A stretch of 63,968 nt of DNA, counting the filler, from Craspedostauros australis (lineage: Eukaryota): the NCBI GenBank assembly GCA_030167865.1. It is 14 parts of 14 records of this genome, joined end to end, with 100 filler letters (N's around TTAATTAATTAA, not from the genome) between each part and the next. Parts side by side here need not be neighbours in the genome. Positions count along the whole stretch, not along the records: positions 12,239 to 21,831 come from JALAGF010001935.1; 13 more parts are not named here. One strand, written 5' to 3'. Position numbers and translations under genes: made by a program. Shown piece after piece: positions 1 to 63,968 of the stretch. Each line of letters opens with the position of its first letter. The stretch's first letter is position 1. The notes beneath the pieces are model-generated. The model saw only the letters and a program-made list of their open reading frames with translations, was not told the origin of the DNA and made no database searches.

Positions 1-96
1 AAGGTCGACACGTTGGACCAGATGGCTGACATATTCACCAAGCCCTTGGCACGCCCGTTATTCGAATCTCTGCGATTGCGACTATTGGGATGGTAA
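1..96 (+). mobile_element. Ty1/Copia pol 3' end (RNase H C-terminus), partial
   Basis: Frame 1 reads KVDTLDQMADIFTKPLARPLFESLRLRLLGW*, with the Copia RNase H ADIFTK motif. It resembles the QIADIFTKGL...RSKLMGW end of the pol at 22666. Confidence 0.9.
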
Positions 97-120
97 GCGC
101 GGTCCGCCCGTGCCACCGAC

Positions 121-365
121 AAGAGGGAGTGTGCAGATTTAGTGCCAATTCCCGAATCTGGCCGAATCCGAACAATGAGTGTCGATGGACAGACGATACC
201 GCACAAACCACGNGTAGGATCCACGTTGAGCAAATGACCGCTCCGCACAGTCATAATTTTTCAGAACAGACAGGTTTCACCCCCCAACACCTCCGGTCAC
301 GTGAAAAACCTGCACAAGTGGAAGTTACTCTGAGAGTACTCTCTCGGGGATAGGATTCCTCCACA
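121..365 (+). repeat. PPT (121-129) and putative 3' LTR (about 130-365) of the Copia element
   Basis: AAGAGGGAG lies about 25 nt after the pol stop and is followed by TGTG; CACA at 362-365 would give TGTG...CACA termini. The right end is inferred, with no second LTR to compare. Confidence 0.5.
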
Positions 366-1484
366 TCGCGTGGTCAAACTTCCCAGTCTCAGCAACAGAA
401 GGAACGATCACACTGCCCATCAACGTTTGCCACGCACATTGCGCCATCAACATCGTCGCAATCGTCATCGTATCCAATTCCGTTTTCGCGTGCAGAATCA
501 TTGCACATCGTGACCGAGACGAAGATACGGTGCTCAACATTGCTTCAAACACATCAACTTCGACGAGGCACAAATAGCCTCCCGTGGAAGTTGTGTGTCG
601 TGTCGTCACTGACTCAACGTGTGAAGGCAACAGTGACGTATCCCAATAAATCAGGTACATGTCGCAGAAATCGTTCCGCGGAAGCCGCGTGGCGACAGCT
701 GTCTTCCCCAAAACCGTTGCTGATTCCTTGCGCAGATTCTGTTTTGTGCCATGGCCGTCTCGTTTTATCATCACATCAGGAATGCGAGTAAATTGGTGAG
801 CGAGTGGAGGCGTGTGCACAGTACGCATCCACACTCTACTCTGCCGATAGGTACACACACCTCAAGTAATGCGGGATGACATCAATCCCAGAGAGGCAAC
901 ACGTCGTGAACATCGCTCTTGTCATTGTTTGACACGCTCACCTATTCCGACGATGATAACATTGACAACCACTGCAGCGCCAACCACACATCACCATCAA
1001 TCGCTGACACAACAAACAACAAGCGCCAAACAGTTCCGCGGTTGTTGAAGCAGCACCAAGAACAAAAAGAGAAGAAAGAACCAAATTGTGATCGTGTTTT
1101 GGGGCAATTCAAGATTGAGAACCCGTGATCCACGTCACAGAACCATAAACGGGAATGGATGTGTCTTTCATTCACTCTTGATTCATTCGACCAACATGCC
1201 GATTCCAGCTGACGTCATTTGGCTCCAACTGGAAACGATTCCGCACAAAAGATCGACGACGACGACAACAACAGCGGCGACGATGACGATGACGGTCACC
1301 ATGGCGGCGTTGATTGCGGTGGCGAAGGAGAATGGGATCCGATGGGCGAACGCAACGAACCATACTGCAACGGCTGCCGTAGCGAACATCTGTTGAAGAC
1401 GAGACTCAGAGACCGCTTGATACAAACGGTGGAGGAATAGAGACAGAGAGTGAGACCAACAGAGATAGTTCCTGAATCGTGATC

Positions 1485-2714
1485 ATGAAGGTCTTCAACC
1501 TCATTCCGATCCTTTTGGCAGGATCAGCCAATGCGTTCGTCCCAGCTTCGATGCATTCGAGACAGCATGTGGTCGGTGCCAATCAGCTTCAGCTTCAGAT
1601 GCAGAGCAAGGGAGACGACAATGCCAACAATGAGGACATCTCCGCATCCGACGGCTTCCCCCGCCGCGCATTCCTCTCGACCATGTCCGCAGCAACCGCC
1701 GGGATCCTGTCCATGATCGCACCCAACGCAGCATTGGCCGACGACGACGAGTCCTTCGCCTCCATCGCCGCACGTGCCTCCAAGCTCTCGTCGCGTGAAG
1801 GAGAACGCAGCGCGACGCCGCAATTCAAAACGGATGATACGCGCACCATGTACGATTTCAGCGTGCCTGTGCAGGGCCGTGATGTTCCCCTCAAGGAGCT
1901 CATCCGACAGGAGTACGACGAGGAAGGCTTCGCACGCGTCAAGGCCGTGTTGGTGGTCAACATGAAGCAGGATGATCCCATCGCTCGCAAGGATATTCCG
2001 GAGCTCATGTCGTTGGCGTCCAAGTGAGTGTCTTCTTCGTGCGTTGGGCGGCAATGCTGGTTGTGTGTTCACTCCGTGCACTCTACGTCCACGTTCATTT
2101 GTTGTTATGCTTGGCTGGACGTTTGGCTGTCTTCATTTGAATCGGAATTGGGTGTAGTCTGCAATGTCGCGCAATCTCACAAATTCATCAAATGTCACCA
2201 ATACAAATGCATCCAAATGAAATGGAACGAAATGGTTGCAACACGCAGATACGGACGTTCCGGCGAATTCGTCGTCATGCTCAGCCCCAGCGACCAGGGA
2301 TATTACGAACCAGACACATCGGCGTTGATCCGTCTGAAGCTGGCATCGGAGTACGGATACGGCATCAACCCTGCCACCATCCTCACCGACAAGGTCAACT
2401 TCCTCGGCACGGGAGCCCATCCCTTCTGGAGATGGTTGCAAAAGAACTGCCGCACTCCGGCCGGATTGGGCAGAATAGAAGGCAACTTCGAGAAGTTCCT
2501 CGTCGATGCCCGCACGGGAGTTCCGCTGCGCCGCTACCCGCGCAAGTACCTGCCCACCTACATCAAGAACGACATCGAGGCCATCGTGTCTGGAAAGCCG
2601 CTGCCACCGGCCGTCGCCAATTACCAGGAGTCTTGGCGTGCGGCAACGGCCGAGGCCGAGCGTGATACCTACCGATTCCAAAAGGGATTGAACTACTTTG
2701 ATCAGCAGCCATAA
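1485..2714 (+). CDS. Glutathione-peroxidase-fold protein, probably plastid/thylakoid-lumen targeted; join(1485..2023,2249..2714), 334 aa
   Basis: Signal peptide ending SANA-FVP (ASAFAP-like), then a twin-arginine PRRAFL...AALA segment. GPX motifs: YDFSV, VLVVN, HPFWRWL, NFEKFLVD, RRY. The GTGAGT...CAG intron at 2024-2248 joins two ORFs in frame. Confidence 0.85.
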
Positions 2715-2940
2715 ACGTAGTGCGGTGCTTAAGTTCAGTTGGGTTGAGTTGAGATCGAATGGGCTCATTCGTAACGTACTCTAGCGGATTCTCGCAGTCT
2801 GCGAAAGCACTTCCTCCAATGAAAATCAATCACAAAAGTCAACCAATCGATGCACTTGATGTTCATTCATGTGTTGTGAATTATCTGTTGTTTGTAGAAT
2901 AGCTACTGCTGAGTCTCTCTCTCTCTAGCGTTGATGACTG

Positions 2941-5614
2941 TTATTGCACCAGTACAAGTATTGTGGTGAATAGACCGAAAGCAGATCGAGTCAGGCATTG
3001 CATGGGCGTCGATGCAAACATCCGTAACGATGATGTGAAGGACGACGACGACAACGACGATGCCGACGATGGCTGAGAGTTCCGATCTTCCCCTGTTGCA
3101 GTGGAATCAGGTTCATAAACGCTGGAAACACCGACGGAGTCTCGGTTGCCAACAAACATGAAACGGAAATCCAAGGAGTTGCCGCGCCCACGTTGCGTTG
3201 CCTGCAGCACACCATCCACGAAGACATCGATCTGCCATGGCCCATCGCCGCTTTTGCTCGACACGCCGTATCCGTAGTCACCCAGTAGAATGCTCCGCTT
3301 GGTGGGAAAATATATGTTCTCCACATGGTGATCGAATGTTGTTGGTGCTACATCCTGTTCCAGCTGACCCTGCGTGACTTCATCCAACGGGTTGTCGAAG
3401 AAAATGAGCTCTCCCGTCGGTGTTGACACCCGAAGGTCTTTGTCGTCTGTTGTGTATGATGCATTGTGCATTGTGAATGTATGGCATGACCATGTGTGAG
3501 AATGTGAAGGGTGCATGGACGATGGTCAGAATCGATGGAGTTTCGAAGATAGCGCGCAATCAATGCACGATATCATGCCGTACGTGTGTACGTTCATCAA
3601 TTCATCCATTCATCGAAGGCATCGCTCTTACCATCTCCAAACCAGGACAGCGTGAATCGGAAAGCGCCCGTCTTGACACAATTGCGGTTGGCGCAGACGG
3701 TGCCGTCTGCAGTGCAATCCGAAGTGACACAACATTGCGTATCTGCATTGCCATTCATATCGCAGGCTTGCGTCGGCGGCATCGTGACCATCTCCGTGGG
3801 TGCTGCAGAGGGCGATTCTTCGACAGTTGGAAGGGGTGTCCCGTTGTCACTGAGCAAATTGTAGGTGACAACATCATCGCCAACGCCTTCTATTGTTTGT
3901 TTGATGGTTTCATTGTATGCCACGATGAGCGTCCATGCCTTATCATCTTGCTTCGTCAAGATCGTGCATTCGTAAGCTCCATCTGGCGGGTACTCAACAA
4001 CCGATGTTGCGGTATCCGATATTGCCACTGGTGAAATTGAAGTGGAAGAGTCGGTGGGATTTGAATTGATGGAGAAGTAGATGTTCTCCACGTGATGGCC
4101 AAAAGCAGTTGGGGCGGTGTCGCCCTCGAGTCTGCCATTGGTGGAGGCATCAAAGGGTTGTTGGAATGAAACGAAGGTGCCGAGGGGCGTTTTCACGATC
4201 AGATCCTTGTCATCTGCTCGTTGCGTTCGTAGGTATGGCGGACGTGTATGGCAAGCAAAGTTGTTTTTGAGAGGGTGAGAAGTAGGGTACAGCACAGTTG
4301 TCAGTATGACAGCAATCCATACGTGAATGTCTCAGTCCAACACAATCAAGTAGGGCATGCAAATCGTCGGCCTCACACATCTTGTCCAATCCACTTACCA
4401 TCTCCCACCCACGCCAGAGTGAAACGCGGGAATCCCATCTGCACGCAGTTGCGATTGGCGCAGGCCTGCCCTTCGGCACAGTCCACATCGGTGCAGCACT
4501 GCGCTGAGTTGGTGGAGTCGATGGCGCACATGGAGTCAGAGCCCATGTCGGCGTGTTCGTCGGTGACGGTGGGGGTGATGGATGGTGCCGACGATTCATC
4601 GGGTGCGACGGAGTACACGAATATGTTCGACGGCCCATTGCCTGTGTGGTTGAACACGACGCTGTTATTCTCCAGAACGCGCAGATTCCATTCCGATTGC
4701 AATGAACTTGTAGCGACGGTCGATCCCATCACGAAGTACTCGTACATGCCCACTTCGCATGCTTGAGGAATCGACGATGCCTGCGGAGCGATGAAGGTGA
4801 CTCTCTGCATGTTGGCGGAGGCCTGCTCCCACGTGCCAATGGCGACACCGTACACAAATCCAGGCACGAAGTTGGTGGGATTCGCGCGCCACAGTTCCGA
4901 ACCAGACGGCGTGCGGACGAAGAGATCGTACAGCTCATCATCATCTTGCCATTCCAACATAAATTGCAAACATCGGTCCGTCGCAGGCACGCATTGCTCA
5001 GTCAAGCATATGTGGCCGTTGCTGTCAACGCCATCAAAGGTGCTCGTGCTGCAATCGCTGTCCTCGCAGCATTCGGCGGTGTCTGTCGTGCAAGATGATG
5101 TCGGCAGGGATGGTCCGAGAGTTGGTTGGCCAGACGGTGCGTCTGACAGCTGGGTTGGGAGTGAGGTAGGATAGCTTGACTTTGATTGCGTGCCTGTTTG
5201 CGTCGGGGCAGCACTTGCCATGATTGTTCCATTCACATCTTGCTGTGCCAGTTGTCGTAGTTGTTGTTGCTGAGCGTGTTGCTGCTGGTGGTGTTGTTGC
5301 TGAAGAGAGTTCCATGGTTCCGATGCGACTACAGATGCAGATGCGGCCGAGACATAGCCATTGGACCATGTCCCTGTTGCTGCGATGGCGAGCCCGAGCA
5401 TGATGGTCGATGTACAAGCTTGCATCGTTCGTAGCATGTGTGATTGTCGGACCATCCCCTTTCTCATCGTCGTGTTTGCTGACATTCTCATTGCTCTATC
5501 GTGCTTTGAGCTCTCTCTGCCTCTCTCTGATTGTGTGAAGAGTAGAGTACGCGCATCTGTTGAGTAGAATGTGGAGTCCTCTGCGACTACTCCACGTACA
5601 GTCTCCTTGGTCAT
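2941..5614 (-). CDS. Secreted/cell-surface protein with three Cys-rich plus YfaP/DUF2135-like modules; exons 5614(or a later Met)..4399, 4213..3632, 3446..2941
   Basis: Three repeats of CCxxxDC...C...CV followed by FxLxW..D.DL.V.TP.G; repeats 2 and 3 continue G.LE.D.AP..F.HHVENIYF. Hydrophobic N-terminal segment; Ser-rich then hydrophobic C-terminus. Both introns are GTAAG...CAG and keep the frame. Start codon and domain name are uncertain. Confidence 0.75.
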
Positions 5615-6446
5615 GCTCTAGAGTATAATATTATAATAGACAAATTATAATACAGCAGAGTTTCTATCCGTTTCTCCCAATCTTTCTCGCTCTCTTGTCT
5701 GGTCGATCTTGATGTTGATCAGATGTGATGAATTGAGTTGATGTCTCTGCGAGTTGAACACCCATGCTTCTCCGACTTGGGGTACCGTTCTTTCCTCTCG
5801 ACACACTGTGAGTACACTTGCTCAGCCCCAGGACGAAGACTTTGCTCGTGACACCTGCCGGTTTGTGTCAGCAACAACAACGCAGATCTCTGTTTGTGCG
5901 CAACCTCGCTCTGCTCGGTCATCTTCGCGAAGCCACGACGAACCACGCCAACAGCTCGTAACAACAGCGACCATCTGCATGATTTTGGCGCCAACATGAC
6001 CGAGAGTACGTCAAAGAGACGTTAATATTCAACGTCCGTCGTTAAATGGAACCGTTGATCACAAAGTTGGCGATTGCGCGAAGAACGAATCAGAGCGCAG
6101 GAATTTGCAAAATAGGACGCGGTCCCGCCAAACAAGTGAGAGCCGTCGTTTGTTTTCCAGTCTAGCATGTAGATAGATCAGCTTCAAATGCTAGTACTTC
6201 TGGAGCGAGAGAGTTGTAATGGTTCGACTGCTCTCTCCAGTAAATGTGTACAGATGACACCGTAAAGCAGACAGACCATAGAGAATAATAGGAGAAGCAT
6301 TGTGAAAGAGCAATGTTCGTGTTCTACCTTTACTACATGTACTTCTACAAGCATAGTACAATCAAGTTATGTGCGATGTCCTCCGTTCTTCCCTCTCAAT
6401 TTTCAAGCATTAGTCGTATATGTGGAAGTGCGCATCCGTCGTTGCA

Positions 6447-8570
6447 TCACGCACGTGCCTGAACGGTCTCGTTTTCATCTGTCTCTTCTTGCGCATACCG
6501 CTTCATGTTCTTGATGAACTTCTTGGGTCCACGCATCCAACCCTTCTTTTTCTTCTTCACAAGCACCGCGTCTGGATCATGACGCGGCGATGCGAAGGGA
6601 CCGGCCGGGAGAGAGTCCGGGATCCTGTTTTGCGGACTGCTGCTGTGGTTGTTGCTGTGGGAATTCGATGAGGAGGTGCCATTACCTCCCGATCGCATGG
6701 TGGTGGTGGTGATCTCGCGTGGGCGTCCTGCGCTTCTGTTTGATAATGAAGATGACGATGCTGATTTGCCACTTCTGCGGTCTTTGCCTTTGCCGCTGTT
6801 GTCAAGAGATTTGTCCTTGCTGCTCTGCGGCATGTTCGATCTCATCACGACTCGCTCCAGCGTCTCCAAGAAGGAGGATTGCACGGGGGCGTCATCTTCG
6901 GAAGAGCTGGACAGCTCGATTTCCTGGGCGACGCTGTCGGTTGCGGAACTCGTCGTGGAGGCCGGATCGCGGTGGGAGTCGCTGTCGCGGGACAGGCTGA
7001 ATTGAAAGTCACTGCCGCTGTTGTCGATGATCGTGGGACGATTCACCGTCTCGTCTTCGTTGTCCGTCGTGGCGCTCCGGCTGACCGTAGATTGGTCCTG
7101 ACGGTCGTCGGCCACCATCTCGCCTCTGTGATTCGTTCGCAACTTCTCCTTCTTTTCGGTCCACTGGGTTGTGAGGTTGAAGGGCGAGCATCGGAACAGA
7201 CCGAATCCATCGGCTAATGACATGAAGGCGTCGTCGGCCTTTTCTTCCGTCTCGAACGAATCGAACGTGCCAGTTCCATCCATGGCGCGACGCTTCGTGT
7301 TGGAGTCACGCGTGGCCTTGGTGCTGGCCGTCATCGCGTCGCGTCCATCTCTCGACTCCAATCCCTCCGTCGCAAGGGAGGTTGTGTCTTCCATATCGAT
7401 TTGATTTCCTTCGTTGGACGAGGATGAAGAAGAGGCGCCGTCCTTGAAGTAAATGGGATCTTCGTTCGCTCCTTTGGGATCGCGTTTGGTGGAGTCCACC
7501 TTCGACATGGTCTTGCAGATCTTGTCGATGGAGTCCTCGTCATTCTCGTTCTTGTTGCTGATGTTGCTAGCGGTACCGCTGTTCGATCGCAGCTGAGATG
7601 ATGAGTCAGACCGCTCCTGGTTCGATCGCATCCTTTCGATGATCTCCTTCACGGGCGATCTCGGAGAGCTCGGTGACTTGGCCAACTTCGGCTGAGTGGC
7701 TCTGTTGGATGTTGTCTGGGGTGAGCTTTCGAACTTGCGAATGTTCGGAGCCTGTCCTGTGGGGCGGATGTGCGTTCTGGGAGACAGCGGAGGCAGGATG
7801 GGGCGCGTGCTGACGGATCCTTTCGATCCGCGTGAGAGACCGGAGAAGACGGAGGTCTCATCACGCATGTTGCTACCGCCGAGGTTGCTTCCGCTGTGCG
7901 TCCTTCCATCAAGTCTGCTCTGACTGGATGGCGGAGGTGGCGTCGATGGCGGGGGTGGTGGCATCATGCGCTGTTGACGCATCTGTTGCTCCTTGCGCTC
8001 GTCGTTGGCGGTGAAGAAGTTCTGACCGCTGTTGTTGCGCGAGTGGGAACGGTTGGCCGTTGCATTGCTGCCACCGTTTTGATAGGACGGCGGCAAGCGA
8101 TTCGTCGTCGTTTGACCACTGGTGGTGGGCTGGTCGTTCCTTTGCTGGTTGTTGTTGGGACTCGATAGATGGGAGACGCCGGACCGTGTGCTGGCACCCT
8201 CCCATTCCACAGGCACGTTGAGGACGGTTCCGTTGCCGTAGATGGCGTTGGTTGCCGTGACGAGCGCCATCGATGCCACCACCTCGGCCTGTCGTTTTGC
8301 CTTGCGCTTTCGCATGAACCCTGAGCTCCTCACGCTGCCCGACTCGGAATCGCCTGGGTTGTGGATCAGCACAGACTGAGCCGCAGCCTTGGCCGTCTTC
8401 AACGCAGTTTCCTCGCTTCCGCCATTCACCAAAATGGACTTGGCTGCGATCACTGCCGTGTTGGTTGCGTGCGAAAGCAGCCTTGCATTGTCTCCTTTGG
8501 CGCTGCTGTTGCGTGAGATCATCGAGACTCCCGTCACGGACGAATCGTCAAACACAATCGAGTTGGACAT
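6447..8570 (-). CDS. Hypothetical Ser/Thr/Asp-rich, largely disordered protein (707 aa from the first ATG)
   Basis: Long uninterrupted ORF with an Ala-rich helical N-terminal region and a basic C-terminus (KKKKKGW). No recognisable domain. Confidence 0.75.
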   Translation of the reverse strand: MSNSIVFDDSSVTGVSMISRNSSAKGDNARLLSHATNTAVIAAKSILVNGGSEETALKTAKAAAQSVLIHNPGDSESGSVRSSGFMRKRKAKRQAEVVASMALVTATNAIYGNGTVLNVPVEWEGASTRSGVSHLSSPNNNQQRNDQPTTSGQTTTNRLPPSYQNGGSNATANRSHSRNNSGQNFFTANDERKEQQMRQQRMMPPPPPSTPPPPSSQSRLDGRTHSGSNLGGSNMRDETSVFSGLSRGSKGSVSTRPILPPLSPRTHIRPTGQAPNIRKFESSPQTTSNRATQPKLAKSPSSPRSPVKEIIERMRSNQERSDSSSQLRSNSGTASNISNKNENDEDSIDKICKTMSKVDSTKRDPKGANEDPIYFKDGASSSSSSNEGNQIDMEDTTSLATEGLESRDGRDAMTASTKATRDSNTKRRAMDGTGTFDSFETEEKADDAFMSLADGFGLFRCSPFNLTTQWTEKKEKLRTNHRGEMVADDRQDQSTVSRSATTDNEDETVNRPTIIDNSGSDFQFSLSRDSDSHRDPASTTSSATDSVAQEIELSSSSEDDAPVQSSFLETLERVVMRSNMPQSSKDKSLDNSGKGKDRRSGKSASSSSLSNRSAGRPREITTTTMRSGGNGTSSSNSHSNNHSSSPQNRIPDSLPAGPFASPRHDPDAVLVKKKKKGWMRGPKKFIKNMKRYAQEETDENETVQARA

Positions 8571-10860
8571 GATGTAGATGTGTGCTGTTGGTTGTGTGTG
8601 TGACGACGAAGTTGAGCTTTTTCTCTGTTGTTCCTGCTTTGTGATTGTGGGGACCAATTCGTCGTTGTGTGCTTGGTCAACCAAATAGGTGATTGTTTAC
8701 CGATTTCGTATGAATGTTGCAGCAATGCTGTGTCTTCCAAGGCGATTCCGCGATGGAATGCGATCAAGGGCAGTTGCCGATACGTGTAGCTGTGATTGCG
8801 TTCGTTGCGTCGCTTCTCCGTCACTGCGTCGCTGTTGTTGACGTTGTTGCCGATGCCTGGCTGGTTGACAAAGCACGCACCAACGGATGATCCCCAACGA
8901 CTGCCCGAACGAAGGCTTTACAGCATTCACTTATCTCGCACGCCACCAAAACACAGTTCGTTTTCGATTGCGACGATTATCGGAGTCGGAGTTGCAACCG
9001 GAGAAGTTGTGGAATTGCAGCTGGACGCGCTGATGAGATTGCGATTGGTTGCGTTCTGTTTCGCGATGTTGGGTGTGAGTCCGGAGATGGACGATGACGC
9101 AGCAGTCAAATGGGTGCACGATGGAGTCTTGTTCGCGCTGGGTGTGCTTGTTGATGTGATAGTTGTCGGCGTGCCGCCTTCGTGCTGCTCTGTTGTTGTT
9201 TCTCCTGGTCCTCAAACTGGTCCAATCCGTTTATTCTATTTGTGGAAGTGACTGCTGTTCGTGCATGGACGAGCAAGTCTCAGTGATGGTGGAAGAGTTG
9301 AGTTTGATGATGATGCGCGACGTTGTCGTCCGAATGGCATCGAGCAGCGCCAAGACGATCCCACAAGATGATCAAAACGATGGCGAAGTCATCGTGGTAG
9401 CGGATTGTGTGAGACGAAAAGCGGCGATGTTGGTCGGCTGGATATTGGATACATTGTATTCATATATGAATATAATTGAATACACAACACCCTCCAGACG
9501 CAGATGATATCCGTTGGTGGCATGTGCCAGCCGTCATATCGGCGATTCGTCACTTCAAGATCATGTGCTTCGAGCAGGCATGGCTGCTGTCCACGCCACC
9601 AAATGCGGACAAATGTCCGTTACGTGAACATTGGCGAAAGACGCTCTCCTCGGACTGTCGTTGGTCTGACCCATACGACTAGTTCGCCCTTGTAGTTCTT
9701 TGCCTAGACTTGATTCATAGCGAGGCGAATCGAACGTTTTGATGGGAAAATGTCAACTGTTGGAACGGATTGGAAGGCCGGTTATCATCCACTCTGCATC
9801 CTCATCGTCGATGTCCCTGGTTACTTGTGGTGTTGGTGCTGCTGTTGCCGAGCGTGGAAGTCTCTTCCAGACAGGGGGTATGACACTCACAAGTACGATC
9901 TATCTATGCGCCAGGTGTCAACATCCCGTACTTCCATCCCTCCACAAGGTCATCATCGTTGCTGTGAGGGCGACCTTGCGCAGAGTGTATGCAAGGCGCA
10001 AGAGGAGCCTGCATCAAAGTTGTGAACGACGAAACTCCAAGTGGGTGGAGTGCGTCATGCATTGGGGGAGATAGTGGAGATGTCTCGTCTAATGTGTCTT
10101 CTATTTGCATTGTTAGGTTGGTTGTGATGGCACTGCACTGCACTGCATTGGATTGCATTGCAGGAGCAACATCATCAAGAATGTGTCGCGTCTGGTGGCT
10201 GGTTTGGGTGAAGATACAAGAACACGCGGTGAGCGTGTGTATCCGATTGCTCGCAAACCTATCTGCCACTGCTGGTGCACATGGAGGCGATTGGATTCAT
10301 TCATGTCGTCACACGTTTGGGTTGTTGGTGTTCGTCGGATCAAGAGACGCGACGAAAAAGAACGTCGCTGTGTTCCTGGAGGTTCCGAAGTTGGAACATC
10401 GTCTTTCCCATTCTGCCTGCCAAGAACAAGACTCGGGGCGTGTTCGCCGTTGATCCGGATCGTCCGCCCCTTCGTTCTCGTCGTTGGTGGCGGTGTCCTC
10501 CAGTCCCCAGGATGGATACGAGCCATGCGGTTCTTGTTGCGCATTGGGCAAACGTGGTTGTCGTGAAGGAGTTGGATGCATGTTTCCTCTACAGATCCAT
10601 GCGTGGCGGAGCTCGGTTTGTCTCATCCACACGCATTCCGCCTTGCGTCATCTGACATCATCATGTCCGCCGAAACGTTGCAATCAGATCTTTGCGGATT
10701 CGACGATCGGTGTTCTGTGTGCTTGTTTGGGCAGAGTGTTGCATCGCAAAGTGGCGAGCTGCCGGCGTAGAAATGCCAGTCGCTCTGAACTCGCGTGTAT
10801 CAATGCTTGTCTAGTTGCTTGTTCGTTGGTTCGTTCTTTTGATGCAGTTCCACGAAAACC

Positions 10861-11406
10861 TCACGACGAACCCACGCTCATTGGCGCGGCCATCCCGCTG
10901 GAGGCCACAGAAAGACCCCTGAGGAAGTTGTCGGCCGTCAGCGCCCTGCGCATCTTGCGCCCGAAGGCCCGCACGGCGGATTCGGTCTTCGCGCTGGCCT
11001 TGGACTGCTTGTTGGAATGTTGCCGACGCTTGCGGATGCGCTGCACTTCCTTTTCCGCGTTGCGCAGCTCCTCCTCCGGAATGCCAAAGACCTGATGCAG
11101 GATGTTCTTGCGCGTGATGGAGCTCATGCGCAACATGCCCTTCGATGTGCGTGTCTCTTCGTAGTGCTCCAATGTCTGGTCCTCCTGCTCTTCGTAGTGC
11201 CATCCCAAGGCCAGCGGGACGCCGATCTTGGTGTCTGGGTGATCGCCGACGATGCGCTCGTACTCGCGGATCTGGACGTTGCCGAAGGTGACGCGCGTGG
11301 TGTCCTTCTCGCTGGCGATGGAGCTGTCGGCGCTGAGGCTGGCGACGTCCGTGGCTTCGGTCACGTCGGAGAGCTGGCTTTGCGATGTGACTGTCTTCAT
11401 GGTCAT
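10861..11406 (-). CDS. Conserved diatom-type hypothetical protein with an RVxF motif
   Basis: RVTFGNVQIREYERIVGDHP...GVPLALGW is a motif I recognise from a multi-copy diatom family. RVTF fits the PP1-docking consensus. Confidence 0.8.
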   Translation of the reverse strand: MTMKTVTSQSQLSDVTEATDVASLSADSSIASEKDTTRVTFGNVQIREYERIVGDHPDTKIGVPLALGWHYEEQEDQTLEHYEETRTSKGMLRMSSITRKNILHQVFGIPEEELRNAEKEVQRIRKRRQHSNKQSKASAKTESAVRAFGRKMRRALTADNFLRGLSVASSGMAAPMSVGSS

Positions 11407-12138
11407 GGTTGCTCTTGCTGTTGTGTTATGTATTGTGTTATGTTGTATTCTATTCTATGATATTGTAGTAGTATTGTATTGTGTTGCTGAATGTGGATAG
11501 TAGCGGTTGTGCTCGTGTTGTGGGATTGTTCAATTTATGAGCTCTGGGTGCTGGATCATTACCAACTCCGCTGAGCAGGCAACCTCATGCTTGTTTGCGT
11601 GGGAGGTATTACACTCAACAGTGTTGTGTGGGGGCGACTTGCGTGGTCTCGTCTGCGCTGTTCACTCCTTGTGGCTGCGGTTGGTCTTGGGAACCGCGGT
11701 AAAGACCATATATTGGTCGGTTTGCCGATGGGACTCCGATAGTAGTCCAAGTAATCCGTTGCAACAAATTAGACTATCTAGAAGGTACTACCGTAGACAA
11801 CAAATCGTCCTAGTGTGATCATGNNNNNNNNNNNNNNNNNNNNNNNNNNNNNNNNNNNNNNNNNNNNNNAGGGGTGGTCGGGATAGTCTCACTCGGTCTC
11901 TGTGCTGTCGTCATCGCCCTTTTTCAAGTTCGCAGGTGCTGGTGTGGCTTCGAAATCGCTGTCGCTATCGCTGTCCATGTGGAGGTCGATCAACACAACC
12001 TCACGCTTTCTACGCTTCGTTTTAGCGATGCGCGGTGCGCGGGCGCAGGAGGGAACAGGAGGCGGCACCACAACCGAGACGGGGACAGGAGGAACAGCCG
12101 CTGGGCTGGAACGGCATGCCATGGCACGGGGAGCACGT

Positions 12139-12238
12139 NNNNNNNNNNNNNNNNNNNNNNNNNNNNNNNNNNNNNNNNNNNNTTAATTAATTAANNNNNN
12201 NNNNNNNNNNNNNNNNNNNNNNNNNNNNNNNNNNNNNN
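12139..12238. other. Artificial contig linker (N-run, TTAATTAATTAA, N-run); first of 13
   Basis: The same 12-mer, which puts stops in all frames, sits inside N runs at 12183, 21876, 24442, 25898, 42966, 44391, 48133, 51004, 52743, 57741, 59254, 61354 and 62900. Confidence 0.97.
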
Positions 12239-12321
12239 AGGTGTGGTGGTAGGTGTGGTGGTAGGTGTGGTGGTAGGTGTGGTGGTAGGTGTGGTGGTAG
12301 GTGTGGTGGTAGGTGTGGTGG
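12239..12321. repeat. 12-bp tandem repeat AGGTGTGGTGGT, about 7 copies, cut by the contig end
   Basis: Directly visible; encodes PTTT repeats on the minus strand. Confidence 0.9.
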
Positions 12322-12729
12322 TTGCAGCAGTGGCCAATAGTATGGTTGTTGGTGCAGATTTGGCTGTCACAAGAAAACTGGTGCTTCTACTGCTGGCACT
12401 GCTGTGTCTTGTTGTGGCAGTGGCCATTAGTGTGGTTGTTGCTGCGGATATGGCTGTCGCTGTGGCTGCCATGGGATTGCTGCTGCTGCCGCTGTCGATG
12501 GCGGTGGTGCTATCGTTGGTGCTGTTGGTGGTGCTCGCTGCTGCTGCCAATCCATTGATTGCTATCGCCAATTCAGTGCGAGTAGTTGGGGTGCCAGGTG
12601 CTGTGCCTGTTGCGATCCTGCTTTGCCGGCACGATTGCGATTTGTCTTGGATCGTGCTGGACGAGAAGCTGGCTTGCGTTGCGTTGGTGGCAGTGGTTGC
12701 GACTGAGGCCCATTCTTGTGCTGTTCTTT

Positions 12730-13470
12730 GATTTGAAGCGCCTGCCGACTTTCTTGCACATGATCTGGTGTCCGCCCCTCTTTCTTCAGTTTGGCCTTGT
12801 TGAGATGAGGGATCTTGAACTTGTTGCTACCCTCAGTCTCTATGATCTTGTTCATCAGAGTTTCCAGCGTGATGAACATATGCAAGAGTTTTGACGAATC
12901 GTATTCACGAAACATAGTTTCCATGTGCGCAACGAGTTCATCAATTGTCATACATCTCATTCGTAGTTGCGTGGATTGCAGGCTGCAGAAGCACCCAGGA
13001 TCAAGAATGTTCAAGTCAGGGCTCCTTGCAGGTTGTGTCACAAGTTCGATCAACCTGTCCCCCACTTGCATTTGTATGTTGCAACAAAGAACTGCCAATG
13101 ACCATTCCAAATTGAAGCGAAGTCCTTCCCAGGTAGATTAGCTGGGGCATGTCTTGTTGGATGTGTACTGTTTTTTCCCTTTTGAGAACTTCTCCATGAT
13201 AGCAGGGACTACTCTATCCATCAAGAGATCCGTGTAGGTTCCTCTTGCGACAAATCGAGAATTCCAGATCAGAGTCCCTTTGACTCGATTCTTTGAAGTG
13301 CGATGGGCAGGAAGCTCATCACCAGTTGGCCAGCATCCAATCTTGCCATCGAGCCACTCGCTAGAGACAGGATCAATGCGTGGCTTCGCCACTGCTGCGA
13401 GAAACATCATCGTTTGGATTGTGGTCGTGGCTGTGTTGCCGTATCAGGGTGGAGGGTCTTCGCCTGCGAC
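12730..13470 (-). pseudogene. Decayed Tc1/mariner transposase (plant/oomycete DD39D-like), C-terminal half
   Basis: MFLAAVAKPR...DGKIGCWP...RTSKNRVKGT (ORF 13138-13410) and QPARSPDLNILD...FCSLQS...GSNKFKIPHLNK (ORF 12562-13110), broken by stops and frameshifts. Confidence 0.85.
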
Positions 13471-13477
13471 GCACCAT

Positions 13478-14554
13478 TGTCAGGAATCGAGGGTACGCTT
13501 TTACCAAGATACCCATGATTGCCGCACCTCCCAATAATATCATTCAGACTAATCCGAATCAATTCTATAGATTGCACTTGGACACTCTTGTAGCTTGTCC
13601 CACCTCATACAATCACCTGTGTGTTGTATCACATCCAGTCATGTCCCATGACAGAGTCTGTCCATGGTCCACCATTACAATGAACACAAACCTGGGACTT
13701 GACCACTAGGGATGCATCCGTACATGAGCTGAGAACCATGGATGATGCGATCAATTAATCCCCATGCAGTCGATGCAGTTCGACGGACAGAGACACTCTG
13801 GAGTCACCTGAAAGGGAGCAACGGTGAGAAGGAGAAATGGAGGTTATCCCTTCATCACCCAAGAGCACGAATGAGATTGATCTCACAGTTCTAAAACAGT
13901 ACAATCTAATACCAGATTAGATTACTACTATAACCCCGGATTTCCAACAGCAGCAGTTGATGCGTGTGCTGTCGAGCTTTCCCCACAGTCACATCAAATT
14001 CTACAGTGGCGGGATCCAACAGTTTCCCTTTGAGATCCATTGATGCCAACCTTTCCTTCTCAGTCAACTCAACATTATAAGTGCCACCACTGTTGGTGTT
14101 GGAGTTGCTGGCAGCATCCTCCACTGGGACAGCCATAGTGGGGATCAATGAAGCCGCAGTTTCTCCCCAGCAACATCACCCTCGCCACTGTTGTAAACAT
14201 CCAAGTCAATGCTGTTGGCATTGACATCACTCAAATCAGAAATGGATTCTGAATCACTTCTACTGTCCAGGTCATCTGGTTGATTGTAGACTCGGTCTTC
14301 AATGGAGATTGTACCTCCCATCTAGTTGCTGCTGTCACCAGTTGTTTCGACAAGATGCTGAATTGTTCCAGGGCTGCTCATGCTTAGATGGAGTTGGTAT
14401 GCTGTGCTGATTTGAGGTGGAGGAGTTGATGGTGCAACCTCTGATGCTCGGAGGTGACCAAAGATCTTGGAATGACGGCGCACAATAGATGTCAGGAATC
14501 GAGGGTACGACTCTGTCAAGATACCCATGATTTCCGCACCTCCCAATAATATCA
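13478..14554. repeat. Pair of 65-bp direct repeats (13478-13542 and 14490-14554)
   Basis: TGTCAGGAATCGAGGGTACG...CCGCACCTCCCAATAATATCA; 59 of 65 positions identical by manual alignment. Confidence 0.85.
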
Positions 14555-15475
14555 ATCACAACTGAATAAAATCAACTTCTGTTGATCACACCAGTGACCC
14601 ATCACAAACGTGCCCGCTCCCAGTCGTACCAAGAAAGATACCGTGTCCTCCTTTTGGTATGAGAACCATGAACATGTGACACAGCATGTCCCGATACAAA
14701 CCAACAAAACAACAACCTTGTCGGTGATGTCAGACCAGAAAGGGTGCAGGGGCAGTGGGTAGGAGTTGTATCCCACCTGAAGAAACGGAAACCAACATAT
14801 AGTGGACACAACCCATGCTCTTGATGGACAAAGGTCAATGGTATGATTGAACAAACAGAAAGTTCAGAAAAGCAATCAAGATCGATCAATCATCAATGTT
14901 AGAACGAAATCGAAGATGGGTCGTAGGGTACCGCACCGAAAACGCAGAGTGATCAGATCGTTGTTGTTGGTGAGGATATTGTTGATTATTGAGTTATTCG
15001 TATGGTAGGATGTTGACAAGCTCCAAAGATTGAGATCTTGGAACTGTGAGCATGAGAGAGGCATGGCAGGTCTCATGCAATTGCAAGTGAAATTAACACG
15101 GAGACAACACGACAAATGTGCGTGTTACTGCGTGAAGTAGAGTTGGCAAAAGTCAATGAACAAAACACCACAATACCCCGTGTTGTGAATTATGTCTTCT
15201 CACGATGTTGTTTGTTGTACGATCACACGATTGATCATATTCACTTGAGAAGGTCATGGCAAGATTCGCATGTGTCGCACCCAAGACCGAAGTCTGTCCT
15301 GATTGGACAGAGAGGTTCATCTTGGCAAGAAATCCATTTCCGCGACATTTTGGATCTGTGATTGACGGGAAAACGGTTCTTGCGACGCGAAATGTGACAC
15401 AAATTTGACACAACGGAATTTTGACCAAATTTCCGTTCGGAACGGAAAAGGTAAGAGAAGTGGAGATTTCTGATT

Positions 15476-15682
15476 TATCAGCACAAAATCGAATAGTGCT
15501 AAAGTACGTTACTCCCGTAGCCCCCACTATCTATAAATTTCACTTGTGTTCGGTTCAGCAATCGCATCGCCTGTAGCTCAACGGTAGAGCACCAGTAATT
15601 CTNNNNNNNNNNNNNNNNNNNNNNNNNNNNNNNNNNNNNNNNNNNNNNNNNNNNNNNGTGATTTTTCGATAGTGCTCTAATA
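15476..15682 (+). repeat. 5' LTR of the TRIM (N gap at 15603-15657)
   Basis: Runs TATCAGCAC...GTGCTCTAATA and has the same length as the 3' copy. Confidence 0.9.
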
Positions 15683-15696
15683 GATTAACAGTCGCA
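15683..15696 (+). promoter_or_regulatory. Primer-binding site GATTAACAGTCGCA, complementary to the tRNA-Asn(GUU) anticodon arm
   Basis: The reverse complement TGCGA-CTGTTAA-TC fits tRNA positions 27-40 with a GTT anticodon. The same 14-mer follows a Copia LTR at 59538. Confidence 0.8.
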
Positions 15697-15932
15697 GCTA
15701 GTTCTACATCGCTGAGTTAGGACAACCTTGCACAACACGCCTTCGTGGGCGCGTTGCGATCACCGCATTTCGACCCAGTCTCACACTTGTCTGCTACGGC
15801 AGCACTCCCACTTCGTCTGGCAGTATTAGCCACCCAACAATGAGGGTGCCCCGAGATGGGGAGACGCGGGAGATGACAACTTTCCGTCATAGTGCTCTTG
15901 AGCAGGTGGTCCACGGTCGTAGCGTAGGGGAG

Positions 15933-16139
15933 TATCAGCACAAAATCGAATAGTGCTAAAGTACGTTACTCCCGTAGCCCCCACTATCTATAAATTTCAC
16001 TTGTGTTCGGTTCAGCAATCGCATCGCCTGTAGCTCAACGGTAGAGCACCAGTAATTCTAACTGAGGTTCCGGGTTCGAATCCCGGCATGGTACTTTGCT
16101 TTTGCTCTCCCCTTGTGATTTTTCGATAGTGCTCTAATA
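15933..16139 (+). repeat. 3' LTR of the TRIM
   Basis: Fully sequenced copy, preceded by the PPT and followed by the TSD. Confidence 0.9.
16024..16094 (+). ncRNA. tRNA-like Pol III cassette inside the LTR, not a canonical tRNA (second, partly masked copy at 15567-15637)
   Basis: A box TAGCTCAACGG (16031-16041), D stem GCTC/GAGC, B box GGTTCGAATCC (16073-16083), perfect T stem CCGGG/CCCGG, TATAAA at 15989-15994, T-runs downstream. The acceptor stem pairs only 4 of 7 and the anticodon loop AATTCTA lacks U33. Confidence 0.8.
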
Positions 16140-16283
16140 TGATTGGTCGACGGGTGTCGCTATTGTTAGAGATTCAGCGTTGCGCTAATACAATTCGTGT
16201 GGTGCCAAGGCTCGGAGACGTTCAATTATTAGACTGATAAATTCCATGCAACACGTGTGTTTAATTTAAATGAAATGTACAGT

Positions 16284-17361
16284 CTAATCGTGACCCATTC
16301 GCTGTCGGGCTGTGGACAGCGCCTTGTCGACGTCGAACGTTGGATAGCCGTTACCGAGTTCGATTTGGGTGATGACCATCACCGCATGGAAGGCTGTGTG
16401 GTGTTTGTCCACGTGGTGTCGCCACTTCTGTCCCAAACAGCTCCACTGCTTCAATCTACCGTTAATCGTTTCGTGGCGAGCACGAAGAATGCCATCAGCT
16501 TTGAACGTGGGTGGGAACACTTTGTCATCTCCTCTGTAGCCGTTGTCAGCAATCACAACCTCGTTTGCCCGTATTGCTTGTTTAAGCTCAGAGCGGAAGA
16601 TAGCCAGGTCATTCATGTATCCACACGGAAAGGGGCCATTCACCCAAACAATGTCTCCTCTACTGATGGAAACAGCCACTTCATACCTCACACCAGCAGC
16701 TTTGAACTTGTGCGAGTACCACACCTTGTTAAACGGTTTGGGGTCGTTAGTGCGAAAGTCGGTGCCGTCGACAGTCAAGAAAGCACTCCCATTTCTGTCT
16801 GCGTCAATAAAGCGGTTGTCTAGGTCAATCTGTAGGCAAACAAGATGGATACGAGCAGTCACGAACGGAAATTGTGAGTGAGTCGTGTTAGGCGGAAAAA
16901 AAGAGTTCGCATCGGTCGGGGTTCTCATGTGCTGCACTTACGATGTCATGACGCAACTCCTCAACGGCCCGAGCCACGACCCACGCCCACTGGCGGAAAG
17001 TTTTCGCAGTGGTGTTCATCATCCGCGCCACCACTGTCTCCGCCAAATACATTCGGAGGAACGAGCACATCCAAAGGAGGTGCTTCGGCTTCGCATTGCA
17101 GGGGAGAAGATCTGTGCCAATCAGGTCTTCCCAGAGGAGGTGAGTGATGGATGGATCAGTGCCAAACATCCCACGAAAATCCCACAACTGTGCATTGTTG
17201 AGAGTGTCCATGTCACGGTGATCCACATCATCTCCCATCAGCAAAAATCCTTCCGCCGCAAACTCACAAGCGCTGGTACTCTCCGCTGCCAAATCCGTGT
17301 TTGCGAGTCGTGCCTGAGTAGTGATTCGACTATGTGGAATACAAGTTCGCGTGGATTTCAA
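16284..17361 (-). mobile_element. PIF/Harbinger-ISL2EU (PHIS)-like DDE transposase; exons about 17361..16942 and 16829..16284
   Basis: Catalytic motifs TVDGTDF, IADNGYRG and RARHETINGRLK, plus WYSHKF and VWVNGPFPCG. N-terminal KPKHLLW..SFLR.Y. The GTAAGT...CAG intron at 16941-16830 gives RHDI/IDLDNRF in frame. Start uncertain; first in-frame ATG at 17238. Confidence 0.85.
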
Positions 17362-18187
17362 CGAAGACTACGTTTTGAGTGGCAATAGTAACAATGTCAA
17401 GTTTGCTGATCATGGAGGAAGTGGCTTGTTGTTGCTATCATAATTACCTGATGATGACCATGTAGTCTATGAATTAGCTGCACCAGTTTGTGCCAACTCA
17501 AACCATGTGTGTATGGCATTCAGTGTGGAAGTCGTGCTTCATCCTCCCACAACTTCATTTGCAACGGGCAATGTGTGATCCCTCCTTCGGTGTATCTGTG
17601 TGTCCTACATGGCCTACAGGAAGGAGACATGCTGTGATGAATTGGACTGTCTGTTTCGCTGGTTACTGCGAATTGTGACATCAACGCGGGAGTAGAGCGC
17701 AGAGCAGTCAGGCATGCATCCATCGCAGACGACAGAATACAATTGTGGTGACTCGTGTATGCGTGTAATGCAAGACTTGTATGGATTGGTAGACTGCCCT
17801 ACTACGCCTCAATCCCGTGTCGACTTGAACACGTGCCGAACATGTGTGCCCTCCTGTTGTGATGACTCCACCATTGGAACCGCTACGCACTACGCACTCT
17901 CCACGTACGAGAAGGCGGCGGCCATACAGGGAGGCGTGGTAATCCACTAGTTTAGCACGAATCACTTATTTTTTACTGACTGTATTATACGGTTACCGCA
18001 GCTCCCAACGAGCGAATTCTGAAACAACTTGGGCATCCACAGCAGCATCACCTCCACACATCCTGCTTCTGCCAACCCAATTGGGTATCAACAAAGACCA
18101 CAGCTACACATTGATTACATGCAGATAATACTACACTGTTTTGTTCTGCATTCTGTTTCACATCGACCTGGCTGAATTTTGCATCTC

Positions 18188-20366
18188 CTACTCTTCTTCT
18201 TCATCATAATCATCTCCATCTCCATCATGCTCATTTCCATCTCCATCATACTCATTTCCATCTCCATCATTCAAACCACCAATTCCAGTGATAGGTGGGA
18301 GATGGTGAAGAAAATGAGAGAGGGATCTCTGTGCATCCTCTTCATCCTTGCTGGTTGCAGCAGAGAATGCATCCATCATTGTGCCAGGCATGTAGGCAGT
18401 GAAGCCTGCTGCTGGCACCACTCCTGTTGCTGCTGGTGCTGCTCCTCCCCCTTCTGTTGCCTTTCCTCCTATCACTTTGTTGAAAGCCTTCGATGCAGCC
18501 AATGTTGCTTGCTGCTCTCTTGCAGTCTTGTTTGCTGCAACTGCTGCAGCCATTGCTGTTGCCACAGCCAAGAGCTCCAAAGGTGGTGATGGTGGTGGTG
18601 GCAGTGGCATGAGGATGGCATCATGGTGAGCTGCCATGGCGGTGCCCTTGGCCATTGCTACGGCCGTGTGGGGAGGCCATGTTGGTGGTGGTGGTGGTGG
18701 TGTTTTTTGTTGTTGCAACGACCAGATTTTGTTGCTGCTTTTGTGGCTCTCACCAGCAGCACCTTGGCATCTGCTGCTGGTGGTGCTGACACTGCGCTTC
18801 GAGGTGTTGCTCCTTGAAGATTTCACGCTGCGGGACGAGCTGCGCACAGAAGTTGGCCGACGATGGACAAACTTGTTGCTTTTGTGGACAGTCGTCATCT
18901 GGCCGCAGTTAGTGAGATAGAATGGAGGCTTCTGTGTCACACCATGTAGAACAATAAAGAAAGTAGAAGAATGTGACATGTAAGTCTTGGCAAGAAGGCA
19001 AAGGAAAGCAAGCAATAAATAGCCATGTCACAGTACTTACCATGGGTTTGTCAGTAGCTAGTCCGCTATAAAAACGCGCGTTCGTCGATGTCGCAATGCT
19101 GGAGGCGTATGTCCTTGTGTCGCGCGGTGGCTGGCGGGCGTTACGAAGATGGCTGAATCTGTTGGGAGCATGAATGTCAACAGGTCCATCGATGTTCCGA
19201 ATCGGGAATGAATGCCCGTACTTCTTCACGTGAGTGGCACGAGGGAAAAGTGGTTGGGCCGGATGAAGTGCCACCATGCGAACGATGAGAACATTGGCGT
19301 TAGCGGCATCGCGTTTGCCGTTAGCAGGAATTTCAATTTCAACAAAAGAGAACCCAGAGAATACGCCGTCACTGCTTTTCTCCAACTGCCAGTTAACCGC
19401 AAACGGCAATTCAACGGTTTGCGACCGGAGAGGCCTCCCATTGGGTGAGCGCTTGAGGCTTGCAATTGCAGAACCATATGCCTCACGGCGGGCTTGCTCG
19501 TCCGCGAAAGGCACAGCGGGACTGCCGTTCGTGGGGCCATTGGGGCGTAGGACATTGTGCATAGCCTGCGCATCTGTAAGTGCAGCCAGCTGTTCCATTT
19601 CGAGGAGTAGAGACATGCCTCCTGGTACCACTGACACATGGAAATCCTCCATGCAACTGCCCCCTGGCACTTGAAATTTCAGGTCAATGATGCGCGCACC
19701 ATTGTCGCTCACATAGCATGTGCGCAAGACAGGCAGGTTCAAGTTACTATTCTCCTGCAACCATGCGTTCAGATCCATCTCATTCTTGGTGTAGTTGGCT
19801 GGTTGATGTGGTGAGGAAGCAAACATGGTTGGTGCTGGTGCTGGTGTTGGTGTTGGTGTGGCTGTGGTGTGGGAGTGTGTGTGGGTGAATGGTGTTGGAG
19901 CAATTGGTACTGGTGTAGGCGCAATTGGTACTGGTGTAGGCACTATTGTAGTCGTGGTTGGTGTTGGTGCGGGATTGGGGTGTGGGTCTGGGTGTGTGTC
20001 TGGGAGCTCGATGTCCATGCGAACCGTCCGGGCAGCGTCACGAATATCCGCGGCGTTCTTGGCGAGCTCTGTCGCGGTTGGGGACGCTCGGATGTCTCGG
20101 CGACCTGGGAAAGTGTGAGTGCATTGCAGGTGGGAAATGTCATGACATCAGCAGCTCTCCATGCGAACAGTGTAGTTACGTTCTTCTTCCAGAACCTTGC
20201 GGAGCTTACGGAGGTTATTTTTGAACTCCGGCTCGATGAAGCACCTGGCTTCTTTGTTGTTGTTCCACACCTGGCGCCAGGTTTGGTCAGAGGAGACTTC
20301 GCCACTCCTGATCTTGTCTTTTAGGAGTTGGACTTGTTTGCTACTTTGGGCCCAGCGTCTTGGCAT
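18188..20366 (-). CDS. Three-exon hypothetical protein, probable transposon accessory gene; join(20366..20180,20104..19041,18898..18188), 653 aa
   Basis: GT-AG introns at 20179-20105 and 19040-18899 (CTAAC branch point) join three ORFs in frame (1962 nt). Trp-containing helical N-terminus, PT linker, beta-rich central domain (IDLKFQVPGG...VELPFAV), acidic tail. Confidence 0.65.
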
Positions 20367-20764
20367 GGTGTGAGCCTTAGTGTTGACTGTAGTTTATGAG
20401 ATGTAAATGCAGGGCTGTGTAGTTTGGCAACTTGTTGCAGTAGCCTCCATGCTGTCCATGCTGTTGTGCATAGCTAGCAACAAGTGCAGAAGTTGCATTC
20501 AGCAGGGATAACACTGAGAACAAGAAATTCCGTTTCGTCTAGACAAATCTACTAGACAAAATAGACGGCAACGGAGACTTAACTCGTCAAAGTTCAAAAT
20601 CCACATACTGTTGGCTACGCATGACATGCTCGACCAGTTTGGCAATGCGGAAGCAGCCGGTTTGGTCGTTCCGTCCAATGACAAACTAACATGAATTTCC
20701 AAACTAGCACGACCGACAATTTTGGAGATGGAATCATGCCGGAGGGATTTCCACCCGATCCAAT

Positions 20765-21305
20765 AGAGAGGTTTTGCATTCCACTCAGAGGCCCCCAGGC
20801 GCCATGTCACATACGACATGGTGCCAACAAGAGTTCTCAAGAATTGCTGGTTCGTGGAAGGACTGCCTTTAGTCCATCTAGTCATTCATGAAATTCCGCT
20901 TTGATTAGAATCTAGATATTTTAGACCTGGAAGTCTTTGGCGGACGATCAGTGGAGATCAATGGAGATTTTGACAATATAATATTACAATTTTGAAGGCT
21001 ATACTCTAATTGGAGTACATTATGGATATGTCTATTGAGTCTGTTGTGAGCAACGATAATCTTAGTACTAGCATGGTTTCGAAGCAATAACTCAACTAGA
21101 AATGAAAATATTGTAGACATCAATAGAAGTTTCCTGATTGGATAAACATACATCTCCGCGTGGAAGTGACACTTTTGCCGGGACTCTCTGAGTGGAAATG
21201 ATTTCCACTGAGCGAGGGGGTGATTTCTCGCCGCCCCCGGAAAAATGTCTCTATCAGGTTATGACTCCCTCGCGGGAATGGCTGAGTGGAATGCAAAACC
21301 TCTCT
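20765..21305. mobile_element. MITE-like element, 541 bp
   Basis: Perfect 24-bp TIR AGAGAGGTTTTGCATTCCACTCAG (20765-20788 and 21282-21305), AAT on both flanks, AT-rich interior. Confidence 0.85.
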
Positions 21306-21647
21306 AATCCACTCGCCATGACAATCCCAGAGGGGGGATTTACAGGGAGGTGCGGTAATCCACCGGTATTGGAAGAAGCCGATTTGTATTTACTGCGTTT
21401 AATATAGAATTCGCGTGGCTCCCAACGGGCGAAATCTGGAACAGTTTTGGCTCCAACTTCCAAGCAACCTCCACACACACACCAGTTGCCCCCCTTGCCA
21501 TCAACAAAGCAATGCAATGCATTCATGACATGTAACTGTAGCTACATTACAGAGAGAGAGAGAGAGAGAGTTGAGGGTACTGAATCACTGCTAATTTTTA
21601 GGGTTGTGTACTTCACTTTTTCATTTCACATTCACTTGGTCACATCG

Positions 21648-21831
21648 TCAATGGGTTGTTGCATGAGAATGATCCTCCTCACCACCAATCCCAGTGTGGC
21701 CTGGGAATTGGTGGAGGAAGTAGCTCAGGGAGAGCTGCCCATGCTCTTCTGCCTGTGCTGCCACCTCTGCCTGTGCTGCCACCTCTGCCTGTGCTGCCAC
21801 CTCTGCCTGTGCTGCCACCTCTGCCTGTGCT
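21648..21831 (-). CDS. C-terminal fragment of a paralogue of the 18188-20366 gene, with an 18-bp repeat encoding AQAEVA
   Basis: Reads ...AEEHGQLSLSYFLHQFPGHTGIGGEEDHSHATTH*, versus DEEDAQRSLSHFLHHLPPITGIGG in the other gene. Cut by the contig end. Confidence 0.65.
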
Positions 21832-21952
21832 NNNNNNNNNNNNNNNNNNNNNNNNNNNNNNNNNNNNNNNNNNNNTTAATTAATTAANNNNNNNNNNNNN
21901 NNNNNNNNNNNNNNNNNNNNNNNNNNNNNNNAGTGAATGTTTCGTGTCTTTT

Positions 21953-22613
21953 TGGGGACACGTTCCCTGAGATGGCCTGTTCTCAACCGGCTTGAGGCCG
22001 CTTGTTGTTGAGAACCAGGCAGGGCAAAGTGAACTTGATAGATGTAAACTGTAGAGTAATTGCAATAGGTTGTCAATTACAATCGATTTGAAAATATGGT
22101 GAAAGGTCCTCCAGCTTGAGGAGTGTTAGAAAAGTCAAGCATGCAGCGCCATGGGATAAGCCGTCCTTTGGTGGGATCAAACATGACAGCAACTGCTCCT
22201 GTGAAGCAGCTGATGCATATCCTCTCTCTTTGGAGATCTGACCTGAATCTTCCGATCCTGGATGAGGAAGAGCCAATTCGGTCTTCTTAAGAGCTACAAT
22301 CTGATTGGTTGCAGCAACAGATGACAGAAGGAAGCAATGCACTTGCAGATAGAGTGTTGCTTGCGTCAGAGCAGATGGTGACAAGCGGAATGCAAGATCA
22401 GATCGTCATGAGAGCATGGCAAGTGTCTGATTTTGCGCCCCGTCTTGCTTGGTTATCCACTGTGTCCTTGTTGCACATTTTGTGCATGTTAGTGGGTCCT
22501 GGTATTGAATGAGCGGATTAATTTCGCTCACACAAGGATTCACTTTCTTGGACTCGCAGCTCTAACGCGGTGATGGAGCTAGTGTGTCCCAACTCTCCCT
22601 CTCGGCGTTGTCC
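21953..22613 (-). repeat. PPT (22613-22603) and putative 3' LTR (about 22602-21953) of a Copia element
   Basis: Minus-strand GAGAGGGAGAG about 50 nt after the pol stop, then TTGGGACAC...GTGTCCCCA as imperfect inverted termini. Confidence 0.55.
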
Positions 22614-22665
22614 ATGGTGAGGCATAATATAGAAAAACTGCAACTCCCCAATGGCTGGCATATTC

Positions 22666-24200
22666 CTACCATCCCATGAGCTTGGACCGGAGACGCTCGA
22701 ACGCGTCTCGGGCAAGCCCCTTTGTGAAGATGTCTGCGATCTGAACCGGTGTTGGAATGTGAAGAATGCGAATGAAGCCTTCCTTGACCCAGTACCAAAA
22801 GAAGTGCCACTTTGTCAAGAAGTGTTTGGTTCTCGATGTCACTTTGTGCTGTGTGGCCAGTGCAATGCATGCCTCGTTGTCCTCAAACACAGTGCATTGG
22901 ATATCTGTTTTGAGAGGCTCCTGCATTTGCGTGGCGGCGGCCACTTCGCGAATCAGCTGCTGGATCGGGATGAGAGCTCGCATAGCGAGTGATAGAGCTG
23001 CGTATTCAGACTCCATGGTTGATAGCGCAATCTCTGTTTGCAGCTTGGATTTCCAAACGAGCGGACATCCCCCCAGCACTACAACGTAACCGGTTCGGGA
23101 TCGCACTGCATTGGGTGATTCGTGTGCTTCCCTCTTATACAGCCCAGCGAAGTCGGCGTCCACGTAGCATTGGAGGTCGAGCTTCCCAGTTGGCCGTACG
23201 ATGGTTCCTTGTGTTCTGGTTTGCTTGAGATAGCGAACGATCATCTTCATGGCTTTTGCGTGGGGTTGTCGTGGATCGTTGCCGAAGCGAGCAACCTGAG
23301 ACACCGCATAGGCCAGATCTGGTCGGGTGTTGGTAGTCAGGTAAAGCAACATGCCAACAATGGACCGGTAGTTCCAGCTCTCTTTCATTGGTGGTGAGTC
23401 AAGACAAGCTCCCAAGGCGAGTTGTGTCGTTGGTACAACATTCGGATTGCAGTTTTCCATTCCGGTTGCCGCTATGATCTTGTTGATGAGCCCTGTCTGT
23501 CGCAGATGGATGGTTCCGTCCTTTGGATTCCTCGTAAGCTGGATCCCAAGGAAGTCCGAGAAGGTGCCTTCTTGGGTCAGTTCGAACCCTCGTCGTCGCA
23601 TGGAAGCAATGAACTGGTTGGTTTCTGCTTGCGTACGGGAGGCGATCCCGGCATCATCCACATATAGCACCATCATCATGCCTGGTCGAGTGAACAAGCA
23701 TTTTTCATGGTCACACGCCTTGAATCCTTCCGCTGTGAGTGCTTTGATGAGGTGCTCATACCACAGCCGAGGTGCAATGGTCAGTCCGTAAAGACTCTTC
23801 TCCAGCTTTAGGCACGTGTTCGGCCCTTTGGACGAGCGAAACCCCCGTGGTGGATGAAGGAAGACTGGCTTGTGGATTCGAGCTTGGACGAAGGCGTTCG
23901 TGAAATCAATGGAGGAAGTCACCCAGCCAAGAAGCACAGAGACCATAAGGAATACTCGGACGGAAGGCCAAGCCACCACCGGTGCGTAGGTGCTGGCGTC
24001 CTCGGACATGAGGTCACCTCTGCAGCACCATCTCCCTTTGTACTTCTTGACGGATCCGTCTGGTAGGCGCTTGCGGCGGAAGACCCAGGTTCCTGGATAG
24101 ATACGGTCGGTGGCTTGTTCTTTTGGTATCTCTACCCAGGTTCCCTTGCTGGTGAGATCGTCGATCTCCTTCTGTGCAGCTTCCATCCATCTTCCTTTGT
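22666..24200 (-). mobile_element. Ty1/Copia pol (RT-RNase H), interrupted at its 5' side
   Basis: WVFRRKR...KYKGRW, IDFTNAFVQ, KSLYGL, YVDD, YVDADFAG, ADIFTKGL. Confidence 0.95.
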
Positions 24201-24396
24201 TGTTGATAAAACGATAATGAAAACGAAGTGAACTTACTGAACGCCGAAGGGTGATCAATCCGTGGTAGTACAGTAGGTTGGTGAGTTTGAGTGTGAGTGT
24301 GTCTTAGTCTTTAAAAGCTGTACGAATCCAAATGAGACTTTCAAAAGGATTGTGAGCATGTGATGTGCAGCATCCATTATAGTTGGATCTGCAACA
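24201..24396. repeat. LTR of another element nested in the Copia pol, 196 bp
   Basis: TGTTG...CAACA termini; pol-like sequence stops at 24200. Confidence 0.65.
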
Positions 24397-24498
24397 TNNN
24401 NNNNNNNNNNNNNNNNNNNNNNNNNNNNNNNNNNNNNNNNNTTAATTAATTAANNNNNNNNNNNNNNNNNNNNNNNNNNNNNNNNNNNNNNNNNNNNA

Positions 24499-25853
24499 AC
24501 AGATTGAGATGATCTGTGTGTATTGTTATTTGCTGACCAAGGAGAATGTTATTGAATGCTTTCAGTGTTTCGACTATGCTGAGAAGCTCCTTCTCTCCTG
24601 TGGTATACCGCGTTTGAGCGGCATTAAGTTTACGAGTATAGAATGCCAGTGGCCTTCCTTCCTGTGCTATCACGCCACCAAGTTGGTAGTCGCTCGCATC
24701 GGCGTGCACATGGAACTCTTTGTTAAAATCTGGGTATGCAAGCGCTGCCTCTCGCATTACCATTTGTTTGGCCTCATCGAAGGCTTTCTGTTGGGTCTTG
24801 CCCCAGTGCCATTTCATGTTCTTGGCGGCGAGGGAGGTAAGTGGGGCCAACACATGGCTCCTGCGCTTCCACATATCGCGGTAGTAGTTGACCATGCCTA
24901 AGAAACGTCTCAGCTGTCGTTTTGTCGACGGCGGCAGCACTCGCTGTATCGCTTTCACTTTCTTTGGCTGAGGCTCAAGGCCGCGTTGCGTCAGTTTGTA
25001 ACCCAAGTAGTCCAGCTCCTTCATCATGAAGAATGACTTGCGCAGGTTCACAGCAAACCCAGCATCTTGGAGACGCGCGAGCACGGCATGACATTTTGTC
25101 AGATGATCGTCGTCACTGTCATTTGTATCCGACAGGACGAGTATGTCATCAAGGTAGACCAGTACGAATTCTAGGTCTCCAAGCAGCTCATTCATGATGC
25201 GCTGGAATATGTCAGGGGCTGTGGATATACCCATTGGCAGCTTTTTATATCTGTACTTTCCCCACGGTAATACCGTGGTGCACAAGTTCTGGCTGGAGGT
25301 ATCTAATGGAATGTGGTAGTACCCCATAGACAGGTCGAATGATGTTGCGTACTTGAACTGTTCCAGCTTCTGAAGCATGTCCTGGATCTTCGGCAACGGA
25401 TATGGTCGCCGTTTCAGGTGCTTGTTCAGCTCCCGGAAGTCAGTTAGTACTCGGACATCTCCAGTCTTCTTTGGCTGGATGAAGCTGGGTGCAGCCCAGT
25501 CACTATTGGAGAACTTCTCCCACACTCCGATNNNNNNNNNNNNNNNNNNNNNNNNNNNNNNNNNNNNNNNNNNNNNNNNNNNNNNNGGAAAGGCTTTGCC
25601 ATGGAATGGCTTTGCATTTGATTTGAGTTCCAGATGTACTGGACTGATCTTCAACGTACCCAGGCCTCCTTTGAAGGTCTTTGGTGTACGTTGGAGTGTC
25701 GCAAGCAGCTTTTGTTGTTGCGCTTTGCTGAGATGGCTCAGCTTGGACACGTATTTATCCAGCTCTATTTCGCTGTAGTCAGCATCCATGATTCGCTTCT
25801 GCCTATCTTCTGCTTTGTTGAGCAGGGTAGACTGCATCGCTATATGGTATGCG
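24499..25853 (-). mobile_element. Ty3/Gypsy pol fragment (RT-RNase H)
   Basis: DFRELNK, DLSMGYYHI, LPMG, YLDD, RRFLGMVNYYR, DASDYQLG, EKELLSIV, TDHLNL. Confidence 0.95.
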
Positions 25854-28800
25854 NNNNNNNNNNNNNNNNNNNNNNNNNNNNNNNNNNNNNNNNNNNNTTA
25901 ATTAATTAANNNNNNNNNNNNNNNNNNNNNNNNNNNNNNNNNNNNNNNNNNNNTTTTTGGCATCCCTACACGTTCACGTCTACATTCACGGCAACAGCAA
26001 CACTTGCGAATACTCCACAGCATAATATAATACAATGTAGCACAGTGACTCATCCTATGGTATACAAATATACTATACTCTCCACAACATAATAGGATGA
26101 ACTTGATGCTTATCTTAGCAATCCGCAAGTGATGACAAGATAACCCTGAATGGGGTCACANNNNNNNNNNNNNNNNNNNNNNNNNNNNNNNNNNNNNNNN
26201 NNNNNNNNNNNATTGACGGGCACTGATTTAGTCTTGGGGGCAGATTTGGATACGGGACTGATGGTCGTGACTTGAAATCGGGGTGAACGAGGCTGACAAG
26301 TTATGAAATTATGACCCTTACAACCACCTCCACTGTCTCAGCATCAAACAACACGCATTCCTCCTTCGAGATAGCGACGAGGCTTGCCAGTTGGAGGACG
26401 ATCAATCATCCACCTTCCAGTATGTGTGTGTGCGTGGAGAATCTCTTCTTCTCCATGCAACGGCTTTCGTTGGTTGGCATTGATCAGATGGTTGGACGGG
26501 TGAGGGTTGCCATTGCTCGCTCTCTCACTCTCTTTGACCACGGTTTGGAACAACGTGGGCAATACTTGTAGTCTCAGAAAGTTGAATACTTTTCGCGCAT
26601 TGGGGTGGAGCAAAGCGAGCCATCACATTCTCTCCTCACCAGAGCGATGGAATTCCCCACCGCCTCCCAACTCTCCGCGCGCTTTCGCCCATGTTCAGCC
26701 CCAACAACCGATGCCATCAACCAACGCCCCGTGTTGCAACTGCCTCCACCAGTGATGTCGCAAATGCGGCCAAATGGGACCGCTTCTCAATTCATCCAAG
26801 CACCCCCCATGGGCTCCACAACTTCTCTTTCGACCACGGGCATCAAGAACAGCGGTACTCACACTGGTAACGAGGAGAAAGGAAAAGAAGAAACGAGAGG
26901 AAAAGAACAGAGGAAAACGTGACTGGCGGTCGCTAGCAACAAGTACATAACTAGCCCCTACAGCTGTAATCGTGGATACGATCAGATCGTGTACCGTCTT
27001 CAATCGTGTCAGAGAGAAACATCGCCGACGTTGCCGACTGGTTCGATTTGAGTTGAAAGGCTACTATGGCTTGATCTAGATGTAGATAATTGGAAATTCG
27101 ACTTCGTTGCGGAAACCAACATGAACATGACCACAACACCATCCGCGTGCACCTGAGTGCTATACTATACGTCGTACTATGTAGGTATGTCACATTCGCA
27201 TTCCGTACGAGTCATCAGCCCCGCATGGTTCGTCCGCGTGCGAGTACCCATGCATTCAGTCCAATCTCTTGCATCCGCACAGGCGTGAACCGTCGAGCAG
27301 AGTAATTCAAGACACCATTCCATTCCATGCCATCGCAATGCAATGCTCTCATCAGTCCATGACGCCATTCGACGATGCAGCGTACGAGCTACCAACAGCC
27401 TGGTTGCGGCGGAGGCGCCATCTGACTCTCCTCTCGATCGCAGAGATCCATGTTGTGCGATTCTGTTGTGTTCGTTGTGCCAGTCACAGAGACGTCGATT
27501 TGATCCACCGTGAGGTGGAGTCATGGTGCTCTTTCCGCTCAATCCAATCCGCGCACATCCTCCAATACTGCTGCTGGCGTCGACCTGGGCGGAAGGGTTG
27601 GAGGTGGAATGGACGTGCTTCACAGTCTGTATAATTGTTGTTGTAGTGGTAGATTACCTTGTATTATATTCGTGCGTGGCTTGTGCAATCCTTGCATTGG
27701 TACACGATGGGAATCGCTTTGGGCTGAGATGATGGGTGTTCCGGAGAACGCGCTGACCATCAATCGCCCATCTTCATGTTTATGGTGGTGTTGGTGGCGC
27801 GCATGAGGCATCGGAGTGTGGTGTGGTTTGGTGTGGTGCAGCGCCAATGCAAACGGTATCTCATCTCGCCACAAAACTCGTCACAGGTGGTGGGCAGTCG
27901 AATGGTTCCCAACACAGAAGCGTTTCACCAAAAGGAATGCGAGATCAAAACCAACACCCCACTGCACGTATGCGGTATCCTGACAAGCACCATCGAGAGT
28001 CTTTGAACCGGTGGAGGAGAGCAATAGATCGTATTCTAGTATACATACGAGCTATTCGTATCCGTACATACGACTACTATACCTCACATCGTATCTGTTC
28101 TCCCAAAGGCAGACCTCCCATGCGCTGAGCAGATGCACAACTCTTCTTTGAACGAAGTTGACGCCGGATTCGAACTGTGGTAACGCGCAAACACAGAGTG
28201 TATGGCACGAGTATTGCTACCGCACTCGTCCATTTCATCGGCACCTTTGTGAGCGGAATAACTCGTAGGACAGAGCGGTACCGGCCTGGTTGTGCTGTTC
28301 TCTGTTCCGTTCCGCTCCTCGTATGCGCTGTTCCATCTTACCAAGGAGGCAGGTCAGAGGTATGACAATACCATTCATCTCCCTGAGCAATCATCGGCAT
28401 CAACAAACCAAACATCCAAGCAGCCAGCGATTCATCGACTTCCGGTGGCGATTGTTCATCCTCCTTCTCCATGCGAAGTTGATGTGTGTTGCAGACAGAA
28501 CCGCGAAATCCAAAGGGCAAGTTTCAGACAGACGCCGCGCAGAATGAAGGACGAAAGCGAATGAGAAGGTGTCGGTGAGATTGATGAACCAACCCTGTTC
28601 CTGTGACCCTTTCGGTGGCGATCTTCGACTTCTCCCGTGCCTGTTTGCTAGCAACATGAGTTATTGTGCAGCGCGTGGCCCAATGAACAAAGAAAGATGG
28701 TATTATAATAGTTCCGCAGTGACGCGCCATCGCAACAACATGGGTGCTCAAGAGAAGGGTTGGATACCACCCATGTGCGATCTATCCGCGCTACTGGTGC

Positions 28801-31113
28801 CATCAGACTCTTACCCCGCAGATCGTACCATCCTCCAACAGCCAAAGCTCCCCCTGGGGCACTCAAACTGTGTTGTTGTCCGCTTTCGAATGAGTAAACG
28901 CAGCTCGCACATCATTCATTGTCATCATTGTCGGCCACGTTTGCTGCTCGTCAGCCCACACCGCAATGGAGATGGGGAAGATACCACCGGTTGTCCTCTG
29001 CTCTGCTCTACTCTGTTCACCCATACCCATGGCAAACCGCAACATGATCATTCACGGTGGCGGATGTGGAGGCCGAAACCTCAGTCGATCCTTGATGTTG
29101 AGGTTGACGTTGATAGTGATGTTTCTGTTGGCAACTTTGTCATTTTCGGGGGCTTGTTTGCGACTCACGTGAGAGAGAGAGAGAGAGGGAGAACACGCAT
29201 TGATGTGAATACCTTCTGCGATTCTGGTCCATTGCCATCGTCACTCCTTGGGCCACTGACGAACGCACATGTGACAAACTATCCTTCGGGACAGGCATAG
29301 GTAGTATGTCGTGGATGGTATCGAGGCTTCACACCAATGGTCCTGGCTTCGTCACGCGTACTACGATGATCCGCCCCTGATCGACTCTACCTGCATCCGT
29401 GCATGGCATTTTGTTCACCGGTTTCTATTTCAAGGGTGGTAAGGCCCACCACAGTTCACGAGTATCGTTGGTGTGTGCGTGATGAATGTGCACAGTGCGA
29501 GTTCTCGGTGACATGTTCGACTGCTACCGTTCTACGAAGGACCTTCTTTGCCCAAGCAGAAAGATACCAAGACAACGGTCGCGTTTTGTGGCCTTTTGTT
29601 TGCGCTTTCCTCCATTTTCAATTTCTCCTGGTTGTGACCTTAGCGGGGATACATCAGCGCCGATGCCTCCGTATAGTGCCTCATGCTGGTACTGTGCTCG
29701 TGGAATATTGGTGCCCTCCCCAACAATACCGCTCCCGCAATTCACACGTCACCCCATCGTGACACGTGTGCACCATCACGATGCCGCCCGACACGACGTG
29801 ACGCTGTGCGTCACAAGAAGAAGGGGACGAGAAGAGAGGGTCACGCCGCGTTCCTATTCTCCACACGCGGCTCAGTTATCGCGCATCATTGACTCGGCGA
29901 TGTCTGCACCTTGTGAGTAAGTCGTGGGTGTGATTGAGGCCTCCAAACTGGTGCATCGCGTGATTGATACCGTAATTGGCATATTTTTCTACTTTTGTGA
30001 CAAAGGATGACACAGGTGGTCATCAGCGTGACGTACAGTGGAAATGGTTTTTCCGCAAAACATATGGTCACTTCAATCTCGCGGGCGAATTCCTTGTGTT
30101 CCATTCCTCCGGAAGGCAGCTTTGCGGTTAAATATCGTGACGTCAAGAGAAACTGAATGGTCACAAAGAAACCTGGCACATTCAACTTCGTGCTTCGCGG
30201 TTTCGTCTCATGATATTTGCCGGTTTGGCTGGTTTGACCACATTTTGGCTCCCGACCGCCGCAACCCACCCAGAGGAAGCTCACAAAAACAAAAAGCAAG
30301 AGAGAGAAAGCCACAACAAAACTCGCCGCTTCCGACACCACAAAGAACAAAGAAACAGAACAACGACCACCATCTCATCATCTCATCATCCTATCATCCC
30401 ATCATCCCATCATCCCATCATCCTATCATCTCGCCTCATTCTCATCCTCATCCTCATAAAGCAAACAGTCTCCTGATTGTGAACTCTCTTCACGCCATTT
30501 CAGCACGCTTCCACCAATTCGTGGAATACACTTATCCTTCGTTTGTTACGATCACAGTATCACTATTACTGCAACTATTGCTATTTGCCAGAGACATCGA
30601 ACACGGAACACTCGGGAGCCAAAGCGCAGAGCAGAGAGCACAACAACAAACAACGAACAACGAACGACGAACAGCAAGCAACTGGCAACACCCACCGAAC
30701 GAAAAACTTCAACAGCGTTATCCCAAAGACCACCCAGCACCTTCAGCCAAACATACCGTAGTACCTGCACATCCAGGATCAACGAACGCACAAGCGCACC
30801 CACACCCACACTCACATACACAACCACAGTGACCATACCAACGCTGCCCCTCCTCTCCTTCTGCATCACATCATCATCATCATCGTCACCATCACCATCA
30901 CCCGGTTGAGTTGACAGTTGACAGCCGAAGTATCGCATCATATCACATCACAAATAACGCAAAAAGGATCACAGAGCCAACGAAGCTGCTTCACGCTCTG
31001 AAACGACACTGAGGCACAATCTTCCCCAGCATCATCAACAGACCATCCCCATTCCATTCCACACGGACACTCACAACTTTGCGACCGCGCAACCGCACAA
31101 CCGCATCTCGAAG

Positions 31114-34100
31114 ATGGATCATCACCACCACCAGCACAATCAACACAATCAACACAATCAACGCAATCAGCACCATCAGCACAACCAACAACAGCAAAGG
31201 CAACGGAACGGAAGCTTGACCCATGCCCAGAGTCATTCATTCTCGCACGGACACCCAAACGCCCCTATGTATACTAGTACCGCGCCGTTCATGATCGCAG
31301 CTGATCACAGCAGTGGTCTCAGCGCCGGCAACAAGAGGAGCATCAGCGGCCAAGCCAAGCAGGCAAGCGCCCCTCATCACATGGCCATGCGAGCCATGCC
31401 ATCTCTGTACGACGCCACTGCTCGCCTCAACGAACCACCGCAGAAGAGAACGAGGCTCGTTTCGGCACTCTCCACTCAGGATGAAGTCATCGCGACCGTC
31501 ATGGCGCTCAACAACCACAACGCCATGAAGTTCTTCGCTGCTGGTGACTATGCTCGGGCAGAATCATGCTTCCTCCACGCCATGTCGATCCTCAACGAGC
31601 ACTGCCTCCAGTTCCTCACCGCCTCGTCCCTCGAAGCCTTGGCTTCTTCCGAACAGGCCAACAATACAGCATGCGCTTCAGTCGGAATCCACCTTCCTGG
31701 AACGGCTGCCGGCGCATCCAACGGTACAACCAACGGCACCGTGACCGGATCTCCCCACCACCAGCACCAGCACCAGCACCAGCAGCAGCAGAAGTCGGTA
31801 ACGAACGAACAGAGGAGATACGACTTTGAACAATCCAAGGACACATCTGCCTCTGGAATTCTCAGTGCCACCTCTCTTTTGGAGCTTCTCAACACCTCGA
31901 ACAGCGCCGTTGCTTCCGCTTCCACCTCTGCATCCGCAACGACATCGACATCGACGTCAATGTCGAAGGCGCGAGTGACCACATGTTCCGCCTCCATGGT
32001 CTCGGCATCGAAGCCATGCGTTCTGTCAAGTTTGCTCAGCATTGAGGCAACCTCCTTGCCATCGTCGTTGTCGTGGTCGTTGTCGTCCACATCCAAACCA
32101 ACATCCAAGCCCACACCTGCCGTTGGCGCGGCGTCGCGAATGATGGCGAACGAACAGTCCGGCGAATCCAAAAAGTCCACATACCACTACGACGAAGGGA
32201 TGCATATGTACAAAGATGTGATGCCACTCTCCGCGGAGATCTACCGACTGATGATAGACAACGGCGGAGCGCAGGCCACCTACCACGCCATGGGATTCAT
32301 GAAGTTCGCCATCCTCTACAACATTGGGCAGACCTGCATCCACCGCAACGAATTCGAAAAGGCGGAGCAATGGTTTCACCAGGCTCTGGTCGAGTGCAAC
32401 GCATCCAGCTCCATCGACACCACAACGGCGCTGCTCAAGCTGCTTCACAACCTCGGATACTGTGCATTCCGACGCAACCGCAACCTCGTGGCCATCAAAT
32501 CGTACGAGAATGCTCTCAACATCGCCAAATCGCTGATGGACACGCAGCAACGGTGCGAGTTCATCGCATCGTCGCTGAACTGCGTCGCCGTCATGAAGTT
32601 CGTGCAGCACCCGCAAAAGCAGGCGACCCTGGAATCCGCCAACATGCTGCAGCACAGTCGCCAGATCTACAAGCTCCTGCTCGAGCAGCAGCATCAGCGC
32701 GAACAGCAGAAGAAGATGCGTGCATTCCACACGGATCAGCAACCCTCAATCTTCGCATTCCCATCATCATTCCTACCATCGTCGACGTTGTCGTCATCCA
32801 ACTCATTCTCCGGAACGAACGCGCCATCTACGCCGAATCATGCCTTCAACGCCGCTGCGGAATTCTCCGCGAGCGAGCCGCTCAAGTGCGATGATATCAT
32901 CAGCCCGGAAGGCAACACAGTCAGCGCCGCCAGCAGGTACATCGCGATGGCGACCGTACTGAACAACCTTGGCCGGGTCTACTACTTCAACCGCAGCTAC
33001 AACCAAGCGTTGGGGGTGTACACCGAGTGCCTGCAGCTGCGACAGCGGTACCTTCCAAGAGATTCGCTGGACATCGCCGTGACGATCTACAATCTGGGCC
33101 AGACCCATCACCAGCTGAACAAGTCGGACGAGGCGCTGGAATGCTACAAGGTATTTCGATCCATGATCCTGGACAAGCTCCCCTTCGAATCGCGCGACGT
33201 CGCCATCGTGCACAAGTGCATGGCGGAGCTGTACCACGAGCGCAACGAACTGGAGCGATGCCATGAGTGCCTGGAGCAGTCGCTGAGCGCGGCGCGCGCC
33301 TGTCTCGGCCCCTTCCACGCCGAAGTGGCAAGCATCCTGAACAAGATCGGTAACGTGTGCTACGAGCTGGGAATGTATGACGCCGCCATGAAGTACTACA
33401 AGCAAGGGTTGGAGATCGAACGCGTTGTGCTGGGGGCTTGCCACCCGCACACGGTCGTGACGATGGTGAACATCGCGCACATCCACAAGCAGCAGAAGAA
33501 CTTCCGTCAGGCGCTGCGGCTATACTCCCAGGTGCGGTCCATCCAGGCAACCAACGCCCAATCGGAAGGTGAGGCTGACGATGCCACTACTTCCTCGCAT
33601 GGCAACGCTGATAACAACATCAACGATAACAACACCAACATCAACGACACGGCTTCGGCCAATGGAGGACGCACACGACAGCAGAGACGGCGACGCCGCA
33701 GGTCGCAGGAACGCCAGCGCCGCGCCAACATCGACGAGGCCACGAGCTTGAGCAACATGGGTCTGATGCAGTACAACCTGAAGGACTACCGCGGCGCGTT
33801 CGAATCGTACCAAGAGGCCCTGCGCATCCGGCGTGACTACTACGAGAGCGAGGATCACGCGGACATCGCGTCGACGCTGAACTCCATCGGCCTGACGCTG
33901 TTCAAGCAGCGCATGTACGGATTGGCGCAGCAGTGCTTCGCGCAGTGCCTGAAGATCCGCAAGTCACTGCTGGGCGACGACCACCGCGATGTGGCCGTCG
34001 TGTGGTACAACATGGGCACGATCCACTTCGAGCAGGGCGAGGACGATGACGCCGTGGCGTGCTACCGCGAGACGCTGCGCGTGGAGGAAATCGCGCTGGG

Positions 34101-34539
34101 CAAGTATCACTGTGACGTTGTGATGACGCTGCAGCACATCGGTCAGGTCCACCAGCAGATCGGGCGGTTCGATGACGCCATGCAGTTCCTGATGGAGGCC
34201 AAGCGCCGCGACATCCATCGCATCGCGTTGCAGCAAGCCGATGTCGACGGAGACGAAGACGGCGACATGGAGACAGGCCGACCAACATCGGAGAAGGACG
34301 TGTTCGGACTCGCCAAGATCCACAATCTCATTGGCAACCTGCATCTGCAGCAGGGACAGGTGAAGGAGATGATGGTGGAATTCACGGAGGCGCTGCGGTT
34401 GGTGGACGCATACCACAGCGACAATCCAGCCGTCGACGGATCATCCACGAGGAGGTCCGGCATGGACTCCCTGCTGATCGCCGGGTACAACTTCTACGGT
34501 CTGAGCAAGACCAACCCACCCGCCGCGCCTGTGGCATGA
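31114..34539 (+). CDS. Tetratricopeptide-repeat protein (kinesin-light-chain/NPHP3-like repeats), 1141 aa
   Basis: Many repeats such as ATVLNNLGRVYY, AVTIYNLGQTHH, ASILNKIGNV, ASTLNSIGLTLF; His/Gln-rich N-terminus. Confidence 0.92.
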   Translation: MDHHHHQHNQHNQHNQRNQHHQHNQQQQRQRNGSLTHAQSHSFSHGHPNAPMYTSTAPFMIAADHSSGLSAGNKRSISGQAKQASAPHHMAMRAMPSLYDATARLNEPPQKRTRLVSALSTQDEVIATVMALNNHNAMKFFAAGDYARAESCFLHAMSILNEHCLQFLTASSLEALASSEQANNTACASVGIHLPGTAAGASNGTTNGTVTGSPHHQHQHQHQQQQKSVTNEQRRYDFEQSKDTSASGILSATSLLELLNTSNSAVASASTSASATTSTSTSMSKARVTTCSASMVSASKPCVLSSLLSIEATSLPSSLSWSLSSTSKPTSKPTPAVGAASRMMANEQSGESKKSTYHYDEGMHMYKDVMPLSAEIYRLMIDNGGAQATYHAMGFMKFAILYNIGQTCIHRNEFEKAEQWFHQALVECNASSSIDTTTALLKLLHNLGYCAFRRNRNLVAIKSYENALNIAKSLMDTQQRCEFIASSLNCVAVMKFVQHPQKQATLESANMLQHSRQIYKLLLEQQHQREQQKKMRAFHTDQQPSIFAFPSSFLPSSTLSSSNSFSGTNAPSTPNHAFNAAAEFSASEPLKCDDIISPEGNTVSAASRYIAMATVLNNLGRVYYFNRSYNQALGVYTECLQLRQRYLPRDSLDIAVTIYNLGQTHHQLNKSDEALECYKVFRSMILDKLPFESRDVAIVHKCMAELYHERNELERCHECLEQSLSAARACLGPFHAEVASILNKIGNVCYELGMYDAAMKYYKQGLEIERVVLGACHPHTVVTMVNIAHIHKQQKNFRQALRLYSQVRSIQATNAQSEGEADDATTSSHGNADNNINDNNTNINDTASANGGRTRQQRRRRRRSQERQRRANIDEATSLSNMGLMQYNLKDYRGAFESYQEALRIRRDYYESEDHADIASTLNSIGLTLFKQRMYGLAQQCFAQCLKIRKSLLGDDHRDVAVVWYNMGTIHFEQGEDDDAVACYRETLRVEEIALGKYHCDVVMTLQHIGQVHQQIGRFDDAMQFLMEAKRRDIHRIALQQADVDGDEDGDMETGRPTSEKDVFGLAKIHNLIGNLHLQQGQVKEMMVEFTEALRLVDAYHSDNPAVDGSSTRRSGMDSLLIAGYNFYGLSKTNPPAAPVA

Positions 34540-35707
34540 GGCGGTCATCAGGAGACTGTGATACGAGCTACATATGCACTCGCATACGCACACGCACACA
34601 TGGCAGCAGTAGGAGCAAATTCGCGCTAACAAACTCCAGCAGTCTGACATATTGTACAACCTAATAGAATCAAACCAACGCAAACAGATTCCATCAATCA
34701 CGCATAGGTACACGCAATCACAAGGTATCACATCAAGAAGAAGCCGAGGAAGAAAGCCCCTTCCGCTGCATGGAAGGTGGGGCATACCATTGCTGTCATG
34801 TATCGCTCGTACTTGCACTTATACTAATATAATGCAATAGTCGTGAAGATAGGGAGGGAGGGAATGAGATAGACTGATGGAAAGAGCGGAAGTGATCGCG
34901 CTGCGAGACCATGCGAAACCGAAATGTGAATTTGTGACGAAAAAAGACCCCTCATTCCCGAATACCTTCGATCCCGTGAAGAAGACTGCTCTTCGTCAGG
35001 ACGCCCGACGATGACGTCATCCAATGTTGTTCTATCGACTCATTCGATCAATGGAATTCAAACTGAACTGATTTCGTCGATGCTGACGATGGCGGCCAAT
35101 CGGAGATGAGCCCAAATTCGAACGCGATGACGATGGCGCGCACCAACGCGACGTGCGGCCGCAAGGACACCAAGAACAACAGTAGCAGCAGCATTGGCAG
35201 TGGTGGCAACATAACTCATAGCATAGGACGATCACCAGAGTGCATACGGCGAGAAGCACACACAAGCGAGACGAAGCCTCTTGCAGCTGGTGTCACAACA
35301 GCCATCAGTCGCAACTGCAGAAAGGCATTGATCTGTCCATCGCATCCAGAGTCTGACAGAGCAGGGTGGAGTTGAAATCCATCAATTTCGGAGGGAAAGA
35401 AGAGGAACGGTGCGAGACGAGTACGAGTACGCGTATGAGTAGCGTAGAGTACCATCCACACTTGTACTCCATCATACTCTGCCTATCCTCTGTGCATATC
35501 CTCGTCAGCAGTTGACGTATGCAAGGACAGCAGCGACCAGACCTTGGCTGAGCCGGAGAGCAGCCTGGAAAGGGATTGCTATTGCTTCATTTCGTTCCAT
35601 TCTTTTCAATACAGTACAGAGAGTAAAAATACTTTATTGCAGCGGAGAAGGACACAAGGAAAGCACTAAGAGGAACCCCCATTCGAGTACTCGTATTCTC
35701 TCGCATC

Positions 35708-38308
35708 ATGTTGAGGCCAGGCCATATTCAAGCCCAGGTCCGCCTGGTGCAGAGGCGGTGCAGATCATGGACCACATCGGTCGGAGCAGTTAACGGTGCA
35801 GGAACCCTGGATGCATCCACGCAGCAGCGTCAATGGAGAGGAATGAGCACCAATACACAGCAATTCTCATCGATGGCGGCAGAATCGGAGGATGAAGGCA
35901 CGCATCTGCAGGATAGAAATCTCAACCAGGCAGCGCATCTGCATCATGGTGAGACGGACTCCGGTCGAACAGCTCCATCTCCATCGCACAACCATGTCAA
36001 TGGCAATCGAAGCAGCACCAAAAATGGACATGCTCATGCCAATGATCGCAACACACGAAATCGTGATCGTGCCAACGCCTTTGGCTATTTGAATGGTTCC
36101 ACCAATGGCCATTCGAGTTATCACTCCAATGGCCATGCCAGCCGTGTTAATAGTCATCCAACCGAACATGGCTCACTATTACGTTCGACACGGCAGGACA
36201 TGCAGCAGCAGGGCCAGCAGCCAAGTGGGTATGCGCAGCACGATCGAGGGATCTGGAATGCTGAGAAGAATGGAGTCAACGGCGTCAATGGCATGTATAA
36301 TATGCATAGCATGGATGGTAGCACCGCAAGCCAAAATCACGACGCAAGCAATACCCCCATCAGCAACGAGAACAGTATCGGCGCTAATCCAAATCAACGG
36401 AAGCGACAGCAACAGAAGCGTACTCGCAGATCTGGAGGCGGCTCGCGAAGAGCTTCCAAGACTCATAGCATCCATAACACTCACAACAGCAACAGAAACA
36501 GAGATACGAACTCAGAACCACTGAAACCGCCCTTCAGAATGTCCAAGTTCTCAATGCGCAACCCCACGGACCCGCAGTGGGACCTGAAGGTTCAGGACGA
36601 GGCGGAGTTGGCACTCTCGTGGTGCGTGGAGAACGTGTGGCAAGGTGGCATCTTCAGTGGCCTCCTCCTCCTCGACAGGATCAGCACCAACGACGATCTC
36701 GTCTCCAGACCCTCCGTGCACCAAATGGCCAAGAAGATCGCCTGGGCCAGCTCAAGGACCAGCTCACCCAGTCTCGCCAAGCAGCTCACCGAGGTCATGG
36801 GCAAGTTCCTGCTGCACTCTGGCGCTTGCCACACCTTGGACCCGGAAGTCACTTTCGGGATACGCAGATCTTTGCTCAACTGCTGGTCAAAGCTGCGGGA
36901 CGTCAACGGCACGGGCAAGACGGTGCACAGAGCATTCCTCGACCTCAAGGACGCCGCGACGATCAGCGAACACAACCCTCTGTCCGACGCCGCGTCCGCT
37001 TGCTTCATCAAAAGAATCGACAGCATCGTGTACAACCAGGTCATCAACGCGCTCGCCAACGATGGCGAAGTCGAGCTTGCCGTCTCGGTCCTGGAGGAGA
37101 TGATCCACAATCCGATCGTTCCAGTGGACCGCATCACATTCAACACCATACTCAAGGCGATCTTCAACTCCAATGAGCCGGATACCATGGTCAAAATGTC
37201 CGACACAATCGTGACTCTCATGCATCATCTCAACAGTTCCCAGTCCCACAACACAGAGGACGGCATACGTCCCGACATCCACACGCACAACATGAGGCTT
37301 GCCATCCTCGCCAAGAGCTCCCATCCGCGAAAGGCCCACAAGGCATGTCAGATATTGGATGAAGTGGAGAAATTGAGACAGGACGACTCGCAGCAAGACC
37401 CCCGACCCTACAAAAAGGTCTTCGTCTCCATCTTGAAATTACTCACCGTGTATCATGCTCAAGTGAAAGACGCGGACAGAGCCTTGCGCTGCATGGTCGA
37501 AGCCGGATGCACGCCTCCGCCCACAACCTTCAACGCCGTCATCAACTGCTGGGCCAAATCAAATCACAACAATCCAGGCAAGATGGCCAGCGACCTGCTC
37601 ACCTACGTCAAGCAACACCGGCGGGACTTCCGCAGCGACGTCGCCACCATCACCATCCTCCTCAACGCATTCGCCAAGGGCGGCCACTACGACGAGGTAT
37701 TCCTCCTCTTCGATCGTATCTTGGAGACTGCCACCGATCCGGATCTTCCGGACAGGCTGAAACCCAACAAGCTCACTTTCATGGCGGTGCTGCGCGCGCT
37801 GGCCAAATCGAATCGAACAGATGCTGGTGAGCGGGCGAACAAAATTCTCCTGCAGATGCAGTCGCTGCACAACGAGTACGGCATCGACTGCAAACCCGAT
37901 ACCATCGTCTTCAACGCCGCCATCAACTGCTGGGCCAAATCGAACGTGCCCGAGGCGGGACACGAAGCGGGACAGCTCCTTCACGACATGAAACAGCTGG
38001 CCTACATACAGGAACCGAACCTTCAGCCGGATTCGGTCACGTTCAACGCGGTCATCCACGCCCACGCCACCGCCAAGAACAATCGTGATGCCACGTACCC
38101 CAAGATTGCCGACATTCTCGATGAGATGACCACGATGGCGGAAAATGGACAGAAGGTCATGAGGCCATCCAAATGGGCGCTATCTGCCGTGAAGAAAATC
38201 ATCCAGGGCGACAAGAACGCAGCACAGCAAATGGCGGCGGCGTTGCAGAAATTCCGCCTGCTGGAGCGAGTTCCGGAGCTTGCGCAACTCTTCAAACGAA
38301 AGCTGTGA
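35708..38308 (+). CDS. Pentatricopeptide-repeat protein, probably mitochondrial, 866 aa
   Basis: PPR motifs (VYNQVINALA, TFNAVINCWAKS, KPDTIVFNAAINCWAKS, PDSVTFNAVIHAHA). The Arg-rich, acid-free N-terminus resembles a presequence. Confidence 0.9.
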   Translation: MLRPGHIQAQVRLVQRRCRSWTTSVGAVNGAGTLDASTQQRQWRGMSTNTQQFSSMAAESEDEGTHLQDRNLNQAAHLHHGETDSGRTAPSPSHNHVNGNRSSTKNGHAHANDRNTRNRDRANAFGYLNGSTNGHSSYHSNGHASRVNSHPTEHGSLLRSTRQDMQQQGQQPSGYAQHDRGIWNAEKNGVNGVNGMYNMHSMDGSTASQNHDASNTPISNENSIGANPNQRKRQQQKRTRRSGGGSRRASKTHSIHNTHNSNRNRDTNSEPLKPPFRMSKFSMRNPTDPQWDLKVQDEAELALSWCVENVWQGGIFSGLLLLDRISTNDDLVSRPSVHQMAKKIAWASSRTSSPSLAKQLTEVMGKFLLHSGACHTLDPEVTFGIRRSLLNCWSKLRDVNGTGKTVHRAFLDLKDAATISEHNPLSDAASACFIKRIDSIVYNQVINALANDGEVELAVSVLEEMIHNPIVPVDRITFNTILKAIFNSNEPDTMVKMSDTIVTLMHHLNSSQSHNTEDGIRPDIHTHNMRLAILAKSSHPRKAHKACQILDEVEKLRQDDSQQDPRPYKKVFVSILKLLTVYHAQVKDADRALRCMVEAGCTPPPTTFNAVINCWAKSNHNNPGKMASDLLTYVKQHRRDFRSDVATITILLNAFAKGGHYDEVFLLFDRILETATDPDLPDRLKPNKLTFMAVLRALAKSNRTDAGERANKILLQMQSLHNEYGIDCKPDTIVFNAAINCWAKSNVPEAGHEAGQLLHDMKQLAYIQEPNLQPDSVTFNAVIHAHATAKNNRDATYPKIADILDEMTTMAENGQKVMRPSKWALSAVKKIIQGDKNAAQQMAAALQKFRLLERVPELAQLFKRKL

Positions 38309-39279
38309 TGCGTTGGTTTCTTCTTCTGCATGCATGGAGTGCTCGAAGTGGGACATTGCCAACAATAACACGTCCTCTCGAGAGTAAGAGTATTCCAGCA
38401 CATCATCAAGCTTTCCATCTCTATCTCAATTGTTTCTTTATGCGTGCATTCCATACATATTGATGTTTTACTTGTGTGATTGTGGATACATGCGTAACAC
38501 ACCATACATGTACGTACTCAAACCAGCGCCGCAAAAGTTGCACGACGAACACGGCATGAGAACTTGTTTGCTGGACTTTTGTCACCATGTCATACGGAAT
38601 CGCACGAGCCACGTACGTAGTCGTAGTTTCTCTCTAAGCGGAGAGGAAAGGAAAGGAATGTGTCGGATCAGTATTGTGTAATAGCATTCTAATACTCTCT
38701 ACGAATAGGATGGTGCTTGACTGCGTACTGAGCGCCTGTGTTGTATAATAGGCTAGAGTACATATCTTTCTGGTATAATATCACACAACGTAACTTCATA
38801 CTCAATCCTAGTGCTCGTGCTCGTGCTTGTTCCACTCTCATGCTTTCACGTTCGTACTCCGAAGAGCCTCTCTCAATTGACTTTAATCCCTACATATTCC
38901 ATCCGATGTACTCGGTGTATAACATGTTGGTGTGGCACCCATGACGACGAATCGATGTGCTCTTTCAGAGCAGAGTAGAGCAACTTGCTGCCTCAAGGAA
39001 CAAGTGCGCCGACCAACTCATCAATGCAGAAATCGTGGTCGAGCATACTCTCTCTATCTCTCTCACTAGAGTGTGTATAGTGCCATGTTGTGTAGATACG
39101 TCTCATTTTATTGTGTAAGATATTACGTGTGTGTAATGCAATAGATAGATACGGACGTATGCAGGGTGAATGGTGCAACTTGTATAATAGATGTAAAACG
39201 CATATGGATTGCAGCAGTGACTTGTACCAGTACTCGTACTCAGTGTTTGATTCAGTGGAATGCATGAAGAGCCTGTAAA

Positions 39280-40725
39280 TCATATAATTGCAAACTGGGT
39301 TGCATCACCCAACGACAAATGATCATCGTCCAGATTGAACAGCTCATCTCCAAAGTCAATGTCCGAGAAGCAGCTTTGCGTGTCACCGAGCTCCTCCAAT
39401 GTGGTGTCCACCAAGTCTCCGGTGGGCGTGCTGTAGGGCAATGCCAACGCAGAAGTTGGGGATGGGGCTTGGTTGGCAAACATGCCACGATGCTTGCCAT
39501 TGAGGATGATGGTCTGGTAGGAGGTTGGGCGTCGCTGTGTCGTCGGATGGGCATTCTGGGACACACGGCCGCGGTTGTTAGCGTTAGCGTTGGCGTTGGC
39601 GTTGGCAACCTCAAGGTCCTCGTGGTGGAAGTTGCCGGAGTCGTGCTGGGAAGATGGCTGGACACGCTGTTGATTGGGTTGCGCGGATTGGGCGGATGCC
39701 GCCATCCTGAACAGCTTGCCGTTAGATTGTGACAGTGGGCGGTACACCTTGCCTACGTACCGACGATGGTGTTGGTTTACCGTGCTTCGTGGCCGGGAGC
39801 AATTGCGGAGGATATCGATCAAACTATCGAAGCGTTCATCAATCTCAGATTGCCCATTTGCTGGTTGAGGTTGTGGGTCTGTGTTCGGGTAGTAGCTGTT
39901 GGTGTTGGTATCGGTATTGGTGTTGATAGGTTGGACGGTTTGGGCCTGGGGGTTCACGGTTTGGATCACCGAGATTTGGGGATGTACAGATTGAGTCCTT
40001 GGGACATCAATCGTAATCGTGCGGACGGCTTCGGTTTCATCCTCGCTTTTGGTTCTCGCTTCCTCGTGGAACGAGTCATCGCTCGGAGTTGTGGGCGCCT
40101 CCTCGTTCAAGGCCTGGGCACGGGCACGCTCCACGACCTCAAGATCTCGGACATGAGGCATCGTGTGGAAGTCAGGCTCAGTCTCCGGAGACGACGCCTT
40201 GCGGACCCAGGTACCCTTGATGCGCTTGCGTTGGATCCTGGGGCACAGGAAGGGACGTTGTCGCAGGAAGCACTCGTGGTAGTACCCACCGCGGTCCTCG
40301 CCATCTCGAGTGAGGCGCTTGAAGCCGTACAGGCTAAGCTGGCGAAGGAAGGATTGCTTCTTCTGGTGCTGGAAGTAGTTGGGCAGGACCTCTTCGGCGA
40401 ACCTCTTGGTGTCATGGATGCGGAAGGCACGTCCATGCGGGAGCCAGCTGATGATATCATCGTACCCGTGGAGGCTGGCCTCCTCCAGGGCCTTGTGGAG
40501 GAGCATGGGGAAGGTGGTTTGGACACCGCCTCTGGGTGGTCTCATCCTCGTCTCTTCCTCCACATCTTCTGGGATGAGGTCGCTGTGATCATGATAATCA
40601 TGCAGCGTGTAATGCCTCAAGTAGCCCTTGTGGGTGAAGGGACCAGTTCCGCGCCTGCGGGGCTTTCGTTTGCTGGGTTTGTTACCCGCGCCCTGCGAGG
40701 TTCGCTTGGTTCTTGGATCTGACAT
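39280..40725 (-). CDS. Heat-shock-factor family transcription factor, 481 aa
   Basis: HSF DNA-binding domain FPMLLH...IISWLPHGRAFRIHD...SFLRQLSLYGFKR...YYHECFLR, with diatom-type flanks HDYHDH and EPDF. Confidence 0.95.
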   Translation of the reverse strand: MSDPRTKRTSQGAGNKPSKRKPRRRGTGPFTHKGYLRHYTLHDYHDHSDLIPEDVEEETRMRPPRGGVQTTFPMLLHKALEEASLHGYDDIISWLPHGRAFRIHDTKRFAEEVLPNYFQHQKKQSFLRQLSLYGFKRLTRDGEDRGGYYHECFLRQRPFLCPRIQRKRIKGTWVRKASSPETEPDFHTMPHVRDLEVVERARAQALNEEAPTTPSDDSFHEEARTKSEDETEAVRTITIDVPRTQSVHPQISVIQTVNPQAQTVQPINTNTDTNTNSYYPNTDPQPQPANGQSEIDERFDSLIDILRNCSRPRSTVNQHHRRYVGKVYRPLSQSNGKLFRMAASAQSAQPNQQRVQPSSQHDSGNFHHEDLEVANANANANANNRGRVSQNAHPTTQRRPTSYQTIILNGKHRGMFANQAPSPTSALALPYSTPTGDLVDTTLEELGDTQSCFSDIDFGDELFNLDDDHLSLGDATQFAII

Positions 40726-43021
40726 TTGAGTTGGGGGAGTTTGGAGTATTTTAGGGCACGAATAGGTCCTGTCACTGATGTCTGTGTCTGTGTCGATGTC
40801 GATGTTGGTGCGGAGATTTTGAAGTTGATTTTGATAATGTTGTGCTGTGTTCGAATGTTCGTGTCTTTGGTTGGAGATGTGTATGCGCTCTTGTGGGTGT
40901 AATGGATGGTGGATACCGGCGCAGGGAGCGATAATGATAGTTATACTTGTGCTGCTGTTGCTGCTCTGTCGCTTTTGCAGGTGCAGGTGTAGATGTATTG
41001 GTGCTTGTACGGATGGTCTTTGCAGGTTGGGGCATTGGCGGTAGTCCTGAGTTGCTTTTGGCTGAGAAAATGAGCACTTGGCAACTCGGTTGTAGATTTT
41101 TTATGGTTGACGAAAGCAACGAGAACAGGAGGGTCTCGGATGATGAGGATGCTGACCTTGAGTTTTGGGATTGACACTGCTGTCAGCGATGTCAGTGCTG
41201 ACGATGCTGATGACGATACGTGGTGACGAGCTGAAGCCTTGAGAAGTGGAGGTGGGCTTGGCTTTCCGAACCATGAAAAGGCAGTGGGGGCGCATCCAAT
41301 CCAAGATGGGGACCTGGTGTTGGAGGAATGTGGCTGGTTGCGGGTCTCCTTTTGTCCACATGAATGTGAAAGCGATCGTAGCTACTCTCCTCTTTCCGCA
41401 GTTGAGCATGTCACGTACTGCATGCCATGCCATGCCATGCCGTACCATACCGTTTCTTCCATTATCGAACCGTGCTATCACCTCGTTCATGCAAGGTCAG
41501 GGTTCGGGTCGGAGGCTGCGATACTCCCTCATTTGTCCGCTTTTAGGCCAAACGGTGGTTTGATCGGAAAAATTTGGCTTGGCCGTTCTTGGACGTTCCA
41601 GAGGTGCTTCGCGATGTCCAACGATGTTCAACAACGACAACCTTCACAGCGGGTTTGTGGCCATCGTCAAGATGATGTTTTGGCGCGGCTTGGGCCCAGA
41701 ATTCCTGTGTGGTGACATTTGCAGTGTACGTGTAGGGGTCGGAAAGAAAGAAACAAGTAAGTAAACAAACGTGCGCTATCTGTTCCAGGTGCCATGCCTA
41801 CTCGAATGTACTCGCACAAGGTATGGTACGAGACATGATACTCCTATCAGGAAGCCATCGGTTCCCTTGGCGCTCACGCAGTGGTGCTCATGATGTTCGG
41901 AAGGAAGAGTGCCAGCTATTACATGTAGCTCATAGAGTTGTGGAAGCAGAGCAGAGTTGAGTTGAGTACTCTGTTGCAGTATCCGACTTTGTGACTACCG
42001 AAACGGATCTGGGCACTGCACCTGTTCGAATGATACCTAATTGCGTGTGGACGCGAGCTGTCGCCCAAACATCATCCATGAACGAAAGAAGCCGGTCTCC
42101 TCACGATGTTCCGCTGCCACAATGTTCTCCGGTAGTCTCTTTCATGAGAAGTTGTGTTTTGGCGTTCCGATTGTCGCTAACAAGATCGCGGCAGTCTGGG
42201 ATTCAACTTGTGTGGCGAAATGTGCGCCATGGTCATGGTTGGTGCACCGCGATACTCGCGCGATCCCATGGCACACATGCTGTGTGTTGGTTGTAGTCGT
42301 ATGCATCCGAGCGGAAGTATGGCACGAGTTGGTGGGAGGGTGATGGTCGGTGGCGCAGCCTCCGCTGTGGCTCTCCCTCTCTGGTTTTGCGATTGGCTGT
42401 GTTGTGACAACTCCCATCTGTTTGTTGATGGCCAAAATCCGAAGGTTCGCGCCAAGGGATTAGACTTCTCCGGCGAACTTGAAGCGTCACAAGTCAATTC
42501 TCTTTGTGTGACTGTGAAGACTGTAGCACTTCAACTTTTGTACCACCTACGACCTGCACCAAATGCAGAATGGGTCACGATAACACTAGTTGTGGAGTTT
42601 TACTCGTGATGAGTCGTGATAAAGTAGACTAAAATAGAGCACACCCAAAACCATCCAAACAACTGCTTATGATGTTATATCTCAACACCATATCGTTTAA
42701 AATTAAAACTAGACAGTGCATTCGGACGCTTGGCTATCGTTTATTCTGAATATCTCAGTTAAATTTGTATGAACTTTATTTTTAATGTCATTTTGGCTTG
42801 CTGTCAGTCAGGTGGTGGGTGGCAAAAAATTCGGGGTGCCACCATGCTGCCCTACCTTCAGCACCCATGGTCATCATTATCATCCCTGGCATTTTCACAA
42901 TCTGCGCACCACATTGGCTCCNNNNNNNNNNNNNNNNNNNNNNNNNNNNNNNNNNNNNNNNNNNNTTAATTAATTAANNNNNNNNNNNNNNNNNNNNNNN
43001 NNNNNNNNNNNNNNNNNNNNN

Positions 43022-44279
43022 CATCATCATCGACTTCGAGACAGCGTTCTTGCATGGGGATCTCGAAGAGGAGATCTACATGCAATGCCCGAAAGGCATG
43101 AGGCACGAGGCCGACGAATGCTTGCTGCTCAAGAAGACGATCTATGGGCTCGTGCAGAGCGCCAGGCANNNNNNNNNNNNNNNNNNNNNNNNNNNNNNNN
43201 NNNNNNNNNNNNNNNNNNNNNNNNNNNNNNNNNNNNNNNNNNNNNNNNNNNNNNNNNNNNNNNNNNNNNNNNNNNNNNNNNNNNNNNACGACTGCCTGTG
43301 CATCGGGGATGAACAGGAGCTGAAGGACCTCGTGGGGGACATCAAGGCAAAGCGATTCGGTATCAAGGTGGAAGAAGATCTCGAAGACTATCTCAGTTGT
43401 AAGATCAACTTCAACCACGACGAGACCAATTGCTGGGTGAACCAACCGCACATCATCAACAACATCATCAGCACTTTCAAGGACGATGTGATGAAGCTGC
43501 AACGATACGGTACACCAGGGACGCCAGGACAAGGCATCCAGAGAGAGAGTGACTCACCAAAGGTCGACAAGCAGCGACANNNNNNNNNNNNNNNNNNNNN
43601 NNNNNNNNNNNNNNNNNNNNNNNNNNNNNNNNNNNNNNNNNNNNNNNNNNNNNNNNNNNNNNNNNNNNNNNNNNNNNNNNNNNNNNNNNNNNNNNNNNNN
43701 NNNNNNNNNNNNNNNNNNNNNNNNNNNNNNNNNNNNNNNNNNNNNNNNNNNNNGAAGATGAGACCGAAACCCTTGGAGAACGATGCATGGAAGATTGTGG
43801 TGTACACCGACAGCGAGTTCGCTGGTGACAAGGACAATCGCATCAGCGTTGGAGGACATCTGGTTCTGCTGCAAGGAGTGCCTATCATCTGGAGATCGAA
43901 GGCGCAACGCAGCGTGACACTGAGCTCGACCGAGGCCGAGTACGTTGCACTGTCGGAAGCAGGCAAGGAGATCCGCTTCCTGACGCAATTGATGAGTGAC
44001 ATCGGGTTGGAGATACACAGGCCGACAGACGTGATGGTTGACAACGTGGGAGCAATCTTCATCGCTTCCAACCCATCTACATCGGCCAGAACCAGACACA
44101 TCGATATCCGACATCACTTCATCCGAGAGCTGATTGCGAACAGAGAGGCTAGAGCCCGGTTCGTACGTTCAGAGGACAACATCGCTGACGGCTTCACCAA
44201 GAACACGAAGAAGGAGATCTACGACAGACACAAGGGAGATATCATCCAGCCTCGGTCAGCAATGGACCGAGAAGAGTGA
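43022..44279 (+). mobile_element. Ty1/Copia pol fragment (RT-RNase H), gapped
   Basis: DFETAFLHGDLEEEIYM, KTIYGLVQSAR, YTDSEFAGD, LSSTEAEYVA, HIDIRHHFIRE, ADGFTK. Confidence 0.95.
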
Positions 44280-45580
44280 GAGGGATGGTGGTACAAGAGA
44301 GTGATGGAGTGTGGAGTCTATGGTATGATGTCGATGCGACAATGGANNNNNNNNNNNNNNNNNNNNNNNNNNNNNNNNNNNNNNNNNNNNTTAATTAATT
44401 AANNNNNNNNNNNNNNNNNNNNNNNNNNNNNNNNNNNNNNNNNNNNAGCTGTGCATGCATCATTCACAGGATTGGCAGCCGAGGTGAAGACGATGTTGTG
44501 GTGATTGGCGAAGCACTGTCGTCTGCGTCGGACAGCTCGCCAATGCGCTTCGTCGTATTCCGAGACGATTGGCTGTTGCTGGTTTCCATTGTGAGACTGG
44601 TCAACNNNNNNNNNNNNNNNNNNNNNNNNNNNNNNNNNNNNNNNNNNNNNNNNNNNNNNNNNNNNNNNNNNNNNNNNNNNNNNNNNNNNNNNNNNNNNNN
44701 NNNNNNNNNNNNNNNNNNNNNNNNNNNNNNNNNNNNNNNNNNNNNNNNNNNNNNNNNNNNNNNNNNNNNNNNNNNNNNNNNNNNNNNNNNNNNTATCCAA
44801 TCGCCGTTTCTCCCAAAAGCAAGCAAACCAGTGACAACAAGGGGCCAAAACTCCACAACTAGTGTTATCGTGAGTGCATCAACTGCGACCTGGAGGTAGT
44901 AGCACTGTTAGGATGCATGGAGGCAGTGTCGTACCAATGTACTCTACTATATATAGTATCCCACAATGTACGTATACGATAATATGCCCTTTCTCGAGAC
45001 TTCGGGTTTGAAAAACACCTGAATTGCTCTGATGAAATTCAACAGGTACATGGACGCGCGTGCATGGTGGACTCGCTTGCTAAATTGTTAATAGTGTTCA
45101 GTTGAGTCCGTGTGCGTGTGCTTTCGTGAGGGTGTCCAAGAGCCCCATGCGCGTGTTGCGACTGGCTGCGAGAGCAAAACCTGCACTCGTGGCATCGCGA
45201 GTACGAGCTCTCACTCTGCCAAAATCGTACAAACGGGAGACATGAGCTCGCAGACTCCCTTCGCAGTGCGATCATGTCAGAAATTGATAACACCCCCGGA
45301 GAGGAGTCTGTGAAGCACTTACACTACCAGGGGTCGCACATTGCTGTGCATTCTGATGTGAAAGAGAGTGGAGCATAAATGTGTCTGACTAAAATAGTAT
45401 TGTACAGTATGTACCTTGATCGTTTCTTATCCCCTCTTTGCTGCCATCGTCAGTGAACCGTTGAAACTCTTGTGCTGCATCGACGAGAAGGTGGTGTACA
45501 GCGCAGATATCAGATACTTCTGAGGGCGATGGCAGTGGCGCTGATCGTGGCACTCACAGAGACCATCCCGCACAAGCGTT

Positions 45581-47629
45581 TCAAGCGGTGTAGATTTGAA
45601 GCTTGGGTGGGCCGTCTTTGGCCAGTTTCTGCTTCTCTTCTGGTGTGAGATAGTTGACGAAGCGGATGCCTCGATCCGTGTCTACAAGACCGATCCGCGT
45701 GGCCGCTTCTGCCCAGTACTGTTTTCCAGCACCGGAACTGGAGCGCTTTGTCGTCGAGAGGCGGCTGAACTCTTCGATGACTTCTGTGGGCAACTCGCTG
45801 CATGCTCTGCTCTGCATGTGCGATTTGTACATGTTCTGCGCAGCCTGATATATCCCTCGGATGCATCCGGGGAAGTAGGAGGCGCCACGGCCGCGATATC
45901 CCAATGGCAAATTCTTGCAGTGGCGGCAACGCATCCCAACTTGACCGTGCGCGACGGGATTGTTGCTTCCTCGTGAGCGCACGTTGGGCTCGTGCTCTCC
46001 AGAGATGAAAACCTCGATCTGGAGGCGGAGTAATACTTGGTTCGGGGTGAGCCGTTTGTAATCTGACAGCAGGCAGAGAATGCGTGGCAGTTCGCGCATC
46101 TGGCTGTCGACGCTTGGAATTGCTTCGTTGGTGGGGCTTGTGTTGGATGTGGACTCGAGGTCTCGTGAAAGGAAATCCTTGGTCAGTTTCAGCTGGAGTT
46201 CGTAGTCGGGGTGTCTGTACAACCCTGGTCGACCTGGGTTGAGCATGTCGATATCAATCGTGTTGCAAGGTGAGAGGAAGTGGGGCAGGCCGGCATTTTG
46301 TGCCCAGATCTCTGCTGTCGATGACGCCTTTTCTTGTGATGCCGCCACTGGGTCAGGAATTGACGATCGCTCCGCTTCAGTATCATCTGCGTTGTTCTGG
46401 GTTGATCCCTCGGTGGCCAACGGTGGTGATGAAGCTGCGGATGAAGCACTAGATTGGTCGTCCAAGTGCTCATCTCCCACGGTTGCATCGCTTTGTGCTG
46501 GTTCCTTATGCTCGATGGGTCTGTCAGAAGTCGTTGCGAGTGTTGTTGGTGGCGCGGCCATCGTCGGTGGCGTTGGCCGTGGCGATGCTCGTGCATGAGG
46601 AGTCGGCACAAGCACAGACACAGGCACAAGAGCTTGCGGCGCAGGCCGTCGATACGTCACATCGCGTGTCTGGTTAGCGAAATGCGTCGGCGGAAGCCGC
46701 CTCACGCAGATTCGTTGCTGTGGTGGCTGAATGTAACGAATCTCTCGCACGTTGCTTGCGGGCACCTGAGCGTACACCTCAGATTCGTTGGGAGGTGGGC
46801 CTCGAACGATGGAGAAGTTGTCCTGCGTGCGTGCATTCGTTGGTGGCAAAGAATGCATGACGGAATAGGTATGGGGGTGTCCTGGCGCCCCAGATGGATA
46901 GGTCAGAGTCGGCGCAAATGGCTCATTCAGAACGTTCGGCTGGAAAGAGGCTGGAGCTGGAAGGTACAGCTCCCCCCTTTCTCCAACAAGAAGCTGCTGG
47001 GCAGGCATTGGAGCTGGACGGAGTATAACAATTCTTGGGCTGCTGTCTCTGCTCTGCCCGTATGGCTCTGCGAAGGCTTGGTGATGGAACGAAGAAGGAA
47101 CAACCAGATTTTCGTTTGCCTGGTATGCTTGGTGCCCTGTTGCGATATGTGGCTGTGCAGCGTAGCTGTATGCTTCGGGCATAACATGCTCTATCAATTC
47201 ATGCGGTCCTGCACCATCATAGTGCTCCACAGTCAGAGACCTCACAGTATCCGAGATGGCGCCGTATTGATTCGCCTGCGGTGTTCCCGTTGCTGCATTT
47301 TCCGTTGGTCTGACGTGTTCGGGTTGGTGGTAGTGGTGTTGCTGATGATGGAGGTACGGCTGGTACTGCTGGTGCTGTTGGGGTTGGCGGTGTTGGTTTG
47401 GAGTGCCTGGGTTTGAATGAAATCGCACACTCGGTGAAAAGGGTGGGGGCGCCGCTTCACCGGGGCGAGAAGCAGCGAGATCTCGCCGTACCTTCTTCGT
47501 CTTCTGTCGAGAGGGGCCGTGTTGCTGGCGACCTTCGGAGCAAGAAGGGAAATGAGAATGCAGAATATACCCATGCGATTCGAGATGCAGGGTAGGCATG
47601 GCAAAGCACGGTGAGGCGAAGTAAGGCAA
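45581..47629 (-). CDS. Diatom-type hypothetical protein with a conserved C-terminal Cys/His domain
   Basis: Pro/Gln-rich N-terminal half, then LLRLQIEVF...GQVGMRCRHC...GASYFP...IYQAAQNM...H...C...KQYW...GLVDT. Start uncertain. Confidence 0.75.
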   Translation of the reverse strand: MPYFASPCFAMPTLHLESHGYILHSHFPSCSEGRQQHGPSRQKTKKVRRDLAASRPGEAAPPPFSPSVRFHSNPGTPNQHRQPQQHQQYQPYLHHQQHHYHQPEHVRPTENAATGTPQANQYGAISDTVRSLTVEHYDGAGPHELIEHVMPEAYSYAAQPHIATGHQAYQANENLVVPSSFHHQAFAEPYGQSRDSSPRIVILRPAPMPAQQLLVGERGELYLPAPASFQPNVLNEPFAPTLTYPSGAPGHPHTYSVMHSLPPTNARTQDNFSIVRGPPPNESEVYAQVPASNVREIRYIQPPQQRICVRRLPPTHFANQTRDVTYRRPAPQALVPVSVLVPTPHARASPRPTPPTMAAPPTTLATTSDRPIEHKEPAQSDATVGDEHLDDQSSASSAASSPPLATEGSTQNNADDTEAERSSIPDPVAASQEKASSTAEIWAQNAGLPHFLSPCNTIDIDMLNPGRPGLYRHPDYELQLKLTKDFLSRDLESTSNTSPTNEAIPSVDSQMRELPRILCLLSDYKRLTPNQVLLRLQIEVFISGEHEPNVRSRGSNNPVAHGQVGMRCRHCKNLPLGYRGRGASYFPGCIRGIYQAAQNMYKSHMQSRACSELPTEVIEEFSRLSTTKRSSSGAGKQYWAEAATRIGLVDTDRGIRFVNYLTPEEKQKLAKDGPPKLQIYTA

Positions 47630-48399
47630 GGCCAGAAGAAATGAACGGGGTGATCGTTATACACATGAAGTCAAACGGGTTGTCGCGGACGAGAGGATGG
47701 GAGGATCAGGGCTCAGTCAAGCAAGATCCTCCAACACCGGTATCCGTACGAGTACTTGCGAGTGTGCAGATGCAACATTCGCCGAACCCTTCGCATGATC
47801 CGAGACCGTGCAATCGTGATCGTAGTCATCAGTCTTACCATGACATGCGTCCCGTTTCGGAGCTCTGAGTGAAACGCTCCCATCAGCATCGGCGTTGGTG
47901 GCCATGGTATGCATGCGTGGTTCGTTCCATCGAGGATCTGCAGTCCCCACTTCCGCGTCGACTCGGCGCGCTCCTTGCTCATCGTACTGAACGCTGGGTG
48001 CTCGTGTTCGTCCTCTTGGTGCTTCCATGGCTCTGGCAACTGGTTGCATCACAATTGGTCTCGGGAAAGCCAAAGCCGGTTGCCGGTTNNNNNNNNNNNN
48101 NNNNNNNNNNNNNNNNNNNNNNNNNNNNNNNNTTAATTAATTAANNNNNNNNNNNNNNNNNNNNNNNNNNNNNNNNNNNNNNNNNNNNTTGATACTCTGG
48201 TGAATGTGTATGTGTGTTGTTGTACGAGTGAGATGGAACAAGGGAGATGGTTGGGTGATTGTGATTGCGTGCTGCGGTTGATGAGAAGTATGGAATGTCT
48301 AGATTGTATGAGTATGGCTGGTCCATCAACAGCAAGCGAAAGCTGTCCACAGAACCTATCTGCATCACATCGCGATTTCACACCGCTCCATACATTCTC

Positions 48400-50010
48400 A
48401 TNTCCTCGGAACAGCAGTATCCAGAACGGTCTTCTTCGCAACGCCCGTCTTGTCCATGATGAAGAAGGACACGTCCCGGAACGTGGCCAACGGTCCTCAC
48501 GAGGCCTCCAGGTACACCAGCAGACCAACCTTGGCCATTATGCCCGTGGTGGCCGTGGTGGCCGTGATGTCAATGATGCCTGTGGTGGTAGGCCATCGCT
48601 TGCCCTTGTATTCTGTCTTCAGGATGTCTTCGAGTCTGTCCCCACCATTGGCTTGTTCATTGTGCTGCATGGTAGGCTGCTGAATGGCGTTGGCCAGACA
48701 GTAGGCGTCTTGGATGGCCCGATTGGTGCCCTGTCCAAGGAACAGAGGCATGGCGTGTGCCGCATCACCACAGACAGTCAGGATGGCGGCCCTATCCGCA
48801 TCTACGCCTTTGCAAGTGCTTCCATTGCAGTTGCCGTTGCAGCTGCAGTTGCAGTTGCAGTCGCCGTTGCGGTTGCCGGTGGTGGCCACCATCACTTTGG
48901 TTCATCGCGCAAAGGGATTGTGGAGGTAGATCCCCAACTCGAAGAAACGATCGGCCTTGTCGATGAGTCGATCGATGATGGGCCTGATGGTGTGCGTGAA
49001 GATCTTGGCATCATCGATCTGCTGTCACATCCGTTGCTGGATGTGCTCGCCCTCGGATCATGCCTTCCAAGGGACGTTCTCGTCATCCTTGCTGACGGCG
49101 GGCTTGGAGAAGGGGAAGGTGTTGCGGAAGATGATGAAGCGGCCTCTGGTAGTGTCACGCTTGATGCCGCTGTTGTAGTTGCCGTTGTCATAGTTGCCAT
49201 TGTCGCAGTTGCTGGTGAGGCAGTAGGCGCCGTTGCCAAAGTGTTGCTGCAGGATGGAATCTTGTTCCATTGTGTTCATTCGGTCGCCGCTGCTGCTGCT
49301 ACTACTACTCCTGCTAATCCCGCTGTCATGCTCGCTGTCCTCTTTGGCGACATCCTGGATGGCGTACCGGATGCGGATGCCAGAGTGCACAGTCGCCAAA
49401 CCTGCGTTGTTGCCTGCTGAAGACAACATATTTCCATCACCATTGTCATCACCATCGCCGCTACCGTTGCCACCACCAGCGCCGTTGATGTACTACTTGA
49501 CGGCACTATCGACACCATTCCAGCCCTCGACCATATCGTACCAGTACGGCCCTTCCCTCGTTCCATCTTCAAACGCGAGATGGATGGAATCTCGCTCCTC
49601 CGTCTTTTGACATGCCACATCCACCACCTGCTTGCTGAGATGCATGGGCGTCACCTCCAGCTCCTCCAATGGCGTTTCCTGCAGCTCCTCCTGCAGCGCC
49701 TCCTGCAAGGCTCCCCGCAGGATGGAGGTTGGTACGCCATGACTTCGCCATCATCCTGGATCAGCGCCTTCGTCGTGGCGTCACTCCGCATCCATGATCA
49801 TCTGTCTGAGATTGAAGTGCAGCAGCTGGAGCTTCCCCTTGGATGAGATCCAGCTGGTGGTCTTGGATCGCACAGTCGTCAACAGCAGCGCGACATCGGC
49901 CACCGCGCGCTCTTTGCTGCACGCTACAGTGACGGATAGATCTGCTTCAGCACTGCCATGCCGCCGTTGAGCTGCGCGCCCGCACCTGCGATGACGTCCA
50001 ATTCTGGTCT
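48400..50010 (-). pseudogene. Frameshifted FAD-dependent monooxygenase (aromatic hydroxylase/epoxidase type)
   Basis: CGDAAHAMPLFLGQGTNRAIQDAYCLA (GD motif) and an N-terminal GAGAQLNGG segment are spread over several short ORFs with stops. Limits approximate. Confidence 0.7.
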
Positions 50011-50159
50011 CGCATCGAAGCATTTCACATCAATGATGTGTATACAATGATGTGCACACAATGATGTGTGCAATGTTGTCCGCAGTGCTATTGATATTGT
50101 TGTAATCAATGTCGCCGTTTCTCTCGTACTCATGTGGTCCAACGACAAAGGCCAACGAT

Positions 50160-50960
50160 TCGTTTTGCTTGAATGGTCTTGGTCGTTTCTGTCCTGCGAT
50201 CTGAACCTTCAACGTCAGCCGCACAAATGGCATGGCACATTCATTGGATTACAACAAGTCAATGACATCCAATATGGCAGTCATCTCATTCTCTGCATTC
50301 AGCACCAACGGACAGCCACAAGCGATGGGTTCCATGATTCTGTGTCCCAGACTGCAAGCCAACTGCAAGCCGTCATGAGAGCTGCTGGTGGCAAGCACCA
50401 CTGCATTTGCTCGGATCGAATCGTGCGGATCGTCTCCAGCGTGAAGGATGAAATCGCCATCATGGAGTGGATCCATCACAGTCACTATCCAATTTGTGAG
50501 TACCTGGAATGTAGTGGATGTGTCACTATCCTCCACATCCTCGGTGCTGCCGTCGGTATTGTCGGCACTGGCATCCAGTATTTCAGCCAACGCGTCACCC
50601 AGAGGTTGCGTCGATGCGCCAAAGGAGGAATCTGGATCAGCCCCGCATGTTGTCATGACTAAGACGATGGTCACTCCATCTTGTGTCGGCGTCTCCAACA
50701 CCACATCAGGCACATGTCCCGCCAACCATTCCTGCTGCTGTCGTGGCTTCCATGTCTTCATCAACAACCCCACAAGCCCCTGTCGACCACGTGGGAATCC
50801 TTCCTTGACTACTTCCGAAACCTTCCTCAGAGGGTCTCAAGACATCATGCCTTGATCTTGGTTGGATCTCAGATCGCGAAGGATCGCTTCAGTTGACTCC
50901 AACAAAGCGATCCGTGTGCCTGTGGAGGTTGATGTGTTGCGCAACGCTGCAATGGCAGCN
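50160..50960 (-). pseudogene. Decayed fragment resembling an HI0933/BaiN-family flavoprotein
   Basis: FPRG...EWL...ETPTQDG and ANAVVLATSSSHDGLQLACSLGHRIMEP resemble the family's ATG...G..LA..LGH.I..P motif. Internal stops present. Confidence 0.55.
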
Positions 50961-51285
50961 NNNNNNNNNNNNNNNNNNNNNNNNNNNNNNNNNNNNNNNN
51001 NNNTTAATTAATTAANNNNNNNNNNNNNNNNNNNNNNNNNNNNNNNNNNNNNNNNNNNNCATTGAGTCAAGTGCACATCCACAAAATGAGCGCAAGCGTG
51101 TCGGTTTCGCACTCTGTGTGACTGTGTCTGTTGTTACCACGACGCACGTTTTTGTTTTCTTCATTCTTTCGTCTGTCCGTCGCCAGGGGCTGTGCTGAAT
51201 CAGCTGCGGGTGTGTGTNNNNNNTCGTCTGTCCGTCGCCAGGGGCTGTGCTGAATCAGCTGCGGGTGTGTGTTGGAGAGAATCCT

Positions 51286-51430
51286 GACATTCCCGACATT
51301 CCCGACAACGCACCCGACATTCCCGACAAGACACCCGACATTCCCGACAAAGCACCCGACATTCCCGACAAGACACCCGACATTCCCGACAAAACTCCCG
51401 ACATTCCCGACATTCCCGACATTCCCGACA
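51286..51430. repeat. Minisatellite built from CCCGACA, with 9-bp and 21-bp units
   Basis: CCCGACATT and CCCGACATTCCCGACAAGACA variants in tandem. Confidence 0.9.
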
Positions 51431-51817
51431 ATGACACATGGCAGCATGATACTATCAATTTAGACGTGATGACCAAATAAATATCAAACATCACTGAAAC
51501 TGTCGTTCGTATTTAATTCATGAGGTTTTGGGGTCATACTCGACATTTTGCCGCGTGTCCCTGGTCATCGCACACAGAGAACATGACAGGATGTCCATTG
51601 CATTCCAACAGTGTCTGCCTTGCCTTCTGTTTCTCTGTTTGCATTGAAGACTCATTCCTTGATACATTGTTGGTAGTTCGCATTCCACCCATCGCCTTCC
51701 GAGGGTGCGACCTAGACTGCGATTATAGGAGCGGATGGGTCTGCCTTGGCTTCTGTTTCTCTGTTTGCATGGAAGACGCATTCCTCGATGCCTTGTTGGT
51801 AGTTCGCCTTCCGAGAA

Positions 51818-52140
51818 TGCGATCATACCATGTGATCATAGCATGCGATCATAGCATGCGATCATACCATGTGATCATAGCATGCGATCATAGCATGCGA
51901 TCATAGCATGCGATCATAGCATGCGATCATAGCATGCGATCATAGCATGCGATCATAGNNNNNNNNNNNNGCATGCGATCATAGCATGCGATCATAGCAT
52001 GCGATCATAGCATGCGATCATAGCATGCGATCATAGCATGCGATCATAGCATGCAATTATACCATGCGATCATACCATGCGATCATACCATGCGATCATA
52101 CCATGCGATCATACCATGCGATCATACCATGCGATCATAG
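51818..52140. repeat. 13-bp tandem array TGCGATCATA(G/C)CA, more than 20 copies, with an internal gap
   Basis: Directly visible; the G variant dominates the middle and the C variant the ends. Confidence 0.95.
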
Positions 52141-52799
52141 GAGCGGATGAGGAATACCGCTTTGGCTCTTCGGTCCGTGTCCCATGATAAAGAACATCTG
52201 CGAAAGTAGAAGGATAAGTGTCAGAGTGCGTGGTACGAGTACAAAGTAATCGGAGATTTGATTTCTACGAGTACAGCGTGTGCGATGGGGATGATGCAGC
52301 ACCAATGCGTACGAAACGGTACGGAAGGGTACCACTTCTGACGGTTGACACCTCAACTGCCCACCGTCACCGCCACGGATGCAAATGACAGACGTGGGGC
52401 AACTGCCCTCGTGTATCACCTCTTTGGGCCAAACATCGAAGGGTGTACTCTGTGAGAAGTTGCAACATTTGGAGAGTTGTATCGTTGCTCCTTTGACCAC
52501 CACGCCCGCACTGATGAGTGCGATCAAGAGATTGTTGCTGCAGAAAAGCGAAGTTGCTCTCTCTGCCTCGCCCAAGATTGATCTTGTTGACATGCCTGAA
52601 ATCGTTTGGAACAACTGATTTCCTCGCCCTCACAATACATCAACACCGTCATCCATAAACCACCACCACTCACAATCTCGAGAGAGACAGAGAGAGAGNN
52701 NNNNNNNNNNNNNNNNNNNNNNNNNNNNNNNNNNNNNNNNNNTTAATTAATTAANNNNNNNNNNNNNNNNNNNNNNNNNNNNNNNNNNNNNNNNNNNNT

Positions 52800-53403
52800 A
52801 GAGAGTTATCGCATTCAGCTCCCTCAGCTGATGTCAATTGTCACAGTTCGCATTGACTCTCGAGCAGAGAAACTGCACAGGACTGATTCGTGACATAATA
52901 CTGCATGGATTAACTCGAGCGCTTTTGAGTCTATCCTATTCCCAAGGTATCAAGTTTAGACAAGTTCGTTGCATTTCCGGTTTGGCAACATCCTATTTTG
53001 GTCATTCCTGTTCTGAGATTGTAGATGACGGCCAGGGAATAGAAATATATATTAATTCGTTGTGATGGGTGTGTCATCGTTGTTCTCTTGGATGTTGGTG
53101 TCCGAAATTGAATGCATACAGTGTAGCGTTGCGACAAACATAGATCATTGACAACGACAAGAACGACCAAAACGGTCAAAATGAAGCAATATTATTGGCT
53201 ACAAGTTTAGTTACGCGTGGAAGTGATAATTTTGCCAGGACTCCACGAGCTGAGATGATTTCAGTTCAGAGCGTCGGAACTGAGTTCTCATCAGTTCGCC
53301 GAGGGGGAAGTTCGCATCCCGCCCCTCGAAAAGTGTCTCTATCAGGTTATGACTCCCTCCTGGGACTGGTCGTGACTGGGTGAGCTGAGTGCGATAACTC
53401 TCT
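52800..53403. mobile_element. MITE-like element, 604 bp, related to the element at 20765
   Basis: 22-bp TIR AGAGAGTTATCGCA(T/C)TCAGCTC with one mismatch. Shares an identical 26-mer and further subterminal similarity with 21157-21271. Confidence 0.8.
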
Positions 53404-53849
53404 GTTGGCTCGTTTCGTTCCACGGTTTCGTGTTCTGTTTCTTTCCGCAAATTGTGATCATATTAATCGACTCACGATTGATACACGAATGAATAACGAG
53501 GCTAACTATGTCCCAACCGCATGTCTGGCGCTTGTGCAGCAAACACAAAGATGATTGCGCTTGTGCACAAAGAGAGAAGATCGCGCTAACAAGACAACAA
53601 GGACAACAACACACACCACTCAACACCATACTCGAGCACATCAACAGCAGACATCAAATTGCCACTCACATTCATCACGCGGCGTATGGTACTCATACCA
53701 ATACAAGCTATTGAAGACGCCACCATCGATATCTCTGCCAAAGTAGATAGCTCGAACTACGCACTTCCTCGACAGCCAATCCACCGTCAATCGTTCAACG
53801 TCAATCGTTCAACGCCCATCGTCCAACGTCCAGCAACCATCCTCTCAAA

Positions 53850-55244
53850 ATGCCGAATGTTACGAACGAACAACTCATTGATGCTGCCAGGGAAGGTGAC
53901 TTGTCGGTGTTGAAGGAATGGAAGAAGCAGAACAAGACACAGAAGGAAGGAGATGGTGTCAACTTCAAAACCAACTATGGCTCCACTCCCCTTCATCGGG
54001 CATGCCTCAATGGCCAGCTGGAGTGTGTGAAGTACCTCATCGAATCATGTGGGGCGAATGCCAACTGCCAAAACAACATTGGTTGGACTCCCCTTCATGT
54101 GGTATGCTGCAACGGCCAACTGGAGTGTGTGGAGTACCTCATCGAATCATGTGGGGCGAACATCAACAACAAAGACAACAATGGTTACACTCCCTTTCAT
54201 TGGGCATGCCGGAACGGCAAGCTGGAGTGTATCGAGTCCCTCATCAGAAGATGTTTGCCTTCAGCTCACCCACAACTGCAACAACTGCAGCAACGCTTAC
54301 AACAAAATGAACAACCACAAGAACAGTTGGGACAGCAGTTGAAGCGAAAGGAGCAAGAGAATGAACACAAACACAGCAGCCACAAGAGGACCAACATCAA
54401 CATTTGAGAAGATCGGCCATATCCTTCCAAATCGAGAACAGGGCAAACACCATCTTCTTGTGTGGAAAGGGCAACTAACAGCAACCAATCAAACAAACCC
54501 TGATGTCCTCATGATTGCTGTCCCATCCATTGAGACACTGATCGACAAAGGAACCCAACTTCACCGCACGAATGATGACGCTCACGATGGAACTGAACCC
54601 ATCCAAACAACCATCCCTCTTCCCAACCTTCAACCAAAACACATCCGATACGTCCTCCAATGCATCTACACAGGCAAGATATCCTGTACTAACAACTGTC
54701 ATGACAACGCTGCTGCTCACACCAGCGCTCACACCAGCGCTCACCACGATGTAGATGCCTCTCACCAGCCAACTCCCATCCTCACTGGGCAGGACGATCT
54801 GCAACAGCTGATCCTTGTGGCCAACAAGATCTGCTTCTGGCGACTCAAGCTTGTTCTTGAAGCAGAGTTGGCCTGCAAGCACCTCACAAAGGACACCATG
54901 ATTGATACGCTGATATTCGCCCATCAACACAACTGTGTGGTGTTGAAGGATGCAGCAACAAGGATGGCAGCTCAAAACATGCAGACTTGCTCGTCAAGAT
55001 TTCAGCAAGTTATTTCAACATCCTCAACTGATGGGAGACATTCATGTCCTTCACAGTGAGAGATGGTATTGATGATGAGTATGGTGGCATGTCCATGATG
55101 GAGTTGCACAAGGCTGTGGATGAAGACGAGGGTACTGCGCAGGTGGATTCGTACATGTATCGCGTCGCGCTGCTGCGCTTCGTGCGTTCCATCGCATCCT
55201 CCAGGGTGGCTGAGACCGACGGCACAGCTGAGGAAGAGAACTAA
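53850..55244 (+). pseudogene. Ankyrin-repeat plus BTB/POZ-like gene split over three ORFs
   Basis: GSTPLHRAC, GWTPLHVVC and GYTPFHWAC ankyrin repeats (53850-54407). BTB/BACK-like VLQCIYTG...LKLVLEAEL...NCVVLKDAA (54361-55059). I could not place introns that repair the frame. Confidence 0.7.
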
Positions 55245-58200
55245 AGCAACAACAACAGCAGCAATAGCAGGCTGATGAGCAAGCATGTCATGCAATGAAG
55301 AAGATGAATCAGATGAGGAATCAGAGTATTACGAGTAACTACAGTGCAAGCAGGTGATCAGTGATCCATTCAATGGCACGCCGCACATGTCGAGCCATTC
55401 ACCAGTTCAACCCTTTTGCTTGCATTCAATGAATAGAAAGAAGGTTGATTTGCAGGTTGTGCTTGTTTTGCGATTGCTGTGCGTAGTGTTGTGGATGGTA
55501 TGCTGCTGCATACTAAAATCGCCAGAGTTGCCAGTGTGTTATGTTGTTGGTCTGGTATTGTGACGTCTCGACCTGATGGGAAGATCCGATAGATGTTGGT
55601 GCGATGGTGAACTAGCGAGGAGTACGGAACATCAGCACAGCCGAGCCTTGAGCAGATTCATCGCCAACGTCTCTGGATGACATACATAGCAACTGATCAA
55701 GCACATATCCCTTTCACTCGAAATCAAGTCCGATATTCTTGCCTGATGTCACTGCCACACAGGTCACGCAAGCCAATTCTACCGCAACCGTTCGGGAAGG
55801 CAAAGAGTGTATGGGGAGGATGCGAAACGAAACACATGCCCTCCCAAGGTAGAGCAGGAACATCCATTCCAGTTCGCTACGTTTCAGGCGGCGCGTTGGA
55901 ACTTGTGCCACGAATCTGCTGATGCGTCGATGGCTACAAGCCTTCACAACGCACTGCTGTGCCCTTCACTTGAGGGACTTCATTGGGGATGACTCGTTGA
56001 ACATGCTGTATGGTACTCATGGCATCGGTTGCCTGATGTTCTCATCTCCGTTGGACTTAGATTGTGGGGAAGATGTTGGTCATTTTTGCCAATCCTCTCC
56101 TTCGTCGTCGCCTGGCATGCAACTATCGCCTCCATGTCAGAACTGGTGCTGGATTCATCGGCGACGGCAATCGTTGCTTTCCGAATTCCTGGCCTGTGAG
56201 TGTGTTATGAACCCATGGCACTTGATCAATTGCCGGGTACGAATGCTGGCGTTGGCAACCGTGAGCTGGCCATGTGGAAGCATCCTCCATCCATGGATGC
56301 TCGACATGCAGGCACGCTTGCAGCGCTTCTCCGCTTCTTGCAAATGTGTTGTATCCTGCTCTGGAGCATGTCGAGCAACCGCGATTGCTGAAGTATTGCC
56401 GAGGATCAGCATGTCTGGTTCGTGTTGCGCATCCGCAGTCTTCTTGACTCTGCGACGCCAGCTGCCGGCCACATCCTGCGATACTGCCCCGACCACCGAT
56501 GCTCGTGGTACAGGAGCTGATATTGATGATACCGCTGACCAAGGTGGCATGATCTGCATCCGTGCATGTTCACATCGTGATCATCGTGATCATCGTGACT
56601 TCATTCGTGGTGATGGAGTCGTCATGAGATTGTTGAATGCGTTGCTGGCATGCTTGCAGGAGCAATGCTGTGTTCTGTGTTTCTCCATGTCTCTCTCTCG
56701 CATCACCTTCTCTTGATCATGGCCGTTGGTTGCCGTCCCATCACGTCCCGTCATGCTCGGTCACGTTCATACCTCATCTCTTCTCTTCACTGCACTGATG
56801 GATGTCTGTCAACGCGATTGTCATGTGGTCATCATTGGCAACACCGCGCTTCATCGGCGCTCATCAATAGCAGTGGCACTTCATTCCACCTTCATCTGCC
56901 ATCCTCGTCCCACACCACATCACACCACATCACACCACATCACATGACCATGTCCATTCCTCTTCATGCTGCCCTCACCGCTCTGGCCATTGTCTCATCT
57001 CATGTCTGCCATTCTGGCGAACAAGAAGACAATCACAAATTTGATGATGTGGCGCGCCATTTTTGTTCTTGTTTGGTCGTGTCCAAATGAGTCCCTAGCT
57101 TCCGCGATCGAAGTGTGTGATCCATTCAAATGAGTCGATCAAGGTACCCACAAAGATCCGTCACACCCATCAAACTGTGTCTCCAACTCCTCTCTCTCGT
57201 GCGTATTTCATCCGAGCAACATCATTGGACCACTGGATGAAGCAGGTCCGAAGGCATCCATCAAGCTGAAGTATTATGCGCTACCAATACAGTAAGCGAG
57301 GCAACACCCAGCTTCGAATCAACAGATACAAAGATGGAGTTGAGTTGAGTTGAGTGCTCCTGCGTGTTCGTAGAATTGGCCAAACCGGAATGGTGTCAAG
57401 CCAGGATCTCTGCTGTCCCCATGAGCGCGGTGGACGCATCGATGTGATATTGGTTCCAGATGTCAGCACTGTGAGACCGGCGTGTGCAGTGGTGAGATCG
57501 TGGGCTCTGGTTTGGAGGTAAATTGGTAATCGTTAGTTGTCGATTTAGTTGGTTTGCGTTGTTGAGTTGATTGAACTCTCGGTTTATGAGATGATGACGA
57601 GATGTTGTTCTGTCAGAATGCAAGTTGCAGGGTCAGCAGCATCTCCCGTGTAATTCGTCGTGATCATCATCCTCATTCGATTTGGGTCCTCGCAATNNNN
57701 NNNNNNNNNNNNNNNNNNNNNNNNNNNNNNNNNNNNNNNNTTAATTAATTAANNNNNNNNNNNNNNNNNNNNNNNNNNNNNNNNNNNNNNNNNNNNTCGC
57801 ATGCCTCCTCTCAGTTGTCCATGTGAGACAAATCCATCAAATCACAAACAACAACAAATCCACGCCACATTTTGATGTGGTGATGCTGCGCAAAGCACAA
57901 TCCAGCTGAACCATCAGTACAGCACCATGCAGGACATCCCACACACTGCGAGACCTGGCACACAAGCATGCTTGCAACAACAGCACTTGTACAAATGCTC
58001 TTCTGCATGTATGTATAGTTGTATTATGTTTCAATTTGAATACTATATTAGTTGCAACTGTCCGTGGGAGGCTGCGAATTCGTGTGGACAGCCATGGCAA
58101 GAGGAGAGTGCTTGTTCGATACAGTCGCAGCTGTTCGTTGTTGTGTTGCTGCCGCATGTGGTGACATGGTAGTTATCCCTGAATGTATGCTGTGCTCTAG

Positions 58201-58834
58201 CCCAGCAATGTTGGCTTGCCAATACAGTATCGCAAATCGGAGTAGAATACAGCGAGTACTCGTAGTCACATGTGATGATCGTGAGCTACTCGGCCAATCA
58301 ACCGATCAGAGCCAACAGAGCAAAAGAGATGACAACGTGGCAGCCATCGTTTGCAACTGTATCATGTCAGCAGCAGCTAGATCCACGATACGTACAAGCA
58401 CAGTGGGTCACCAAGCAAGCTTGCAACAACATCAATCACGAGCACACTCCAACAGCAGTGTCGGTGTTGACCGTGCTCATTGCATCATTACCACAACAGT
58501 TGGATAGCATCAACATCACAGTACCATCCACAGTGACATCAACTCCATCAGTAGCATCAGTATAAACAACAACAACAACAGTAAAAGGAGGAGGCAACAG
58601 CAGTGCAGTTGCAGCAATGAGCCGCAGACCAACTGATCAAACAAACGAAAAGCAACATCGCTTGCAACAAGCATCATGGTGAGTTTTGTGATGGGTGTTT
58701 GTTTGTGTGGTGACATGTTGTGGTGCGCAGAGCTTGACGGACCGAGACAAAGCGCAGCGACCTGAAACACAACCTCACACGAACCCTTTGTTGTCTGCCA
58801 CACAACGCCACACTCTGCTGCTTTTGGCTGTGAC

Positions 58835-59182
58835 ATGGCGCACTTGCGGAACAATGAATCAAAGCGCTACGACTTGAAAGACATAACCAGAATTGGATTG
58901 GACATTATGGGGCATAATGCGTCGTATGACCCAGTGAAACCAGCAACACAAACAAAATTTATCTCTCTGTACGGGCTTTCTCCACGCATGTGCCTAGTTA
59001 TGTGGAGCTATGCTCGTGGTGTCCCGAAATGTCATCCCAAGCATTTGTATTGGACCTTGTACTTCTTGCGACACTACGATTGTGTTCTTGCGCTGTCATC
59101 GAAAATGTCTGCGGACCCCAAAACACTTAAGAAGTGGATTTGGCTTCTGATGGATGAAATTCAGAAGGGATACAAAGGCGTG
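58835..59182 (+). mobile_element. First exon of a second PHIS/Harbinger-like transposase
   Basis: FISLYG...HPKHLYWTLYFLRHY...KTLKKWIW aligns with exon 1 at 16942-17361. It ends at an equivalent GTAAGTGCAG donor, and the contig ends soon after. Confidence 0.75.
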
Positions 59183-59309
59183 GTAAGTGCAGAACACCCT
59201 TCCGATTGANNNNNNNNNNNNNNNNNNNNNNNNNNNNNNNNNNNNNNNNNNNNTTAATTAATTAANNNNNNNNNNNNNNNNNNNNNNNNNNNNNNNNNNN
59301 NNNNNNNNN

Positions 59310-59551
59310 CTGTGTGTTGCAACACATGTTGCCTCAGCATCATTTTCATCATTTCATCTCCATCTGCTCACAATTCAGACTCCAACAGTTCTGCATTGGG
59401 CCAGCTTACATCATCTAAACATCAATTAACCACTCAGAGCACACTGACAATTCCTACTAGCTTCACTCTACTTCATTTGACGGACCTGATCACTCCCAAT
59501 CTCGAGGTAAGTACCCATTTTTGTCTGTGTTCTATCAGATTAACAGTCGCA
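59310..59551 (+). repeat. Partial 5' LTR (ends TCTATCA at 59537) plus PBS GATTAACAGTCGCA (59538-59551) of a Copia element
   Basis: A CA end abuts the same PBS as in the TRIM and lies about 500 bp upstream of a gag-like ORF. Confidence 0.7.
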
Positions 59552-59786
59552 ACCGCCTACATCCTGTGCTGAACGCGTGAACCATCGTCATATCCCATTG
59601 TCATTGAGCATTCATCAAAATCATCATCTTGCAACATCGCGTGACGACGTGAAGTTGATTCCATCTCTGTGACTTCAGCTTTGCTGCGCAGAACATCAGA
59701 GCCAATCGGCTTGTGCACACTCACTTCCATCACTTTTAGACGCATTCGTCAGTGATATCCATTGCCTTTTTACCCAAGTACTTCAT

Positions 59787-60020
59787 CAACACATCATCCA
59801 TTTGGTATCGATCACATCCGATCTACCAACACATCATCCATTTGGTATCGATCACATCCGATCTGCCAACACATCACACAAACAAACAAACCATCAATCA
59901 ATCAATCGAACAATCAATCAATCAATCAAACAAACAATCATTCGAACAAACAATCAAACAATCAATCACACACAAACAATCACACACAAACAATCACACA
60001 CAAACAATCAAACACAAACA
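59787..60020 (+). repeat. 40-bp tandem duplication (59787-59876) and CAAT/CAAA simple repeats in the Copia leader
   Basis: Directly visible. Confidence 0.85.
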
Positions 60021-60037
60021 ACAAACTACATTCCAAG

Positions 60038-61309
60038 ATGACTACTACCGTTTCCGAAGCTGAGATCTTCGCCCACGTGCTGAGCGTCATCGGCATCACT
60101 GCAGGTACCGATCAACGCGACCTTCTGGAACATGAAGGTATCAACAACATGTCGGATCTCCTGCTCCTTGAGCGCGACGACCTTATCGCAATGCGATTCG
60201 TGAGTGCTGACGAGGATGCAGAGCCTTTCGCGTACCAACTCAATGGGCCAACCATCCGCAAGATCCTCGCCCTCCATCGGTGGTACCAACTTCAGGACAA
60301 CCCTACGTTCGCCACTTGGTACCGCATCACCGGACATTCCCTTGCTGAGTCGATCGCCACCCCTCTTGTTGATCCATCGGTTGCAGCAGCGACCGCAGCA
60401 GCAGCAGCAACTCCACCAATCCCTGATGAGGCGCCTTCGTCTGCAACAACTGGCGCAGCATTCTCTCGTCTCCAGGACTTCCGAAAGGGGATGAAGCGCG
60501 ACAGCGGACGATTCCCGAAGCTCAAGGAGGACAAGTACTTCCTGTCCTTCAGACGCACATTCGCGACTGTCGCCGCATCCCAAGGCGTATCCAACGTCCT
60601 GGACCCCGACTACAATCCGCCAACTGAGGATCAAACTCTCTTCGATGAGCAGAACATCTTCGTCTATGGTGCTCTCGTCCTCAGCCTCAAGACTCAGAAG
60701 GGTCAAGGTTGTGTCCGTCGCTTCGAGAATTCCATGGATGGCCAGGCTGCCTACGCCACTCTTCTCACAGAGTACACCTCTGGTGTGACAGCTGCCAACT
60801 CTGCAAAGGCACTTCGCACATCCCTCGAGTCCCTCAAGCTGGACAAGGAATGGCGAGGTACCCGGGAGTCCTTCCTCGATGCTTGGTCCAACAAGGTTCG
60901 CGACTTGGAGACAATCCAAGACCGCACCGTTTCCCCCGAGCGCAAGCGCGACTGGCTTGAGGAGTCTATCTCCCAGGATGCCGAGTTGTACCGGGCACTC
61001 TTCGAGTCTCAGTACCTTGAGGCGTCCCTCGATGCCATGAGCATTGCCGGAGTCTCCAGAGACTTCACCCTCGACTTTGACAAGATCTTCTCGCTGGTGN
61101 NNNNNNNNNNNNNNNNNNNNNNNNNNNNNNNNNNNNNNNNNNNNNNNNNNNNNAAGGTCCACAACGCCAAGCACTCTGGCACCAATTCTGGTGCACATTC
61201 GTGGAGCAAGGACAAAGACTATTCAAAGGATCCTCGTCCCCGTGTCCCTCATGATGAGTGGATGAAGATGGACAAGAGCCAACGCCAAGCATTCCTCCAA
61301 GCAAAGGGG
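60038..61309 (+). mobile_element. Gag-like ORF of a diatom Copia (CoDi-type) element, 3' truncated
   Basis: DFRKGMKRDSGRFPKLKED...NVLDPDYNP...QNIFVYGAL...DGQAAY...W motifs, which I recognise from diatom Copia gag; follows an LTR and PBS. Confidence 0.75.
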
Positions 61310-61409
61310 NNNNNNNNNNNNNNNNNNNNNNNNNNNNNNNNNNNNNNNNNNNNTTAATTAATTAANNNNNNNNNNNNNNNNNNNNNNNNNNNNNNNNNNN
61401 NNNNNNNNN

Positions 61410-62855
61410 CCTCGATTCACACCAGAGGATCTCATCGGCAAGACCTTCCTGTACGACCGCGACGGACAGAGAGTCAAGGCCGAAGTCATCCAATGCGTCA
61501 ACGATGCAGATGCTGCGAACCACCAGCGAATCAAGATGTTGCTCGCCTTCGACGATGGAGCCACCAACGAACTCATCTCCTACATCCAGCTGTCCGACAT
61601 CATCGAACAGCAGCTCGAACGCAACGAAGACAACGAAGACGGAGTATGGGGATTCCAAGGCATCATCGGCCACGAAGGGCCTCTCACTCCGAACGCCAAG
61701 ACCTACAAGGGGTCCCGATACAATGTCATTGTACAATGGGATGACGGATCAACAACATCCGAACCACTCTCCACCATGTTGCAAGATGATCCTGTATCAT
61801 GTGCGGCATACGGCCAGAAGAACGGATTGCTCGATCAGCCTGGATGGAAACAGCTGAAGAAGCTCTCTGACCGACAGGCTCAAATGGAGCGCAAGACCTC
61901 CATCAACAAGGCCAAGAAACACACCAACGCACCCATCTACCAGTTCGGTGTTCAGGTACCACGAAATCACCTAGAAGCCGTGCGCCTCGACAAACGCAAC
62001 GGCAACACGCTCTGGACGGATGCAGAATGTACCGAGATGGAACAGCTCTTCGGATATGAGACATTCCGATCGCTCGGCAAGACCAAGACCATTCCAGACG
62101 GATACCAACAGATCCGGCTGCAATGGGTCTATGCCGTCAAGCACGACCTCCGACACCGAGCACGATGTGTGGCAGGAGGCCACCTGACGGATCCATGCAA
62201 GGACTCCTCCTACGCCAGAGTTGTCAGCTTGCAGTCACTCCGAATCGCCCTACTCGCTGGCGAACTGAACGGACTCAAGACCATGGTCGGCGATATCGGC
62301 AACGCCTACCTGGAGGCATACACGAAGGAGAAGATCTGCTTCGTAGCCGGCGACGAGTTTGGGGAGCACGCAGGCCACATGCTCACGATTGTCAAGGCAC
62401 TCTACGGCCTCCGGACATCCGGAGCTCGCTTCCATGAAGCGCTGGCAGATACCCTCCGAGATATGGGCTTCCAGCAGTGCAGGTCTGACCCTGATGTATG
62501 GATGCGTGATGCAGGTCCGCACTGGGAATACGTTTGCGTATACGTGGACGATCTCATGGCGGTCATGTCTGACCCACGCTCCTTCTTNNNNNNNNNNNNN
62601 NNNNNNNNNNNNNNNNNNNNNNNNNNNNNNNNNNNNNNNNNNNNNNNNNNNNNNNNNNNNNNNGGAAGAGACAGCGACGGCACAATGAAAATCAGCGCGC
62701 GTTCCTACATCAAACGCATGCTCACGAACTACGAACAGATGTTCGACAGACCACCCAACAAGACCAGCTGTCCCATGGACAAGGACGACAGTCCTGAGCT
62801 CGATACGACACCCGAGCTCGGGGAGATCGATCGAACCAAGTACATGTCGTTGATC
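61410..62855 (+). mobile_element. Ty1/Copia (CoDi-type) pol fragment: post-integrase region and RT
   Basis: YQFGVQVPRNH.EA..LD, VKHDLRHRARCVAGGH, DIGNAYLEA, KALYGLRTSGARF, YVDD. Confidence 0.93.
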
Positions 62856-62956
62856 NNNNNNNNNNNNNNNNNNNNNNNNNNNNNNNNNNNNNNNNNNNNT
62901 TAATTAATTAANNNNNNNNNNNNNNNNNNNNNNNNNNNNNNNNNNNNNNNNNNNNG

Positions 62957-63968
62957 GATGCTAACCCCTCCCCCAGTAAGAAACCCCGTTCTGCTCGCCT
63001 TGCATCTGCTCCTCCTGCCGACTCCAAGGGAAACTTGCTGCCTACTGTCGAGCAACTGTTGCCTGACAAGCCGTCCGCTGCGTTGAGGAAGCCGATCACC
63101 ATCACGCGAGTGATCGATGTGAAGCCGATGCATGCAGCGGATGGCATCCTCGTCCCGAACGGTACGCATGCGCACGCTCGCGAGCTGCATGTGTTCGTCC
63201 ACATCCTTGACAAGGGAGGCGTCTTCGACGACTCCCACGTCGAGGTGCGTTCGGAGGGACGAGGTGTCGGCGATGGGACTTCGGTGAGCGTTATCGTGAA
63301 CGCGCCACCCCTGCCTGCCGCAGCTGACATTGCACCACCTGTCAAGCCAACTCCACCAGTGAGGCTTCCCCGGCGCTGCAACACTGTAGTTGCCGGGGGG
63401 TACGCAGATACCTCAAACGACAGTGACAGCACGTATGTTGACGAAAAGGAGGAACAGACACGCGCCGGCAGGGGCAGGAAGGGTGGGAAATTCAGGCATG
63501 ATCCAGAGGAGGAGAGCTGGAGGCGTGATGCTATCATTCGTGTGATGGCGGTGCTTGGGTCTAAGCTAGATCCAAAACTGTTGCGGCTCATGCCAAACAA
63601 AGGGTTCNTTCTCACAGGCAGGCACGATCGGACNATCTGGAGCAACATCAAACAGATGTGGAGTGTCCTATCGTCTGCACTTTGGACTGTCCTGCTCCCA
63701 GAGGAGGACGTGCCAACTCGTCAGATGGAACAGGTGGTTGCATACGTGCGCGGGAACGTGGAGCTTCCTCCTGCAATGTTGGCGCCCAATCTGTACACCC
63801 TGGGTTTGCTCGGAGAAACTACGTCGTCTGTCACGGTGAGAGCTGCCTTGGCCATGTCCGCGCCCCACACACTGTGTACTGCTGTCTTGGGCAAGCAGGC
63901 ACATGGACTATCGGAGGAACAGAAGGCGCGCATGCTTCCCAAACGCGACACGATCACACGCAGTCAGA
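62957..63968 (+). CDS. Partial ORF open across the whole final contig segment (about 337 aa), function unknown
   Basis: Manual translation from 62957 (DANPSPSKKPR...KRDTITRSQ) has no stop. It is absent from the ORF track, probably because it runs off the window. Confidence 0.6.

Follow-up and report, generated by a model that had tools for sequence, protein, structure and literature searches.

A probable Helenus-type TRIM with a tRNA-derived unit in each LTR in the assembly of Craspedostauros australis

A pair of short direct repeats in the assembly of Craspedostauros australis raised the question of whether a miniature LTR retrotransposon of a diatom-type genome may carry a tRNA-derived promoter in its LTRs, and of how such an element would be transcribed, primed and mobilised. 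The window analysed, i.e., the whole stretch of DNA, spanned 63,968 nt in 14 joined parts of assembly GCA_030167865.1, and the element lay in the part from JALAGF010001935.1 (12,239-21,831). The locus at 15471..16144 is probably a real Helenus-type ('TRIMp3') TRIM, non-autonomous, recently inserted in a diatom-type genome and served in trans by Copia. The Helenus type was assigned because each LTR holds a decayed tRNA gene.

The element totalled 664 bp (207-bp LTR, 250-bp interior, 207-bp LTR) and displayed the following features:

15471..15475 (+): TSD TGATT, 5' copy, read directly and the same as 16140-16144
15476..15682 (+): 5' LTR, 207 bp, with N at 15603-15657, 100% identical to the 3' LTR over 127 + 25 nt
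15532..15537 (+): TATAAA of the 5' LTR (LTR positions 57-62), 30-35 nt upstream of tRNA-like position 1
15567..15602 (+): 5' part of the tRNA-like unit of the 5' LTR, with the A box at 15574-15584; identical to 16024-16059, the B box falling inside the N run
15683..15932 (+): interior, 250 bp, between the two LTRs
15683..15696 (+): primer-binding site (PBS) GATTAACAGTCGCA, without spacer from the 5' LTR, complement of tRNA-Asn(GUU) positions 27-40
15926..15932 (+): polypurine tract (PPT) AGGGGAG adjoining the 3' LTR, a purine run of the type seen in diatom-type Copia loci
15933..16139 (+): 3' LTR, 207 bp, no N, direct repeat of the 5' LTR
15989..15994 (+): TATAAA of the 3' LTR, read directly
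16024..16094 (+): tRNA-derived unit, with the Rfam match at 16029-16088, the A box at 16031-16041 and the B box at 16073-16083
16100..16103 (+): TTTT, immediately downstream of the tRNA-like unit (LTR positions 168-171) and a candidate terminator for Pol III
16119..16123 (+): TTTTT run (LTR positions 187-191), with its 5' LTR equivalent at 15662-15666
16140..16144 (+): TSD TGATT, 3' copy, read directly

The LTRs were delimited by two pairs of direct repeats at 100% identity and the same spacing of 457, one of 127 nt (15476-15602 and 15933-16059) and one of 25 nt (15658-15682 and 16115-16139), and all 152 of the 152 called bases were identical between them. A first-pass annotation had placed a TSD-LTR-PBS-interior-PPT-LTR-TSD structure here and had taken the identity of the LTRs, where called, as the sign of a recent insertion; its coordinates, anatomy and reading as a recent insertion were all retained. 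The LTR termini were TATCAG...CTAATA (TA...TA), and the canonical TG...CA, which is typical of LTR retrotransposons and not defining, was absent. TRIMs are recognised by a size of up to about 1-1.5 kb, a lack of gag/pol coding capacity and a TSD of 4-6 bp. The present element measured 664 bp, with an interior too short for gag or pol (the stop-to-stop frames of 82-83 aa that cross it are under the 130-aa cut-off of the Pfam scan).

Since the window was stitched from 14 contigs and the 5' LTR contains a 55-N gap that coincides with a high-copy core, where assemblers fail, the 5' flank and the first 127 bp of the repeat might belong to another copy, misjoined over the N run. Such an artefact is hardly credible, as positions 15658-16144 are contiguous and run in one piece from the LTR end through the interior and a full LTR into the flank, while the gap (15603-15657) has exactly the length of the missing 55 nt (207-127-25). 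TGATT was moreover found on both outer edges of the element, a match expected for a random 5-bp word in 1 of 1024 cases.

The Rfam tRNA model matched 16029-16088 (+) with 35.4 bits (gathering score 29) over model positions 6-65 of 71, with an E value of 1.8e-05 that applies to a search of 1.1 kb (15300-16400). This was the sole match at gathering level in the whole 64-kb window. The D arm (16033-16047) and T arm (16070-16086) paired perfectly, and both promoter boxes were complete (box A as TAGCT at 16031-16035 and CGG at 16039-16041, box B as GGTTC at 16073-16077), whereas the acceptor stem paired at 4 of 7 positions and the anticodon loop, read by eye, was a non-canonical AATTCTA. No tRNA was called in the window by ARAGORN, and relaxed thresholds on the element yielded only poor, mutually overlapping calls. 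The features previously described for the LTRs (TATAAA and an A box in each, a B box with intact D and T arms in the 3' copy, decay of acceptor stem and anticodon loop) were thus all recovered. Such decay of the acceptor stem and anticodon loop beside intact boxes A and B suggests selection on the promoter parts. Neither 5S rRNA nor the hammerhead ribozyme, a mark of retrozymes, gave a match at E up to 10 in 15300-16400, and 5S rRNA gave none at gathering score across the window. As a control, 399,414 bases of 80 diatom-type Copia loci returned no Rfam match at gathering level.

The 14 bases GATTAACAGTCGCA directly after the 5' LTR were the exact complement of tRNA-Asn(GUU) positions 27-40, which strengthened the PBS of the first-pass annotation by giving it a primer; the annotated PPT, AGGGGAG, abuts the 3' LTR and fits the diatom-type Copia pattern. 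The exact 14-mer occurred in 120 viral loci, in 65 of them inside an ARAGORN tRNA-Asn(gtt) call, and always started 7 nt before the anticodon (66/66 calls), these viral tRNA-Asn sequences serving as stand-ins for the host's own. Of the 80 diatom-type Copia loci, which were drawn from metagenomes, 15 contained a second word, GGTTATGAGCCCAA, always on the sense strand (exactly in 12 and with one mismatch in 3). In 93 of 116 viral loci this word was complementary to tRNA-Met(cat), at the same offset as the Asn 14-mer. Because the Copia word complements tRNA-Met at the offset that GATTAACAGTCGCA has in tRNA-Asn, the primer register predicted for the TRIM (positions 27-40) is that of Copia elements of the same clade. 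Copia and Ty5 are primed by a 5' fragment of a tRNA. Reverse transcription of the present element would likewise be primed by a tRNA-Asn 5' fragment ending at position 40.

The Asn-type PBS itself was found in 0 of the 80 diatom-type Copia loci, where 9-mer matches stayed at chance level, and the element had no DNA in common with these loci beyond chance matches of 12-14 nt. One ARAGORN tRNA-Asn call in a Copia locus (L049) was rejected as spurious, being 102 nt long, inside pol and without Rfam support. The repeat pairs in the 80 loci were mostly overlaps of contig ends, so that LTR ends could not be defined from repeats there.

The 3' side of the interior also pointed to Copia. Of 69 Copia loci, 45 had downstream of pol a purine run of at least 7 that ended in GRAG and was followed by T or A, where shuffled sequences would give 0.05 per locus. 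The window holds two Copia RT fragments, and the PPT of the element (AGGGGAG, then T) resembles that of the window's own Copia fragment (GGGGAG, then T). From these sequence likenesses, a Copia element is the most likely agent of mobilisation: a Copia-type element of the same genome would supply the proteins in trans, and integration would produce the 5-bp duplication. The Copia RT query returned no locus from the viral contig collection.

A lead to a putative autonomous partner was provided by another contig of the window (59310-61309), with a chance expectation of 4.8e-4 per window for a second copy of the 14-mer:

59538..59551 (+): second exact copy of the PBS 14-mer GATTAACAGTCGCA, preceded by ...CTATCA

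Downstream, an ORF started with an ATG at 60038 and stayed open, over the N run at 61100-61153, until the contig ended at 61309; the next contig, 61410-62855 (+), encoded RVT_2 with 64 bits. No gag-type Pfam family was recognised in the ORF (one weak match, E 0.02, was below its cut-off), no relative was found among longer proteins, and hhalign to a Copia polyprotein alignment gave no match. By protein-language features only, the ORF resembled unnamed clusters whose few members with a recorded phylum were diatoms. Similarity between the TRIM and this locus beyond the 14-mer was discarded as not significant, being reached by 931 of 2000 shuffles upstream and 247 of 2000 downstream.

No second copy of the element was found in the window by BLASTN, and patterns of the LTR core had 0 matches in viral contigs (19-mer), metagenome contigs (22-mer) and prokaryote-genome contigs (22-mer). 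In contrast with two public sequencing runs that held next to none of the query words (X2 and X3), a third, X1, held 0.31 of them; it may be the source sample of the window itself, and its kind, RNA or DNA, is a guess, no RNA run being listed among those with the element. Sixteen contigs of X1 fell on the element and 0 on its unique flanks, this missing flank cover being no proof of absence. Two variants of the interior, with 1 and 10 differences in 110 nt respectively, and two further 3' flanks were seen, which may point to more than one copy, and the contigs carried both LTR-interior and interior-LTR junctions. The deepest and least variable piece consisted of short unitigs at 16054-16113, which hold the B box and correspond to the stretch of N in the 5' LTR.

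In having a tRNA-derived unit with a terminator behind it, the repeat is SINE-like, and the greater abundance in X1 of the core 16054-16113 over the rest is what a separate SINE family would display. The locus could then be two 207-bp tRNA-derived SINE insertions 250 bp apart, or a segmental duplication around a tRNA pseudogene, and no LTR element at all. This explanation is very improbable: the repeat has 91 nt upstream of the tRNA-like start that would be absent from a Pol III SINE transcript, a single 5-bp duplication surrounds the whole unit rather than each repeat, and an exact tRNA-complementary PBS and a PPT occupy the inner edges. Both types of junction in the X1 contigs also argue against it, and a simple tandem duplication does not fit because the interior is present once only, not duplicated.

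For the TRIM, two modes of transcription were considered. For Pol III, acting from boxes A and B, the chance was estimated from sequence at slightly under even, while Pol II, which TATAAA could serve equally well, is a possible alternative, put at roughly one third. The RNA would start at or near tRNA-like position 1 (LTR position 92), 30-35 nt downstream of TATAAA. The only runs of at least four T in the element came just after the tRNA-like unit in each LTR, the interior having no T4 run. With T4 and T5 in these places, most Pol III transcripts would stop inside the 5' LTR. Pol III transcription of the whole element is therefore plausible and unproven, because the T4 and T5 runs come after the tRNA-like unit. 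Under Pol III, the template for transposition would be read-through RNA only, past both T runs of the 5' LTR, and R would extend from LTR position 92 to about 171-191.

Alternatively, the same TRIM might have its template made by Pol II from TATAAA, with the tRNA-like unit as a passenger that was left in an ancestral LTR by the insertion of a SINE or tRNA and gives rise at most to a separate Pol III RNA of ~80 nt. The distance of 30-35 nt between TATAAA and LTR position 92 is the usual Pol II spacing, and T4/T5 directly after the tRNA-like unit would mostly halt Pol III. A passenger would not be expected to keep perfect A and B boxes beside a decayed acceptor stem and anticodon loop, nor to have its B box within the deepest and least variable piece of X1. 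The element has no AATAAA-type signal anywhere, although the polyadenylation signals of diatoms are poorly defined. In favour of Pol II, autonomous LTR elements are transcribed by it, as stated in the parts of PMC10886601 covered here. On balance, the passenger reading was considered unlikely, if by no means negligible.

Among known systems, the closest likeness was with Helenus, the TRIMs with a tRNA-like sequence in their LTRs described by Kojima 2024 (PMC10886601). According to the main text and one supplement of that paper, Helenus occurs in fungi, six animal phyla and Selaginella, ranges from 311 to 1263 bp, has the consensus boxes TRGCY and YGG (A) and GGTTC (B), and is a structural class presumed to be of multiple origin. 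The same sections held no diatom or stramenopile words, in agreement with what the first-pass annotation had stated of tRNA-bearing TRIMs. The present element (664 bp) shares with Helenus two short LTRs, each with a tRNA-like unit in which boxes A and B are kept and the remainder decayed, and a PBS and PPT bounding a short non-coding interior. Fungal Copia-linked Helenus elements have anticodon-loop PBSs and 5-bp TSDs (PMC10886601, same sections), and here too the TSD measured 5 bp and the PBS complemented the anticodon stem-loop of a tRNA. Unlike Helenus, the host is a diatom-like stramenopile, and the primer is tRNA-Asn, whereas Tyr, Ile, Asp and iMet are the primers named for fungal Helenus in those sections. 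An origin independent of the known Helenus families is likely, the likeness being judged on structure.

Cassandra, a plant TRIM with 5S rRNA in its LTRs (Kalendar 2008, as cited in the covered sections of PMC10886601), shares with the element the presence in TRIM LTRs of a small-RNA gene equipped with promoter and terminator for Pol III, both of which are predictions here. In that account, Pol III initiates in the 5' LTR of Cassandra and terminates in the 3' LTR, a candidate logic for the present element. The module is tRNA-derived rather than 5S, however, and Pol III transcripts of Cassandra were demonstrated by experiment (same sections), while this element is known from sequence alone.

With diatom Copia elements (CoDi-like; Maumus 2009, PMC2806351; 80 metagenomic loci), the element has in common the half-tRNA primer register (positions 27-40), a PPT made of a purine run ending in GRAG and followed by T or A and, as in several of the loci, a non-CA LTR end directly before the PBS (e.g., ...GATA). 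Those elements are in contrast autonomous (gag-pol), 5-7 kb long, provided with a tRNA-Met PBS and devoid of a tRNA-like unit. The sections covered of Maumus 2009 (PMC2806351) held no passage on primer sites, tRNA or TRIMs, and those of a small-RNA paper (PMC4247016) none on SINEs or tRNA-like repeats. Like tRNA-derived SINEs (SINE2), the element is non-autonomous and has a head of tRNA origin with A and B boxes; it differs from them by 91 nt upstream of the head within the repeat and by its LTRs, PBS and PPT. SINEs lack these last three features, begin at the tRNA head and rely on the machinery of LINEs.

Taken jointly, and only tentatively, diatoms may have evolved independently a Pol III-driven LTR retroelement. 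The TRIM would have captured a tRNA gene unit (TATA, A and B boxes, terminator), would be primed by the 5' half of tRNA-Asn and would parasitise a Copia lineage with the same unusual primer; the conserved 60-nt core 16054-16113, which would be common to several subfamilies, would mainly give rise to an abundant small tRNA-like RNA, with rare read-through as template. This joint reading is possible, though held with clearly less confidence than the classification of the element itself.

To our knowledge, TRIMs whose LTRs contain a small-RNA gene (Cassandra, Helenus, Ajax) have so far been reported from plants, fungi and animals, and no report of a Helenus-type TRIM from diatoms was found in the literature. 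Elements of this class blur the border between SINEs and LTR elements, and a diatom example would extend the class to stramenopiles and favour its repeated origin. With 664 bp and a defined primer, the element is a compact test case of whether Pol III can make a retrotransposition template. Such elements inflate tRNA and pseudo-tRNA predictions and break short-read assemblies, as with the N run here, and the half-tRNA primer register (positions 27-40) is a useful rule for annotating LTR elements in diatom genomes. If the joint reading with an independent origin is true, no TRIMp3 would precede this one in the SAR supergroup, and the genomes of diatoms would owe tRNA-like loci to a source that had stayed hidden.

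Repeat comparison and reading of the sequence bore out the arrangement that the first-pass annotation had proposed for the 664-bp candidate TRIM (15476-16139), in which a target site duplication (TSD), an LTR, a 250-bp interior (15683-15932), a second LTR and a second TSD follow one another. TGATT bounded the element on both sides (15471-15475 and 16140-16144), and its parts were as follows.

15476-15682, plus strand: 5' LTR, 207 bp, direct repeat of the 3' LTR
15683-15696: primer-binding site (PBS) 14-mer, immediately after the 5' LTR
15926-15932, plus strand: polypurine tract (PPT) AGGGGAG, abutting the 3' LTR
15933-16139, plus strand: 3' LTR, 207 bp, complete
16031-16041, in the 3' LTR: box A, TAGCT...CGG, intact
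16073-16083, in the 3' LTR: box B, GGTTCGAATCC, intact

The LTRs (spacing 457) were 100% identical wherever bases were called (127 nt plus 25 nt), as had been claimed, and the 5' LTR contained a run of 55 N (15603-15657) whose length was exactly what this LTR is short of. Duplication of the LTR by assembly around the N run, raised beforehand as a possible refutation, is unlikely given this gap length, the agreement of the outer TGATT copies and the contiguity of 15658-16144, which already runs from an LTR end through the interior and across a complete LTR. Nor does a simple tandem duplication fit the repeats, since it would have doubled the interior as well, which is single. Two separate SINE insertions cannot explain them, leaving unaccounted for the 91 repeated nt that precede the tRNA head as well as the single outer TSD, the PBS and the PPT. 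The 8-mer ATAGTGCT was located at 15493, 15669, 15889, 15950 and 16126 of the window. Counted per element, its distinct positions number three, one close to either end of the LTR and one 44 nt short of the 3' LTR. This recurrence was far above chance for 457 unique bases, and the 8-mer may represent a binding site or what remains of an older LTR end.

Each LTR harbored a tRNA-like unit, a decayed tRNA-derived sequence (16024-16094 in the 3' copy). The Rfam tRNA model matched the complete 3' LTR at 16029-16088 (model positions 6-65 of 71) at 35.4 bits, above the gathering score of 29, the sole gathering-level Rfam match across the 63,968-base window; the background control, 80 metagenomic diatom-type Copia loci (399,414 bases), gave none. 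ARAGORN called no tRNA on the whole window. Boxes A and B and, by reading of the sequence and the Rfam alignment, the D and T arms of the 3' LTR were intact, with an acceptor paired at 4 of 7 positions and a non-canonical anticodon loop, matching the decay described by the first-pass annotation, and the TATAAA attributed to each LTR was present in both copies, 30-35 nt 5' of tRNA-like position 1. Identification as Cassandra or Ajax (5S-bearing TRIMs) was rejected because the Rfam search of the element region and the window gave no 5S match, and as a retrozyme because it gave no hammerhead match.

Runs of at least four T in the element were limited to TTTT (LTR positions 168-171) and TTTTT (187-191), just past the tRNA-like unit; the interior and LTR positions 1-167 were free of them. 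Taken with the TATA box and the A and B boxes, these runs imply that the LTR holds a whole tRNA-gene-like unit with its terminator. Under Pol III, most transcripts would reach a length of about 80-100 nt and stop within the 5' LTR, and only read-through RNA ending at the T runs of the 3' LTR would carry R-U5-PBS...PPT-U3-R. TATAAA could equally drive Pol II, which would start at about the same site. Judged from these motifs, Pol III is a plausible, tentatively held candidate for making the transposition template, and Pol II a possible, more doubtful one. According to passages of PMC10886601, Cassandra alone in this class has transcripts proven by experiment, and promoter function in Helenus was inferred by Kojima from conservation.

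The PBS claimed after the 5' LTR proved to be the exact complement of tRNA-Asn(gtt) positions 27-40, with viral tRNAs as stand-ins for the host tRNA-Asn. The 14-mer was found exactly in at least 120 viral-contig loci, in 65 of which (120 examined) it lay inside a tRNA-Asn(gtt) gene called by ARAGORN, and its complement began 7 nt ahead of the anticodon in all 66 tRNA-Asn(gtt) calls. This offset corresponds to positions 27-40, from the 5' strand of the anticodon stem through the loop to two bases beyond it. Complementarity ended at position 26, commonly a dimethylated G that blocks reverse transcriptase.

The Copia comparison set comprised the 80 best of the 274 loci, out of 614 pattern matches, that were confirmed to encode relatives of the window's Copia RT; those of the 80 were 38-62% identical to it. 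GGTTATGAGCCCAA was present in 15 of these 80 loci (12 exact, three with one mismatch; L006, L016, L022, L029, L032, L050, L052, L058, L063, L064, L066 and L068-L071), always on the sense strand and outside the pol match. It was complementary to tRNA-Met(cat), again at offset 7, in 93 of 116 viral loci. The anticodon-arm complement at offset 7 in both cases suggests that the primer of the Copia clade is a 5' tRNA fragment whose last base is position 40, and that the element shares this primer register on a different tRNA (Asn vs Met). The tRNA-Met(CAU) positions 27-40 PBS of metagenomic diatom-type Copia indicates half-tRNA priming. Passages of PMC10886601 report anticodon stem-loop priming for Copia, Ty5 and fungal Copia-linked Helenus, and 5-bp duplications for families of the latter; primer sites go unmentioned in the passages searched of PMC2806351, a paper on diatom retrotransposons. 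The LTR termini of the element (TATCAG...CTAATA) formed an imperfect inverted repeat and were not TG...CA, and CA directly before the PBS was missing in several Copia loci too (e.g., ...CTGATA in L052 and L063).

The proposed PPT adjoined the 3' LTR, and this type of pattern (a purine run of at least 7 ending G-R-A-G, then T or A, at most 120 nt after the pol end) was also found in 45 of 69 Copia loci, one of 70 having been dropped with fewer than 60 nt left after pol; the shuffle expectation was 0.05 per locus. The window's own Copia fragment showed GGGGAG then T at 22649-22644, just past the pol stop. This fragment, a Copia-type RT with C-terminal pol (22669-24303, minus strand, contig 21932-24397; RVT_2, 133 bits), shared 50-57% identity with long diatom and metagenomic polyproteins. 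For a Copia RT fragment of the window, the relatives that bear a name came from Fragilaria, Mayamaea and Cylindrotheca.

The PBS 14-mer had one further exact occurrence in the window, at 59538-59551 (plus strand; chance expectation 4.8e-4), preceded by an LTR-like end (...CTATCA). Three open frames followed.

60038 to contig end 61309, plus strand: ATG-started ORF, crossing an N run (61100-61153)
61410-62855, plus strand: Copia-type RT ORF (RVT_2, 64 bits), on the next contig after 59310-61309
62957-63967, plus strand: open 337-aa frame, on the contig after the RVT_2 contig

For the first ORF, Pfam gave no gag-type family and a single weak match (E 0.02) that fell short of its cut-off; longer proteins yielded no relative, and profile comparison with the Copia alignment gave no match. 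In protein-language features it resembled clusters of 53-58 unnamed proteins whose few members of recorded phylum include diatoms. The contigs of 59310-63968 (plus strand) may together derive from a single Copia-like element primed by tRNA-Asn. Similarity of the 59538 locus to the element beyond the 14-mer was not significant in a shuffle test, and the locus is a lead towards the autonomous partner, short of identification.

BLASTN found no second copy within the window, and LTR-core pattern scans of viral, metagenome and prokaryote-genome contig collections returned no match. X1, a public sequencing run whose status as RNA or DNA is a guess and which may be the source of the assembly, contained 0.31 of the sampled words and 16 contigs on 14900-16800 (11 at 99% likeness or more, three at 95-99%, one at 90-95% and one below 90%). 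Among the matches listed, X1 contigs spanned 15658-16141, bridging the LTR-interior and interior-LTR junctions, none lay on the element's unique flanks, and two interior variants showed 1 and 10 differences per 110 nt. Two contigs among the listed matches left an LTR end for other sequence: one ran into 123 nt unlike the window flank, and another matched the LTR end as far as 16135 and continued directly into a copy of 15003-15165 at 90% likeness, with 17 differences and 1 gap. The latter implies that 15003-15165 is itself repeated and that the element landed beside it at least twice, at differing distances. The deepest pieces among the matches listed were short unitigs (16054-16113 and 16054-16107), nearly identical in extent to the N run of the 5' LTR (equivalent to 16060-16114 in the 3' LTR). 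X1 suggests several diverged copies with a common conserved core around box B, and is no genomic copy count.

The surroundings of the element, on contig 12239-21831, are a transposon-rich stretch. A DDE_Tnp_4 (PIF/Harbinger-type transposase) ORF (16287-16937, minus strand, 39.8 bits) ended about 140 bp from the element. A 191-aa ORF (12565-13137, minus strand) carried an …ARSPDLN… motif of the kind found in Tc1/mariner-type DDE transposases, and a Pfam scan with E up to 0.001 gave it no domain. The 14 contigs of the window were separated by 13 linkers, each with TTAATTAATTAA between two blocks of 44 N (e.g., 12139-12238 and 21832-21931); TTAATTAATTAA places a stop in all six frames, and neighbouring contigs may be non-adjacent in the genome. 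Host genes on the largest contig (39283-41100, minus strand; 30958-34536 and 35627-38305, plus strand) encoded an HSF-type DNA-binding protein, a large TPR protein and a PPR protein. The HSF-type ORF resembled clusters whose members with recorded phylum were mostly Bacillariophyta. On this protein similarity and that of the Copia RT fragment, the host was taken to be a diatom.

The element has the structural features of Helenus (TRIMp3). Passages of PMC10886601 describe for Helenus such a tRNA-like LTR unit and box consensus and lengths of 311-1263 bp, which include the 664 bp of the element; a TSD of 5 bp and a PBS for the anticodon arm recur in fungal Helenus. The lack of diatom or stramenopile Helenus stated by the first-pass annotation agreed with that source, whose main text mentions no diatom, stramenopile, oomycete or Phytophthora, and one supplement of which mentions no Thalassiosira, Phaeodactylum, diatom, Bacillariophyta or stramenopile; among the papers listed in literature searches, judged largely by titles, no diatom Helenus or diatom TRIM was found. 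The element is probably of Helenus type, a kind already known, and of independent origin, and it would gain in interest with confirmation of transcription by Pol III and of more than one subfamily.

Follow-up and report, generated by a model that had tools for sequence, protein, structure and literature searches.

In Drosophila copia and yeast Ty5, both of the Ty1/Copia type, the primer-binding site (PBS) pairs with the anticodon stem-loop of a tRNA and not with its 3' CCA end. The primer, whose end lies within the 3' strand of that stem, is the initiator methionine tRNA (iMet), a use that reportedly has experimental support. The elements described here resemble copia and Ty5 in their type, in the part of the tRNA that is contacted and in the proposed end of the primer, but the tRNA is tRNA-Asn and it is assigned from sequence alone.

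The use of half-tRNAs extends to other tRNAs. Among the Copia clades of green plants, Osser, Bryco and Gymco-II have a 1/2 tRNA-Met primer and Bianca a 1/2 tRNA-Ile primer (Neumann 2019; PMC6317226). The half-tRNA type is thus lineage-specific there, as it is over the 33 loci reported below; however, the half types given in the available part of that survey are Met and Ile only, and tRNA-Asn is listed among the 3'-end primers. In FunCo1, a Copia element of filamentous ascomycetes, the PBS is complementary to an internal stretch of tRNA-Lys (Donnart 2017; PMC5445492), which by our reading consists of the loop and its closing pairs, as in the site described here, although both the tRNA and the hosts differ. 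The preliminary description of the present DNA, which had taken the iMet fragments of copia and Ty5 as its background, was incomplete, since anticodon-arm PBSs for other tRNAs have been published, including one for tRNA-Asn in Puccinia Helenus elements (Kojima 2024; PMC10886601).

Helenus (TRIMp3) elements occur in fungi, animals and plants. Those of rust fungi are short and non-autonomous, carry tRNA-like sequence in the 3' half of each LTR followed by T runs, are flanked by 5-bp duplications and have anticodon-loop PBSs, among them PBSs for tRNA-Asn; Helenus elements are proposed to have originated through insertion of a SINE into the LTR of a TRIM (Kojima 2024; PMC10886601). They have the anticodon-loop PBS in common with Copia partners whose LTRs are unrelated to theirs. 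In Puccinia, where Helenus TRIMs and Copia families alike have such PBSs, once for tRNA-Asn-GTT, the interiors of the tRNA-Asn lineage begin with cGATTAACAGTCGaa after LTR ends like ...ttttaaca. The TRIM described below is like Helenus in its structure and in its relation to a Copia lineage. Cassandra TRIMs also carry a fragment of a Pol III gene in the LTR, but the gene is that of 5S rRNA and the hosts are plants (PMC10886601). The word 'diatom' does not occur in the available part of the Helenus paper. Conversely, the available main texts of the study of the diatom Copia-type CoDi elements (Maumus 2009; PMC2806351) and of a 2021 re-examination of two diatom genomes (PMC8147415) mention neither tRNA nor primer binding, the one 'PBS' of the former being a buffer. 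No diatom report of Helenus/TRIMp3 (2024 on) or of a diatom Copia PBS was found in the non-subscription literature searched. What is new here is therefore the host group (diatom-type) and the conservation across a whole lineage; the kind of element itself is already published.

Two copies of one 14-mer in the window

The window, i.e. the whole stretch of DNA analysed (63,968 nucleotides of Craspedostauros australis), consists of some 14 small contigs strung together with the spacer N44-TTAATTAATTAA-N44, with extra N gaps inside contigs, so that features adjacent in it are not necessarily linked in the genome. The 14-mer GATTAACAGTCGCA is found at 15683-15696 and at 59538-59551, in both cases on the + strand and on separate contigs, and no further match with up to two mismatches exists in the whole window. 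As originally described, the first copy follows a TRIM LTR and the second lies on another contig. The first starts at the first base past the 5' LTR, and the second is 487 nt upstream of a gag-like ORF. The usual TGG start is indeed missing from the 14-mer, and no other tRNA-like PBS (TGG...) directly follows either U5. ARAGORN called no tRNA gene in the window. The 14-mer was absent, in either orientation, from a full-text literature search, and the seven papers matching its first 11 nt, GATTAACAGTC, in either orientation have unrelated titles.

Two occurrences in 64 kb could be a coincidence and the resemblance to an anticodon arm an accident. With up to two mismatches allowed, two or more matches were seen in 11 of 100 shuffles, and finding some exact pair of 14-mers somewhere in 64 kb is not rare. 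However, for this 14-mer in particular the expected number of further exact copies on either strand is about 5e-4 (2 x 63968 / 4^14), and the place and strand of both copies are those predicted. With the strand bias documented below, chance is so improbable an account that it can practically be set aside.

Structure of the TRIM

The element that carries the first copy has the following features.

15471-15475, + strand: left copy of the duplication (TSD) TGATT, identical to the right copy at 16140-16144
15476-15682, + strand: 5' LTR of 207 bp, TATCAG...CTAATA, interrupted by an assembly N gap (15603-15657) and otherwise 100% identical to the 3' LTR
15683-15696, + strand: PBS GATTAACAGTCGCA, complementary to positions 27-40 of tRNA-Asn(GTT) and the same as the PBS of eight metagenomic Copia loci
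15697-15926, + strand: non-coding internal region, without runs of four or more T
15927-15932, + strand: end of the polypurine tract (PPT), GGGGAG, abutting the 3' LTR
15933-16139, + strand: 3' LTR of 207 bp, complete, a direct repeat of the 5' LTR
16029-16088, + strand: tRNA-derived segment in the 3' LTR (Rfam RF00005 at 35.4 bits, the gathering score being 29)

The whole element is 664 bp long, and its 250-bp interior opens with GATTAACAGTCGCA and closes with ...GTAGGGGAG. It thus has the structure expected of a TRIM: less than 1000 bp, two LTRs, a short non-coding interior whose 5' end bears a PBS and whose 3' end bears a PPT, and a TSD. The direct repeats 15476-15602 = 15933-16059 and 15658-15682 = 16115-16139 are 100% identical, which makes the LTRs identical over all 152 comparable bases, the 5' copy being interrupted by the assembly gap. 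The LTRs end in ...GTGCTCTAATA, their termini TATCAG...CTAATA form an imperfect inverted repeat and the 5-bp duplication at the flanks (TGATT/TGATT) is perfect. This identity, together with the perfect duplication, argues for a recent insertion. The TRIM is present as a single copy in the window, and it is from the identical LTRs and the duplication that its mobility and its status as a family are presumed.

The tRNA-derived sequence within the LTR is a feature of Helenus/TRIMp3 elements. In the 5' LTR it begins at 15572 and extends into the N gap. A motif scan placed an A-box-like TAGCTCAACGG at 16031 and a B-box-like GGTTCGAATCC at 16073, and two T runs, TTTT at 16100-16103 and TTTTT at 16119-16123, lie 12 and 31 nt past the tRNA-like part, where they would be predicted to terminate Pol III within the same LTR. 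ARAGORN called no tRNA on this segment, the acceptor stem is degenerate and the anticodon loop reads AATTCTA; in addition, its fold is not stabler than those of shuffled sequences (z 0.40), which makes a functional tRNA unlikely. The segment was also considered as a primer for the element itself and rejected, only 4 nt of PBS complement being present within the LTR.

An ORF on the - strand at 16284-16928, 145 bp from the TRIM, encodes a DDE_Tnp_4 (PIF/Harbinger-type) transposase domain (E 4.4e-10), and a 169-aa ORF at 12562-13071 (-) looks transposase-like by eye and is without a Pfam match.

The Copia element with the same site

The second copy of the 14-mer lies on a contig with a gag-like ORF, and a reverse transcriptase (RT) of the same lineage lies on a contig of its own.

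59310-59537, + strand: presumed 3' portion of the 5' LTR of the Copia, with the U5 end ...GTGTTCTATCA; the contig begins here, and the assignment is made from the PBS and gag
59538-59551, + strand: Copia PBS, the same 14-mer, following ...GTGTTCTATCA
59552-60037, + strand: untranslated leader with tandem and microsatellite-like repeats
60038-61309, + strand: gag-like N-terminal part of a polyprotein, ATG at 60038, N gap at 61100-61153, the ORF being cut by the contig end
61410-62855, + strand: RT of the same lineage on its own contig (RVT_2 at 61536-62587, E 1.6e-17)

The preliminary description had called this second element a gag-encoding Copia. The gag-like ORF matches no Pfam family and a word search gave no longer gag homologues; a profile-free search of a representative library gave 1533 homologues at E<=0.001. 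The two longest of these, P0047 (1881 aa) and P0098 (1698 aa), have RVT_2 in their C-terminal half, and no Pfam family was found in the other ten of the 12 longest that were scanned. The window gag aligns with residues 1-314 of a third polyprotein with RVT_2, P0151 (28% identity, E 1e-30), and the window RT contig with residues 1188-1532 of the same protein (48% identity; tblastn coverage 1139-1623). The two parts, although on separate contigs, are thus colinear with a full-length relative, and this, together with the homologues containing RVT_2, bears the earlier assignment out. In P0151, Pfam detected RVT_2 only, even at E<=1, and no gag, protease or integrase domain; a conserved DRGANGG motif (alignment A3) lies about 800 residues ahead of the RT.

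The window Copia is not complete: the gag contig stops at 61309, the RT lies on a different one and there is no second LTR in the window. Since no second copy of 59310-59537 exists in the window, in which the gag contig spans 59310-61309 only, the LTR status of this segment is taken from relatives that have the motif right after a demonstrable LTR end. Its U5 end resembles those of two metagenomic relatives, L181 and L182 (...CTTCTATCA followed by the PBS). From the PBS onward, the first 17 nt of the window Copia are identical to L171 619-635, and the first 17 nt of the TRIM to L139 136-152.

In the Atlas clusters nearest to the gag and RT parts, Bacillariophyta is the commonest recorded phylum, a lead rather than proof as to a diatom host that also recalls the diatom Copia-type CoDi elements. 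At 59786-60030, in the leader of the window Copia, about 42 bp (CAACACATCATCCATTTGGTATCGATCACATCCGATCT...) are duplicated in tandem; some 150 bp of CAAT/CAAA-type microsatellite-like repeats come next and reach almost to the gag ATG. Two more Copia-type fragments in the window, 22720-24204 (-), which has RVT_2 (E 1.2e-38), and 43764-44204 (+), are 23-26% identical to P0151; both represent other lineages, with their PBSs off-contig.

Conservation of the site in metagenomic relatives

With the window's gag alone, no relatives were retrieved from viral contigs or from metagenome contigs. Alignment A3, made of five long homologues, led to 78 metagenomic loci (L121-L198; 435,405 bases) that hold gag-pol relatives (RVT_2, Copia type) and in which no tRNA gene was found. 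The 11-nt core GATTAACAGTC has 38 occurrences in these loci, all on the coding strand and none on the opposite one, with a chance expectation in 435,405 bases of about 0.1 per strand. Such a distribution in independent relatives, at LTR ends, already contradicts an accidental origin of the motif. It is present in 33 of the 78 loci. Twenty loci have a long direct repeat and therefore probably contain a full unit; 19 of them have the core, the exception (L175) being a 5'-truncated copy. The full 14-mer is found exactly ten times, in eight loci, and with up to two mismatches 32 times, in 27 loci; near-variants with a one-base insertion or two substitutions were recognized by reading after a ...TCA end in L125, L133, L134 and L135. 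Most of the 45 loci that lack the core are without the relevant flank, two of them (L157 and L160) starting just downstream of the expected PBS, and no PBS was recognizable in the 481-1295 nt upstream of gag in L166, L169, L188, L144 and L177.

At all 34 distinct junctions the motif is preceded by a T-rich stretch ending in CA (27) or TA (7). Where the edge of an LTR could be fixed independently of the motif, the core begins at the very next base, in the TRIM as well as in four other cases. In L139 the repeat 1-135 = 6379-6513 is followed by the core at 136, and in L186 the repeat 1-4690 = 7543-12232 is followed by the core at 4691. Between L161 and L165, LTR homology stops at L165 6287 = L161 7111 and the core of L161 is at 7112. 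L170 1-189 equals L175 12870-13038, after which L175 enters other DNA. It is because of the 38:0 strand bias, the presence in 33 of 78 loci (19 of the 20 with long repeats) and the place of the core at the LTR edge that we regard the 14-mer as a PBS.

Within the site, positions 1-11 are invariant while positions 12-14 differ by element family, e.g. between L121, L122, L124, L127, L128 and L129 and the others. The triplets by family are GCA (9), ACA (9), TTG (6), GTA (5), TCA (2), TCG (2) and ATA (1), which suggests that pairing beyond 11 nt is either host-specific or dispensable.

Terminal overlaps of 91-127 nt are seen in many of the metagenomic contigs, for example L122, L127, L146, L149, L152, L154 and L193, which have one LTR between pol and PBS and are hence circular permutations, and L142, L171, L183 and L186 are tandem units. 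These forms could be an effect of assembly driven by the LTRs, or they could be real circles and tandems.

Match to the anticodon arm of tRNA-Asn

A scan of IMG/VR for the exact 14-mer gave at least 120 loci. Among the 120 listed, ARAGORN found a tRNA-Asn(gtt) gene across the 14-mer in 65, the other 55 being apparently chance or coding matches. In the printed contexts of the viral tRNA-Asn genes, a D-stem GAGC and G26 are followed by TGCGA, CTGTTAA and TCGC(A/G), so that the 14-mer corresponds to positions 27-40 and all 14 bases of the PBS are complementary to the anticodon arm of these genes, which are viral ones and not the host's. The complement had earlier been read as TGCGA-CTGTTAA-TC, an arm with a GTT anticodon ending at position 40, exactly as it appears in the viral genes. 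U33 and a purine at position 37 are given by the Asn register only, as judged by reading, and tRNA-Asn(GUU) is the only tRNA predicted to fit the site. The 11 nt that are conserved among the relatives are the anticodon loop and its two closing pairs. Giant-virus bins (GVMAG) L011, L027, L028, L039, L056, L058, L063, L065, L068 and L073 have tRNA-Asn genes with exactly this anticodon arm.

Anticodon stems of eukaryotic tRNA-Asn differ among taxa, a point against carrying the match over to the host. The variation of PBS positions 12-14 could mirror differences between the tRNA-Asn stems of the hosts, and the tRNA-Asn of the present host is predicted to match at least the 11-nt core.

Could the motif instead be a conserved cis element with another role, e.g. 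in packaging or dimerization, or in recognition of the U5 border by integrase or RNase H, its likeness to tRNA-Asn being incidental and priming taking place elsewhere or from another primer? The link between site and primer rests on sequence, the tRNA-Asn match comes from viral genes and PBS positions 12-14 vary, all of which this explanation would accommodate. However, the first base past U5 is by mechanism where the 3' end of the primer pairs, no TGG-type PBS is present there, and the conserved 11 nt coincide exactly with the tRNA-Asn loop and two closing pairs. The same arrangement is, moreover, read as a PBS in the Copia and Helenus elements of rust fungi (PMC10886601). We therefore consider another role very unlikely.

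The proposed explanation, which we hold to be probable, is that the 14-mer is a genuine PBS for a tRNA-Asn anticodon-arm primer and a trait of the lineage, and that the TRIM is a non-autonomous dependant served in trans. Minus-strand DNA would be started by an RNA that pairs, at its 3' end, with the G of PBS position 1, and the LTR boundary places C40 opposite this G as the 3' end of the primer. This primer would most likely be cytoplasmic tRNA-Asn(GUU) in the form of a 5' fragment whose last base, C40, belongs to the 3' strand of the anticodon stem, and would pair through positions 30-40 always and through positions 27-29 in some families. By analogy with copia, the tRNA would be cleaved after position 40. 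As a lineage trait, the site would go with a Ty1/Copia group that is associated with diatoms and has RVT_2, a DRGANGG protease-like motif and a gag without a Pfam family.

A variant of this scheme is that the primer does not pre-exist as a half: an intact tRNA-Asn would be annealed and then nicked in the particle, by the RNase H of the element or by a host nuclease, or another small RNA derived from tRNA-Asn would be used. The present data fit any timing and any mode of making the 3' end at C40. Ke and colleagues are said to have shown in 1999 that Ty5 employs the anticodon stem-loop, which would sit well with this variant, whereas the primer of Drosophila copia is, reportedly from work by Kikuchi in 1986, a 5' fragment of tRNA-iMet, which speaks against it. 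Overall the variant seems unlikely, and a pre-existing 5' half of tRNA-Asn is the form of primer that we favour. Self-priming of the Tf1 type was rejected, the longest PBS complement in the LTRs and leaders being 4-5 nt.

A second cis signal and the proposed dependence of the TRIM on the lineage

The comparison of PPT and termini between the TRIM and Copia that had been suggested at the outset was run on the metagenomic relatives. Among the 35 loci that hold the 3' end of pol plus at least 80 nt, 33 have GGGGAG at most 400 nt away, and in 29 it is directly followed by TG or TA, typically as GGGGAG-TGACA (here and below the hyphen marks the junction with the LTR). The hexamer is common in these loci (0.84 per kb), and weight is therefore carried by the junction context and not by the hexamer alone. 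In the 14 loci with PPT and PBS on one contig, their spacing corresponds to LTRs of 299-1387 bp. The junction of the TRIM, GGGGAG-TATCAG, conforms to the lineage pattern GGGGAG-T(G/A), and its LTR end in TA, which differs from the CA of the window Copia, is that of the seven TA junctions among the 34 of the lineage. In total, the TRIM shares with the lineage the PBS (14 of 14 bases), the PPT end GGGGAG-T, the termini T(A/G)...(C/T)A and the 5-bp duplication.

Beyond these signals, there is little in common. The TRIM interior has no similarity to the leader of the window Copia and, beyond the PBS, none to the 78 metagenomic loci. When local alignments of the TRIM with the window Copia were compared with shuffles, no similarity beyond the 14-mer was significant: the observed score was reached by 230 of 2000 shuffles downstream of the 14-mer and by 511 of 2000 at the LTR end, and by 271 of 300 for interior against leader and 300 of 300 for LTR against LTR. 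Anchored at the PBS, the U5 ends of the two elements are identical at 8 of 11 positions (P about 0.001, for a region chosen post hoc).

The question is then whether the TRIM is served by this lineage at all. It could be an inert relic, or the use of tRNA-Asn could be common to unrelated LTR lineages. Its LTRs and interior are unrelated to the window Copia and, beyond the PBS, to the 78 loci, it ends in TA where the window Copia has CA, and one copy is known. Against this stand the four independent cis features common to the TRIM and the lineage, as well as the LTRs identical over the 152 comparable bases and the perfect duplication. We judge it improbable, to about the same degree as the nicking of an intact tRNA, that the TRIM is unserved. 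The preferred reading is that the TRIM, by virtue of the cis signals of the lineage (PBS, GGGGAG, termini and 5-bp duplication), would be copied and integrated in trans by some member of it. The TRIM itself, non-autonomous and with a tRNA-derived segment in either LTR, would belong to the Helenus/TRIMp3 type.

The original suggestion, of a diatom Copia lineage that is primed from the tRNA-Asn anticodon arm and whose machinery the TRIM shares, is accordingly supported, strongly by the conserved place and strand of the motif and also by GGGGAG-T. The narrower idea of a parasite-helper pair holds at the level of the lineage, through the PBS and GGGGAG-T, but not for the two window elements as such, which otherwise share only a weakly similar U5 and of which the Copia is fragmentary.

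Relation to fungal elements and implications

The tRNA-Asn site of rust fungi allows a direct comparison. The Asn-type interior start of Puccinia, cGATTAACAGTCGaa, has 12 of 14 bases in common with the 14-mer, from which it differs by an extra C at its 5' end, allowing pairing to position 41, and by ending in GAA instead of GCA (PMC10886601). By eye, the fungal PPTs (...GGAGGTG or ...GGGGGTG) and LTR start (TGTTGA) differ from the GGGGAG-TATCAG of the TRIM, and only the PBS is alike between the Helenus families in the available part of that paper and the present element. It is thus possible that the TRIM originated independently of the described Helenus families. We also put forward, as a rather doubtful alternative, that the tRNA-Asn PBS and a similar U5 end (...TTCTAACA followed by GATTAACAGTCG) are the sign of a single old Copia clade, or else of a transfer that links fungi with stramenopiles. 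The clade would be defined by priming from the tRNA-Asn anticodon arm and would repeatedly spawn or carry TRIMs with tRNA promoters. PBS positions 12-14 would then track the tRNA-Asn stem of each host and so provide a read-out, from sequence, of the host range of environmental retrotransposons.

If the proposed explanation is true, anticodon-arm priming by tRNAs other than iMet and TRIMs with tRNA-derived LTR segments would extend to diatom-type genomes. The tRNA-Asn site itself is stable throughout a Copia lineage that environmental assemblies contain in abundance. On the practical side, LTR annotation pipelines that seek PBSs for tRNA 3' ends will miss such elements, for which GATTAACAGTC just past an LTR end and GGGGAG-T ahead of an LTR start are usable markers. 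The TRIM also offers a testable case of a non-autonomous element that is matched to its helper by PBS, PPT and termini and not by LTR similarity.

Finally, an LTR end ...TTCTAACA (ttctaaca) directly before an Asn-type PBS is seen at L141 661-670 and L164 5698-5707 and, by eye, in Puccinia Helenus-2B_PSt/LTR-2_PSt as well (PMC10886601).
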